This document shows positions 1 to 56,000 of a DNA stretch of 56,000 nt, piece after piece. The notes under the pieces were generated by a model. The model saw only the letters and a list, made by a program, of their open reading frames with translations. It did no database searches and was not told where the DNA came from. The number at the start of each line of letters is the position of its first letter. Positions within the stretch are counted from its first letter, which is position 1. The translations under genes were made by a program, and so were the position numbers. Source of the DNA: Cetorhinus maximus (lineage: Eukaryota); assembly GCF_964194155.1 (NCBI RefSeq), contig NW_027598053.1, positions 1 through 56,000 of the forward strand, in the 5' to 3' direction.

Positions 1-158
1 TGTCTCACTGGAAAGACGGTCCCTCCGTCAGGACTGCTCTCCCTCATAACTGGCACCGGAGGTGTCAGCCGTGGATTCTGGGGGCTTGAGTCTCTGGGTT
101 GGGGATTTGAACGCAGCACCTCCTGACTCAGAGGTAAGAGTACTACCCACTGTCATGC
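1..158 (-). mobile_element. tRNA-derived SINE 5' part (DeuSINE/SacSINE1-like), cut by window edge
   Basis: Minus strand reads cagtgggtagtactcttacctctgagtcaggaggtgctgcgttcaaatcccc, with Pol III A/B-box-like motifs; homologous to the copy at 23051-23471. Confidence 0.7.
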
Positions 159-189
159 TGTGTTGAATAAAATTATCTAGCTGGTGTTC

Positions 190-412
190 TAGAATGATGG
201 AATGGTTACAACACGGAAGGGAGGCCATTCAGCCCATCGTGTCTGAGCCAGCCCTCTGCAAGAGCAGCGAACATGATGTCATTCCGCTACCTTTTCCACA
301 TAACCCTGTCAATTTTTCCCCTTCAGATAATGATCCAATTTTCTGTTCAAAACCATGACTGAATCTTCCTCTAAGCCCCTTCATCCCTGGCACCATTCTA
401 GTACATCTCCAA
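190..412 (-). mobile_element. CR1-clade LINE 3' fragment
   Basis: Typical CR1 tail (gatgggctgaatggcctcc on minus) and remnant RT C-terminal peptide TRMVPGMKG. Confidence 0.6.
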
Positions 413-502
413 TCCTCCCACTTCACCAACTGTCAGAATGAACATGGTTCAGTCTTGGATATGATTAACAGCAGCAATAACGGCAAAATCCAACCCCTGT
501 AA

Positions 503-1345
503 TTACTTGTGAACTCGCCGGTGTCTCAGCAGACTGGATAACTGACTGAAACCCTTCCCACACATAGAGCAGGTGAATGGCCTCTCACCAGTATGAATTC
601 GCTGGTGTCTCAGCAGGGTGGATGAATCTCTGAATCCCTTCCCACATTCAGAGCAGATGGACGGTCTCTCCCTGGTGTGAACTCGCTGATGCATCACCAG
701 GTTGCATAACTGAATGAATCCTTTCCCACATCCAGAGCAAGTGAATGGCCTCTTCCCATTGTGAACACGTTGGTGTGTCTGCAGGTGGGATAATTGAGTG
801 AATCCTTTCCCACACTCGGAACAGATGAAAGGCCTCTCCCCGGTGTGAACTCGCTGGTGTGTCAGCAGGTTGGATGACTGAGGGAATCCCTTCCCACATG
901 TAGAGCAGATGAAAGGCTTCTCCCCGGTGTGAACCCGCTGGTGTGTCAGGAGGGCAGATGAATCGCTGAATCCCTTCCCACACTCAGGGCAGGTGAATGG
1001 CCTCTCCCTGGTGTGAACTCGCTGGTGCATCAGCAGGTTGGATGACTGAGTGAATGCCTTCCCACACTCAGAGCAGATAAGTGGCCTCTCCCCAGTGTGA
1101 ACTCGCTTGTGTGTCAGCAGGTGAGATGAATTACTGAATCCCTTCCCACATTCAGAGCAGACGAAAGGCCTCTCCCCGGAGTGAACTCGCTGGTGTTTCA
1201 GCAGGTTGGATGACTGAGCGAATGCTTTCCCACACTCAGAGCAGGTGAAAGGCCTCTCCCCAGTGTGAATGCGTTGATGAGTTTCCAGCGCAGATGGGGT
1301 GCAGAATCCCTTCCCACAGTCCCCACATTTGTACGGTTTCTCCAT
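503..1345 (-). CDS. C2H2 zinc-finger protein A, 280 aa, 10 intact fingers, no effector domain
   Basis: [17 protein letters not shown]... with ten CxxC-x12-HxxxH repeats and TGERP linkers; ATG in caccATGg context; family 3' UTR motif follows at 424-502. Confidence 0.9.
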
Positions 1346-1698
1346 GGTGCAGGTGTCCTTGTGTCCCTCCAGGTTAACCGCTCAGTTGAAACCTCGTCTT
1401 CACACAGAACATGTGTACAATCTCTCCCCGCTGTGAATGGCGTAATGTTGTTTCGGACTGTGTAACTGTTTAAAGCTCTTTTCACAGTCAGTGCACTGGA
1501 GCACTGTCACTCAGTTGTCTGTGTCTCATTGCTTTTCCAGTCACACTGATGCTTGAAATGTTTTCCCACAGACAGAACAGGGGAACATTTCTCCTTCCAC
1601 ATTCAAAGGGCTGATGATATTCAGGTCCTGATGAATCCAATAAATCTTGATGCGATATTTGGTTTGAGTTTCCCAGATACAAGTCCTCTCCTAATATC
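1346..1698 (-). other. 5' leader of gene A coding exon: three degenerate fingers and uORF 1588-1541
   Basis: Acceptor ttttgtaaactccttttacag| (AG at 1700-1699); uORF MFPCSVCGKTFQASV*; TGA at 1384-1382, 39 nt upstream of the main ATG. Confidence 0.7.
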
Positions 1699-1958
1699 CT
1701 GTAAAAGGAGTTTACAAAAGTCATCATTGTCAGTGCAGGATAAAAATTCACAACACATAATTCTAGTTTCTACGGAACATTCTTTCTCTCATATTCCCCA
1801 GAAGCAGTAACTCTCTGTCCCACACACTGTCCCTCCATTCTCACTCTGCTGTACCTCCCAAATCTCCTGAAGGTGCCATTTCATGCTGATCAGCAGATCC
1901 ATGTGCACTGCTTCCTGTCCAGGGCACAGGGGCCTTTGAAATCATTATGCAGGCTATT

Positions 1959-1981
1959 TATATATATATATATATATATAT
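1959..1981. repeat. (TA)n microsatellite
   Basis: About 11 TA units read directly. Confidence 0.95.
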
Positions 1982-2034
1982 GGAAACATTACTGGATTTA
2001 AAATGTGCATAATATACACTGCATTACTTGATTA

Positions 2035-2285
2035 AAGGTACAGAGAGGATGCAAGGAAGAGCTTTATTTAGGAGCGAGTGTGCATGACCTGGAACTCACT
2101 GCCTACAAGGGTGGAGGAACTCGTGATGATCAGTGATTTCAAAATGAAATTGGTGGACACTTGAAGGAAATAAACTTGTAGGAGAACGGGGTATAGAGGG
2201 AGAATGGGATGGATAGCTCTACAGAGGGTTGGCATGGACTTGAGTTGCTGAATGCATTCCTGTGCTGTAATGACTCGATGACTGG
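2035..2285 (+). mobile_element. CR1 LINE 3' fragment
   Basis: cctggaactcactgcct...gtggaggaa...ttcaaaatgaaattgg...tgtgctgtaatgactc, like other CR1 tails in the window. Confidence 0.6.
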
Positions 2286-2317
2286 AAATATATAACGGTA
2301 GCTAGAGTACTATATTA

Positions 2318-3035
2318 CAAACAAAAACAGAATTACCTGGAAAAACTCAGCAGGTCTGGCAGCATCGGTGGAGAAGAAAAGAGTTGACGTTTTGAGTCCA
2401 CATGACCCTTCAACAGAACTGAAGTATAGTTAGGAGAGGGGTGAAATATAAGCTGGTTTAAGGTGGGGGGCGGGGGGAGAGAAGTTGAGGGTGGGGTGGT
2501 TGTGGGGACAAGCAAGCAGTGATAGGAGCAGATAATCAAAAGATGTCACAGACAAAAGGATCAAAGAGGTGTTGAAGGTGGTGATATTATCTAAGAAAAG
2601 TGCTAATTAAGAATGGATGGCAGGACACTCAAGGTACAGCTCTAGTGGGGGTGGGGTGGAAAGACTGACAAGGTATTAGTTGTAGATTTAAAAATAATGT
2701 AAATAGGTGGGAAAAGAAGAATCTATATAAATTATTGAAAAAAAAACAAAAGGGAGGGGGAAGAAACGGGGTGGGGATGGGGGGAGGGGGAGTTTAAGAT
2801 CTAAAGTTGTTGAATTCAATATTCAGCCCGGAAGGCTGTAAAGTGCCTAGTCGGAAGATGAGGTGCTGTTCCTCCAGTTTGCCCTAACTATACTTCAGTT
2901 CTGTTGAAGGGTCATGTTGGACTCGAAAGGTCAACTCTTTTCTTCTCCACCGATGCTGCCAGACCTGCTGAGTTTTTCCAGGTAATTCTGTTTTTGTTTT
3001 GGATTTCCAGCATCCGCAGTAACTTTTTGTTTTTA
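2318..3035 (-). mobile_element. Penelope-like element 3' end with inverted pseudo-LTR copy
   Basis: 2800-2880(-) encodes ...KLEEQHLIFRLGTLQPSGLNIEFNNF, homologous to the 12956-13285 endonuclease end; the tail at 2320-2432(-) recurs inverted at 2884-2999(+). Confidence 0.75.
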
Positions 3036-3439
3036 TCACTATATTACAAGACTAGACATATTTATAAATGAAAGTTATTATCGGTCAACAAAAAATATAT
3101 CAAATATTTACCATATAAAAACATTGGACATATCTCTGCCCTATATTAGTTTACTGCCACCTTAAATGTCAGGCATCTCCTGGGGAATCCGACTATTTTA
3201 TTGGAAATACTAGGAAAGAGGCTATCCTTTTAGCCAGACAAATAAATGTGTCAAGCTGAGGGAGTAAAGGATGTCAATGTCTTTAAGAGAGAGCGAGAGA
3301 GAAAGAGAGACCTGGGCCAACCTTTCCAGAGTCTGCACCCTCACTGGATTCACTTACTTTCCCTTCAGTACTTGCAGGTCAACAATTTAAACCCAGAATT
3401 AGAAAAGAAATGGAAAGGGGGAGAAAAAGAAAGTGTTTT

Positions 3440-4253
3440 ACTCACAGGTATTTGACACGAGACTGGGGAGAAAGTTTTCGTGTGTGTGAAGCTAAATCCT
3501 CATTCAGAGAGAGAAACAGCATCAGCAGCTTTGCTGGGCAGTAATGGACAGGTTTAAAAGCTCATTGTCCAACATCCGCATTCAAACAATGGGGGAAGCT
3601 CCGTGTCGGCAATGCGACAGTGCCCGCGCTCTGATTGGTTGGAGGACCATCCACCTTCCGGTCGTCCAGCTCCTCCCATTGGCTAACCTCGGTCCGACCA
3701 CAATGAGGGAGAGTAACCCGAGCGCGTGTTCGGTGGAGAGAGTTTGACCATCAAGTCCACTGCACTCAATGTGAACTGGGAACGCTCCTCTGAATCATTG
3801 TGACGCCTGAATCAGCCAATAGGACTGACTGTGCTCCGCGGTGACGTCCTCGGGTTCCAGTTTGCAGACCAGGCGCGCGGACACGGTAGCCCCACCCATT
3901 GTTCCCCATCCCCCTAACCTCCTCGAGCCAAAGTTTCCAGGCAACCGGCTGACGGCTCCGGCCAGAGCGAGAAGCCGCTCAGCGAATTCCCCCTCCCCGC
4001 TCTGTCTACGGCGACTGGCTGGTCCAAAAAGAGATCGAGAGCGACCGCTGACGACAGCCGCACTGCGCCTGCTCCGGACAGAAAGCGCTTTCTGCGCCTG
4101 CGTGCTGGGCTGCCAGCTATGGGAGTGGGGAGGGGACTGTGTAAAATGTCTTCTCCTCATTTTCTTCCAATGCAATTTGATTTTAAACGGCACAGCATTT
4201 GTGTTTAGCTTCATAAACATTAAAACTTCTTCCTCGGTCCAACATCTGTGAGT
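3440..4253. promoter_or_regulatory. Bidirectional CpG-rich promoter shared by head-to-head genes A and B
   Basis: CpG-rich 3540-4140 with CCAAT boxes, gtgacgtc CRE-like sites and NRF1-like tgcgcctgcg; homologous exon-1 ends with GTGAGT donors on both sides (3445 minus, 4248 plus). Confidence 0.7.
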
Positions 4254-4274
4254 AAATCACTTTCTTTCCTTCCC

Positions 4275-4572
4275 CTGGGAAGTACAGAGAGTTGCGGGAC
4301 TCTGTAACTGGAATTAGTGCCAAATATGCTGAGGGGGGAAATGCTGGTGATTTTGTGGAACCAGGCTGATTCTCCAGCTGTTTAAAGTCATATTTATCCG
4401 GTCTATTGAAATGCTATTTGTCTGTTAATGCAGGCTTCATTTATGTTGAATTTAGTTTGATTGTTACCGGAATCGTTTTTAAAAAATAAAACCTTGTCCT
4501 TCTGTTTATTCCGTTGGGGTTGTCTGGGAATTTGTTTATTTTAAGGTTATTGGTTTCCACAGGGATCGTAAC
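4275..4572 (+). mobile_element. LTR-like 3' fragment (unclassified)
   Basis: AATAAA near 4485, then T-rich sequence ending ...gggatcgtaaca (CA end); no internal ORF. Confidence 0.35.
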
Positions 4573-4671
4573 AACAGAGAAATGTCTAGTTATTTATTAT
4601 TCTGTATTAAAGTTCATTTATTATTATTTCTAGTCCTGTAATAATACTGTAGCTGCATTATATATTTCCGG

Positions 4672-4925
4672 TCATAGACTCATTACAGCACAGATGGTGT
4701 CCAATTGGAAACTCAGATCCATGCTGACATTCTGTAGAGTAATCCAGTGAGTCCCATTCTCCATCTGTATCCTCGTTCCCCTGAAAGTTTTTCTTTCAAC
4801 TCCCTATCCAATTTAATTTTGAAACCATTGATCATCTCCGGTTCTGCCATCCTCATAGGCATCGAGTTCCAGGTCATGACTACTTGATGTCTAAATAAAG
4901 TTCTTCCTCATATCCCCTCTGTATT
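4672..4925 (-). mobile_element. CR1 LINE 3' fragment
   Basis: Reverse complement of the same CR1 tail type as 2035-2285. Confidence 0.55.
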
Positions 4926-5618
4926 GCTAATCAAGTATTACAATCTTTTTGGCTCCTTCAGGAGAATTGGGAGTGTATTAATGAGATATAACAGAGTGAG
5001 AATGAAGGGAGTAAAAACAGAAAATGGTGCAAAAAACTCAGCAGGTCTGGCAGCATATGTGGAGCAAGAAACAGAGCTAACATTTTGAATCTGTCTGAAC
5101 ATTCCTGAGAGCTCAAAATGCAGGGAGCATGTTGGGGATGGAGATTTACAGCATTTGGGGAATGAGAGGGGAAAGAATGTTCCATAAAAACTAGAATTGT
5201 CTGTTCTGAATTTCTATCGCAGACTTTCTGTGATGACTTTTGTAAACTCCTTTTACAGGACATTAGAAGGGGATGATTTGCAGTCAGAAAGCTCAAACCA
5301 AAGGTCACGTCAAGATCTGGCAGAGCCACTTGATTCATCGGGATCTGAATATCAGCAGCCTTTGAACCTAGAATAAATATTTGTCTGTTATGTCTGCTTC
5401 AAAATATTTGAAACATCAGTGTGACTGGAAAAGCACCGATTCTCACACACCCGAGTGAGTGTGTTCCAATGCACTGGCTTTGGAACGAGCTATGAACTGT
5501 TATACAGTCTGAAGAAACATTGCCGCGTTCACAGCCGGGAAGACCGTACACAGGTTCTGTGTGTGAATGAGGCTTCAACTGATTGTCAAACCTGGAGAGA
5601 CACAAGGGCACTCGCACC

Positions 5619-6208
5619 ATGGAGAAACCATGGAAATGTCGGGATTGTGGGAAGGGATTCCGATGCCCGTCTGCACTGGAAATTCATCAGCGCAGTAACA
5701 CTGGGGAGAAGCCATTCACCTGCTCTGAGTGTGGGAAGGCATTCAGTGGTTCATGGCAGCTGCACGCACACCAGCGAGTTCATGCAGTGGAGAGGCCGTT
5801 CACCTGCTCTCAGCGTGGCAAGGGATTCAGTGATTCATCAACCCTGCTGAGACACCAGCGAGTTCACACCGGGGAGAGGCCATTCACCTGCTCTCATTGT
5901 GGGAAAGGATTCACTCGGTTATTCAACTTGCAGACACATCAGCGAGTCCACACCGGGGAGAGGCCGTTCACCTGCTCTGTGTGTGGGAAGGGTTTCACCC
6001 AGTCATCCAACCTGCTGCTACACCAGCAACTTCACACTGGGAAGAGGTCATTCCCTGCTCTCAGTGTGGGAAGGGATTCACTCGATTATCCAGCCTGCAG
6101 AGGCGCCAGCGAGTTCACACCGGGGAGAGGCCTTTCATCTGCTCTGTGTGTGGGAGGGGATTCACTCAGTCATCCCATCTGCAGACACACCAGCGTGTTC
6201 ACAAGTGA
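5619..6208 (+). pseudogene. C2H2 zinc-finger gene B, 7 fingers, probable pseudogene
   Basis: MEKPWKC start; 1-nt deletion after 6053 (ttc[a]cctgc) shifts the frame; three fingers lost a ligand (HQRSN, CSQR, RRQRVH). Acceptor at 5258; leader TGA at 5580. Confidence 0.8.
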
Positions 6209-6684
6209 TCACAGCGATTGGATTCTGATCTTATTGCTGCTGTTAATCACGTCCAGAACTGAACCGTGTTCATCCTGACAGTTGGTGAAGTGGGAGGATC
6301 CCTTTATACTGGACTGGCCGGTCTCACAACTTTGTTTCCAGTGGGCTGATGCTCTTTGAGGCTTGTTGCGAATATCCATTGCACATTTCATATGGATCAT
6401 AAAATAAAATGCTATATGGATGGAAAAAGATTTCTGTTTGGAACCTCCCAAAGCATGCCATGTTGCCATGGAGATGGACTGTTGGAGTTAGAAGGTTCTT
6501 TTGTTTAATTTATCTGGGTGTTTCCCACAGAAGGCAGTTGCACATCTGGGATTGTGTAGTTTGCAGCTCACTTGGACTTGGTGAGGGAAAAGAAGCTGGA
6601 AGATTTGCCTGGCTTGGAGCTAGAGGATGAAATCTACAGTGACCCTCCCAGAGAAAGGCCTTGTGGTAGAAAGCAGTTAATCAT

Positions 6685-7385
6685 ATGAATTAGGAGCATG
6701 TGTAGGCCATTCAGGCCTGTGAGCCTGCTCGGACATGTGATAAAATCATAGCTGATCTGATTGAGGCCCCAACTCTACTTTCCTGTCTACCCCCATAATC
6801 TTTGACTCCCTGTCAATCATGAATTAACTCAACCTCAAAATTATTCAATAGCCTCCACTGCTTTCTGGTGAAGAGAATTCCACAATTGACGACCCTGTGA
6901 GAGGACAAATTTCTCATCTCTGTCTCAAATGAGAGACCCCTTATGTTTAAACAGTGGCCCCTAATTGTGGTCTCTCCCATAAGGAGAAACATCCTCAGCC
7001 TCCAAAGTGGCCTGGAGGCACAGATTTGTTTCAGCGCAAAAGGAGGCCATTCAGCCCATCGTGACTGCACCGGCTCTTTGAATGGTCATTTGATTTAGAC
7101 CCGTTCTCCCGCCTTCTACCTATAACCCTGCACGTTCTTCCTTTTCCGGTAACAGTATAATTCCCTTTTGAATGCTTCAATTGAACCTGCCTCCACCACA
7201 CTCCCAGGCAGTGCATTCCAGACCTTAACCACTCGATGCGTGAAGAAGGTTTTCCTCGTGTCACTTTTGCTTCTTTTACCAACTACTTTAAATCTGTGCC
7301 CTCTCGTTTTAGATCCTTTCAAAAGGGGGAACTCATCACATTCTCCCCATCAACCCTGTCCAGACCCCTCATGATTTTGAATACA
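6685..7385 (-). mobile_element. Two adjacent CR1 LINE 3' fragments
   Basis: Peptides TIRGHCLNIRG and KTRGHRFKVVG...FFTHRVVKVWNALPGSVVEAGSIEAFKRELY, typical of the CR1 ORF2 C-terminus. Confidence 0.8.
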
Positions 7386-7389
7386 CTTC

Positions 7390-7685
7390 CAGCCCACTGA
7401 AACACCAGTTCTTCACACTGGGGAGAGGCCATTCACCTGCTCTGAGTGTGGGAAGGGATTCCCTCATCATCCCACCTACTGGCACACCAGGGAGTTCACA
7501 AGTAACTATCGTGATTGGATTTTGCTGTTAATCACAAACAGAATTGAACTATGTTCAATGGGGTCTGTTTCTGCTGATGTTAATAAACTCCAGCCCAGTT
7601 ATAGGGCATAGTATTGTGGATAAAATTCAAATCAGCAGCTTTGTGTTAAATACAGTGTGTTGAGTCTTTTTAGTATCTCTGAGAC
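7390..7685 (+). pseudogene. ZNF remnant: last ~1.5 fingers plus family 3' UTR
   Basis: cacactggggagaggccattcacctgctctgagtgtgggaaggg...gttcacaagtaa followed by the UTR motif; 5' side abuts a CR1 fragment. Confidence 0.8.
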
Positions 7686-7689
7686 AAGT

Positions 7690-8550
7690 TAGTTCCTTTT
7701 GAAGGGCTCTCCCTCTCCCCTGTCTCCTCCATCCTCATCGCCAACAAGTGTGAGAAGCTCATGGAGTTTCTTTGTCACTAAGATTGAAACAATTTGATCA
7801 GCTGCCTCTGCTGCCTCCCTCCCTTCCACTAGATCACCAGTCCAATTGACCTTGAATGTTCCCCCCTCGCCCTGCACGTGCATCTTTCTGTAGTTTCTCT
7901 CCCATGTCCCCTCGTTCCTTCTCAGCACTTAGCTTTGCCATGAGACCCATCTCCTGCTACCCCAGCCCTGTTTTCACTCATCTGTTGATCTCCAAGCTTC
8001 CCATGTTCGTTAACATTGTTAACAGTTCTCTCTCTTCAGTTACTGCTCCTCTCTCCTTCAAATCTGACATTATCACCCCCTCCTCAATAAAATCAACCAT
8101 TGATCCCACCATCCTTGCAAACCACTCCAAGCTCCCTTTCCCCTTCTAAGTCCTGAAATGTGTTGACACCTCCCAAATCCTGCCCATCTTTTTGGAATTC
8201 CATTTTTGAATCTGAACATATGAAATATGAGCAGAAGTAGGCCATTTGGCCCCTCGACAAATAAGATTTCTGCCTCTGCCACGTTATCAAAGTAACTCTT
8301 CTCAGTCCCTAACTGCATCCAATGTAACCAAGGTAAACTCTCCCTCATTGTCCTTTGACCTTCTTGGCCCATCTACAGTCTTTGACACAATTGACCAAAC
8401 CATCCATAGGGATGGTGAATAAATGCTGGCCTAGCCACATCTCATGAATGAATTATAACAAAAATTCCTTCAATGCCTCTTCACTGTTGTCCAGCTGGGT
8501 GGGACTGATCCCTGATTCCTTTCTTATCAAATTGTAGCAAGAGGATCAAC
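7690..8550 (+). mobile_element. L2-type LINE RT fragment, decayed
   Basis: Homologous to 15255-15930(+) and 31255-32210(-); the latter encodes NYCPISSLSFLSKVL and HSTETALIQITNDIL. Confidence 0.65.
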
Positions 8551-8959
8551 TGCAGTAGCAGTGATTATTTGAGGTTTTTTTTACAAACTGACTCACTGGG
8601 AAAATGATCAGGTGTCACTGGACATTAACATAAAAATGTTCCATTATCAGTCTCACATTGATTGTCTCTTACAGACCAAGTCCTTCTAAATATATCACCG
8701 CTCCTGGATCAACAGGAAAAAGTGAAGACGGTATAGTCCATAACCCAATCTAACAGCAGTAAAAATATCTGAAAATTCCCATTAAAATGCAAGGCATTGC
8801 AGAGCAACTGTGGCTTCTGTGACTTATTGAAACCGAGTCATTACACAGATTGGCCAAAAGCTCCATTATTGCAGGATGCGGATGGTAGAAGATGGAGTTT
8901 GATCCTTCTTATTTTTCAACACCGACATTAGCGGAATCTCACCCCCACTTCCCTAGAAT

Positions 8960-9420
8960 CAAATGAAGATTAAGTGAGTTCGATCTCTAATGGCGGCCGC
9001 AGTACCCACAATACCACACGGCTCAGAAACCGCTCTATCTGCCGCGGGTTGGCCGGGTGGGTCGCGCATGCTCGGAGGGTCCTGGTCTCTTTGTTTGAGG
9101 TTGTTCCCCGGGAAGAAGCCGGAAGCGGCGGATAGTGAGAGTGGAGAATGTTCATTGTTTAATATTCGGCTCTGGGGCCGCACTCGGGATTTGTAAACCC
9201 CGCCCCCCTGCCCGGGGTTTATCCACCTGACAGTTCACGATGCGCGGCTGATTGACGGCGGAGCTAGACCAATAGGAAGAGGGGGCGGGGTTGGGGGCAT
9301 GAGCACTGACGGCTGATCCTCCAACCAATTAGAGTGAATGAGGGGCGGGGCTGAGTCCAGATCAGCCTCATTGGCTGAAACTCTGCATCATTTTGAAATG
9401 GGCAATTGGAGATGTCACAG
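8960..9420. promoter_or_regulatory. Copy of the ZNF CpG promoter module, no intact gene adjacent
   Basis: atggcggc (YY1-like), tacccacaatac (ZNF143-like), gcgcatgc, tgattgacgg-N10-ccaat, two GC boxes and a second CCAAT; paralogous to 16520-17420. Confidence 0.65.
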
Positions 9421-9429
9421 AGCTGGAAG

Positions 9430-9995
9430 CAGGCAGCCTGGAGTATTGTGTGCAGTTTTCGTCTCCTTACCGAAGAAAGGATATACTTGTCACAGAGGAA
9501 GTGCCTGCAAAGCTTCACCATCCTGATTCCTGGGATGGCAGGATTGTTGTATGAGGAGAGTTTTGGGTCGACTAGGGCTGTATTCACTGGAGTTCAGAAG
9601 AATGAGAGGGGCCGTCATTGAAACGTTTAAAATTCGGACAGAAGTGTACAGACTGGATGCAGGGATGATGTTTCCCCAGGCTGGGTTTGGAGGGGTGGGT
9701 GGTGGGGGGCGTCTGGAACAAGGGGTCAGTCTCAGGATATGGTGCAGGCCATTTCGGACTGAGTTGCGGTGAAATTTATTTGCTCAGTGCATGGTGAACC
9801 TGTGGAATTGTCTACCACAAAAGGCTGTGGAGGCCAAATCGCTGAATAGATTTCTAGACATGAAAGGCATCAAGGTGTTTGGGAAAAGAGGGGGAGTATG
9901 ATGTTGAGGTAGAGGGTCAGCCATGATCACTTGAATGGAAGAGCAGGCTCGAGGGGCCAAATGGCCTACTCCTGCTCCTATTTTCTATGTTTCTA
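9430..9995 (+). mobile_element. CR1 LINE 3' fragment
   Basis: ctggagtattgtgtgcagtt motif, RLGLYSLEFRRMRG peptide, tail ggggccaaatggcctactcctgctcctattttctatgtttcta. Confidence 0.85.
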
Positions 9996-10109
9996 AGTGT
10001 CTATGCCTTGGTAAAGGAGCGGATGTTGGTCACAAAATCAGCTCAGGGTGAAATCAACGTTGAGATGATGAACAATGTGGCTCAGACTCAGACAGTGGCC
10101 AGAATAACA

Positions 10110-11580
10110 ACAGAACAATAGAATCCAACCAATACAGTCAGATGTGAACTTATTGGTGTGTCAGAAGGTTGAATGATCGAGTGAATCCCTTCCCAGATTC
10201 AGTGCAGGTGAATGGTTTCTCTCCATTGGTATTTCATCTGATCTTTAGAGCTTTGAAAACTCTTCAGACAGTGAGAACAATTAAAAGGTCTCTTATCAGA
10301 GTGAACAACTTGATGGGCAGTGAGATTGGACACACAAGTGAATCAGGATCGGATGTGTCAATAAATTTCAGTTATGGAGCAGCTCTATTAAGAGAAAGGC
10401 AGGACAAACTTAAAGACGAAATGTAAAGTTCAGGCAGTGATTTACAGAACAACATGAGCTCTATACTTCTCTTGTCATATCTAGACAGCAGAGCACACTT
10501 CTTTCCTTGGAGCTTCCAGTTTTCTTGTGGAGTTTCCAGCTTTTGTGTTTCTTTCTCTTCTTTCCTTTGTTCTTTTCTCCACTGTACCAAATCCCTCAGG
10601 TGGACTGTTCTTAGTTGGAAACCCCCCCGCCAACTGGCTCCCCTGAGACCACCAATCAGAACTGTCCATGGACATTTCACTATTCAATCATGTGGCTCTT
10701 GTCCAATCACAGGTGTGTTCATGTGAACAGCATTCGCCTGTTGATGAAAGCACACATATTCCTCTATGATTACATAGAACTCCTGCACTTCCACCATTTC
10801 ACAGTTCTAAACTCAGACAAGCCGGTTCAAAGCATGACATCACCTCCAGAGATTCTACCCTACAGATCAACACACAGGCAAAGAAAGAACACAACTCCTG
10901 CAGACTATATTAATACACAGTCAAAGAAAGAACAGAATTCTCACAGACTGTATCCGGAGAATGGATGACTGAGTGAATCTCTTCCCACACACGGAGTAAG
11001 TTTTACGGTTTCTCCTCACTGTGAATGTGCTGGTGTTTCTGGAAGCTGGATGATTCAGTGAATCCCTTCCCACACACAGTGCAGGTGAATGGCCTCTCCC
11101 TAGTGTGACTGTGCCAATGAGTTCCCAGCCGGGATAGAGAACTGAATCCCTTCCCACAGTCCCCACATTTCCACGGTTTCTCCCTGTTGCTTAATCCTTG
11201 CTGACAATTCTTACTGATTTACACACTCTTCAAAGTGAAGCCTCCATTATGAAATTAAATTATCAAACAACAGGAATCAAAGCAGTGAAATATTTTACAG
11301 GCACATCAATAAAAGCTTAATCAATCAACATTGATACTGATGAAGTTTGGAAGTCGCTGAGTTCAACCATTTCTCACACAGCAGCAGTAACATTTGGTAA
11401 AGGGGAATCCACAATAAAGGCTGGTTTGAGACCTACTCAGCAGAGATGACATCTATCATTGAAGCAAAAAGCAAAGCCGACCTGATGCATAACATAAACC
11501 CAACAGCTAAGTACTGTGTGCAGTACCCTGTTGCTAGTGTCCATGTGTCTCTCCAGGTTGGACGATCAGTTAAGCCTTAC
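10110..11580 (-). pseudogene. Decayed ZNF gene interrupted by two insertions
   Basis: Finger-coding DNA at 10140-10345 and 10950-11191, leader at 11526-11580 ([20 protein letters not shown]); insertions at about 10345-10945 and 11192-11525. Confidence 0.8.
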
Positions 11581-11581
11581 A

Positions 11582-12130
11582 CAGGATTATATAGGATATA
11601 CAGCACAGAAAGAAGCCATTCAGCCCAACCAGTGCATGTTGGTGTTTATGTTCCACTCAAGCCACCTCTCATCTTTCCACTTCTAAATCTACCATCATGA
11701 GCTAATATTTCCTTCAGCCACATATGTTTGTCTAGCCTCCCCATGAATACATCTATACTATTCACTTCACCCACTTCCTGTGGTCTTGAGTTCCACATTC
11801 TCACCACTCTCTGGGCGAAGAAGTTTCTTCTGAATTCCCTACTGGATTTCTCGGTGACTATCTTATATTGATGGTCTCTAGTTTTGCTCTTCCCCACAAG
11901 AGGAAACATTCTCTCTGTTTCCTCTCCATTAAAACTTTCATCATTTTAAAGTCCTAAATTAGTTCAGCTTCAGACATCTTTTTTCAAGAGAAAAGAGATC
12001 CAGTCTGTTCATCCTCTCCTGATATGTAAACCCATGCATTTCTGATATCATTCTTATCAATTTTCTCTGCACCCTCTCCAGTGTCTCTATATCCTTTCTA
12101 TAATTTGGTGACCAGAACTGCACACAGTAC
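11582..12130 (-). mobile_element. CR1 LINE 3' fragment
   Basis: YCVQFWSPNYRKDIETLERVQRK and FFAQRVVRMWNS peptides. Confidence 0.85.
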
Positions 12131-12164
12131 TTGGCTGTTGGGTTTATTTTGTGTGTCAAAAGGA

Positions 12165-13785
12165 GATCTTCCCTCCACAGTTTCCAACCTCATAGTCTCC
12201 CAACCTCCCATAACTCTTTCTCCGGTACATCGATGACTGCTTCGGTGCTGCTTCATGCTGTCACCTTGACCTGGAAAAATGTATTAATTTTGCTTCCAAT
12301 TTCCACCCCTCCAACACTTTCACATGGTCTATCACTGACACTTCCCTTTCCTTCTTTGAACTCTCTGTCTCAATTTCTGGTGATAGACTGTCCACCAATA
12401 TTCATGACAAGCCCACCGACTCCCACAGCTACCTCGACTACAGCTTCTCACACTCTGCTTCCTGTTAGGACTCCATCCCATTCTCTCAGTTCCTTCGCCT
12501 CCGTCGCATAGTTCCGATGATGCCACTTTCCAAAACAGTTCTTCTGACATGTCTTCCTTCTTCCTTAACTGAGGTTTTCCACCCACGGTGGTTGACAGGG
12601 CCCTCAACCGTGTCCAACCCATCTCCTGCGCATCTGCCCACACACCTTCCTCTCCCTCCCAGAACCATGATAGGGTCCCCCTTGTCCTCACTTATCATCC
12701 CACCAGCCTCCGTATTCAAAGGACCATCCTCCGCCATTTCCGCCAGCTCTAGCATGATGCCACAACCAAACACATCTTCCCTTCACCCCCCCGTCGGCAT
12801 TCTGTAGGGACCATTCCCTCCGGGACACCCTGGTCCACTCCTCCATCACCCCCTACACCTCAACCCCCCCCACCCCATGCAACCGCAGATGGTACAGCAC
12901 CTGCCCCTATACTTCCCCCCTCCTCACCGTCCAAGGGCCCAAACACTCCTTTCAAGTGAAGCAGCATTTCACTTGCACTTCCATCAATTTAGTCTACTGC
13001 ATTTGCTGCTCCCAATGTGGTCTCCTCTACATTGGAGAGACCAAACGCAGACTGGGTAACCGCTTTTTGGAACACCTTTGGTCTGTCCGCAAGCATGACC
13101 CAGATCTGCCTGTTGCTTGCCATTTCAACACCCCATCCTACTCTCATGCTCACATGACCGTTCTTGGCCTGCTGCAATGTTCCAGTGAAGCTCAACGGAA
13201 ACTGGAGGAACAGCACCTCATCTTCCAATTAGGCACTTTTCAGCCTTCTGGACTTAACAATGAGTTCAACAACTTCAAGTCATGAACTCTCTCCTCCATC
13301 CTCACCCCCTCTTTTATCCCCCTTTTTAAATTTAATTTTATTTTTATATATATATTTCTTTTCCCACTGATTTCTATTGTTATTTTTGAAATTTATTTAT
13401 ATTCATTGTTTATTCCCCACCTTTAAGCCTATTTCGATCCCCTCCCCCACACCTCGTCCCCACTAGGGCCATCTGTCACTGCTCATCCTGCTTTCCACCC
13501 TTAATGTCACCATTAGCACATCCTTTAGCTCATATCACCATCGTCAACACCCCTTTGACCTTTTATTTATGACATCTTTTGCAGTCTCTCCTTTGCCTCC
13601 ACCGATCACTGGCCCTCTATCCAGCTTCACCTGTCCCACCCCCTTTAACCGCTTATATTTCATTACATTTCTATTTCTCTTTAGTTCTGATGAAGAGTCA
13701 TATGGACTCGAAATGTTAACTAGTCTTTCTCTCCACAGATGCTTTCAGACCTGCTGAGTTTTTCCAGCAATTTTTGCTTTTGTTC
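12165..13785 (+). mobile_element. Penelope-like element, 5'-truncated: RT remnant, GIY-YIG endonuclease and tail
   Basis: FLRYIDDC-type RT motif near 12218 (ctccggtacatcgatgactgc); ORF 12956-13285 with NLVYCICC..CGLLYIGET..RL..RF.EH (GIY-YIG); tail carries a hammerhead motif. Confidence 0.85.
13682..13722 (+). ncRNA. Minimal hammerhead-ribozyme motif in Penelope-like tail
   Basis: TAGTT-CTGATGA-A-GAGTC-atatg-GACTC-GAAA-TGT-T-AACTA: canonical core, 5-bp stems I and II; stem III palindrome ACGT changed to ATGT. Confidence 0.6.
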
Positions 13786-13824
13786 CTGGGTAACCACACC
13801 TTCAATTGTCTGTCTCTGGACACC

Positions 13825-14022
13825 ACTCGCAATGCGCATGCGCACCGATATAGATGGAGCAGCCGTATTGAACATGCTCCAGCTCACAATGCCCATGTAA
13901 TTGATGGCAGCTGTAGGCCAGTAGAAGGAAGGAGTGGGATGGAGGACCGAATGGGAGCAGCAGGTCCCCCATCCAATCGGAGTGAGTGAGGGCCGTGGCT
14001 GAGCACAGATCTCCCTCATTTG
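13825..14022. promoter_or_regulatory. ZNF promoter module copy split by a CR1 insertion (continues 14903-15015)
   Basis: NRF1 palindrome tgcgcatgcgca near 13833; 13870-14022 plus 14903-15015 match the reverse complement of 50870-51140. Confidence 0.6.
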
Positions 14023-14024
14023 TT

Positions 14025-14900
14025 GAACATAGTCACATAGAGTTATACAGTACAGAAACAGGCCCTTTGGCCTATTGGGACTGTGCCGGCCATCAAGCAC
14101 CTGTCTATTCTAAACCCATATTCCACCACCTGGCCCGTAGCCCTGTACGCTATGGCTTTTCAAGTGCTCATCTAAATACTTTTAAAATGTTGTGAGGGTT
14201 CCTGCCTCTACCAACCCCTCAGGCAGCGTGTTCCAGATTCCTACCACCCTCTGGGTGAAATTTTGTTTCCTCAAATCCCCTCTAAACCTCCTGCCCCTTA
14301 CCTTAATTCCATGCCCCCTATTATTGACACCTCCGCTAATAATGCCCATCATAATTTTGTAAGCCACTAATATGTTCCCTCTCTGCCTTTTCTGCTCTAA
14401 GGGAAACAACCCTCGCCTATCCAATCTCTCTTTATAGTTGAAACGGTCCAGCCCAGGCAACATCCTGGTGAATCTGCCCTGCACCCTCTCCAGTCCAATC
14501 ACATCCTTCCTATAGTGTGGCGACCAGAACTGCACACAGTACTCCAGCTGTGGCCTAACTAGCGTTTTATACACATCCAACATAACCTCTCTGCTCTTAT
14601 ATTCTACGCCTCAGCTAATAAAGGCAAATATCCCATATGCCTTCTTAACCACTTTATCTCCCTGTGCTGCTGCTTTCAGGGGTCTATGGACATGTACACC
14701 AAGGTCACTCTGATCCTCTGTACTTCCTAGGGTCCTACCATTCATTATGTATTCCCTAACCGTGTTAGTCCTCTCAACATGCATCACCTCACATTTCTCA
14801 GGGTTAAATTCCAGCCCGTCTATATCATCCTGTAATCTAAGGCTTTCCTCCTCACTGTTTACAACACCACCAATTTTTATGTCATCTGTGAACTTACTGG
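14025..14900 (-). mobile_element. CR1 LINE 3' fragment (RT C-terminus)
   Basis: SKFTDDIKIGG, YKTLVRPQLEYCVQFWSPHYRKD and FTQRVVGIWNTLP peptides. Confidence 0.9.
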
Positions 14901-15254
14901 CCACTGAAACTCTGCATCATTTTGAAAGTTGATTTTGTCTCAAACTCCACAAGAAAACTTGATGAAACCCTTTGGGTGTGGAGCAAACATTTCAGCAATT
15001 GTTACTGAAATGGATTTATTCACAAGGAATGCAATAAATGTACTTAATTAGAGAACCATAAATAATATGTACCATTTAACAACACTAGATATACCTCTGC
15101 CCTATATTAATTTATTGGCCCCTGGGTAACCGCCCATTTAATTGTGAATATTAAGAAAGAGGCCATCCTTTGTCAGACAAATAAATGTGTCAAGCTGGGA
15201 AAGCAAAAGATGTCAATGTTTTTAAGAGGGAGAGAGACCTGGGCCAAACTTTCC

Positions 15255-15930
15255 ATGGAGCTTTTTTGTCACTAAGATTGAGACAATCCGATCAGCTGCC
15301 TCTGCTGTGTCCCTCCCTTCCATTGACTCGCTGGGCCAAACCGCTTCTAAAGAGCTCCCTTGCTGCAGCCCTGAGTCTGCTTTTTTCTTTAGCTTCTCTC
15401 CAATCTTCCCTCATGCTTCTCAGAACTTATCTTTTCCATAAAACCCACCTCCTCCATTCCTATTCCAATTGATCACCCAACCTTCCCATGTTCGCTGATA
15501 TTGTTAACAGCTCTCTCTCTTCAGGTACTGTCCTTTCCTTTAAATCTGCCATAACTACTTATCCTCAAGAAAACAAGCACTTGACCGCAATGTTCTTGCC
15601 AACTACCACCCAATCTCTAATCACCCTTTCCTCGCCAAAGTCCTTGTCACCTCCCAAATCCAAGCACATTTTCCCAGAACTCCATGTTTGTATCCCTTCA
15701 ATGAGATTTCTGTAACTGCCACAACATTGAAACAGCTCTTATTTAAGTCACAAATTACAGCCTATGTGAATATGGCAGAGGTAAATTCTGCTGCAATTTC
15801 CTTCTCATCCTGTCTGCAGTCTTTGACACTGTTAACCAAACCATTCTCTTTGAATGCCTCTGCACTGTTGATTCCTTTCTCTTGATTCTTTTCTTATCTA
15901 TCTCATTGTAGCTAGAGAATAATCTGTAGC
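15255..15930 (+). mobile_element. L2-type LINE fragment, decayed
   Basis: Aligns by eye with 7760-8550 and with the reverse complement of 31500-32165. Confidence 0.6.
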
Positions 15931-16519
15931 AGCTGTGATTATTTTCTTTACGTTTTTACAAACTGACTCTGTTGGTAAGTGATCAGGTGTCACTGAACTA
16001 TGATATTAAAATGTTCCTTTATCCCTCTAAATGCGATTGTATCTTGCAAGCCAAGTCCTTTTAACTACAGTAGCCCTTCTGGATTCGATCAACAGAGAAG
16101 AGTGAAGGCATCACCATCCACAGCCCAAGCTGGTAGTCGTAAAAACATTTGATAATTCCCATCAAATGCAAAACATAGCAGAAGAATTATGTATTGGTCT
16201 GTTACAGATTTATGAAATGGATTCATTGCAAAGATTGGCCAACAGATCCATTGTCGTAGGGTTTGGATGGTAGGAGATGGGCCTTGGTCTTTCTTAGTTG
16301 CAATCTCTATATCAGCATAACCTTGTCTTCGTTTCCTCAGATTCAGACAAAAATTAAGTCAGTTCCAATGAAGAGTCATAGTGGGTTTGAAACATTATCT
16401 CTTGTTTCTCTCTCCACAGATGCTGCCAGAGTTGCTGAGTTTTTCCAGTATTTTCTGTTTTTATTTCAGATTTCCAACATCTGCAGTATTTTGCTTTTAT
16501 TTTAATGATCAACGGACTC

Positions 16520-17600
16520 TGGGTCTCTAATGGCATCCGTATTACCCACAGTCCCAAACATCTCAGAAACCGCTCTATCTGCCGCAGGTTGGCCGGGTGA
16601 ATTGTGCATGCTCGGAGGGTCCTGGTCTCTTTGTTTGAGGTTGTTCACAGAATCACACAGTGCAGAAGAGGCCCTTCGGCTCTTCAAGTCTGCACCAACA
16701 CGTGAGAAACACCTGACCTACCTACCTAATCCTATTTACCAGCACTTGGCCCATAGCCTTGAATGTTATGATGTGCCAAGTGCTCATCCAGGTACTTTTT
16801 AAAGGATGTGAGGCAACCCTCCTTCAACACCCTCTCCCAGGCAGCGCATTCTCCACCCTCTGGGTAAAAAAGTTTTTTCTTCACATCCGCCCTAAACCTC
16901 CTGCCCCTCACCTTGAATTTGTGTTCCCTTGTGACTGACCCTTCAACTAAGGGGAACAGCTGCTCCCTATCCACCCTGTCCGTGCCCCTCACAACCTTGT
17001 AAACCTCGATCAGGTCACCCCTCAGTCTTCTCTGCTCCAAGGAAAACAACCCAAGTCTATCCAACCTCTCACCATAACTTAAATGTTAATAAAGGCAAGT
17101 ATCCCATATGCCTTCTTAACCACCTTATCTACCTGTCCGGCGGATAGTGAGAGTGGAGAATGTTCATTGTTTAATATTCGGATCTGGGGCCGCACTCGGG
17201 ATTTGTAAACCCCGCCCCCCTGCCCGGGGTTTATTAACCCGCTCCCAACAGTGACCTCTCACCTGACAGCTCACAATGCCCAGCTGATTGACAGCGGTTC
17301 CGAGCCAATAGGAAGAGAGAGGCGGGACTAGAGGACGGAGCGGGTGCGGTATGCCCTCCAACCAATTGGACTGATGGAGGGGCGGGGTTAGGCCGCGACT
17401 GAAGCATGCGCAGTACTAGAACCCGAGCTGGAAGAAGGAGCGGTCGACTTGAGATCACAAAGGGTGAGAAATGAATCCAGCGGCTGGAGATTGTGAACCG
17501 GGGAGGGGGAGCCTGGAAACCACGCGCGAGCTCGGAGGGCGGGTGGAGATTGTGAACCGGGGGGAGCCTGGACACCGCGCGCGAGCTTGGAGGGCGGGGA
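16520..17600. promoter_or_regulatory. CpG promoter module, probably driving gene C; left arm interrupted by CR1
   Basis: 16525-16646 plus 17138-17235 match 8985-9220; TGATTGACAG at 17285, CCAAT at 17305, GC boxes, gcatgcgca near 17404. Confidence 0.65.
16647..17137 (-). mobile_element. CR1 LINE 3' fragment inserted in promoter module
   Basis: DRLGLFSLEQRRLRGDLIEVYKVVRG peptide; absent from the paralogous 9105-9130 site. Confidence 0.85.
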
Positions 17601-17603
17601 GAC
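17486..17603 (+). repeat. GC-rich tandem repeat, ~55-59 bp x2
   Basis: ggagattgtgaaccgggg...gcctgga.acc.cgcgcgagct.ggagggcggg units starting at 17486 and 17545. Confidence 0.85.
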
Positions 17604-17942
17604 GGTGCCCCAGTGGTAATGCCACTGGGCTGGGGACATGGGTTCAAGTCCCAACATCGGACTATGGGTTATTGTCCCTGTGAGTGCAGCACAGTTTTAC
17701 CTGAATGATACCTGGACTCCAAGAGTCGGTTAATAATTTATAAAACTATCAATTATCGTAAAACCCATCTGGTTCACTAATGTCCCTTTAGGGAAGGAAA
17801 TCTGCCGTCCTTACCAAGTCCGGCCTACATGTGACTCCAGCCCCACAGTGATGTGGTTCACTCTGAAACGGCCCAGCAAGCCACACAGCTCCAGGGCCAT
17901 TAGGGATGGACAATGCACACATCCCATCATAGAATAAAAAAA
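17600..17942 (+). mobile_element. tRNA-derived SINE, degenerate
   Basis: A-box cagtggtaatg, B-box ggttcaagtccc, body ccatctggttcactaatgtccctttagggaagg; tail resembles the 3' end of the LINE at 28265-29500 and ends A-rich. Confidence 0.65.
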
Positions 17943-18229
17943 CACATGGTGTGTGCGGGACTGGAAACCCTGGTAAGAGGTTTGGCTTATGCAGGCAACT
18001 GCCTATTGTCATCTTGAGAGGGGAAGGTGGAGTGAATGGGTAGTGATATTGGTGAGGGAATTGTCATTTGTGGCAGAAAACTCCAAACTTGTCAAGCTTT
18101 GTGTCAACAATTGTTTCCTCATTTCACTGTGAAAGACATGGCTACAATTTTTAGGCCATGCTCGTCCTCACTTCCCCAGATTCAGACAAAGATTCAGTCA
18201 GTTCCAAAGAAGAGTCATAGTCCTAGACT

Positions 18230-19010
18230 CTGGGGGCATATTGTAAACATGAGAGCCAGACCTTTTAGGACTGAAGTCAGCAAACACTTCTACACACAAA
18301 GGGAGGTAGAAGTGATGAACTCTGTTCCACAAACAGCAGTTGATGTGAGACTAATGTTAAATCTGACATTGAACGATCTTTGTTAACCAAAGGTATTAAT
18401 GGATGTGGGGCAAAGCAGGTGTATAGAATTAGACCACAGATAAGCCATGATCTCATTTCACAGTGGAACAGACACAAGGGCTAAATTCCTAGAATCATAG
18501 AAACTTACAGCATAGAAAAAGGCCATTCAACCCTTTGTGCTTGTGCTGGCTCTTTGAAAGAGCAGTCATGTTTAGACCCACATACACACACTTTCTGTTT
18601 GTAACCCTTTAAGTTCCTCATTCTCAAAAACCTGTCAACTTCCTTTTAAAACTCCTTATAGAGTCAGGTTCCACAACCTTTTCAGGTAGAGAGTTTCAAT
18701 CCTGACAACTCTCTTGATGTTGAGTTTGGAAGGTTGTAAAGTGCCAGATCGAAAGATGAGCTGCTGTTCCTCGAGCTCCCATTAAGTTTCATTGGAACAG
18801 TTCAGGAGGCTGAGGACAGAGAGGTCAGAGTGGGAGTGGGGTGGAGAATTAAAATGACAAGTGACTGGAAGCTCAGGGTCAAGCTGACAGACTGTTCCAC
18901 AAAGTGATCACCCAATCTGTGTTTGATCTTCCCAATGTAGAGCAGACCACATGATGAGTACTGAATACAGTAACTAAATTGAAAATAATTACAAGTAAAT
19001 CACTGTTTGT
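18230..19010. mobile_element. Mosaic of CR1 tails (18230-18490 +, 18490-18715 -) and Penelope endonuclease fragment (18720-19010 -)
   Basis: HFYTQREVEVMNSVPQ peptide; minus strand LEEQQLIFRSGTLQPS homologous to the Penelope ORF end. Confidence 0.6.
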
Positions 19011-19019
19011 TGTAGGCTG

Positions 19020-19285
19020 AAGAAACATACTTTATTTGACAAAGTAAAACAAGCCGATTTCCAGAATATTGAATATCTAGTCCAGTTACAGAGCTTATTA
19101 ACATCAGTAGAAACAAACCCAAACTATCAGAATGAACATGGTTCAGTCCTGGATGTGATTAACAGCAGAATCCAACCCCTGGAGTCTCTGCTGAACTTGC
19201 TGGTGTGTCAGCCGGTTGGATGATGGATTAAACCCCTTCTCACACATGGAGCAGGTGTCTGGTCTCTCCCCAGTGTGAACTCACT
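19020..19285 (-). pseudogene. ZNF remnant: last finger plus family 3' UTR
   Basis: Minus strand cacactggggagagacc...acctgctccatgtgtgagaagggg...ctgacacaccagcaagttc, then the UTR motif. Confidence 0.75.
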
Positions 19286-19788
19286 GCTGTGTGTCTTAGA
19301 GCTGATGGTTTTTCCCCATGCACCAGCTGCTCTTGTCTTTCCAGGTGGTGGGGCTCATGAGTTTGGGAAATTGTATCAAAATTCTGGGTTGAGTTGCAGG
19401 GCTATGAAATCCTTCTCCTTTTCCCCTCCTCCACCTCTCACTCTCTCTTCTCCCTTTGAGGCCAGAGTCTTTTGTAGCCCAGACTGGGAGGCAGGTTCCT
19501 TTCCCTGAAGGACATTAGTGAACCAGTTGGGTTTTTATGACAATCCAACAGTTTTCGTGGTCACTTTTTCCTAGTGCCGACCCCACAAATTACGGGATTC
19601 GTTCAGCTCAATTTCACAACCTATCTTTGTGTTTTTGTGAATTCTCTTTCATATTTTTTGTTTCTGTTTTGAATTCACTTTACAAGCTACTAGAAGGATT
19701 TGCAGTCGGGAAAGTCAAACCAAAATCACATCCAAATCTGCCAGAGTGGCTTGATTCATCAGGACCTGAATATGATTATCCTTTGAAC

Positions 19789-20826
19789 ATGGAAGCAAAA
19801 AGCACCGTTCACACCAGAGAGAAACCGTGGAAATGTGGGGACTGTGGGAAGGGATTCAGATCCCCATCCAATCTGGAAACCCATCGACGCAGTCACACCG
19901 GGGAGAGGCCGTTCATCTGCTCCGTGTGTGGGAAGGGATTCACTTAGTTAATCTGCCTTCAGAGACACCAGCGACTTCACACTGGGGAGAGGCCATTCAC
20001 CTGCTCCGTGTGTGGAAAAGGATTTACTCGCTCATCCCACCTGCTGGAACACCAGCAAGTTCACACTGACAAGAGAGATTTTAAATGCCCCAACTGTGAA
20101 AAGAGCTTTAAAAACCCACATGGACTGAGGGAGCACCAGCGCATTCACACTGCGCATGCACCATTCAGCTGCTCACAGTGTGGGAAGAGGCTCAGGACAT
20201 CATCCCGCCTTCTGAAACACCAGCGAGTTCACACTGACGAGAGACCGTTTAAATGTCCAGACTGTGGGAAGTGCTTCAAAAGTTCTGGGCATCAACAATG
20301 TCATCAACGTATTCACACTGATGAGAGACCGTTCAGGTGTTCTCACTGCGGGACTGGGTTCAGGCAACCATCTCATCTCACTGCACACCAGCGCATTCAC
20401 ACTAGGGAGAGACCGTTCACCTGCTCTGAGTGTGGGAAGAAATTCACTCAGAAACCCCACCTGCTGAGACACCAGCGAGTTCACACTGACGAGAGGCCGT
20501 TTAAATGTCCAGACTGTGGGAAGTGCTTTAAAAGTTCTGGGGATCTGCAATACCACCAACGTATTCACACTGATGAGAAACCATTCAGATGCTCTCACTG
20601 TGGGACTGGGTTCAGGCAATCATTTCACCTCACTGCACACCAGCGCACCCACACTGGGGAAAGGCCGTTCACCTGCTCCGAGTGTGGGAAGGGGTTCGCT
20701 CAATCATCCAACCTGCTGACACACCAGCAAGTTCACACTGGGGAGAAGTCATTCACCTGCTCCAAGTGTGGGAAGGGATTCACTCGCTTATCCTACCTGG
20801 TGACACACCAGAGAGTTCACAAGTGA
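19789..20826 (+). pseudogene. C2H2 zinc-finger gene C, 12 fingers, single in-frame TAG at 19945-19947
   Basis: [16 protein letters not shown] start; ORFs 19537-19947 and 20008-20826 share a frame (GKGFT*LICLQRH); all zinc ligands otherwise intact. Confidence 0.8.
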
Positions 20827-21564
20827 TTACAGGGGTTGGATTCTGCTGTTATTGCTGCTGTTAATCACATCCTGGACTGAATCATGTTCATTCTGACAGT
20901 TGGGGTTGATCTCTAATGTTAGTTGCCCAGTTTAGACTTAGCGTGCACCCGCACCATCTCTCAATTATGTGTGAATAGACCATCATGTCTGCAAACCTCG
21001 TTTTCAATGTAAATCACTCAGAAACTGCCTTGAACGAAAGATGAACAATAAAGAGATCACAGTGCAATCCTGCAGCTCTATATTGATGGGAGAAAGTCTG
21101 TTCTGTAACTCGAGGATGAAGCTTGGTAAGTTCTGAATGTTTTTAATTACAAGTAGGCTCGAGCTATTTGAGAGACGGGCTGTTCAAAGCTGTTAACTTG
21201 TCAAATATTGAAGGAATTACTCTGAAAATAAACTCAACCAATTGATAACCTCAGCCTCTGCTCCCTGCTGTAATTAATACTCAGCATCCATTCGTGCTGA
21301 TTTACAGTGAATCACTGAATATCCTGTGGAGTCTTTGTTCCTTGTTTTATGAAATAGCTCTCCCCATTAGTGCTGAACTGCTGGATAACTCTGATTACAT
21401 TTCGACATGTCTAGAAAGGTCTGTGTGCCCACATTTCACTGTGATTTGTAAACAATAAACAATGTTCATGGCCTGACTTGTAGTCTGGTATCCGGGTGAT
21501 TTGTGAAGAAAGATTTAATTCACTCACTCAGCAGCTTGAGGGGAACCAGACTGAGACTGAATGA

Positions 21565-22945
21565 AAATAAGAAATAGGAGCAGGAAGAGGCCATTCGGCT
21601 CATCAGTCCTGTTCTGCTATATGATATGATCATGGCTGATCATCTACCTCAGATCCACACTCCCCAGAAACCTTAATTCCCCTTGTACCCAAAACTCTGT
21701 CGACCTCTGTCTTAAATATAACTGAGAGCCACGGATCCCTGGGTTAGAAAGTTCCAAAGATTCACAACTGAGTGAAGAAATTCCTCCTCATCTCAGTCCT
21801 AAATGGTCGACCCCTTCTTCTGAGACTGATTCCCCGTGTTCTAGATTCTCCAGACAGGAAACATTTTCCCAGCATTTAAGGCCATTTAAGAATGTTTCAG
21901 TTGGATCACTCAATCTTCCAAACTCCATTCAATCTAGGCCGAGTCTGCTCGATCTCTCCTCATGGGACAATCTCCTCATCCCAGGAACCAGTCTGGTGAA
22001 CATTTGTTTCACTCCCTCTAGGTCAAGTATGTCCTTCCTTAGGTAAGGAGACTAAAACTGCACACAGTACTCCAGGTGATGCCTCACCAATGCTCTATAT
22101 AATTGTAGTAAGACATCTTTACTCTTATACTCCAATCCCTTTGTAACAAAAGCTAACAGACCATTTGCTTGCTGTACCTGCATGTTAACTTTCTGTGATT
22201 CATGTACAAGAACAGCCAGGTCCCTCTGAATGCAAATATTTCCCAGTCTTGCACCATTCAAAAGATATTCTTTTTTTTTCCTACCAAAGTGGATAACTTC
22301 ACACTTCACCATGTTGTATTCCAGCTGCCATGTTCTTACCCAACCTGTCTATGTCCCTCTGCAGCCTCTTTGTGTCCTCCTCAGCACCTACTTTCCCACC
22401 CAACATTGTATTGTCAGAAAACCTGGATACATTACACTCAGTCCCCTCATCTAAGTCATTGATATCGATTGTAAATAGCTGAGGCACAACTGCTGATCCT
22501 TGTGGTACCTGCTAGTCACAGCCTGCCAACCTGAAAATGTCCCGTTTATTCCTACTCTCTGTTTTCTGACCATTAACCAATCCTCAGTCCATGCTCAGAT
22601 ACCCCCAAACACCAGACCGAATTTTGTGTGATGACCTCTTGTGTGGCCCCTCATCAAATGCTTTTTGAAAATCCAAATACACAACATCTACTGATACCCT
22701 CATTATCCTCCTTACTTATTACATTTTTAAGAAGCTCTGAACAGATTTGTCAAACATGATCTCCCTTTCATAAATCCATATTGGCTCTGCTCAATCAGTT
22801 CATGATTTTCTAAGTGCCCTGTTACCACATCCCTCATGATAGATTCCTACATTTTACCAATTACTGATGTTAGACGAACTGGCCTCTAGTTCCCCATTTT
22901 CTCTCTTCCTCCTTTTTCGAAAAGCGAGATGATGTTTGCTACCAA
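21565..22945 (-). mobile_element. CR1 LINE 3' portion (RT)
   Basis: PQLFTIDINDLDEG..SRFSDNTMLGG, KCEVIHFGRK and LYRALVRHHLEYCVQF peptides. Confidence 0.9.
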
Positions 22946-23050
22946 GGCTGGGAGAGACACTCTGGAAGGTATGGGGAGCTGGGACTTGTCCATGAGAGTA
23001 ACGAAAGGTCTAGGATCTGAAATAATCCAGAGTGATGATGATGATGTGTT

Positions 23051-23471
23051 AGTCGTGGCTCAGTGGTTGCATTTTCATGTCTTAGTCAGGAGGTTGTGGA
23101 TTTAAATCCGCATCCAGAAAGATGAGCATAAAATCCAGGCTAACATTCCACCGCAGTACTGAGGGAGAGACTGTCAGAGATGGCACTGAGACAGAATGGA
23201 TGGGTGTAAGAGATCCATTGACATTATTTCAAAGAGCAGGGGATTTATCCCAGGAATCTTGGTCAATATTTATCCCTCAATCAACATCACTGAAACAGAT
23301 TATCTGGGTATTATCAATTTGTTGTCTATGGGATCTTGCTGTGTATAAATTAGCTGCTGTGTTTCCTACATTCCAACATTGACTGCACTTCAAAGGAATT
23401 TCATTGGCTGTAGAATGCTTTGGGACATCCAGATGTCATGAAAGGCTCTGCAGAAATACAAATCTTTCTTT
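23051..23471 (+). mobile_element. Near full-length DeuSINE (SacSINE1-like)
   Basis: tRNA-like head gtggctcagtggttgca, central caatatttatccctcaatcaacatcac...gggatcttgctgtg..taaatt.gctgc block resembling the Deu domain, tail ctttgggacatcc...gaaaggc...aaatctttcttt. Confidence 0.75.
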
Positions 23472-23664
23472 AACAGAGGAGAAAAGGCCCAGAAATGGAA
23501 CAGTCGAGAACAGGATTTCAATTAGTCTCCTCTTATCCTGGAGTAAACAAATACTCCACACACTGTGTGTTTGACGCCAAGCTGATTTATTTGACATTTA
23601 ACCAGAATATTAAACTCCAGCCCTGTTACAGGGATTATTAACATCAGGAGGAATAAAACCCCCA

Positions 23665-25191
23665 AGAGCTGGATTTTCAAAGAGGGTTGGGAACCTGACA
23701 CTGGATGAATTCCGGGTCCGCACACTGCACCTGAACTGCATCACTCTTGCAGCACTATTTTAAAATGTAATTGAGCTGTTTTGGCAGGAGGTGAGCTCAG
23801 CATCCAAACCGAGGCACCAAGTGCCTCTGGGGGGAGGGAGCTTCCTGTCTGATGCCAGCAGCAAAGACAGACGACAGCCATTTTGGGGTTTGCTGCTGCT
23901 TTGCCGAGGTACAGTGCTCAAACCAGAACAAGTCTACCCCTCAAATTTTACAAACAAAACACAGATGAAAATTAACTTCCTTTCAATCTATGGTAACTCC
24001 AACAGTTGTGCACTAACATGCACCAGGCTATCTGACTTCATCCCGTAAGTAAGCCTGGGTACTAGATTTTAGTGTAGCCTAACCATTTTCAGGTTCATTT
24101 CATGCCATATTCATTGTAATAAGCTAACAATGTCAAAACACAATTTTCTGCTAACACTGAGATGAGAAGCCATTTTGACGATTTTAACCTTTTACAACAA
24201 ACTAACCCAAAATAGTATTACGAAGCAGTGACTGACAAGCAACAGATGATTGGTAGTTGCTTAGAAGTCGCTTTATCTTATCTCAATATATCTCCATTCG
24301 CATTTCTTATTAGAGAATTAAAGTGCTGTAACAGCTGGGAAAGAAATGGGATAAGCCTTGGTCTTGCTCCCTATCAGGAACACACACTATCCTTGATTGT
24401 TGAGTCTGTCTTAATGAATGGGCTCCTGTAAAGATATCAAGATGAGAGACATAGCTTAAAGGAAAGCAGTGTCCTAAATTTAAGACAATGTGGCAAATTA
24501 GCTAAAACCAATGGAGTTAACTCTTGTCACATTATTGACAAATCATAGACTAATTAGCCATTTCCAATAACTTGGCTAAGGTGGGCTTCCAGCATCTTTT
24601 AAGTGTAAAAATTAAGATTTCGAGAAGCCACTTTGTTAGCATATTATCTGTGTATCGAATGATGGAGGGTTATCCTCACTTCATGTCTTCAGCCTGATCA
24701 ACCGAGGGAAGTTGTGAGAAGTCTGTTTAATTGTTAAAGTTAAATATTCTCCTCTTACTGTTCATTGAAACTTTGATTTTTATTTTTCTAACTTGTTACC
24801 TTTTCACATTTTAATGGTTAATAAATCTTTTTGAAATGACCATTTAAAGTCTTCATCCTGCCAGATGGTTAAGTTCTGTAGAACCTGATGATTTCATTCA
24901 CAATTGGGGATTTATTACAAACAACCTGTACCCCAAAAATCAATTTAAATCCAGAAAAAAGATTGAAAATCCCATTCTGTTCCAGACAGGCTCCTTAACA
25001 AGTTCTTTAATGAGATTAAGGTGCCGTTAATTGGTGGTGAGTGGGTTTCCTGTTTCCTCCCCTCCACCGGCACTTTGAAAATTACAAACTGTTTCAGAGG
25101 CAGCGGATCCAGTGCCTCCGACCGGGAAAGTAATTTTCAAATCGCATAAGTCCCGGTTCCCACCCCCATCAGAAAGTGAAAATCCAACCCC
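23665..25191. mobile_element. Non-autonomous TIR element inserted in gene D 3' UTR
   Basis: Left end agagctggattttca..gggttgggaacc; right end reverse complement ggggttggattttca..gggtgggaacc; the flanks rejoin as the family UTR. Confidence 0.6.
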
Positions 25192-25266
25192 AGTTATCTG
25201 AATGAACCTAGTTCAAGCCTGGATGTGATTCACAGCAGCAATAACAGCAGAATCCAACCCCTGTTG

Positions 25267-25857
25267 TCATATGTGAAACTTCTGGTGTCTCTTCAAGTTA
25301 GATGAAAAAGTGAGTCCCTTCCCACAGACGGGGCAGTTGAAAGGCCTCTCCCCAGTGTGAACTCGCTGGTGTCTGTGCAGGTTGTGCGACCGAGTGAATC
25401 TCTTCCCACACACACAGCAGGTGAACGGCCTCTCCCCAGTGTGAACTCGCTGGTGTTTCAGCAGATTTATCGGTCCTTTGAAACTCTTCTCACAGTCAGA
25501 GCATTTAAACAATCTCTGATCACTGTGAACAAGTTGATGTGTCAGCAGAGCAGATGACTGAGTGAAGCCTTTCCCACACACAGAGCAGGTGAACGGCCTC
25601 TCCCCAGTGTGAACTCGCTGGTGGGTCCCCAGGTTAGATGAGCTCATGAATCCCTTCCCGCACACAGAACAGCTGAACGGCCTCACGCCACTGTGAACAC
25701 GCTGGTGTGTCAGAAGATTTGATAACTGCGTGAAACCCTTCCCACAATCGGTGCAGGTGAACGGCCTCTCCCCAGTGTGTATACGCCGATGAATTTCCAG
25801 CTGGGATGGGGAAATGAATCCAGTTTCACAGTCCCCACATTTCCACGGTTTCTCCGT
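25267..25857 (-). CDS. C2H2 zinc-finger protein D, 7 intact fingers, ACG at the family start position
   Basis: Frame open from (T)[13 protein letters not shown] at 25857 to the stop at 25269-25267; acceptor at 26103; leader TGA at 25896-25894. Confidence 0.75.
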   Translation of the reverse strand, partial: TEKPWKCGDCETGFISPSQLEIHRRIHTGERPFTCTDCGKGFTQLSNLLTHQRVHSGVRPFSCSVCGKGFMSSSNLGTHQRVHTGERPFTCSVCGKGFTQSSALLTHQLVHSDQRLFKCSDCEKSFKGPINLLKHQRVHTGERPFTCCVCGKRFTRSHNLHRHQRVHTGERPFNCPVCGKGLTFSSNLKRHQKFHI

Positions 25858-26352
25858 GGTGCCGGTGCCCTTGTGTCTCTCCAGATTGGATGATCAGTTG
25901 AATGCTTGTCCACACACACACACAGAAAACACGTGTATGTGGAATTCACAACATCCCACGGTAAATGCTGTAATTTTTGTTTTCAAGTTGTATAACTAGG
26001 TAAAGGTGATATTCTGCTCCTGATGAATCAAGTGACTCTGTTAGATCTTGATGTGATGTTTTGTTTGAGTTACCAGTGTATAAATTCTCCCTTCTGATGC
26101 CCCTGTAAGCAGAGATTTCAAAAGTCCTCATTGTAAGCACGGCATAGAAATGAAGAACAGTTACTTTTAGTTCCTATGGAACATTTTTTCTCTCTTGTTC
26201 CCCCAAAGCTGCAAATCCCCGTCCCACACCCTCTCCCCCCTCCCTGGGTTGAAATCTAAATAAAGTGTTGGATAATTCTCTGTATCCTTTTAATAAATTC
26301 TACAACTGGAGATCATGTTTTACAAGGGGCCATTTGTTAACAGTTTCCCAAA

Positions 26353-26960
26353 CACAGATCAGATCCTCATTGATTTGAGCCCAAAGTGTAACCTCTTATT
26401 TCTTGTCCCCCCTCCCCCATCCTCTGATGTGAACCATCCTCCACTCGCTGAGCCAGGATGGCGGCCGTTAACCTGGGCCTGTTCCCGGGAGGGAGAAGCC
26501 CCGCAGCTGCAAACCAGGAGCTGACAATTATTCCTCAGGGTTTGCGGATCCACAAAGTGTTTCCAAATCCTCCCCGTCCAGCCGCCGGCTCCATCGCTCC
26601 CTCCCCCCGGGCCTGTCACCGCGGGGTAAACACGGGGCCTGGGGCCTACCCCAGAAGTTGCTCCAGTTCCCAGTCCAGCCGCGGTTTCCATTCCTACCCT
26701 GTGCTCACAATCTCCTCCCGCCTCCCGAACCGTCCGCTCCTCCTCACTCTGTCACCATGACTGACACTGAGCATGCTCAGAGCGCACACCCACACTGCAC
26801 CTGCGCACTGGACTCCTGTAGTCATTGATAGGGGACTTTCTGCAACGCGGTTTGTTCTGGGTAAATAATCCGCCATTGATAGCTTGACTTGGGAACACAA
26901 AATTCAATGCATCGGCTTCCCAATCGAGATCGGGACCCGGGGCGCTGTTGGCACAGTGGA
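26353..26960 (-). promoter_or_regulatory. CpG promoter / first-exon region of gene D
   Basis: CpG-rich; YY1-like gatggcggc; palindrome ctgagcatgctcag at 26767-26780; second module type shared with 28040-28130, 34715-34835 and 39555-39670. Confidence 0.6.
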
Positions 26961-28264
26961 TGGTAAATGCTGAGCTGCTCAAGTCACAGAACAAAACCTG
27001 AAACAGCTGCCAGTACTGTTTTGCAATTTGTATTTTATCTTGAGATGCGTGAATGATATTCAAAGTGAGTTTTCTTAGCTTCAGTTCCTGCAGACAGCAA
27101 CTTAATGCATAGAGGCTGGAGGCTTTTCATACTTGTGTTAGATCTCAGAATGCCTTCCCTCTCCTTCATACATGTTTCTCTCTTAATGTAAATTCCAATG
27201 TCCCAATATGTCTGCAAATTTACTTTTCTTATATCATAAATCTTTCATAGTACTTATATTAACAGTAACCTTTGGGAAAAATAAACACTGTTTTACTTAG
27301 CTTCCTATGGCTAGATGTAACATCTTATCGTCTCTTTGAAGTTCAAACTAATCTAATATATCTAAAAATGCAATTGGTCCTTGCACCTCGCATTCTAAAA
27401 CTTCAGCCAGGTTTATGTATTTAGCATTTCAAACCTAGCTTCCCTTTTGATCATTCAAAAGCTCCAGACCAGCTGTCTCCAATTCCATTAAATCCCCTCC
27501 CCCAAACAAATCCACACAGAGAAACTAGTCCAAACCCCAAAATTAACCTACCTTTACAATGTATCACATCAATATGATGAAATGCATTATATTTTCATGA
27601 CAGCGCAATACACACAATAGGTACTTAAAGTATGTACATACCAGAATGTCTGGGCCTTCCTCCATGATGCAATCTGTGCAATTCACCCCCACCTCCACCT
27701 CCAATTGCAGATTGGAAAAAGGTCGATGTTGAAATTTACAAAGATCAAGACTGGTACAAACTGGTGGAAACAACCTGCTGAGTTTTTCCATCACTTTCCG
27801 TTTTTATTTCAGATTTCCAGTTCCCATAGTATTTTGCTTTTAATTCAGTGCTGGTATCTCTGTAAGGAAAGATATGCTGAAAAGCAGACATGAGATAGAC
27901 GAAATGGAATGTATCTTGTGCGAAACATAAACACCAGCACAGGTCAGTTGAACAGAATTCACTGTTTCTGGACTTGATATTTTCTGTAATTCAGTGTCAT
28001 CTCCAACCAGCTCCTGATCAGCATGTTCCACGTCCATCACTTGTACTGCACATGCTCAGAGTGCAACCGAGTGCTGAGTAATCACACCACGCTCCTGTAG
28101 TCATTGATGGGGCACATTCTGGCACATGGAAAATTATCGATTGTAACAGTGTCGCTCAAAGCTTAATTGGTGAATGAAAATGTTCATCACCACATTGAGA
28201 TTGGGCCTGTTTCTGTATCAAGTAGCACTTGCTAAGAAATAACCTGCTCACTAATGCTAAGCGT

Positions 28265-29502
28265 GGGTTCCGCCAGGGTCACTCAGCCCCTGACCTCATT
28301 ACAGCCGTGGTTCAAACATGGACAAAAGAGCTGCACTCCTGAGGTGCGTTGAGAGTGACTGCCCTTGACATCCAGGCAGCATTTGACCAAGTGTGGCATC
28401 AAGGAGCCCTGGCAACACTGGAGTCAGTGGGAATAAGGGGGGAAACTCTACACTGGTTGCATTCATACCTAGCACAAAGGAAGATGGTTGTGGCTGTTGG
28501 GGGTCAATCATCTCATTTCTACGACATCATGGCAGGAATTCCTCAGGGTAGTGTCCTAGACCCAACCATCTTCAGGCTGTTTCATCAATGACCTTCCTCC
28601 CATCATATGGTCAGAAATGGGGATGTTCACTGGTGATTGCACAATGTTCAGCACCATTCGCGACTCCTCAGCTACTGAAGCAGTGCATGTCTAAATGCAG
28701 CAAGATCTGGACAATATCCAGGCTTGTACTGACAGGTGGCAAGTAACGTTTGCAAGACACAAGTGCCAGGCAATGACCATCTCCAACAAGTAAGAATCTA
28801 CCCATCACCCCTTGACATTCAGTGGCATTACCTTCACTGAGTCCCCCACTATCAATATCCTGGGTGTTACCATTGAGCAGAAACAGAACTGGACCAGCCA
28901 TGTAAATACTATGGCTCCAAGAGCAGGTCAGAGGCTGGAGATCCTGCCGCAAGTAACTCACCTCCTGACTCTCCAAAACCTGTCCACCATCTGCAAAGCA
29001 CAAGACAGGAGTGTGATGGAATATTCTCCACTTGCCTGGATGAGTGCAGCTCCAACAACACTCAAGAAGCTTGACACCATCCAGGGCATCCGCTTGATTG
29101 GCACCCATCCACAAACATTCACTCCCTCCACCACCGACAAACAGTAGCAGCTGTGTGTACCATCTACAAGATGCACTGCAGGAACTCACCAAGGCTCCTT
29201 TGACAGCACCTTCCAAACCCACGACCGCAGCCATCTCGAAGGACAAGGGCAGCAGATAGATGGGAACACCACCCCCTGGAAGTTCCCCTCCAAACCACTC
29301 ACCATCCTGACTTGGAAATATATCGCCATTCCTTCAGTTGCTGGATCAAAATCCTGGAGCTCCCTTCTTAACAGCACTGTGGGTGTACCTGCAGTGGTTC
29401 AAGAAGGCAGCTCACCACCACCTTCTCAAGGGCAACTAGCTATGGGGAATAAATGCTGGCCCAGCCAGTGAAGCCCACATCCCGTGAATGAACTTTAAAA
29501 AA
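28265..29502 (+). mobile_element. CR1-related LINE (second family), RT and 3' end
   Basis: VTALDIQAAFDQVWHQG, GIPQGSVLDPTIF and MEYSPLAWMSA peptides; tail aataaatgctggcccagccagtgaagcccacatcccgtgaatgaa. Confidence 0.9.
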
Positions 29503-29529
29503 TATTATATATATATAGTTAATATATGA

Positions 29530-30625
29530 TATATTACTATATCATAGATTAGGCAGAGGTCATGGTCCATATCGGTACCAACAACCTAAGTAAAAAGAGG
29601 GATGAGGGCCTGAAAGCAGAATATAGGGAGCTAGGAAATAAATTAAAAAACAGGACCTCAAAGGTAGTAATCACAGGATTACTCCCAGTACCATGTGCTA
29701 GTGAGATCAGGAGTTGGAGAATAGACCAGATGAATACATGGCTGGAGAGATGGTGTAGGAGGGAGGGATTTAGATTCCTGAGGCATGGGGACTGACTCTG
29801 GGGATGATGGGACATGTAAAAGCTGGATGGGTTGCAGGACCAGTATCCTCGCAGTGGTATTTGCTAGTAATGTGGGGGAGGGTTTAAACTAGACTGGCAA
29901 GGGAAAGGGAAACTGAGTGAGGAGACACAAGAGAGGGAAACAAAGATAGGAATGAAAGATAGAAAAGTAGAAAGCAAAAGTGGAAGGCAGAGGAAACAAG
30001 GGCTAGCAGCAAATAGGACCATAGTACAAAAAGAGATGTATAAAAAATGTTAAAAAGACAAGTCGAAAGGCACTGTATATGGATGCATGGAGCATTTGCA
30101 ATAAGGTAGATGAATTAACAGTGCAAATAGATGTGAACGGGTACAATATGATTGTGATTATGGAGACATGGCTGCAGGGTGACCAAGGCTGGGAACTGAA
30201 TATCCAAGGGTACTCGATATTTAGGACAGACAGGCAAAAAGGAAAAGGAGGTGGTGTGACATTGTTAGTTAAGGATGAAATTGGTGCAGTAGTGAGAGAG
30301 GATATTGGCTTAGAAAATCTAGACCTAGAATCTGTCTGGGTGGAGCTAAGAAGAAACAAAGGGCAGAAAACATTCGTGGGGGTTGTCTATCAGCCTCCAA
30401 ACAGTAGCGATAAGGTAGGTGACAGTGTTAAACAGGAAATTAGAGATGTATGTAACAAGGGTGCTACGGTAATCATGGGTGACTTTAAGCTGCATATAGA
30501 CTGGGCAAGCCAAATTGGCAAAAATACTCTGGCAGATGAATTCCTGGAATGTACAAGATAGTTTTTAGGCCAGAATGTCGAGGAACTGATTAGGGAACAG
30601 GCTATCCTAGATTTGGCATTGTGCA
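29530..30625 (+). mobile_element. CR1 LINE internal fragment: ORF1 SGNH-esterase end and ORF2 APE endonuclease
   Basis: VHIGTNN...VVITGLLP...NTWLERWCRREGFRFL (ORF1); ETWL, GKGGGV, ESVWVEL, GVVYQPP, IMGDF (endonuclease). Confidence 0.9.
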
Positions 30626-31254
30626 ATGAAGGAGAGTCATACGGAATTGAAATGTTAACTCTGTTTCTCTCTCCACAGGTGATGTCAGACCTGCTGAGTT
30701 TTCCCAGTATTTTCTGTTCTTATTTCAGATATCCAGCATCCGCAATATTTTGCTTTTACGCTAGCATCACGATGAAACCTTTTCAGCAACAACTGGTGAG
30801 AATTTGGAATTCACTATCTGATGGATACAGGTTCAAGAGTAAACTTCAAAAAGGAACTGGATAAATATTTGAAGGAGAAATGATGCAGGGATGAGTAAAG
30901 AATGGGGGAGTGGGACTAACTGGATAGCTCGTCGAATTTGTCAGCACAGATTTGATAGGCCAACCGGCCTCCTTCTCTGCTGTACTATTAGGAGATTCTA
31001 TCATCTATAATAATATAATGATTCATAATAAACATATGATAGAATCATAGAGCATGGATGGTGGCCATTCAGCCCACTGTGCCTGAAAACGTTACCAATC
31101 TGTCCCACTCCCCTGCTCTTTTCCGATTGCCTTCCAAATCTTTCCGTATTAATTTAAAATCCAAATCACTTTTGAAAGTTACGACTGAATTTGCTTCTAA
31201 CAACCATTCAAACAATGACTTCAGTCTTCCCAATATTTAATTGGAGGAAATTTT

Positions 31255-32215
31255 CTGCACATCCGCCAAACAGTCTGATAATTTACCAAGAGTGGAGAAG
31301 TCGAGAGAGGTGGTGGTGAAGCAGAGCTGGGAGCTGTCAGTGTAAATGTGATAAGTGACAGTGTTTTCAGATGATGTCACTGTTTGGAACAGGTTAATGA
31401 AAAATAAGAGGAGACCAAGTCTGGATCCTTTGGGGACACCAGAGGTGACTCTGTGAGTGGAAAGGGAAGACATTGCAAGTGATTCTCTGGCGATGATTAG
31501 ATAGAGAAGAATGGAACTAGGAGAGAGCAGCCCCACCCAGCTGGACGACAGGGGAGAGGCGAAGGTGCAGAATGATGTGGTCAACCTTGTCAAAGGCTGC
31601 AGACAGGTCGAGGACGAGAAGGGAGAGTTTATCTTAGTCACAGTCACATAGGATGTCATTTGTGATTTGGATAAGAGCTGTTTCAGTACTGTGACAGGGG
31701 CAAAAACATGATTGGAGGGATTCAGAGATGGAGTTCTGGGAAAGATGGGCAGGGATTTGGGAGGTGACAACAAGGACTTTGGAGAGGAAAGAGAGACTGG
31801 AGATGGGGCAGTAGTTTGGAAAGACAGTGGGGACAAAGATTTGTTTTTTGAGAAGGGTATAATGATGGCAGATTTGAAGGAGAGAGGGACAGTACCTGAG
31901 AGAGAAAACTGTTATCATAGTCAGTGAACATGGGGAAGTTGAGTGATCAGTAGTTTAGTTGCAACAGGGTTGATGAAGGAGGTGGGTTTCATGGACAAGA
32001 TGAGCTCTGAGAGGGCCTGAGGGGAGATGGGAGAGAAACTACAGAAAGATGAGAGTTCAAGGCTCGGGTAATGGGGAACTTTAGGGAGGGCGAGTGGAAG
32101 GGAGGGAAGCAGCAGAGGCAGCTGATCGGATTATCTCAATCTTAGTGACAAAGGAGCTCCATGAGATCCTCACACCGGTTGCTGGGGGTGAGGATGGAGG
32201 CTAGGGGAGAGGGAG
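31255..32215 (-). mobile_element. L2-type LINE RT fragment
   Basis: NYCPISSLSFLSKVL, HSTETALIQITNDIL, GVPKGSRLGLLLF and HIYTDSSQL (YADD-like) peptides. Confidence 0.85.
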
Positions 32216-32421
32216 AGCACTTCAAAATGAAGTAACTTGTGTTAGAGATATTAAAAAGATTCAACACATTGTGTCTTTAGCACAAAACTAATTTATGTGA
32301 CATTTATCCAGAATATTAGCCCCTCTAAGTGGTCTGTAGTTTATTAACATCAGCAGAAACAGATCCCAGGGAACATGGTTCAGTCCTGGATGTGATTAAT
32401 AGCAAATTCCCAGCACTTTAG

Positions 32422-33639
32422 TTACTTGTGAACTTGCTGGTGTCTCAGCAGGTTGGATGAGGTAGTGAATCCCTTCCCACACTGGAGGCAAGTGAATGGT
32501 CTCTCCCCAGTGTGAACTCGCTGGTGTGCCAGCAGGTTGGATGAGGTAGTGAATCCCTTCCCACAATGGGGGCAGGTGAATGGCTTCTCCCCAGTGTGAA
32601 CTCGTTGGTGTGTCAGCAGGTGGGGTGAATGACTAAATGCCTTCCCACACTGGGGGCAGGTGAATGGCTTCTCCCCAGTGTGAATTCGTTGGTGTGCCAG
32701 CAGGTTGGATGAGGTAGTGAATCTCTTCCCACACTGAGGGCAGATGAATGGCCTCTCCCCAGTGTGAATTTGCTGGTGTCTCAGCAGGGTGGATAACTGA
32801 GTGAATCCCTTCCCACACTGGGGGCAGGTGAATGGCTTCTCCCCAGTGTGAACTCGCTGGTGTCTCAGCAGGTGGGATGAGGTAGTGAATCTCTTCCCAC
32901 ACTGAGGGCAGATGAATGGCCTCTCCCCAGTGTGAATTTGCTGGTGTCTCAGGAGGCTAGATAACTGAGTGAATCCCTTCCCACACTGGGGGCAGGTGAA
33001 TGGCCTCTCCCCAGTGTGAACTTGCTGGTGTGTTAGCAGGCTGTGTGACTCAGTGAATCCCTTCCCACACTCAGAGCAGGTGAACAGTCTTTCCCCCGTG
33101 TGAACTTGCTGGTGTCTCAGCAGGTGGGATGACTGAGTGAATCCATTCCCACACTGGAGACAGATGAATGGCCTCTCCCCAGTGTGAATTCGCTGGTGTA
33201 CAGTGAGTTGGGATGATCCCCTGAACCCAGTCCCGCATTTAGAGCACTTAAATGGTCTCTTGTCAGTGTGAACACATTGATGGGACATCAGCTCTCAGGA
33301 ACTTTTATAGCACTTCCTGCAGTCTGGGCATTTAAAAGGTCTCTCTTCACTGTGAACTCGCTGGTGGCTCAGCAGGTGGGCTGAAAGAGTAAATCCCTTC
33401 CCACAATTTGAGCAGGTGAACGACCTCTCCCCAGTGTGACTGCGCCGATGCCCTTCCAGCTCAGATGGGAATCTGAATCCCTTCCCACAGTCCCCACATT
33501 TCCATGGTTTCTCCCGGATGTGGCTGTGCTTGTGTCTTGACAGGCCAGATGATCGGTTGAAACCTCGTCCACACACAGGACACGTGTACGATTTCTCTCC
33601 ACTGTGAATGGTGCTTTTTCCTTCCACGTTCAAAATCAA
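32422..33639 (-). CDS. C2H2 zinc-finger gene E, 14 fingers split by in-frame TGA (33297-33295); ATG 33288 gives a 288-aa, 10-finger ORF
   Basis: ORFs 33295-33639 and 32422-33288 share a frame ([14 protein letters not shown]); the upstream part has no in-frame ATG (GTG at 33627); acceptor at 33735. Confidence 0.75.
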
Positions 33640-34639
33640 ATGATATTCAGGTTACGATAAATCGGGCGACTGTCAGATTCTGCTGTGATGTTTTGTTTCT
33701 GTTTCCTGACTGCAAATCCTCTCCTTCTAATCCCCTGTGAAACTGATTTAAAACAGAAAAAAGGGAGTGAGAGAGAACCCACAAAATCACAAAGGCAGGT
33801 TGAGCTGAATGAATCTGGTAATTTGTGGGGCTGGCACGAGGCAAAAGTGACCATAATGCTGGATTGTCATAAAAACCCAACTGGTTCACTAATGTCCTTC
33901 AGGGAATGGAACCTGTCACCTGGTCTGGGTCTACACAAGACTCTGCCTCCATGGGAGGAAAGAGAGAGGTGGGAGATGCAGGGGGTGAAGATGTGTTTAA
34001 TACATCTTCAGCTCAACCAGAACTTTGGCAGAATATCCCAAGCCCTCAACGTCCCACGACCTAGAAGGACGAAGGTAACAGGTGTCAATGAACACCATCA
34101 CCTCCAGCTCACACACTGTCCTGACTTGTCTGACATGCAGTACTGGATGAGCAGAAATTTCCTCCATTTAAATGTTGGGAAGATGAAAGCCATTGTTTTC
34201 AGTCCCTGCTACAAACTCCACTCCCTAACCACTGACTCCATCCCTCTTGCAGCTCTCTGAGGCTGAACCAGACTGTTCACAATCTTGTTGTCATATTTTA
34301 GCCCAAGCTGAGCTTCTGACTACAAATCACTAAAACCAGCCATTTCCACCTCAGTAAAATCGCCCAACTGTGTTCCTGCCTCAGTTCATCTGCTGCTGAA
34401 ACTCATCCATTCCTTTGTTCCCTCTAAACTGAAAGATTTGACTGTGCTTCTTGTCGGCCTCCCAGATTCAACTCCATAGAAACTGGAGGTCACCCAAAAC
34501 TCAGCAGCTCATGTCCTTACTTGTACCAAGTCTTGTTCACCATCATCCCCTGTGTTCCCTGACGGTCGTGGTCGTCTCCAGCCCTTCAGCCTTCCAGGAT
34601 TATCTGAGATCATCTAATTCTGACCCACCCCTGGCTCCA

Positions 34640-34845
34640 ATTCCTCCCGTGCATCCACAATCTCCTCCAGCCTCCTCAGCTGCCTGTTCCACCCCAGTCC
34701 GTCTCCACCAGCCGCACTGAGCATGCTCTGAGCACAACCCGGCCCCCACGCAGTCGCTCTGGGTTCCTGTTCTCATCGATAGGGGGCTTTCTGACCCATG
34801 AGGCATTCTGAGTAATCCTGCCACCATTGAGGCCAATCAGCGAAC
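34640..34845 (-). promoter_or_regulatory. Probable promoter of gene E
   Basis: cactgagcatgctctgag, ZNF143-like gcattctgagtaa, CCAAT (ggccaatcag); homologous to 26760-26880. Confidence 0.5.
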
Positions 34846-34865
34846 AGACAATTTTTTTCAACACC

Positions 34866-34904
34866 AGCTCTGAAGAAGGGTCATATGGACTCGAAACGTT
34901 AACT
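34866..34904 (+). ncRNA. Minimal hammerhead-ribozyme motif in a Penelope tail-only copy (34860-35000)
   Basis: AGCT-CTGAAGA-A-GGGTC-atatg-GACTC-GAA-ACGT-T-AACT: intact CUGANGA and GAAA core, palindromic stem III. Confidence 0.65.
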
Positions 34905-35310
34905 CTGTTTGTCTCTCCACAGATGCTGTTAGACCTGTTGAGCTTTTCCAGCAATTTCTGTTTTTGTTTCAGATTTCCAGCATGCGCAGTTTTTTGCTTT
35001 TGCCTTAGGCAATTTTTTTTCCCCCAGTTGGTAAAACAGAAGATCCATGAATGAGGGGGATATTGGACAGGAAGCACAATGAGAGGTTCAGACACTTTAT
35101 TAAATACTCACAGCAGAAGCACATTAATCTGATCGGAGATCACTTCCTCATGAGCAGCCAGCTGAGTGGAGCCTCCTGAGATTCTGTTCCCTTTCCAGTC
35201 AGTATTTACAGGAGCTGGGACATGGAAAAGAGTCTCAGTAAAATCAGGGATTTATTTGTTCACTGTTTTAAAATGGGCCTGGGCTCACACTCGAAGTTTG
35301 TGCAGCCTAT

Positions 35311-35440
35311 GACTCCCTGGGATTATTAACCCTCCCCTTCCAGACCCTTTGGGCTCTCTATTGTTTCTCAATATCCTCCCGGCCCTGTGACTCCCGAGGT
35401 TTATTAACCCTCCCTCTCCAGGCCCTTTGGACTGTCTAAT
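35311..35440 (+). repeat. Direct repeat, ~50 bp x2 at ~80-bp spacing, in an unclassified possibly LTR-derived segment
   Basis: gactccc..gg.ttattaaccctccc..tccag.ccctttgg.ct.tcta at 35311 and 35390; AATAAA near 35494. Confidence 0.6.
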
Positions 35441-36114
35441 GTTGGACTATGTATTGTTTTTCAATGTCCTCCTGGCCTTGTTGTATCTGATCCAATAAAA
35501 ACCCTCTTTACATCACACAGGGAACAGCTTTAGACATGTTCTGACTTTTCACCTCAATCTTATTCTGCTGAATGATCTTACTGACCGTTCCCTTTCTCTC
35601 GATCAGTCCGTCCACCATCTCTTTTCTGGATTTCACTCCTTCTTGTTGTTCCAGGATTTCATCTCTCTGCCTTTTATTTCTTTTACTGAAGATTCCTGTC
35701 CATTGCTGCCTCACAGCCTCGTCCTGTTCCCACATATTCTCCATGTCTAAGTGCTTCCCAGCGGCCGTGCCAGCCGTGGCCCCTATTCCAGCCCAGTCAC
35801 TGATCCCTCTCTTCCCTCCACCCTTTTTACTGGTGTCACTATCACAGGAACGATTGCAGAGTTTTGCAAAACTGCCTTAACGCCGGGGTCTTGGCTACTG
35901 GTGGTCATAGTCCACCCATCTCTCTCCCTGCGTTCTGACTTCTGAAATCCCCGGATAATTCCCTTATCATCTGAACATCAAGGTGCTTGAAGATGGGATG
36001 ATATAACCTTGGGGACGGGTGTATTGGGGTTCAGGGCAAATATTACAGGAATTATTTTAAATCTTGTATCATTATATCGGCTTTCTGAGTATGGGTGATG
36101 ATTAAACCATTTGT

Positions 36115-36880
36115 AGGATCAATTTCTTATGGCAGGACAGATTGAGGGGTAGTCAGTGAAGCATATGGGGCCTTCGGCTTCATAAATAGAGGTACTGAGT
36201 ATAAAAACAGAGGCATTATTTCGGCATTTATAAGGAAGGCAAATGGAATTTTGGCATTTTTTGCAAAAGGAAGAGTATAAAAATAGGGAAGTGTTGTTGC
36301 AACTGTACAAGGCTTTGGTGAGACCGCACCTGGAGTACTGTGCACAGTTTTGGTCCCCTTACTTGAGGAAGGATTTAGTTGCACTGGAGGCGGTTCGGAG
36401 GAGGTTCACTAGATTGATTCCAGAGATGCGGGGCTTGTCTTATGAGGAGAGATTGAGCAGTTTAGGCCTATACTCGCTAGAGTTTAGAAGGATGAGAGGA
36501 GATCTAATTGAGGTATATAAGATGCTAAAGGGGATAGACAAAGTAGACGTGGAGCGGATGTTTCCCCTTGTGGGGCATTCTAGAAAAAGAGGCCATAGTT
36601 TGAGGCTAAGGTGTGGTAGATTTAAATCAGAGATGAGGAGGAATTACTTTTCTCAAAGGGTCGTGAATCTATGGAATTCACTATTCCAGAGTGCAGGGGA
36701 TACCGGGACACTGAATAATTTTGAGGAGATAGATTTTTAATTAGTAATGGGTTGAAAGGTTATGGGGAGAAGGCGAGAAATTGGAGTTGAGGCCGAAATG
36801 AGATCAGCCGTGATCGTATTGAATGGCTGGGCAGGCTCGAGGGGCCGAATTGCCTATTCCTGCTCCTAGTTCTTATGTTA
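36115..36880 (+). mobile_element. CR1 LINE 3' portion, relatively young
   Basis: 165-aa ORF EYKNREVLLQLYKALVRPHLEYCAQFWSPYLRKD...YFSQRVVNLWNSL and an intact tail. Confidence 0.9.
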
Positions 36881-36884
36881 TAGA

Positions 36885-38640
36885 GTTTTGGTTAGGTCAC
36901 AACTAGAATATTGCATCCAGTTCTGGTCCCCAGTCTTTAGGAAGAATGTGAGGGGCCTTGATAAGGTGCAGAGGAGATTTACCAGAATGGTTCGAGGGAT
37001 GAGGGATTTTAGCTACAAGGTTTGGCTGGAGAAGCTGGGGTTGTTCTCTTTGGAGCTGGGGGATTGAGGGGAGATTTGATAGCGGTGTACAAGATTATGA
37101 AAGGTTTAGAATAAGATAGACAAAGGAAATCCTTTTCCATTAGCTGATGGTACAAGGATACAGGTTTTGGGCAAGAGATGCAAGAGGGGATATGAGGAAG
37201 AACGTTTTTCACAGCAAGTAGGGTCACGTGATTTGTTCAACCAATGTGTAGCTAGTGCGGGGGTATAAATTCTAGGGGAGGAGTTTCCTAGGAAGTGGTT
37301 GCAGGAGGGGCTGGCTGGATACAAGCAGCCACACAAGCTCTTGTCTAAATAAAGCTTAATTTGTTTGACTAAAAAGCCTCTGAGAGCATGTTTCTACAAT
37401 AATAACCTGGAACTCAGCCCACGAGGGTGGTGGAAGTGGAGACGATTAATCATTTCAAAAGGAAATTGGATGTTATACTGCCAGGATTTTATGAAGGATT
37501 TGACCATGTTAAGTGCATGCTGGACCCTGAAGTTCTGGTCACTTATCATTTAACTTCTCCACCCCACTCCCACTCTGACCTCTGTGTCCTTGGCCTCCTG
37601 AACTGTTCCAATGAAGCTCAAGGGGAGTTTGAGGAACAGCAGCTCATCTTTCAATTCGTCACTTTACAACCTTCCAGACTCAGCATCGAGTTCAGTAGTT
37701 TCTGCACCAACAGAGAGTTGTCAGGATCAGGAACGCTCTACCTGAAAAGGTGCTGGAACCTGATTCTATGTTTAGTCTCCGCCCACTGGTCCTAGATTCC
37801 CCAACCAGTGAATATAGTTTCTCTCTATCAACCCGGTCAGTTCCAATTAATATCCCAAAAACTTTGATCAAATCACCTCTTCATCTTCTAAATTCCCGGG
37901 TTTCCGGGATTACAATGCTCATAGTGAGGTGCGGTGCTGGATTTTAGCAGAAGGAATAGGGAGAGGGAAGATATAATTCATGGCTCAGTTCTAAAGAGTG
38001 TGCATGGACAGAGGGACCCGGGGTTCATGTGCTTTGATCTCTGAAGGTGACAGGATGTATTAAGAGAGAAGTTAGCAAAGCCGATTGGATCTTGAGCTAC
38101 ATAAATAGTGACATTGAAAACAAAAACAGGAAGCTATGCTGAATCTTTACAAAGCACTGGTTAGGCTCCAATTTGAGTATCTTCTGGTCACCAGACGTTA
38201 GCAAGGATGTGAAGGTCCTTGAGAAGGTGCAGAGGAGGTTTACCAGAATAGTTCCTGCAAAGGAGGTTGAGGTGGGATTTGATTGAGGTGCACAAGGTTC
38301 TGGCAGGTTTAGATAAGGTGGACAAAGAAAAGCTGTTCCCATCAGCTGATTGTACAAGGACTCGGGGACACAGATTTAAGGCTTTGGGTAAAAGGTACGG
38401 GAAATGTGATGAAGAATGTTGTTACACAGTGAGTGGTAATGACCTGGAGTTTACTGCCTACGAAAGGAGGTGGAAACGGATATGATGAATGATCTCAAAA
38501 GGAAATTGGACAGACACGCGAGGGAAATAAACCTGCAAGGATATGGGGATAGAGCAGGGGCAGGGGAATGGGACGACTGGATTGCTCCAGAAAACTGGCA
38601 TGGACTCAATGGGCTAAATGGCTTCCTCTGTGCCATAATG
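36885..38640 (+). mobile_element. Mosaic of older CR1 fragments with a Penelope fragment (37540-37700)
   Basis: Repeated CR1 RT C-terminal motifs (DLIEVHKVLAGLDKVD..LFP...TRTRGHRFK); EEQQLIFQFVTLQPS Penelope peptide. Confidence 0.7.
37221..37397 (+). mobile_element. LTR-like fragment nested in CR1
   Basis: cacgtg, ccaat, tataaa and aataaa in order, ending ...tctaca; interrupts a CR1 sequence that resumes at cctggaactc. Confidence 0.5.
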
Positions 38641-38719
38641 ACTCTTTTGTGTAATCTTCTTCTGTAATTTAACCCTTGGAGTTTGGATATCACTCAGGTA
38701 AAACTGTGCTACACTCCCT

Positions 38720-39670
38720 CCTGGTGTTTTTCCAGTCACATTGATATCTGAAATTTTCTCCCACAAACAGAACAGACAAACCTTCCACATTCAGATGCTG
38801 CTGATATTCAGTTTCTGATGAATCGAGTGAATCTGTCAGATCTTGTTGTGATGTTTGGTTTGAGTTTCCCGTCTATCAATCCTCCAATTCCAGTGCCCTG
38901 TAAAGTTTACAGAAACCATCACTGTCAGTCTAGGACAGAAATTCACAATATTCTCTCCTCTAGGGTTGCCAACTCTGATTAAATGGAGGTTCCATCACAT
39001 GACTTGTCCCTATGCTCCAGCCATGAGTCGGCCAACACATCCTTCCTTGTGACACACTGCCTTCTCAGGCCAATTGGAAAGCAAAATGTCTCGTGACGCA
39101 ATTGGATGATGATTTGTCCCACTTTCAATATTTTAATAAAGAGAAACATTCAAAGAAAATTACAAATTAAAACAATCTTTTTAATGCCCTTAAGATATTT
39201 CTCCAGTGCTGCACACAGCAATGTCCTGGAGATTGAGCTTCAGCTCCTGGAAACTCCAGTCCAATCCTGGAAGGTGGCAACCCACTCTTTGCCTGTCTCC
39301 TAATCCAGGATCACAGCGCATGCGCCCTGCTGTACCGGGCCTGTGAACGGAAGGCGCCCCGCAGCTCATAGACCTTTCGGTGCTAATGCGGGACCGGTAA
39401 CTTTTTACTCGGGGTTCGAAGCCTCCGCGTAGTATTTATGAAGCCCCCCCGCCCATTCCGCTGGCTCTAATCCTCCCCGCTCACCCACCGACTCCATTAC
39501 TCAACTGCACTCGATTGTTTCTTCCCCGTTCCTTGCAGCGCCATTGACAGTCTGCACTGCGCATGCTCTACTCTCAGCGGGAAACTGCGCCTGCGCAAGG
39601 CGCGCCGGTCGTGTGGATAGGGCACATTCTTACCCGCAGTGAATGCTGGGTCAGAGCGACGCCATTGTGA
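38720..39670 (-). pseudogene. ZNF unit with promoter, acceptor and leader only; finger array missing
   Basis: CpG/NRF1-rich 39300-39670 is paralogous to 43700-44020; acceptor at 38898; leader ends just after ...gtgtgactggaaaa-like sequence at about 38725. Confidence 0.7.
38961..39284. mobile_element. hAT-like MITE
   Basis: TIR tagggttgcca...tggcaaccca; absent from the paralogous intron at 44010; TSD only partly preserved. Confidence 0.6.
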
Positions 39671-39794
39671 TCATACATTTTTTTTTAGTAGAACATTGTG
39701 ATTTGCGATCAGAATTCCGATTACAATTGGAGCCATTTGTCCAAGTTACAAATTTACTAAATCAATTGATACAGCAACTAAAGAGCACGTGTCT

Positions 39795-40185
39795 TCCACC
39801 ATAGTTCTGTCCTGGGTGTGATTAACAGCAGAACAAACCCCTACAGTTAGATGTGGACTCACTGGAGTCTCAGTAGGTGGGGTGAACAAGTGATCTTTTT
39901 TCCATAGACATAAGGGTTAAACTATCCCTCCCGAATAAGAATGGACTAGTCGTAGATCAAAAGTGTTGGGTTTCTAAAGTTGGAGTGTTAACCAGGGGGC
40001 AAATTGAGTGAATGCCTTTGCACACACAATGAGTCTGATTCTCCTCCCTCAAATGTGAACGTGCTGTTGCGTCAGTAAGTGGGATGACTGAGTAAATCCT
40101 TTTCCACATTCAGCTTTCAAATTATCTTTGCACGGTGAGGTTTTATCTAAGAATTTCCAGCTCAGGCGGGAATCACAAATCCTTC
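39795..40185 (-). pseudogene. Old, heavily decayed ZNF array with family 3' UTR
   Basis: Minus strand ggaaaaggatttactcagtcatcccacttactgacgcaacagcacgttcaca; UTR motif at 39800-39850. Confidence 0.65.
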
Positions 40186-40211
40186 TGGTGGTTAGTTTCA
40201 CAATCTTTTTT

Positions 40212-41700
40212 AAAATTCATTCAAGGGATGTGGGCGTCGCTGGCTAGGCCAGCATTTATTGTCCATCCCTAATTGCCCTTGAGAAGGTGGTGGTAATCTA
40301 GCTTCTTGAACCACTGCAGTCCATGTGGTGTAGGTACACCCACAGTGCTGTTAGGGAGGGAGTTCCAGGATTTTGACCCAGCGACAGCAAAGGAACGGCA
40401 GTATATTTCCAAGTCAGGATGGTGAGTGGCTTGGATGGGAAGTTCCAGGTGGTGGTGTTTCCCAGGGATCTGCTGTCCTTGCCCTTTTAGATGGTAGTGG
40501 TCTTGGGTTTAGAAGGTGCTGTCTAAGGTGAGTTCTTGCAGTGCATCTTGTAGATGGTACACACTTCTGCTACTGTGCGTCAGTGGTGGAGGGAGTGAAT
40601 GTTTGTGGATGGGGTGCCAGTCAAGTGGGCTGCTTTGTCCTGGATGGCGTTGAGCTTCTTGAGTGTTGTGGGAGCTGCACTAATCCAGGCAAGTGGAGAG
40701 TATTCCATCACACTCCTGACTTGTGTCTTGTAGATGATGAAGTCAGGAGGTGAGTTATTGCCACAGGCTTCCTAGCCTCTGACCTGCTCTTGTAGCCACA
40801 GTATTTATATGGCTAATCTTGTTCAGTTCCTGGTCAATGGTAACCCCCAGGATGTTGATAGTGGGGGATTCAGCAATGGTAATGCCATTGAATGTAAAGG
40901 GGTGATGGTTAGATTCTCTCTTGTTGGAGATGGTAATTGCCTAGCACTTGTGTTGCAAATGTTACTTCCCACTTGTCAGTCAAGCTTGGATATTGTCCAG
41001 GTCTTTCTCCATTTGAACATTGACTGCTTCAATATCTGAGGAGTCGCAAATGATGCTGAACACTGTGCAGTCATCAGTGAACCTCCCCATTTCTGACCTT
41101 GTGATGGAAGGAAGGTCATTGATGTAGCAATTGAGGTAGTGTCCGAGGCCCAATCGGCAGTGATGTCCTGGAGCTAAGATGACTGACCTCCAACAACCAT
41201 AACCATCTTCCTTTGTGCTAGGTATGCCTCCAACCAGCAGAGAGGTTTCCCTGATTCCCATTGACTCCAGTTTCACCAGGGCTACCTAATACCACACTCG
41301 GTCAAATGCGGCCGTGCTGTCAAGGGCAGTCACTCTCACCTCACCTCAGGAGTTCAGCTCTTTTGGCATTGATTGAACCAGGGCTGTAATGTGGTCAGGA
41401 GCTGAGTGGCCCTGGCGGAACCCAAACTGGGCGTCAATGACCAGATTATTGGGGCCGGAGACTGATGGGGCAGTAATTGGATGGGTTCGATTTGTCCGGC
41501 ATTTTGTGTACAGGAAATACCTGGGGAATTTTCCTCATTGCCAGATGGATGCCAGTGTTGTAGCTGTACTGGAACAGCTTGGCTAGGGACGTGGAACGTT
41601 CTGGAGCACAAGTCTTTAGTACTATTGCTGGAATATTGTTTGGGCCCATAGCCTTTGCAGTATCCAGTGTCTTTAGCTCTTTCTTGATGTCACATGGAGT
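40212..41700 (-). mobile_element. CR1-related LINE (same family as 28265-29502)
   Basis: GPNNIPAIVLKTCAPE...DKSNPSNYCPISL and YINDLPS...GRFTDDCTVF peptides; same 3' tail. Confidence 0.9.
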
Positions 41701-41820
41701 TCATTTCAGCATTTTCCAGTTAAAGAAAAGCAAAATACTGTGGATGCTTCAAATCTTAATTAAAAACAGAAAATTTTGGAAATACTCAGCAATTCTGGTA
41801 GCATTTGTGAAGAGAGAAAC

Positions 41821-41857
41821 AGTTTACATTTCAGGCCCATGATCTTTCATCAGAACT
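41821..41857 (-). ncRNA. Hammerhead-like motif in a Penelope tail-only copy
   Basis: AGTT-CTGATGA-A-AGATC-atg-GGCCT-GAAA-TGT-A-AACT: core intact, stems II and III degenerate. Confidence 0.45.
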
Positions 41858-42829
41858 GGACTGCATCTGTGCACAGATTTAAATATTAATCTTCTGTTTC
41901 CATCCACAGATCTGCTGAGTATTTCCAATGTTTTCTGTTTTTAATCTCTGGTTTAAAATGTTGCTCTGGAATTGCATATTAAATTTATTAGCGACTAAAT
42001 GATATTTATTCTCATTCTGTCTGCAAGTGGAAACATCTGCCACTTGTCTACCCTGTCAAACCCTTTCATAGTCTTAAAGGATCAGGTCATCCTTCATTCT
42101 CTTTTCTAGAGAAAACATTTACAGCCTGTCCCGTCTTTCTTAATGGGTGTCACCTGCCAGTTCTGGCATCATTCTAGTATTTTTTTCTTGCATCTTCTCC
42201 AGTCCTTTTAGTTCTATCTTATAATATGGAGACCTAAGCTAATCTGAGCAGCAAACTCACCATTGTCCCCAAAAGCGCGTATGTTTCAGTATTTTACTCA
42301 TTTTCCCATGAGATGAATATAAAATGGGATGGAATAACCAGATCTAATGAGCCAGACTGGAGTAATTACAAAGTTGTCTCTTCTCCTTACAGTGAAACGG
42401 TGGCTGTTTTACTCTTAATCTGTCAATTATGACATTAAGAATAACATGTCAGAGAAAGACAAGATTTCAGTGCTGTGACACTAGGCCAGACTAAAGTTCA
42501 GTTAATATGATTGCCGAGCAGTGATCAGGAGCACTTGCAAATTATTCTCTGTCTTGAATATATTCCAGATGCAAATCCATGAACGTTTAGATACTGGGGA
42601 ATCAATGGTTTGGAGATAGGGAGGAGAAGTGGAGTTAAGGAGGAAGAGCATTTAATGGTGTAGTGGCCATACGTTCTCCTGCTGCTCCTATTTCTGGTCT
42701 TCTTATGAACATCATTTTGTATCATTTCCGTGTGAGCACAGCAGATGCTGCATCCACCCTTTCATCTCCTCCCTTCCTACATTCCCAGCTCTCAATACGC
42801 TTTCCGGTGGCACAGTGATTTCCTTGTAC

Positions 42830-43490
42830 TTGTTGCAATTTAGCATCGTGTTTTCATTACTCATGATGCCATCTCTCCTACACTGAGGAGATTAAATTAA
42901 ATTGAGTGACTGCTTTGTGGAACATCACCATTCAGTTTGCAAACGTGATACTGAGCTTCTGATCATTTACTATTTTAGTTCTCTGCCTCACTTCAGTTCT
43001 GACCTCTCTGTCCTCAGCCTCCTGCACTGTTCCAATAAATCTCAAAGGAAACTCGAGGAACAGTGCTCATCATTGATTAGACACTTTGCAACCTTCTGGA
43101 CTCAACATTAATTTCAACAATTTTGGATCATAACCACCACTCCCATTTTTTCAGACAGTAGGTGCTTGTAATTGTTCTGCTGTTATCATTCATATCTCAT
43201 CTGGACCTGTCTTTTGTCTCTTCACTTGTCCCATTAGTTTATTTACTTGTCTCCTTATCACCCAGTGTTGCCTTGCATCATCCGCTTTGTCATTTAATCA
43301 CTCCAGCCTTCCATCCTATCACAAGACCGTTTGTTCTTTTCTCCTTTCCCCTTCTCATTTCCCTGACTCCGTACATGCTGGAAAACAACTAAATCTCTAA
43401 ATTCTTCCAGCTTGGATAAAAATTTAGCGACCTGAAACATTTACTCTGTTTCCCTCTCCGTAGACACTCCATCTCTAGCTCTAATTCCCG
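42830..43490 (+). mobile_element. Decayed Penelope-like 3' fragment
   Basis: DCFVEH...SDLSVLSLLHCSNKSQRKLEEQ peptide, pyrimidine-rich UTR and a degenerate tail. Confidence 0.7.
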
Positions 43491-43544
43491 AACAGAAAAT
43501 GCTGCCAAGAGTCATCAAGTCAGGCTTGAGTCTGTGGCCGCTCT

Positions 43545-44010
43545 CAGCGTTTGAAACCGTCACAATGCCTGGGTGATTAACGGCAGCTCCGGACCAATAG
43601 GAAGAGTGGGCGGGACTGGAAGACTGAGCGGGACTATCTGGTGGTCCTCCAACCAATCGAAATGAAGGAAGGGTGCCACCTGATCATCCATCAGGCTGGC
43701 GCCCTGCGCGCAGGCGCAATGTCGTTGTGACTGAAGACTGGGGCTTGCGGGAGTTGAAGGAGGAAGGATGGGGGGACAAGGTGAGAAACAGCGTAACTGA
43801 GGAGAGGAATGGAGCCGGAGAATGGACTGGATGCTTCATAAACGCTAGGTATCGGCCTCTAAACCCGAATGAGAAGCTGCCGGATCCGCGTTTGCACCAA
43901 ATCGAGCAAAGCTGCCGACCTCCTCCGGTCACAGGCCCGAATGAACGGCCGCCATCTTTCTAGGGTCAATGTGCAGCAGTACGCATGCGTAGTAATCCCT
44001 GTCCCTGACA
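43545..44010. promoter_or_regulatory. CpG promoter / first exon of gene F
   Basis: tgattaacgg-N10-ccaat (43574/43594), GC boxes, NRF1-like gcgcaggcgca and acgcatgcgt, YY1 ccgccatctt near 43949. Confidence 0.65.
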
Positions 44011-44184
44011 GCAGGAGGAGAGAATGGTGTTCATTTCTATCCTAGACTGACAGGGATGGATTTTGGAAACTCCTTTTACAGGGGGTTAGAAGGGGAGGAT
44101 TTACACCCAGCAAACTAAAACCAAGAGAGATGTTTGTCTCTTCTCAATTTCTATCCTGGATTGACAGTGATGAGTTTTGTAAAC

Positions 44185-44553
44185 CAGAACAAATATTTCT
44201 GTTATGAAAGATTGAAAAGGGTGGAGCTTTCTTTTTCCTTTAGAAAATGGAAGAGTTAGCAGTGAGTTGATAGAGGTCTTCACAATGATCAATGGGTTGG
44301 ACGCGGTAGATATGGAGAGAATGTTTTCACTTGAAATTTCTTGAGAGTGATTACAATGTGAAACTCATAGGAAACCATTGAGATAATTTTGAAAGGAAAC
44401 TAGATGAGTACGTGAGGGAAATGGGAATAGAAAGATAAGCTGAAAGGATGAGATGAGGTGCATGGAATGGGAGGAGAAGCATGTGGTGTATAAAAACCAG
44501 CGTAGTCGTTGGACAGAATGGCCTTTGCTTTTTGAATATTCTGAGTATTTTAA
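44185..44553 (+). mobile_element. CR1 3' fragment inserted in the splice-acceptor region, 7-bp TSD
   Basis: tgtaaac at 44178-44184 and 44554-44560; interior has gatagaggtcttcacaatgatcaatgggttggacgcggtagat (CR1 RT end). Confidence 0.65.
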
Positions 44554-44916
44554 TGTAAACTCCTTTTACAGGGCATTCAGAGGGTTGGATTTGCAGATGG
44601 GAAATTCAAACCAAACATCATGTCAGGATCTGATAGAGTCACTCGATTCATCAGAACCTGAATATCATCGGCCTTTGAATTTGGAAGAAGAAATGTCTGT
44701 CTGTAAGGAAAGATTTTAAACAACGTTGTGACTGGAATAGCACTGAGACATACACACATGAGTGAGAGTGTTCCAGTGCAATGATTGGAAAGAGTTTTAA
44801 CCAGCCTGAAAAAAAAGTGCACCATTCACAGCAGGGAGAGACTGTACACGTGTTCTGTGTGTGGATGAGGCTTCAACTGATTGTCAAACCTGGAGAGAAA
44901 CAAGGACACCCACACC

Positions 44917-46737
44917 ATGGAGAAACCATGGAAATGTGGGGACTGTGGGAAGGGATTCAATTACCCATCTGAGTTGGAAACTCATCGACGTATTCACACT
45001 GGGGAGAGGCCGTTCACCTGCTCTGTGTGTGGAAAAGGATTCACTCAGTCATCCAGCCTCCACACACACCAGCATGTTCATACTGGTGGCAGGCCATTCA
45101 CCTGCCTTGAATGCGGGAAGGGATTTAATGCATTATCAACCCTCCGGACTCACCAGCAGGTTCACTCTGATCAAAGACCATTTAAATGTTCTGACTGTGA
45201 GAAGAGCTTTAAAAGCAGAAAGGATCTACTGATATACCAACGCTCTCACACTGGGGAGAGGCCATTCACCTGTGCAGTGTGTGGGAAGAGATTCACTCAG
45301 TCATCCCACCTCCTGACACACCAACTTGTTCACACTGATAAGAGACCTTTTAAATGTTCTGACTGTGAGAAGAGCTTTAAAAGTAAAAAGGATTTACTGA
45401 ACCACCAACGCACTCTGACTGGGGAGAGACCATTCACCTGCTCCGTGTGTGGGAAGGGATTCACTTGTTCATCCCACCTTCTGACACACCAATTTGTTCA
45501 CACTGATCAGAGACCGTTCCATTGTTCTGACTGTGAGAAAAAATTTAAAAGCAAAAAGGATCTTCTGAAACATCAACACATTCACACTGGGGAGAGGCCA
45601 TTCACCTGCTCTATCTGTGGGAAGGGATTCACTCGGTTAGCCCACCTGGTGAGACACCATCGAGTTCACACTGGGGAGAGGCCGTTCACCTGCTCTGAGT
45701 ATGGGCAGGAATTCATTGATTCATCCAACCTTCTGAAGCATCAGCGATTTCATTCTGGGGAGAGACCATACACTTGCCCCTTGTGCAGGAACAGATTCAC
45801 TCAGTCATCCCATCTCACTACACACCAGCTTGTTCACACTGATCAGAGACCTTTTAAATGTTCTGACTGTGAGAAGAGCTTTAAAAGCAGAAAGGATCTA
45901 CTGATATACCAACGCTCTCACACTGGGGAGAGGCCATTCACCTGTGCAGTGTGTGGGAAGAGATTCACTCAGTCATCCCACCTCCTGACACACCAACTTG
46001 TTCACACTGATAAGAGACCTTTTAAATGTTCTGACTGTGAGAAGAGCTTTAAAAGTAAAAAGGATTTACTGAACCACCAACGCACTCTGACTGGGGAGAG
46101 ACCATTCACCTGCTCCGTGTGTGGGAAGGGATTCACTTGTTCATCCCACCTTCTGACACACCAATTTGTTCACACTGATCAGAGACCGTTCCATTGTTCT
46201 GACTGTGAGAAAAAATTTAAAAGCAAAAAGGATCTTCTGAAACATCAACACATTCACACTGGGGAGAGGCCATTCACCTGCTCTATCTGTGGGAAGGGAT
46301 TCACTCGGTTAGCCCACCTGGTGAGACACCATCGAGTTCACACTGGGGAGAGGCCGTTCACCTGCTCTGAGTATGGGCAGGAATTCATTGATTCATCCAA
46401 CCTTCTGAAGCATCAGCGATTTCATTCTGGGGAGAGACCATACACTTGCCCCTTGTGCAGGAACAGATTCACTCAGTCATCCCATCTCACTACACACCAG
46501 CTTGTTCACACTGATCAGAGACCTTTTAAATGTTCTGACTGTGAAAAGAGATTTAAAAGTAAACAGAATCTGCTGACACACCAGCGTGTTCACACAGGGG
46601 AGAGGCCGTTCACCTGCTCCGTGTGTGGGAAGGGATTCGCTCAGTCAAACAACCTGCTGAGATGCCAGCAAGTTCACATGCGACAGTGGGGGTTGGATTC
46701 TGCTGTTATTGCTGCTGTTAATCACATCCAGTGCTGA
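44917..46737 (+). CDS. C2H2 zinc-finger protein F, 21 finger repeats (about 14 intact), internal 672-bp duplication
   Basis: Uninterrupted ORF from MEKPWKC; seven repeats lack a ligand (IYQRSH x2, HQRTL x2, CSEY x2, RCQQVH); acceptor at 44571; leader TGA at 44878. Confidence 0.85.
   Translation: MEKPWKCGDCGKGFNYPSELETHRRIHTGERPFTCSVCGKGFTQSSSLHTHQHVHTGGRPFTCLECGKGFNALSTLRTHQQVHSDQRPFKCSDCEKSFKSRKDLLIYQRSHTGERPFTCAVCGKRFTQSSHLLTHQLVHTDKRPFKCSDCEKSFKSKKDLLNHQRTLTGERPFTCSVCGKGFTCSSHLLTHQFVHTDQRPFHCSDCEKKFKSKKDLLKHQHIHTGERPFTCSICGKGFTRLAHLVRHHRVHTGERPFTCSEYGQEFIDSSNLLKHQRFHSGERPYTCPLCRNRFTQSSHLTTHQLVHTDQRPFKCSDCEKSFKSRKDLLIYQRSHTGERPFTCAVCGKRFTQSSHLLTHQLVHTDKRPFKCSDCEKSFKSKKDLLNHQRTLTGERPFTCSVCGKGFTCSSHLLTHQFVHTDQRPFHCSDCEKKFKSKKDLLKHQHIHTGERPFTCSICGKGFTRLAHLVRHHRVHTGERPFTCSEYGQEFIDSSNLLKHQRFHSGERPYTCPLCRNRFTQSSHLTTHQLVHTDQRPFKCSDCEKRFKSKQNLLTHQRVHTGERPFTCSVCGKGFAQSNNLLRCQQVHMRQWGLDSAVIAAVNHIQC
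45181..46544 (+). repeat. Perfect tandem duplication, period 672 bp (8 fingers)
   Basis: 45181-45852 and 45853-46524 show no mismatch on base-by-base reading; identity continues to 46544. Confidence 0.95.
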
Positions 46738-46744
46738 ATCATGT

Positions 46745-47738
46745 CTGGATGCCTGTTTCCAGTGGGGCTCCACAGTTTTGTGGTTTATAGCAATCATTTA
46801 GACTTAAATGTGGGGATCATGAGTAAGAAGTTTGCAGGTGATCCTGAAGTTGTTTATGTGTTTAACAATGAGGAAGAAAGCCTTAGACTGCAGGAAGATA
46901 TCAATGGACTGGTCAGATGGACAGGAAAATGGCAAATGAAATTCAATCTGGAGCAGTGTGAGATAATGAATTTGGGAGGGCAAACAAGACAAGGGAATGA
47001 ACAATTAATGGGTTAATGCTGAGAAGTGTAGAGGAACAGAGGGACCTTGGAGTGCATATCCACAGATCCCTGAAGGTGGTTGGACAGGTAGATCAGGTGG
47101 TCAAGAAGGCATTTGGGACATTTTCCTTTCTTGGCTGAAGTCTAGAATATACAAGCAGGGAGATTATGCTGGAATCGTGCAAAACACTAGTTAGAGCACA
47201 GCTAGAGTACTGAGTACAGCTCTGACACTGCATTACAGGAAGGATATTCTCACACCAGAGAGGGTACAGAGGAGATTTATGATTTACAGGATTGAAGAAA
47301 TTCAACTATGAGGAAAGATTGGATAAGCTGGGGTTATTTTCTGTGGCTGAGGGGAGATTTAATTGATGTGTATGAAATTATGAGGGGCCCAGAATGAGTG
47401 GACAGGAAGGACCTTTTTCTCTTAGCAGAGAGATCAATAACCAGAGGGAGGGTATAGTTTAGAATTAAAATAATTGGCAGAAGGAATGAGAGGGGGAGGG
47501 AGAAATCATTTCAGCCAATGGGTGGTGCAAGTCTGGAACTCACTATCTGATTGGGTCGTACAGGCAGAAACCCTCATTGCATTTAACAGAAAGACTTGGA
47601 TATGCAGTTGAATTACTGGAACATACAGGGTGACAAACTAAGATCTGCAAAGTGGGATTGGCTGAATAGCTTTATTTCAGCCAGTTCAGACACGATGGGC
47701 CAAATGGCCTTTTTCTGTACCAGAACTTTCTGATGCTT
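46745..47738 (+). mobile_element. CR1 LINE 3' portion inserted in gene F 3' UTR
   Basis: KKFAGDPEVV..LQEDINGLVRWTGKWQMKFN peptide; the family UTR resumes at ctgacagttgg near 47744, with AATAAA near 47823. Confidence 0.85.
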
Positions 47739-48879
47739 TTACTCTGACAGTTGGAGCTTGTTTCTGATGATGTTAATAACCTCGCTAATTGGACTGGAGT
47801 TTAATATTCTGGATAAATGTGAAATAAAACAGCTTTGTTTTCAACATGTTGTAGATTTTTGTCTTTCCCACCTGAGTGTTTAACATCACCTGGCTGGAAC
47901 TCAGAAAGGACAAGCTAGGGTAAGATCATACGGCAGGAACAGAACTTCAGCCTGGACACAGTCCTTCAGGGTCACACTGACAGAGTCTTTCTCATCTCTC
48001 TTCACTGACGACAAAGTCCCCATGTGGGTTAATCCTGGGGTATGTAAGAAATGTGTCCCAGCCGCTGTCTTCCATGGTTCAGAGCTCCTAGACACGGAAC
48101 AGAAGGCTCCTTCACAACTGTGTTTAGAGTCAGGAAGAACAACGGTGAATGCTGGAAATGTGCTGTCAAATCAGAGATTGGTGTAAAGTTGTGATCTGTT
48201 TCTGACTAAAAGTGAAATAGCAGGTTTAAGTTTAAGAGAATGACTGTGGTAATTATTCCATGGAGATTTAATGTGTTTTTGTGGCAGTCCTGAATCTAGC
48301 ACTTTAAAGCTGGTGTTAAAACATTTAAAATAAACCAATTTAAAACTGGGAACATCTAACTGGAGGATTCACAGAAGCCTGTTAACTTCTGGGACAATCA
48401 TACAGCAGACATTTGATCTCCAAATAAAGGAGGACCTGCAGCGTGTTTTCAGAAACTCCCTGTTTTATTAATGTGTGTGTGTGTGTAAGACACCAGGATA
48501 ACTAAAACCATATGCCTTGGAACATCCCCAAGGGTGCATTCCTGATAGTTACTCTGAGATCACTCCCGCTGTGGAACTCCACCACTGACCCTGCTGAAGA
48601 TTGTAGGCTCAGGGATGGGGCCTCCAGGAGTGGACTGTAAGAAAGGTGGGTTTCAGTATCCTGACTAATGGTCCAGACAACTGACTAAAGTGAGGAACCA
48701 GAGGAATCCTTACTGAGAACTGTCTGCAGTTTTGTCTGTCAGTGTAGGTCTAGGGGTGAATGATTCCTGACTCCCTGAACTGTCTGACATTGAACCCAGT
48801 TTAGAACAAGATGGATTCAGTGTCCAGGAGAATGGGGACCAATATCACCCACAATTGAAGAAGACAAAAGCAGCCGGCT

Positions 48880-49890
48880 CTAATAATGACTTGGATGAAG
48901 GAACTGACTGTATTGTAGCCAAAATCACTGATGATACAAAGCAAGTTGTGAGGAGGATACCAAGAGTCTGCAGAAGGACATGGATAGGTTACCTGAATGG
49001 ACAAAAATTTGGCAGATGGAGCATCATGTGGGAAAATGGGAGCTTTCCCACTTTGGCGGGAAGAATATAAAAGTAGAAAATTATTTAAAAGGTGAGAGAC
49101 TGCACAATGCTGCAGTACAGAAGGATCTGGGTGTCATAGAGTCATAGTCATAGAGTCATAGACTTATACAGCACAGAAACAGGCCCTTGGGCCCATTGTG
49201 ATTGTGCTGGCCATTTTCCAGGACTTGACCCATTGCCCTGTATGCTATGGCATTTCAAGTGGTCATCTAAATACTTCATAAATGTTGTGAGGGTTCCTGC
49301 CTCTACCACTCCCTCATGTGTTCTTGTACATGAATCATGAAAAATTAGCATGAAGGTTCAGCAAGTAATGAGGAAGACAAATGGAGTGTTGGCCTTTATT
49401 GGAAGGGGGTGGAGTAGGGAACTTGCTACAACTACACAGGGCATTGGTGAGACAGCAGCTGGAGTACTTGTACAGTTTTGGTCTTCTTACTTAGGGAATG
49501 ATATACTAACATTGGAATCAGTTCAGAGAAGGTTCATTAGGCCAACTCCTAAGATGAAGGGGTTGTCTTATGAGGAAAGGTTGAACAGGTTGCACCCATA
49601 CTTGTTGGGATTCAGAAGAATGAGAGGTGAACTTACTGAAACAAAGAAGATTCTGGGGGGGATGACAGTGTAGATACTGAGCAGATGTTTCCCATCATGA
49701 AGAAATCTAGAGCTAGGGGACACAGTTTAAAACTAAGGAGTCTCCCATTTAAGACAAAGATGAGGAGGAATTTCTTCTCTCAGGGGGTCGTCAGTCTTTG
49801 GAATTCTCTACCCCAGAGAGCAGTAGAGGCCAGGTCATTGAATATATTCAAGGCTGAGTTATACAGATTTTTGATCTACAAGGGAGTCAA
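48880..49890 (+). mobile_element. CR1 LINE 3' portion with nested inverted CR1 tail (49135-49315)
   Basis: NDLDEGTDCIVAKITDDTK, VQFWSSYLGNDILTLESVQRRF and FFSQGVVSLWNSLPQRAVEA peptides. Confidence 0.85.
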
Positions 49891-50869
49891 GAGTAATATT
49901 TACTTGGATTTATCTAATATTATGGCCCTTACAGACATCAATACTTTATCCCCAGTTTTATTCAGGGTGGCAAGTGTCCATCCAATGGCACAGGACCTGT
50001 TCCATGTGAGAATGTGCGGGGGTGGGTGGGGGGAGGATGGCTGTGTGTGTTAGTTTGTGTACATGTGGATGTGTGTGCTTGTGTGTGAGAGAGCATATGG
50101 GTCTTTGTATGTAGGTCTCTGAGTGTGTATGCTGCTTCTCATTAGCTGTAACACAAAACCTTCCTCTCTTTGAGCAGACGATGTTGGTTCTCAGAGAATC
50201 CCATCGAGTGATTTGAATGGTACCATTCAGAGATTCTTCATCCAGGGTGAAACCACAGGCTGACCTTGTGCTGTGTAAAACCTGACTCCGACACAACTAG
50301 GACCCACTTCGCCTGGAACAACATGAAATGTCTGCTCCTTTCCACATCCCTTCCTTTCCGCACACTGTTATCCTCAGATAGTTCACAAATTCCTTGTGTA
50401 CATCATCCTTAAGCACCCCTCTGGTCTCCACTTTAAATACTTCCATTGGTCATACTGACAGTTAGCAATGGGATTGCTGCTATCACAGAAATCTGTTCTG
50501 AAATACTGTCACCCTGACTTTAAGGCTTCCTGGAGTAAAACACTGATCCAGATCTTCCCACCGAACACCAATCCATATCCTCATCTGAGTTCTAGATTTT
50601 GTCTAATATAGAAAACCCCTTTTAAACTTATTCAGCATATCTCATCCATACATAATACAAGAGTTTGTCTTTGAAATCAGTTCTTCCTTTATATTCTTTG
50701 TTGTTCTGAATGATGACAGTATTAACCTTCTCCCTAACCTATCCTAACCCTTCTTCCAGTTCATTTATTGAAACCAGAGACTCTCCTTGTTCCAATGGTG
50801 ACATTCCCTGTCTGCCCAGTTATTCCTCAAAGTCAGCCCTTGAATTGTGTGTCCATTGTTTCATCATGT

Positions 50870-51760
50870 TCCCACATTTCAGTAACAAATGTTGAAATAT
50901 TTGCTCCACACCCACAGGGTTTCATCTGTTTTAAGCCACAAACAGAAAGGTCCAGTTTTCTCCTGGAGTTTGAGACAAATCTTTCAAAATGATGCAGAGT
51001 TTCAGCCAATGAGGGAGATCCGGGCTCAGCCCCGCCCCTCATTCATTCCGATTGGTTGGAGGACCAGCCGCTCCCTCTCGGTCCTCGAACCCTGCCCCAT
51101 CTACCTATTGATGATGGGCATTGTGAGCTGGAGCATGCGCATTGCCGACGATGGCGGATGACTGAAGCGGCTGTGTGGAAATTCTCAGCTGGTGAGTTAC
51201 CGCCGGGTGGGTCAGGAGGGAGGAAAGGAGCCGGCGGGTGTGTTGGAAGGCTTCATAAACACCTCGTGGAAGCCTCCAGCCCAGAATACGAAGCTTGGGC
51301 ACAGTATTTGAAAGGGCGACAGCTTCTCGGGCTTTTCTCCGAGACAGGCCCGGGTTAACGGCCGCCACCTTTATCGGAGACAGTGCGCAGCCGGGGCGCC
51401 TGCGGAGACAATGAGGGATGATGGAGTTATGGGCTCAGCCCCGCCCCCCCCATTCAGTCCGATTGGAGGACCAACCGCTCTCGTTCGGTCCTACAGCCCC
51501 ATCCCCTATTCCTATTGGTCCGTACCTGCCGTCAATCACTGCCCGGGCATTGTGAGCTGGAGTGACCGTTATGAATAATTATCAGCGCCTGGTTTGCAGC
51601 TGCGGGGCTTCTCCCTCCCGGGAACAGGCCCAGGTTAACGGCCGCCATCCTGGGTCAGCGAGTGGAGGATGGTTCACATCAGAGGATGGGGGAGGGGGGG
51701 ACAATAAATAAGAGGTTACACTTTGGGCTCAAATCAATGAGGAATCTGATCTGTGGGAAG
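50870..51760 (+). promoter_or_regulatory. CpG promoter of gene G with tandemly duplicated core module
   Basis: gggctcagccccgcccc...gattgg...gggcattgtgagctggag at about 51022-51135 and 51431-51562; gttaacggccgcca at 51354 and 51634. Confidence 0.65.
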
Positions 51761-52058
51761 GAAGGAAACCCTGGGAGGTGGGCGGGGAGGATTCAGAAAC
51801 ACCCGCTGGAGGCCCCAAACTCCCAATAAGAACCTGCAGGACCCGCGTTTGTTGCTCCGGGTCTTTTACTTTCTTGCTGAAGCAACAGTAAGTGGGCGGG
51901 GCTTCAGGGGCCCAGTGACCAGGAGAGAAAATGATTGATTCATCGATTATATTCTCACTTTCCACACAGGTATTTGAGAACAGAACCCAGCCAGAGTAGA
52001 CAGAGGGATAAAACTGGGAGTGAGGAAAGGAATGGTGGATATGGTATGAAGGGTTTGG

Positions 52059-52432
52059 CAGGATGACCATATCACAGGAAGAAAATTGAGGGACAGCCTG
52101 CCTTGGGAGTCCATACGAGTGGGTGGGGGTTTGTTGGGTGGGGTGTTGCCTGAGGCGGGGGGTGATGCGGTGAATTGGCTGCCAGAGCTGTTGGAGCACA
52201 GAAACAGTGGGGGACAGGGTTCTGTATGGAGAGCGACCAGAACCATAGAACACTACAGCACAGAAAAATAGGCCATTCGGCCCTTCTAGTCTGTGCCGAA
52301 ATATTATTCCGCTAGTCCCATTGACCGGTCCAATTTAAGGGACAAAACGGAGTTCCGGCACCAGGAAGACCAGAATAACTGACTCTCAAATAGGGGACAA
52401 TTCTGTAAAATACAGTAAGGTTGGTCACTCTG
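52059..52432. mobile_element. hAT-like MITE with 8-bp TSD, containing a nested CR1 tail
   Basis: TIRs caggatgacca / tggtcactctg; flanks gggtttgg (52051-52058) and ggatttgg (52433-52440), 7/8 match. Confidence 0.7.
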
Positions 52433-52952
52433 GGATTTGGATTTCAGCACGGTAGGAGGGAGAGTGTGTGGGATGAGGATTTGCAGGAACATGAGGGGAA
52501 AACATGTTCCATAGAAACAAGACTTGTCTGTTCAGAATTTCTGTCCTGTATTTACAGTGATGAGTTTTGTAAATCCTTTTCTAGGATATTAGAACGGGTG
52601 GATTTACAGACAGGAGGCTCAAACCGAACATCACAGCATAAACTGATAGAGTCACTCGATTCATCAGGACCTGAAGATCATCAGCCTTTCAATGTGGATG
52701 GAGAAATGTTTGCCTGTTCAGTCTGTGTGGAAATGTTTCAAACATCAGTGTGACTGGAAAATCACCAAGACACACATTCACCTGAGTGAGAGTGTTCCAG
52801 TAAACTGACTGTGGAAAGTGCTTTAACCAGTTACACAGCCTGAAAAAACTTCACACCATTCACAGTGGGGATAAACTGTACATGTGTTCAGTGTGTCTGG
52901 ACAAGGCTTCAACTGATCCTCAAACCTTAAGAGACACAAAGACAGCAGCACT

Positions 52953-53531
52953 ATGGAGAAACCATGGAAATGTGAGGACTGTGGAAAAGAATTCAATTCT
53001 TCATCCCGGCTGAAAATCCATCAGCGCATTCACACACGGGAGAAGCTGTTCAGCTGTTCTGTGTGTGGGAAGGGATTCACTCGGTCATCCGGCCTTCCAT
53101 CACACCAGCGAGTTCACACTGAGAAGAAGCCATTCAGCTGCACAACCTGTGGAGAGAAGTTCAAGTCTTCATCCATCCTCACTGAACACCAGCGGATTCA
53201 CATGGGTGGGAGACCATTCACTTGCTTCGTGTGTGGAAAGGGATTTACTCAGGTATTCACCCTCCAGTCACACCATCGAATGCACACAAAGGAGAATCCA
53301 TTCAGCTGTACTTCCTGTGGAAAGAGTTTCAGGCAGTCAACCGACCTCAATGAACACCAACGTACTCACACCGGGGAGAAGCCGTTCACCTGCTCCGTGT
53401 GTGGGAAGGGATTCCCTTGGTCATCCCAACTACTGACACATCAGCGAGTTCACACCGGGGACAGACCATTCACCTGCTTCTTGTGTGGGGCGGGATTCAC
53501 TCAGTCACAACACCTGCTGAGACACGAGTGA
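52953..53531 (+). CDS. C2H2 zinc-finger protein G, 192 aa, 6 intact fingers plus a truncated 7th
   Basis: MEKPWKCEDCGKEF start; TGA at 53529 (HE*VHK) precedes the family stop at 53541; acceptor at 52584; uORF 52706-52753; leader TGA at 52914. Confidence 0.85.
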   Translation: MEKPWKCEDCGKEFNSSSRLKIHQRIHTREKLFSCSVCGKGFTRSSGLPSHQRVHTEKKPFSCTTCGEKFKSSSILTEHQRIHMGGRPFTCFVCGKGFTQVFTLQSHHRMHTKENPFSCTSCGKSFRQSTDLNEHQRTHTGEKPFTCSVCGKGFPWSSQLLTHQRVHTGDRPFTCFLCGAGFTQSQHLLRHE

Positions 53532-53984
53532 GTTCACAAGTGATTACAGGGGTTGGACTCTGCTGTTATTGCTGCTGGTAATCACACCCAGGACTGATAG
53601 TCCGACAATATTAGGTTTGTTCTTGCTGATATTCACAACCTTATAACTGGCTGGAGTTTAATATTCTGGAGATGTCACTGACTTTCGGGGCTGCAATGAC
53701 CCTTTTGAAAGCACCATTTGTGATCTTACCCCTTAATACAAGAACTCTTCTCAAGAACAAGTTTACAATAAAATTATGAACTGTTACTTCAATCCTAATT
53801 TATATAAATCTATAATTTGGTGTCAGAAAGGTTCCATTTTTTACATCTCTTGTTATAAAGTGCTGATTAATCCTTGCTGACAATTCTTACTGACTTGCAC
53901 ATTCTTCAGTGATACCTTCATCATGAGGTTAAATTAATAAGGAACATTAAACAAAGCAGTAAATATTTTACAGGCACATCAATA

Positions 53985-54880
53985 AAAGCTTCATCAATCA
54001 ACATTGATATTGATGAAGTTTGGAAGTCGCTGATTCAATCATTTCTGACACAGCAGCAGCAACATTTGGTAAAGGTGGAACCCTCAACAAAGACTGGTTT
54101 AGGACCTATTCAGCTGAGATGACATCTGTCATTGAAGCAAAAAGCAAAGCCTACCTGATGCACAACATAAACCCAACAGCTAGAACACTGCACAATTTGA
54201 AAGTAGTCAAGACAGTCATGTAAAAGACAGGGAGATCCTGTGCAAATAAACACTGGATCAGCCTATATCAAGAAATCCAAACTGCCTGTGACAGTGGAAA
54301 TGTATGTGCTATGTATGATGGGATCAAGAGGGTGCTTGGTCCGACCATCACCAAAGTTGACCCCTGAAATCACGGATGGTGACGTACTCACTGACAGAAG
54401 TAAACAGATATCCCACTGGGTTGAACATTACTGTGAGCTGTACTCCTGTGAGACGTACATCTCTCAGTCTCCATTTGACTCTCCTGCAGCTTCCCATCAT
54501 GGTTGCGTTGGATGAGGAACCTGCATCATTTGAGTTTGAACAGGCCAATTATTGCTTAGCAAGCAGTAAATCACCCGGCAAGGATAGTGTTCTAACCAAA
54601 CTGCTCAGGCACAGGAAGTCCCAGATATTGTGACCACCTCCTTCTCTGAAAAGTAGGATCTGTTCCACAAGATATGCATAATGCAAAACTCATCACAATA
54701 TACAAAAACAATGGTGACAGAGGGGATTGCAACAACTACAGGGGTATCTCATTCCTTAGTATCATAGGGAAGACCTTCACTGCGGTCATGTGTACCCAGA
54801 AGCACAGTGCAGTTTCTGTGCTGGCGGATCTACAGTGGACATGATCTTCTCCATACACCAGCTACAAGAGAAGCATACAA
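53985..54880 (+). mobile_element. RTE-clade LINE fragment, decayed
   Basis: KSPGKD and YKNNGDRGDCNNYRGISFLSIIGKTF motifs, followed by an RSTVDMIF-like motif. Confidence 0.75.
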
Positions 54881-55767
54881 TTGGGATTTAAAATGCTGCC
54901 AGCTTCTGTGCTGAGAAAAGTGAAATATTACAATTACTGATTAAATTAAACCTTGTAGCATTAATCACAATTTACTTGTAGAATTATCAAAGGCACTGAA
55001 AAGTTGGATTCCCTAAAGATAAGCTTCAGCCTTGAAATTATGAGCTGGAGTTGACAAGCTGTGGGAAGCTCCACCCTCTTTGACTCGTTTTGGTCTAAGA
55101 AGGTTGAAACTTCAATGCTAACTTATTTAGTTTCATTTTTCTTCAGTTATATTACACATTTGAAAAGGTGTGTGATGAAACCTCAACTCATCTCTGTTGG
55201 TTCAGTTTGGAAATGCAAGTCAGATGACCTGAAACGGAGCACCATTATCTTGGAGGTGTCCCAGGGAGCAGGACTTGGGACAGGGACAGGGAGAAGCTCC
55301 CAAACCAGGGAGAGGTCCCAAAAGGTAGTTCCAGGTAAGGAATGAAGAGAGGGGACAGGAATAGATCCCCTTGAATGAGGTAAAGGAAAGGAGCAGAGAA
55401 ATAGGTTCAGAGTTAAAGAAGGAGCTGCAGTGAGCAGACTTATAGTGAATTGGGCTTGAGAGAAGCCCTGAAGATCCGAGAAGGCAGCTGAAGGTTGGTG
55501 ACTCAATGCTGTGGGCTGTTGGGTACCTCTTTGAAGCAGTGGTGTTCTGCTTGGCACAGCCAAAGATCTGAAATTGTGCTTGGAATGTGATGCTTGAGTG
55601 TGCTCGAGAATCCAGGGGAAAGGAATCTCAGAAGGAGAGATTAAAACCCTGTGAGGTGGGCCATTGTTGAAACTGCCCGAGTCGGAATACTTTTGGAAAG
55701 AATTCCAAGGCAAGGTCTTCAGATGTGGAGATCAGAAACCCTCATGAGAAAGACAAAGTTTCTGTGG

Positions 55768-56000
55768 TAAAAACAAAAAGCTAAAAGCTACTGCGGATGC
55801 TGGAAATCCAAAACAAAATAAAAACAGAATTACCTGGAAAAACTCAGCAAGTCTGGCAGCATCGGCGGAGAAGAAATCAGTCAACGTTTCGAGCCCTCAT
55901 GGCCCTTCAGCAGAACTGAAGCATAGTTTCAACAAGGGAGAAATATAAATTGGTTTAAGGTGGGTGGGGGGGGAAGAGACACATTGAGGGTGTGGTGTGA
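55768..56000 (-). mobile_element. Penelope-like 3' tail (same subfamily as 2318-3035) with hammerhead-like motif at 55879-55917
   Basis: Closely matches 2320-2500; minus strand AGTT-CTGCTGA-AGGGCC-atga-GGGCTC-GAA-ACGT-T-GACT. Confidence 0.7.

Follow-up and report, generated by a model that had tools for sequence, protein, structure and literature searches.

Long-form genes of a clustered C2H2 zinc-finger family in Cetorhinus maximus carry two fixed stop codons, an ATG in the linker that follows them and an unconstrained leader of 350–370 nt. Probably one ancestor of this branch lost its front end, and the protein predicted from the linker ATG consists of fingers only. The window, meaning the whole 56,000-nt stretch analysed here, was identified in a six-frame scan as a shark tandem C2H2 zinc-finger cluster with eight finger arrays, members of a gene family spread over a 65-Mb chromosome (C24).

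Finger arrays in the window and the paralog sample

Gene A is of Kruppel type, with 10 PF00096 finger stretches (E 2e-73) and TGEKP-type linkers in one exon. Its ORF has fingers from residue 1, and no domain besides C2H2 fingers was found among the 25 of 44 Pfam rows listed. The features of the window are as follows.

503–1345, minus strand: gene A ORF, 280 aa, 10 C2H2 fingers
1343–1345, minus strand: ATG in the linker of gene A, the predicted start (MEKP), in the context CACCATGG
1382–1384, minus strand: inherited stop (TGA) of gene A in the third fossil finger (FN*), 39 nt 5' of the ATG
1541–1543, minus strand: the other inherited TGA of gene A, in the first fossil finger (SV*)
1346–1698, minus strand: gene A leader from the conserved splice acceptor to the ATG, a spacer and three fossil fingers under neutral drift
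3446–3700, minus strand: predicted first exon of gene A, non-coding, with donor GTGAGT at 3445 and an approximate 5' end
4060–4247, plus strand: predicted first exon of gene B, non-coding, with its donor at 4248 and an approximate 5' end
5259–5621, plus strand: gene B leader, with TGA 5422, TGA 5580 and ATG 5619
11182–11568, minus strand: pseudogene P, long form, with TGA 11568, AGG 11529–11527 and a 344-nt insertion
19789–19821, plus strand: gene C, short form without finger 3, with upstream ATG (MEAKSTVH) at 19789 and linker AGA
25857–25896, minus strand: gene D, long form, fingers 1–2 mostly lost by deletion, with TGA 25896 and ACG 25857
33500–33734, minus strand: gene E, short form, with acceptor 33734, finger 3 with CGA 33555 and linker CGG, ORF broken
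44572–44919, plus strand: gene F leader, with TGA 44729, TGA 44878 and ATG 44917
52751–52955, plus strand: gene G fossil fingers, with TGA 52751, TGA 52914 and ATG 52953

The gene B ORF is frameshifted after about five fingers, that of gene C is broken after 42 codons, and the short-form start site of gene E (33627, window 33625–33627) reads GTG. The 344-nt insertion of pseudogene P lies beyond the AGG and is flanked by two copies of a 10-nt target-site repeat (11526–11535 and 11182–11191). Genes A and B lie head to head (3400–4300) with related non-coding first exons, and the TGCGC-rich promoter sequence between them may resemble NRF1 sites. In gene F (45271–46531) a finger block is repeated internally at an offset of 672 nt, with identical listed finger translations, and remnant finger sequence lies on the opposite strand upstream of gene C (about 19230–19300).

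An earlier note on this DNA had described a TGA 39 nt before the start, and this was confirmed in genes A (TGA 1384–1382, ATG 1345–1343), B (5580 and 5619), F (44878 and 44917) and G (52914 and 52953). The codons given for gene D (TGA 25896 with ACG 25857) and for the pseudogene (TGA 11568 with AGG 39 nt on) read as cited, as do the arginine linker codons of C (AGA), E (CGG) and the pseudogene (AGG). The proposed stop context FN*xxNLxxH is present in A, B, D, F and G, but the pseudogene has LN*; gene E does have CGA 33555 in an intact finger, but its ORF breaks 72 codons past the linker. That note did not have the other fixed stop, a TGA in the first fossil finger (A 1543–1541, B 5422, F 44729, G 52751).

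Exact matches in the 4.0-Gb genome (G000) numbered 569 for a 35-nt anchor placed on the first coding finger, 125 for a variant anchor and 312 for ATG joined to a slightly shorter anchor. Anchor places lie mostly along the 65-Mb chromosome, where nearly all of the first 100 of the 569 matches fall, the arrangement of clustered birth-and-death paralogs. Fetched for comparison were 210 loci, 30 by similarity to gene A, 90 from the first 100 of the 569 matches and 90 from the first 100 of the 125. The 248 anchors on them were collapsed at 93% identity to 89 clusters, reduced to 85 after four internal or junk anchors were dropped, and then to 82; gene counts were taken after this collapse. Since two exact anchor patterns and one similarity search were used, the sample favours conserved copies; 27 near-identical copies of gene A were among the anchors, in part through choice of query. 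Pseudogene P, L031 and L105m5917, whose alignment is disturbed by insertions or a second gene, do not enter the statistics of the long form, and gene D and L071 were reassigned by sequence from short to long form after the CpG spectrum count. A recent segmental amplification (L001–L026, L052–L055) holds about 25 copies of gene A at 95–100% identity, and the block P-C-E-F occurs repeatedly on the same chromosome.

Two subfamilies and the origin of the stop codons

The 82 distinct genes divide into 60 of long form and 22 of short form, the latter comprising 16 genes and a further six that also lack finger 3. The term 'family-wide' in the earlier note was accordingly too broad, the pattern being the mark of one of two subfamilies. 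Intron tail, acceptor and a 40-codon spacer are common to all genes of both forms. In the long form the leader consists of this spacer and three fossil fingers, and its majority line (VLEGEDLQ...NVEGEMFVCSVCGKRFQTSV*LEKH...FQ[C/*]TDCGK...) keeps a single frame from a phase-1 acceptor to MEKP. The short form is 144 nt shorter, has no fingers 1–2 and starts at a different, upstream ATG, found at MEGKSTVH in 13 of the 16 genes and in all six of the set without finger 3. Its finger-3 codon is CGA in 11, CAA in four and TGA in one (n=16), and its linker codon GGG in 11, AGG in six, CGG in two, AGA in two and GGA in one (n=22), GGG being both commonest and basal. The short start reads AAC-ATG where the long form reads AAT-GTG, and the short-form ATG, a second new start codon, probably arose by CpG decay.

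A tree was built from 82 rows and 364 columns, from which fingers 1–2, the focal codons, the short start and the CpG columns had been removed. It splits long from short form at 100/98, and finger 3 is lost on three separate branches. With no outgroup or inferred root, a bootstrap still short of convergence (0.962) and no resolution along the backbone of the long form, the tree leaves the order of events and the polarity from long to short to inference.

The focal TGA is present in 48 of the 60 long-form genes and the linker ATG in 51, so the leader pattern is not due to chance. It could be proposed that the TGAs are independent CpG deaminations of an arginine CGA in many copies. The site is indeed a mutable CpG, as the CGA, CAA and TGA of the short branch show, and CpG decay is heavy throughout the leader. 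Independent decay would, however, yield TG and CA about equally, as at other CpGs. Among 58 long-form genes the CG/TG/CA counts are 1/48/0 at the focal site and 2/47/0 at the finger-1 stop, with CA thus in 0/58 and CG in 1/58 at the focal site, whereas true CpGs of the leader gave 16/21/19 (12 nt from the focal site), 27/15/15, 26/9/16 and 21/14/12. A genome-wide pattern that left both sites free matched 75 times, always with T at the focal C/T (42 TGA and 33 TAA in a hand count, 28 of the 33 TAA matches being one amplified sequence), while the CpG 12 nt upstream was CG in 14, TG in 24 and CA in 37 of the same matches; the pattern with C at the focal site had 0 matches in the genome. On the tree the focal site changes once within the long form, as against 15–23 changes at nine CpG sites. 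Independent decay is thereby refuted within the sample and is hardly credible in general; it was the case that the earlier note had set up against its own reading, and it fails. Judged from these sequences, the long-form TGA is inherited from a single origin, and the view of the earlier note that the pattern was inherited, with three fingers turned into leader, a start in the linker and amplification afterwards, stands.

A 15-codon upstream ORF, in frame, ends at the finger-1 TGA. Finger 2 has a third stop (TGC/TGA), which varies both inside species and from one species to another.

The predicted linker start codon and the leader

The context CACCATGG, which we take to fit the Kozak consensus, surrounds the start in 34 of the 60 long-form genes. 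Other linker states of the long form (GTG, ATA, ACG, ATT, CTG, AGG and one TCT) are mostly single changes from ATG, and GGG occurs in 0 of the 60. The earlier note had derived ATG from AGG on the strength of the arginine codons in genes C and E and the pseudogene; as argued, this does not hold, since C (AGA) and E (CGG) are short-form genes of the sister subfamily, with a different start, and do not reveal what preceded the ATG of the long form, the commonest and basal linker in that subfamily being GGG. Both of the long-form copies that carry AGG are broken genes, with ATG in their nearest relatives, although this nearest-neighbour check is weak (79–83% identity, ungapped). In the short branch AGG is preceded by C in five of six cases, as CpG decay of C|GGG predicts. 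The change from GGG to ATG takes two steps, and possible intermediates are AGG, by CpG decay of ACC|GGG, or GTG, which is equally short; a gain of ATG from AGG is plausible but unproven.

Measured against the long-form majority line, the leader contains 221 indels (34 multiples of three and 187 frameshifting) and 133 new stops in 6718 codons, and the first coding finger past the anchor 0 indels and one stop in 1020 codons. Plain pN/pS (0.6–0.9 in the leader) was set aside because transitions bias it, and was redone per substitution class. For transitions, N/S comes to 0.97 in the leader when this is read in the finger frame, to 1.15 and 1.02 in its other frames and to 0.41 in the coding finger; the transversion N/S of the coding finger, 1.44, counts against a reading of constraint. 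When the leader was translated with X at the TGA, zf-C2H2 family matches appeared at residues 43–65, 74–109 and 99–121. By sequence, then, the fossil fingers keep homology to fingers but show no coding constraint (judged by indels, stops and an N/S close to 1), and the leader is best described as drifting neutrally, with constraint starting at the ATG.

An ORF of at least 190 codons is kept in 43 of the 60 long-form genes, 17 being broken. The ATG is retained in 39 of the 43 intact genes (98th percentile of 312 leader triplets) versus 12 of the 17 broken ones, a difference that is not significant (Fisher p=0.10). The focal TGA is kept in 36 of the 43 intact genes (81st percentile), and lies at the 65th to 81st percentile overall; since the in-frame upstream ORF is also at baseline, the stops appear to be passengers. 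Translation from MEKP is predicted from the constraint boundary, the ATG retention and the start context, and initiation there should be lowered by the upstream ATGs, of which a leader has a median of 4. Few indels (eight in 60 genes) fall within the 60 nt that precede the long-form ATG, through weak constraint or an alignment effect.

The leader was compared with transcripts through contigs of four runs, guessed to be RNA and from four other organisms, on the near-majority locus L174. Summed contig depth rises across the acceptor 10- to 45-fold (611 to 26917, 132 to 6044, 1245 to 12868 and 1067 to 37322), and several contig pieces start at the acceptor, their 5' portion being unaligned. Of the pieces listed, seven span the TGA and two continue past the ATG, and no GT-AG skip of the leader was found among the 15 of 128 contig joints listed. 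On gene A one contig piece covers 1263–1498 with nine differences, and pieces end at the predicted donor 3445; the small run X19 has no cover of 1387–1527, which counts neither way. The short-form junction is present in two of the runs. The earlier note had named splicing out of the leader as a refutation; contigs from these presumed RNA runs of other organisms pass through it and it looks exonic, contig depth being a poor measure that gives support and not proof.

The donor motif of the first exon was found in five of the 82 genes, and in these five first exons there is neither an ATG-started frame into the spacer nor a coding first exon as in FiNZ-ZNF genes. Assignment as a KRAB zinc-finger gene was rejected, given fingers from residue 1, a spacer without Pfam match and no start-to-donor frame in the 5/82 first exons. 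In catshark models and contig joints the spacer occurs twice in tandem (L174:4130–4253 in run X11, joint 4252 to 4130; P0127, P0131, P0156), possibly as a duplicated spacer exon or by back-splicing.

A reading in which the leader is a selected translation control, with the stop and upstream ORF (MFVCSVCGKRFQTSV*) tuning re-initiation or the TGA read through, could draw on the upstream ORF being whole in 30 of 60 copies, on the eight indels in the last 60 nt versus about 12 per 20 nt elsewhere, on the change from TGA to TAA keeping a stop in 33 of the 75 matches, and on leaders 87–90% alike between paralogs. Retention of the upstream ATG (42/55), of its stop (46/57) and of the focal TGA (48/60) is nevertheless that of the leader baseline (median 0.76), the TAA argument reduces to the one amplified sequence, cartilaginous fishes evolve slowly (PMC8455134, in its available text), and the 187 frameshifting indels exclude read-through of the fossil fingers, leaving this reading improbable. 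A conserved regulatory upstream ORF was rejected as its start, stop and frame are not above background, and a read-through protein or selenoprotein as the frame upstream of the TGA is broken by the frameshifts and new stops and the codon replaces arginine. A further improbable reading takes the pattern as a trace of segmental duplication only, with the majority of long-form copies untranslated or the leader part of an intron. The 17 broken ORFs and the large recent duplications, seen in the gene A copies that choice of query partly enriched, would suit it, but the counts were made after the 93%-identity collapse, disruptions cease at the ATG, and the leader follows a conserved acceptor and is crossed by contigs.

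Probable loss of the front end, age and relation to known families

On the preferred reading, one ancestral gene would have lost its N-terminal part and then been amplified in a burst, compatible with the unresolved backbone. This ancestor may have coded through the acceptor, the spacer and fingers 1–3, because the majority leader is still one frame from the phase-1 acceptor to MEKP. Stops would have arisen in fingers 1 and 3 by CGA to TGA, and the linker GGG would have become ATG in two steps, in the context CACC-ATG-G. Exon-junction-dependent decay spares transcripts with stops in the last exon; all the stops here lie in the last known exon, and the transcript would therefore escape it. Ribosomes may reach MEKP past the upstream ATGs by leaky scanning or re-initiation, and the stops would now be passengers, with only the ATG and what lies downstream kept. 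The short branch would have solved the same problem separately, by a 144-nt deletion of fingers 1–2 and a start at AAC-ATG, this and the AAT-GTG of the long form being presumably two decay products of one CpG.

The direction could be reversed, with the short form ancestral, two fingers inserted and then decayed, and the AGG-type codons of C, E and P near the ancestral state. The sole ray protein seen (P0014) has a front finger like that of the short form, both shark superorders include short forms (P0123, P0126, P0148) and the tree lacks an outgroup root. Against this, fossil fingers 1 and 2 match their neighbours at 37–41 of 66 nt, like other pairs, and so are not recent internal copies; deletions recur in the family, as in the three losses of finger 3 and in D and L071; and linkers of the short branch are mostly GGG. 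The long form is the likelier ancestor because fingers 1–2 are as distant as any finger pair and deletions recur, and we consider the reverse order unlikely.

All named true hits of the spacer profile (15 hits, then 39) are sharks, as far as the 20 looked up and those named in the 15-hit search go. Rows P0145, P0155, P0157, P0159 and the weak P0153, being long low-complexity or unrelated, were not used, and P0137, P0140 and P0166 were excluded because they may not be independent. This profile found neither a spacer in rays or chimaeras nor an upstream domain, which does not show absence. A protein search with gene A residues 1–60 was swamped by non-shark fingers (five chondrichthyan rows among the 120 of 947 matches listed), and one with the read-through leader of L030 returned one candidate, none significant.

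Stops in other sharks were inferred from protein ends. Proteins end at FQTSV, the finger-1 stop, in Pristiophorus japonicus (Squalomorphii; P0121, P0122) and Heterodontus francisci (Galeomorphii; P0129), and at GQGFN, the finger-3 stop, in Carcharodon (P0130), with the finger-1 stop alone seen in the squalomorph shark. The linker ATG is found in Heterodontus (P0132) and Mustelus (P0095) and, in shifted frame, in Stegostoma (P0142) and Scyliorhinus (P0133); short forms are found in Pristiophorus, Heterodontus, Carcharodon, Mustelus and Scyliorhinus. By these protein sequences the long form and its first stop are older than the split of the two shark superorders. The split of Orectolobiformes from other sharks, placed at about 181 million years in the available text of PMC11406177, gives a minimum age of the linker ATG. 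We would suggest, quite tentatively, that the fingers-only state is derived, an ancestor with a coding upstream exon having been decapitated twice before the shark radiation, once by stops and a linker ATG and once by a deletion and a CpG-born ATG, and these two events having given rise to almost all of the hundreds of genes present today.

NCBI 'zinc finger protein X-like' shark models (P0095, P0123, P0132, P0148) belong to the same family, and some begin at MEKP or contain MEGK/MEERST. Such models handle the leader unevenly, with short ORFs to the fossil stops, fusions and frames bridging stops, and none describes it. Models P0121, P0122, P0129 and P0130 translate dead leader, one of them fused to histone H2A, and are likely artefacts.

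As far as the available text of PMC10547256 goes, the cyprinid FiNZ-ZNF genes are like the shark family in their hundreds of clustered paralogs, shared 5' end and single finger exon, and one morpholino could target most of their starts. FiNZ and KRAB genes differ in a coding first exon with an N-terminal domain, the FiNZ domain having 28 residues, whereas the five shark first exons have no such frame and the spacer is dead. In its main text that paper uses none of the terms shark, cartilaginous and chondrich-. The accessible parts of PMC2443715 and PMC2865497 describe mammalian KRAB/SCAN-ZNF genes that, like the shark genes, lost N-terminal parts by degeneration followed by duplication and have untranslated fossil fingers; ZNF252 has eleven fossil fingers in its 3' UTR and an out-of-frame KRAB-A upstream. 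Those cases, as given there, are single genes with 3' fingers or effector boxes, whereas in sharks 5' fingers became leader once, with a linker start, in the larger family branch across orders. KRAB families are reported lost in cartilaginous fishes, where substitution is slow (available text of PMC8455134), and the main text of a survey of shark and ray tandem genes (10.1101/2025.06.08.657570), in its accessible form, does not mention zinc fingers. The literature covered, with subscription journals lying outside it, yielded no account of such a leader, and a motif search returned 0 papers. Effector loss and untranslated fossil fingers were thus already known in mammals, and the shark leader is a real, old and mostly neutral fossil shared by descent.

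That the stops are apparently neutral passengers makes the finding less surprising. It supplies a gene model for the larger branch of a chromosome-sized transcription-factor family, with a predicted MEKP start and a 350-nt untranslated fossil leader, and it explains mis-built database proteins. The two fixed stops are markers with which the family can be dated and classified across sharks, and a start context common to most copies would make it practical to probe function in catshark by a family-wide translation block, as for FiNZ in zebrafish. Start codons can, on this evidence, arise inside coding fossils and found whole subfamilies.

What the first reader, a model, noticed from the sequence alone, without database searches (positions are those of the whole stretch)
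34866..34904. Best-preserved minimal hammerhead, immediately upstream and antisense of the gene E promoter
Seen: intact CUGAAGA and GAAA core, one extra A before stem II (GGGUC/GACUC), loopless palindromic stem III (ACGU), GUU triplet, and a 4-bp stem I with one mismatch. It lies about 30 bp from the promoter CCAAT, on the strand of divergent transcription. Known: Penelope-associated minimal hammerheads with palindromic stem III are thought to cleave as dimers. Inference: dispersed copies could pair in trans or cut upstream-antisense RNA from these bidirectional promoters.
Basis: partly seen in the sequence, partly recalled or inferred. Interest (0 to 1): 0.7.

Follow-up and report, generated by a model that had tools for sequence, protein, structure and literature searches.

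The report
Stray Penelope hammerhead beside zinc-finger gene
This is a real minimal hammerhead ribozyme motif, but it is the front end of a 140-base scrap of a very common Penelope-type jumping gene that landed in a zinc-finger gene, mutates like the DNA around it, and is likely inert, not a promoter control device.

Summary
The motif is there as described (34866-34904). [quoted passage not shown] 16 paralogous loci carry it and 27 have the empty site. The genome holds 5,072 exact copies of this core, 2,062 of them with a better 5' strand of helix I. Among the 16 paralogs it changes as fast as its flanks (6/39 vs about 0.15 per site, p=0.82); two lineages lost catalytic residues. Intact cores are not enriched at promoter proxies. 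The CCAAT stretch lies inside a GT-AG intron that contigs of four runs skip, and gene E has lost its ATG and gained a stop. Cleavage and plus-strand RNA are untested. Side result: solo copies pile up at the first base of helix I, about 30 nt behind a TATA-like box, with no peak at the cut site. They are likely run-off copies of uncut RNA. The scan noted the motif, the fixed start and the A6 variant before, on other DNA. Verdict: ordinary.

The parts
34866..34904 (+). Minimal type I hammerhead motif (helix I 4 bp with C-A mismatch, CUGAAGA, extra A, helix II 5 bp, GAAA, loopless ACGU, GUU; predicted cut after 34900)
   Evidence: sequence; family alignment and pair counts
34866..35006 (+). Whole PLE-derived insert: pLTR end from +1 (first base of helix I) through the tail
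   Evidence: 10 family fragments in the window; filled vs empty paralogs; boundaries of dispersed copies
34970..35006 (+). Optional ~35-nt PLE 'tail' between the two 3'-end clusters (+97..107 and +130..143)
   Evidence: tail described in PMC11167929 and PMC8557442
34846..34859 (.). Left copy of the target-site duplication (14 bp, T-rich), followed by 6 extra bases 34860-34865 of unknown origin
   Evidence: single copy at 27 empty paralogous sites
35007..35021 (.). Right copy of the target-site duplication (15 bp)
34625..34845 (-). Promoter-like stretch with CCAAT (34833-37), homologous to gene D's CpG-rich stretch 26675-26879; activity not shown; not CpG-island-like here
   Evidence: CCAAT kept in 32 of 33 distinct paralogous versions; no slower than flanks within the insertion clade (0.204 per site)
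33743..35111 (-). GT-AG intron of the ZNF gene E family; contains the promoter-like stretch and the insert (antisense)
   Evidence: joint 33742-35112, ends CT..AC on +, in 4 of 4 RNA-like runs; donor GTGAGT and pyrimidine-rich acceptor in the sequence
35112..35262 (-). Upstream non-coding exon of gene E; donor supported by contigs, 5' limit inferred from an acceptor-like AG only
32422..33742 (-). Last exon of gene E (C2H2 zinc-finger array); start codon is GTG at 33625-27 where paralogs have ATG, and an in-frame TGA lies at 33295-97: probable pseudogene
12100..13785 (+). Longer PLE fragment in the same window: broken RT/GIY-YIG frame, 3' UTR and a sister hammerhead at 13683-13721
   Evidence: (PF01541, E 5e-4, below curated cut-off)

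Best explanation
It is the hammerhead-bearing end of a Penelope-like retroelement, inserted once as a 140-base copy with a target duplication, spread by duplication of the zinc-finger gene, and likely inert at this spot. Shown: identity with the element's pseudo-LTR, the target duplication, filled and empty paralogous sites, flank-rate change, broken paralogs. Inferred, how it arose: the element's RNA starts at or near the first base of helix I (TATA-like box about 30 nt upstream, initiator-like bases at +1). The element's enzyme nicked a T-rich site and began reverse transcription inside the RNA at the tail (+140), as shown in vitro for the anole element. It then ran off the 5' end of an uncut RNA, which gave a solo copy without the TATA box. 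Inferred, what it does now: nothing selected. It lies antisense in an intron, so it cannot cut gene E pre-mRNA in cis. With no loop III it would need a second copy, and such motifs cut slowly even as dimers or need the element's protein.
For: Family link: sister copies run up to ~1,430 nt into a PLE 3' UTR and GIY-YIG frame; full-length relatives have a 917-aa RT + GIY-YIG ORF with a hammerhead at both ends. Insertion: 16 filled and 27 empty paralogous loci, 14-15-bp duplication. Neutrality: 6 changes/39 sites vs 127/799 and 130/933 in flanks (Fisher p=0.82) and 20/102 in the rest of the insert (p=0.64); L015 has a 3-nt core deletion, L016 C3>U, L010/011 a helix II mismatch, L012/013 lose the ACGU palindrome. 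Abundance: 5,072 exact canonical cores; chance of at least one in a 56-kb window is 7%. No enrichment near CpG-rich DNA (5 of 37, 15% expected) or CCAAT boxes (1 of 46 within 100 bp, which is this copy). Intronic position; host gene damaged. Predicted double-hammerhead energy -1.3 kcal/mol vs -11.7 and -14.9 for other copies, competing duplex -16.8. 5' ends: 29 of 93 at -3..+4 vs 5 in -60..-4; 2 at the cut site +36, no peak; TATA-like word at -29..-31 in 68 of 84 long copies. Literature: low in vitro activity (PMC4209133); protein-assisted cleavage, uncut RNA used for insertion, internal RT start (PMC11167929).
Against: The selection test has little power (39 sites, about 7 lineages); 9 of 16 loci keep a fully paired version and L014 keeps a GUA triplet. 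PLE copies lay near a promoter-type motif more often than expected (3 of 37, p 0.016-0.038 uncorrected). CCAAT is kept in 32 of 33 distinct paralogous versions, so the stretch may be a real alternative promoter or enhancer. The splice joint comes from unstranded contigs of runs only guessed to be RNA, probably from paralogs or related organisms. None of 22 full-length ORF copies starts at +1..+4: 12 start at +7..+154 (two at +38/+40, just behind the cut site) and 10 upstream. In the younger subfamilies only 9 of 56 copies start at +1.
Confidence: 0.88

Rival explanations
1. Co-opted regulator: the copy is transcribed from a bidirectional ZNF promoter and, paired in trans with another copy or with PLE RNA, cuts the upstream-antisense RNA.
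For: Core intact, 28 bases from a conserved CCAAT box. Thousands of potential partners share the ACGU palindrome. Weak excess of PLE copies near a promoter-type motif. Low-depth contigs run unspliced across 34280-34975 (strand unknown, may be DNA or pre-mRNA).
Against: Absent from 27 of 43 paralogous sites. Flank-rate change and catalytic losses in paralogs. No enrichment of intact cores. Site is intronic by the splice joint. Gene E damaged; only 1 of 7 insertion-bearing paralogs checked has an ATG and no stop in 170 codons, vs 7 of 12 empty-site ones. Weak predicted dimer fold with a competing GUUAAC duplex across the cut site.
Confidence: 0.04
2. Chemically competent but unselected: the copy can cut slowly as an engineered dimer or with the element's protein, and may now and then cut stray RNA, with no effect on the host.
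For: All core residues are present. The AGCU form of helix I is shared by 1,052 exact copies, so it was carried by a once-active master. Dimers of such motifs show low activity in vitro (PMC4209133).
Against: Predicted dimer fold is 15 kcal/mol above the competing fold (nearest-neighbour energies ignore Mg2+ and tertiary contacts). No partner in tandem and in sense nearby: the nearest sister copies are at 30627 and 41857, both broken.
Confidence: 0.35
3. The pile-up of 5' ends at helix I reflects RNA processing or structure, not a transcription start: a 3' splice site (pyrimidine tract + YAG just before the core, as in D. virilis Penelope) or fold-back at the small inverted repeat around +1.
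For: Long copies have a pyrimidine tract and YAG at -20..+2. In D. virilis the intron ends at the 5' end of helix I (PMC4209133). Several copies are head-to-head pairs centred on AGCT.
Against: More ends fall at 0/+1 (11) than at +3 (3), and the flanks upstream share no exon. Most copies that start there have no inverted arm.
Confidence: 0.25
4. A separate SINE-like or retrozyme family that amplifies from the 140-bp unit itself.
For: Many discrete 100-140-bp copies; this one has its own target duplication.
Against: Each sampled subfamily also has long, ORF-linked copies. No tandem array here. Solo copies lack the TATA-like box.
Confidence: 0.07

Closest known systems
Minimal hammerheads (min-HHR) in pseudo-LTRs of metazoan Penelope-like elements (Cervera and De la Pena 2014, PMC4209133; parts 1-2 of 4 read, supplements not seen)
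   Same: Type I core, extra base between positions 9 and 10.1, G10.1-C11.1 pair, palindromic 15.2-16.2 without loop 3, short helix I, found mostly as solo copies and as close opposite-strand pairs; reported there for fish Xena, Poseidon and Neptune elements.
   Different: Helix II is 5 bp (7-8 bp in the Schistosoma families described); helix I has a C-A mismatch; this genome's family was not found in my searches, though the paper's supplements may list it.
Poseidon element of Anolis (PAc; PMC11167929; parts 1-2 of 4 read)
   Same: Hammerhead at the pLTR-ORF junction, two 3' ends about 35 nt apart (tail), T/A-rich target, insertion from uncut RNA.
   Different: Here the ATG lies at +189, behind hammerhead and tail, not inside helix II; the protein has a Cys-rich linker before GIY-YIG that by eye fits the Neptune/Nematis type (no tree built).
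EN+ PLE insertions with solo, inverted and tandem pLTRs (PMC8557442, PMC3846280; passages read)
   Same: 5' truncation, partial tandems, inverted 5' arm, 30-40-nt tail, target duplication; a putative TATA + Inr in a pLTR was noted for Adineta Pen2a.
   Different: The passages I saw do not report a pile-up of 5' ends at the first base of the hammerhead.
Non-LTR retrozymes (bioRxiv 10.64898/2026.07.22.740005; part 1 of 5 and passages read)
   Same: Type I hammerhead derived from a PLE pLTR, non-coding.
   Different: Defined there as tandem repeats with at least two hammerhead-bearing units; this is a single unit.
Domesticated host hammerheads (RECK and C10orf118 introns, Clec2 3' UTR; seen in passages of PMC6155905 and PMC3088659)
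   Same: A hammerhead inside a host gene.
   Different: Those are conserved across species and active as single motifs; this one is a paralog-restricted repeat copy, antisense to the host, drifting, and lacks helix III.

Membership tests
PLE minimal hammerhead | CUGANGA and GAAA core with NUH triplet | tested here: met
   CUGAAGA 34870-76, GAAA 34893-96, GUU 34898-900
PLE minimal hammerhead | [quoted passage not shown] | tested here: met
   A34877; G34878-C34892; G-C in 14 of 14 variants; feature named in PMC4209133
PLE minimal hammerhead | Palindromic 15.2-16.2, no loop III | tested here: met
   ACGU 34896-99; invariant in 14 of 14 variants
PLE minimal hammerhead | Short helix I (4-5 bp) and paired helix II with compensatory change | tested here: met
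   helix II 100% paired, one pair changed on both sides; helix I 92.9%, this copy's subfamily has the C-A mismatch
PLE minimal hammerhead | Located in the pseudo-LTR of a PLE | tested here: met
PLE minimal hammerhead | Self-cleavage as a dimer or with the element's protein | not testable with these tools
   only folding energies, which disfavour this copy
Endonuclease-bearing PLE | Single ORF with RT and C-terminal GIY-YIG | tested here: met
   in relatives, not in this insert: 917 aa, PF00078 E 2.7e-7, PF01541 E 4.4e-4 (just under cut-off)
Endonuclease-bearing PLE | Partial tandem pLTRs, inverted 5'-truncated arms, optional 30-40-nt tail | tested here: met
   10 of 22 full-length ORFs have an upstream pLTR part; inverted arms; two 3'-end clusters
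Neptune/Nematis clade of PLEs | [quoted passage not shown] | tested here: inconclusive
   Cys-rich linker seen by eye in the protein; criterion from PMC8557442; no tree built
Non-LTR retrozyme | Tandem array of at least two hammerhead-bearing units | tested here: not met
   single unit between target duplications
Canonical type I hammerhead (Rfam) | Match to an Rfam hammerhead model; helix III and loop contacts | tested here: not met
   no hammerhead family among 9 matches at E<=10; no helix III as monomer
Domesticated host ribozyme | Purifying selection on the core at this locus | tested here: not met
   6/39 vs about 0.15 per site, p=0.82; low power
Domesticated host ribozyme | Lies on a transcribed strand and is cut in vivo | not testable with these tools
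   only unstranded contigs were available

The most novel reading that the evidence does not exclude
The family, not this copy, holds the news. The element's RNA starts at the first base of its hammerhead, and the tens of thousands of solo hammerheads are run-off copies of that uncut 5' leader, primed inside the RNA at the tail. The youngest, still intact subfamilies have swapped the core A6 for C or U while keeping the helices. The motif would then serve the element mainly as a 5' structure or protein-binding site, with cutting dispensable, which would explain the flood of solo minimal hammerheads in animal genomes.
Probability: 0.45. Interest if true: 0.45.

Novelty: new member of a known kind. 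Interest (0 to 1): 0.15.

Why it matters
As a single locus it matters little: it is one of thousands of like copies of a motif described in 2014, with no sign of host use. The family has more value. This genome has near-identical, ORF-intact PLEs and tens of thousands of copies with sharp ends, a good system for the open questions of where PLE RNA starts, whether its hammerhead is ever cut in the transposition cycle, and whether an A6C/U core still works.

Tried and rejected
Rfam scan: no hammerhead model matched. Loose core pattern in the window: not above shuffles. Monomer folding: only helix II forms, z about 0. Sequencing runs: no RNA holder listed on record, only runs guessed to be RNA and kept as contigs, so nothing can be said on strand, start, end or level; low cover of 34532-34779 and of the matching part of L110 is not used as evidence. 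Laying contigs on an empty-site paralog did not show the upstream exon or a splice from the promoter-like stretch among the 15 joints listed (210 not shown). CpG loss in the promoter-like stretch of insertion-bearing paralogs (3-5 per 120 bp vs 2-7 in empty ones): suggestive, not pursued. Orientation of copies 5' of ZNF arrays: 13 antisense, 8 sense, no clear bias. A second peak of 5' ends at the cut site: not found (7 of 42 in a 7-nt window, p=0.49). PDB search with the PLE protein: no match. Dropped rows: the L123 energy row (off by one base, redone); alignment A1 (one row mis-specified, redone as A2); the CpG part and all (script errors, redone). In one search about four of the 42 downstream boundaries (L274, L276, L297, L319) belong to a more distant subfamily and are misplaced; they were left in the counts. 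In one search most apparent ends at -40..-63 are alignment breaks in poly-C runs, so only -39..-4 was used as the upstream control. Lunse et al. on PLE hammerhead dimers was not held; only its title was seen.

Full report
1. Observation. The motif is present at 34866-34904 as described: AGCU / CUGAAGA / A / GGGUC-AUAUG-GACUC / GAAA / C-G-U-U / AACU, with the predicted cut after 34900 and CCAAT at 34833-37. The loose core words are not above chance in the window (12 vs 8.3 +/- 2.9), Rfam has no hammerhead hit, and the monomer folds only helix II. It is not chance as a family: a 31-letter intact-core pattern has 5,072 exact matches in the 4-Gb genome and 0 for the reversed control.

2. What it is. 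The motif opens a ~140-bp repeat with 10 fragments in the window. One sister copy (13683) ends a longer fragment with a GIY-YIG frame. Dispersed copies of this copy's own subfamily run up to about 1,430 nt upstream into the same 3' UTR and GIY-YIG frame. Full-length relatives have an intact 917-aa ORF with RT and C-terminal GIY-YIG and a hammerhead at the end of each pseudo-LTR. So it is the pLTR end of an endonuclease-bearing Penelope-like element. The 3' ends of copies fall in two clusters, +97..107 and +130..143, which matches the optional 30-40-nt PLE tail (PMC11167929; PMC8557442). The extra base after A9, the G10.1-C11.1 pair and the palindromic 15.2-16.2 are the published marks of PLE minimal hammerheads (PMC4209133). 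That the host is a shark or ray is my recall and the scan's earlier notes, not a call of mine.

3. The insertion. The locus belongs to a duplicated zinc-finger cluster. Of 43 distinct paralogous loci fetched (the searches scored only the best 40 of 3,208, 107 and 178 candidates and gave 30 loci each), 16 carry the insert and 27 have an empty site with one copy of the T-rich 14-15-bp word that is doubled at 34846-59 and 35007-21. The insert therefore arrived after the CCAAT stretch existed and was copied with the gene. Some of the 16 may be assembly duplicates; they form about 7 lineages.

4. Is it under selection? Among the 16, the 39-nt motif has 6 variable sites (0.154 per site), the flanks 127/799 and 130/933, the rest of the insert 20/102; Fisher p=0.82 and 0.64. 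L015 has a 3-nt deletion in the core, L016 has C3>U, L010/011 break a helix II pair, L012/013 lose the palindrome; 9 loci stay fully paired and L014 has GUA. Power is low, but there is no sign of constraint. 'Best-preserved' is relative: 2,062 exact copies have the AGUU 5' strand that pairs fully, 1,052 have this copy's AGCU (the 3' strand was not in these patterns, but was AACU in 53 of 60 loci). The predicted double-hammerhead fold of this copy is -1.3 kcal/mol against a competing duplex of -16.8; for a perfect copy -11.7 vs -20.0, for the youngest type -14.9 vs -20.8 (no Mg2+ or tertiary terms).

5. Is it at a promoter? 34625-34830 is 68% like gene D's CpG-rich stretch and CCAAT is kept in 32 of 33 distinct paralogous versions, so it may be a promoter or enhancer. 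But it is 4.4 kb from the nearest CpG-rich segment by my rule. Contigs of 4 of 4 runs guessed to be RNA join 33742 to 35112 across a GT-AG intron that contains both the CCAAT stretch and the insert (good donor and acceptor in the sequence). These contigs are unstranded and probably come from paralogs or related organisms. Gene E has GTG for the ATG of its paralogs and an in-frame stop at 33295-97; 1 of 7 insertion-bearing paralogs checked has an ATG and no early stop (one more is unclear), against 7 of 12 empty-site ones. Enrichment, in 40 x 10 kb of the cluster: 5 of 37 hammerhead-covering copies lie within 300 bp of CpG-rich DNA (15% expected). With the window added, 1 of 46 lies within 100 bp and 3 of 46 within 300 bp of a CCAAT box (p 0.57, 0.42). 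Canonical intact cores are 1 of 37 in the cluster and 1 of 20 in 400 kb of background. Against my reading: 5 of 46 lie within 300 bp of a GCGCATGCGC-type motif (p 0.007). One is this copy and two are one duplicated insertion; in the cluster sample alone it is 3 of 37 (p 0.016-0.038, uncorrected over three proxies and several distances), and none has a canonical intact core. This may reflect insertion into open chromatin.

6. How it likely arose. In 93 copies anchored downstream of the motif (90 loci from the first 8.5 Mb of one contig; inverted arms are not independent), 29 begin at -3..+4, where +1 is the first base of helix I. Five begin in -60..-4, 42 in +5..+49 and 17 further upstream (step p 6e-22). 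Only 2 begin at the cut site (+36), with no peak (p=0.49). In 56 copies of younger subfamilies 9 begin at -3..+4 vs 5 in -39..-4 (p 2e-4), again with no peak at the cut site. Long copies have a TATA-like word at -29..-31 in 68 of 84 cases (inherited from a few masters). I infer that the RNA starts at +1, reverse transcription starts internally at the tail as for the anole element, and runs off uncut RNA. Against this: none of 22 full-length ORF copies starts at +1..+4, and two start just behind the cut site. A splice-site or fold-back origin of the peak is the main rival. The youngest subfamilies carry A6>C/U cores, 27,123 exact copies; A6C gave low activity in a phage hammerhead (PMC3088659).

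7. Known and new. The motif class, its solo dispersal, the dimer idea and its low activity are published (PMC4209133; PMC6765202). The library lacks most subscription papers, and I saw no supplements. The scan's own earlier notes already report the inert solo copy, the fixed start and the A6 variant; my notes on the fixed start were written before those look-ups. What I saw of each paper: PMC4209133 and PMC11167929, parts 1-2 of 4; bioRxiv 2026.07.22.740005, part 1 of 5 and passages; PMC6155905, PMC6765202, PMC2377424, PMC8557442, PMC3088659 and PMC3846280, passages; PMC6238598, search listing only; Lunse et al., title only.

8. Verdict. A real motif in an ordinary repeat copy, likely inert (0.88); co-option about 0.04; interest 0.15.

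Noticed in passing
window 55776-55917 (-); L361-L380; genome-wide pattern: The youngest, ORF-intact PLE subfamilies have A6 replaced by C or U in the hammerhead core (27,123 exact copies vs 5,072 canonical) with helices and palindrome kept.
   Followed up: partly
G000 C1 and others; L361-L380: Many near-identical PLE copies with intact 917-aa ORFs, several as head-to-head pairs: a recently or still active family.
   Followed up: partly
L025, L225, L227, L234, L241, L331: Head-to-head pairs share a central AGCT at +1; they could arise from two cDNAs joined at their palindromic ends (both target strands primed). Not tested.
   Followed up: partly
window 33625-33627 and 33295-33297 (-): Gene E has GTG in place of the paralogs' ATG and an in-frame TGA: probable pseudogene; most insertion-bearing paralogs are damaged too.
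   Followed up: yes
window 38719-38948 (-) and CpG island 39200-39800: 5' stub of a ZNF last exon whose finger array is missing here but present at the same place in paralogs L097, L102, L103, L104.
   Followed up: partly
window 13683-13784 and L177:5771-5867: One older PLE insertion duplicated in the cluster, 150 bp from a GCGCATGCGC motif in CpG-poor DNA, perhaps a decayed promoter.
   Followed up: no
window 44943-46678 (+): Gene F's zinc-finger exon has an internal 672-bp duplication of high identity.
   Followed up: no
L361, L364, L365, L369: Four of ten full-length elements with an upstream pLTR begin at -200..-227, a possible second preferred boundary (small number).
   Followed up: no
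window 35306-35443: Two 60-bp direct repeats, 83% alike, upstream of the 35112 exon; one unit is absent in many paralogs.
   Followed up: no
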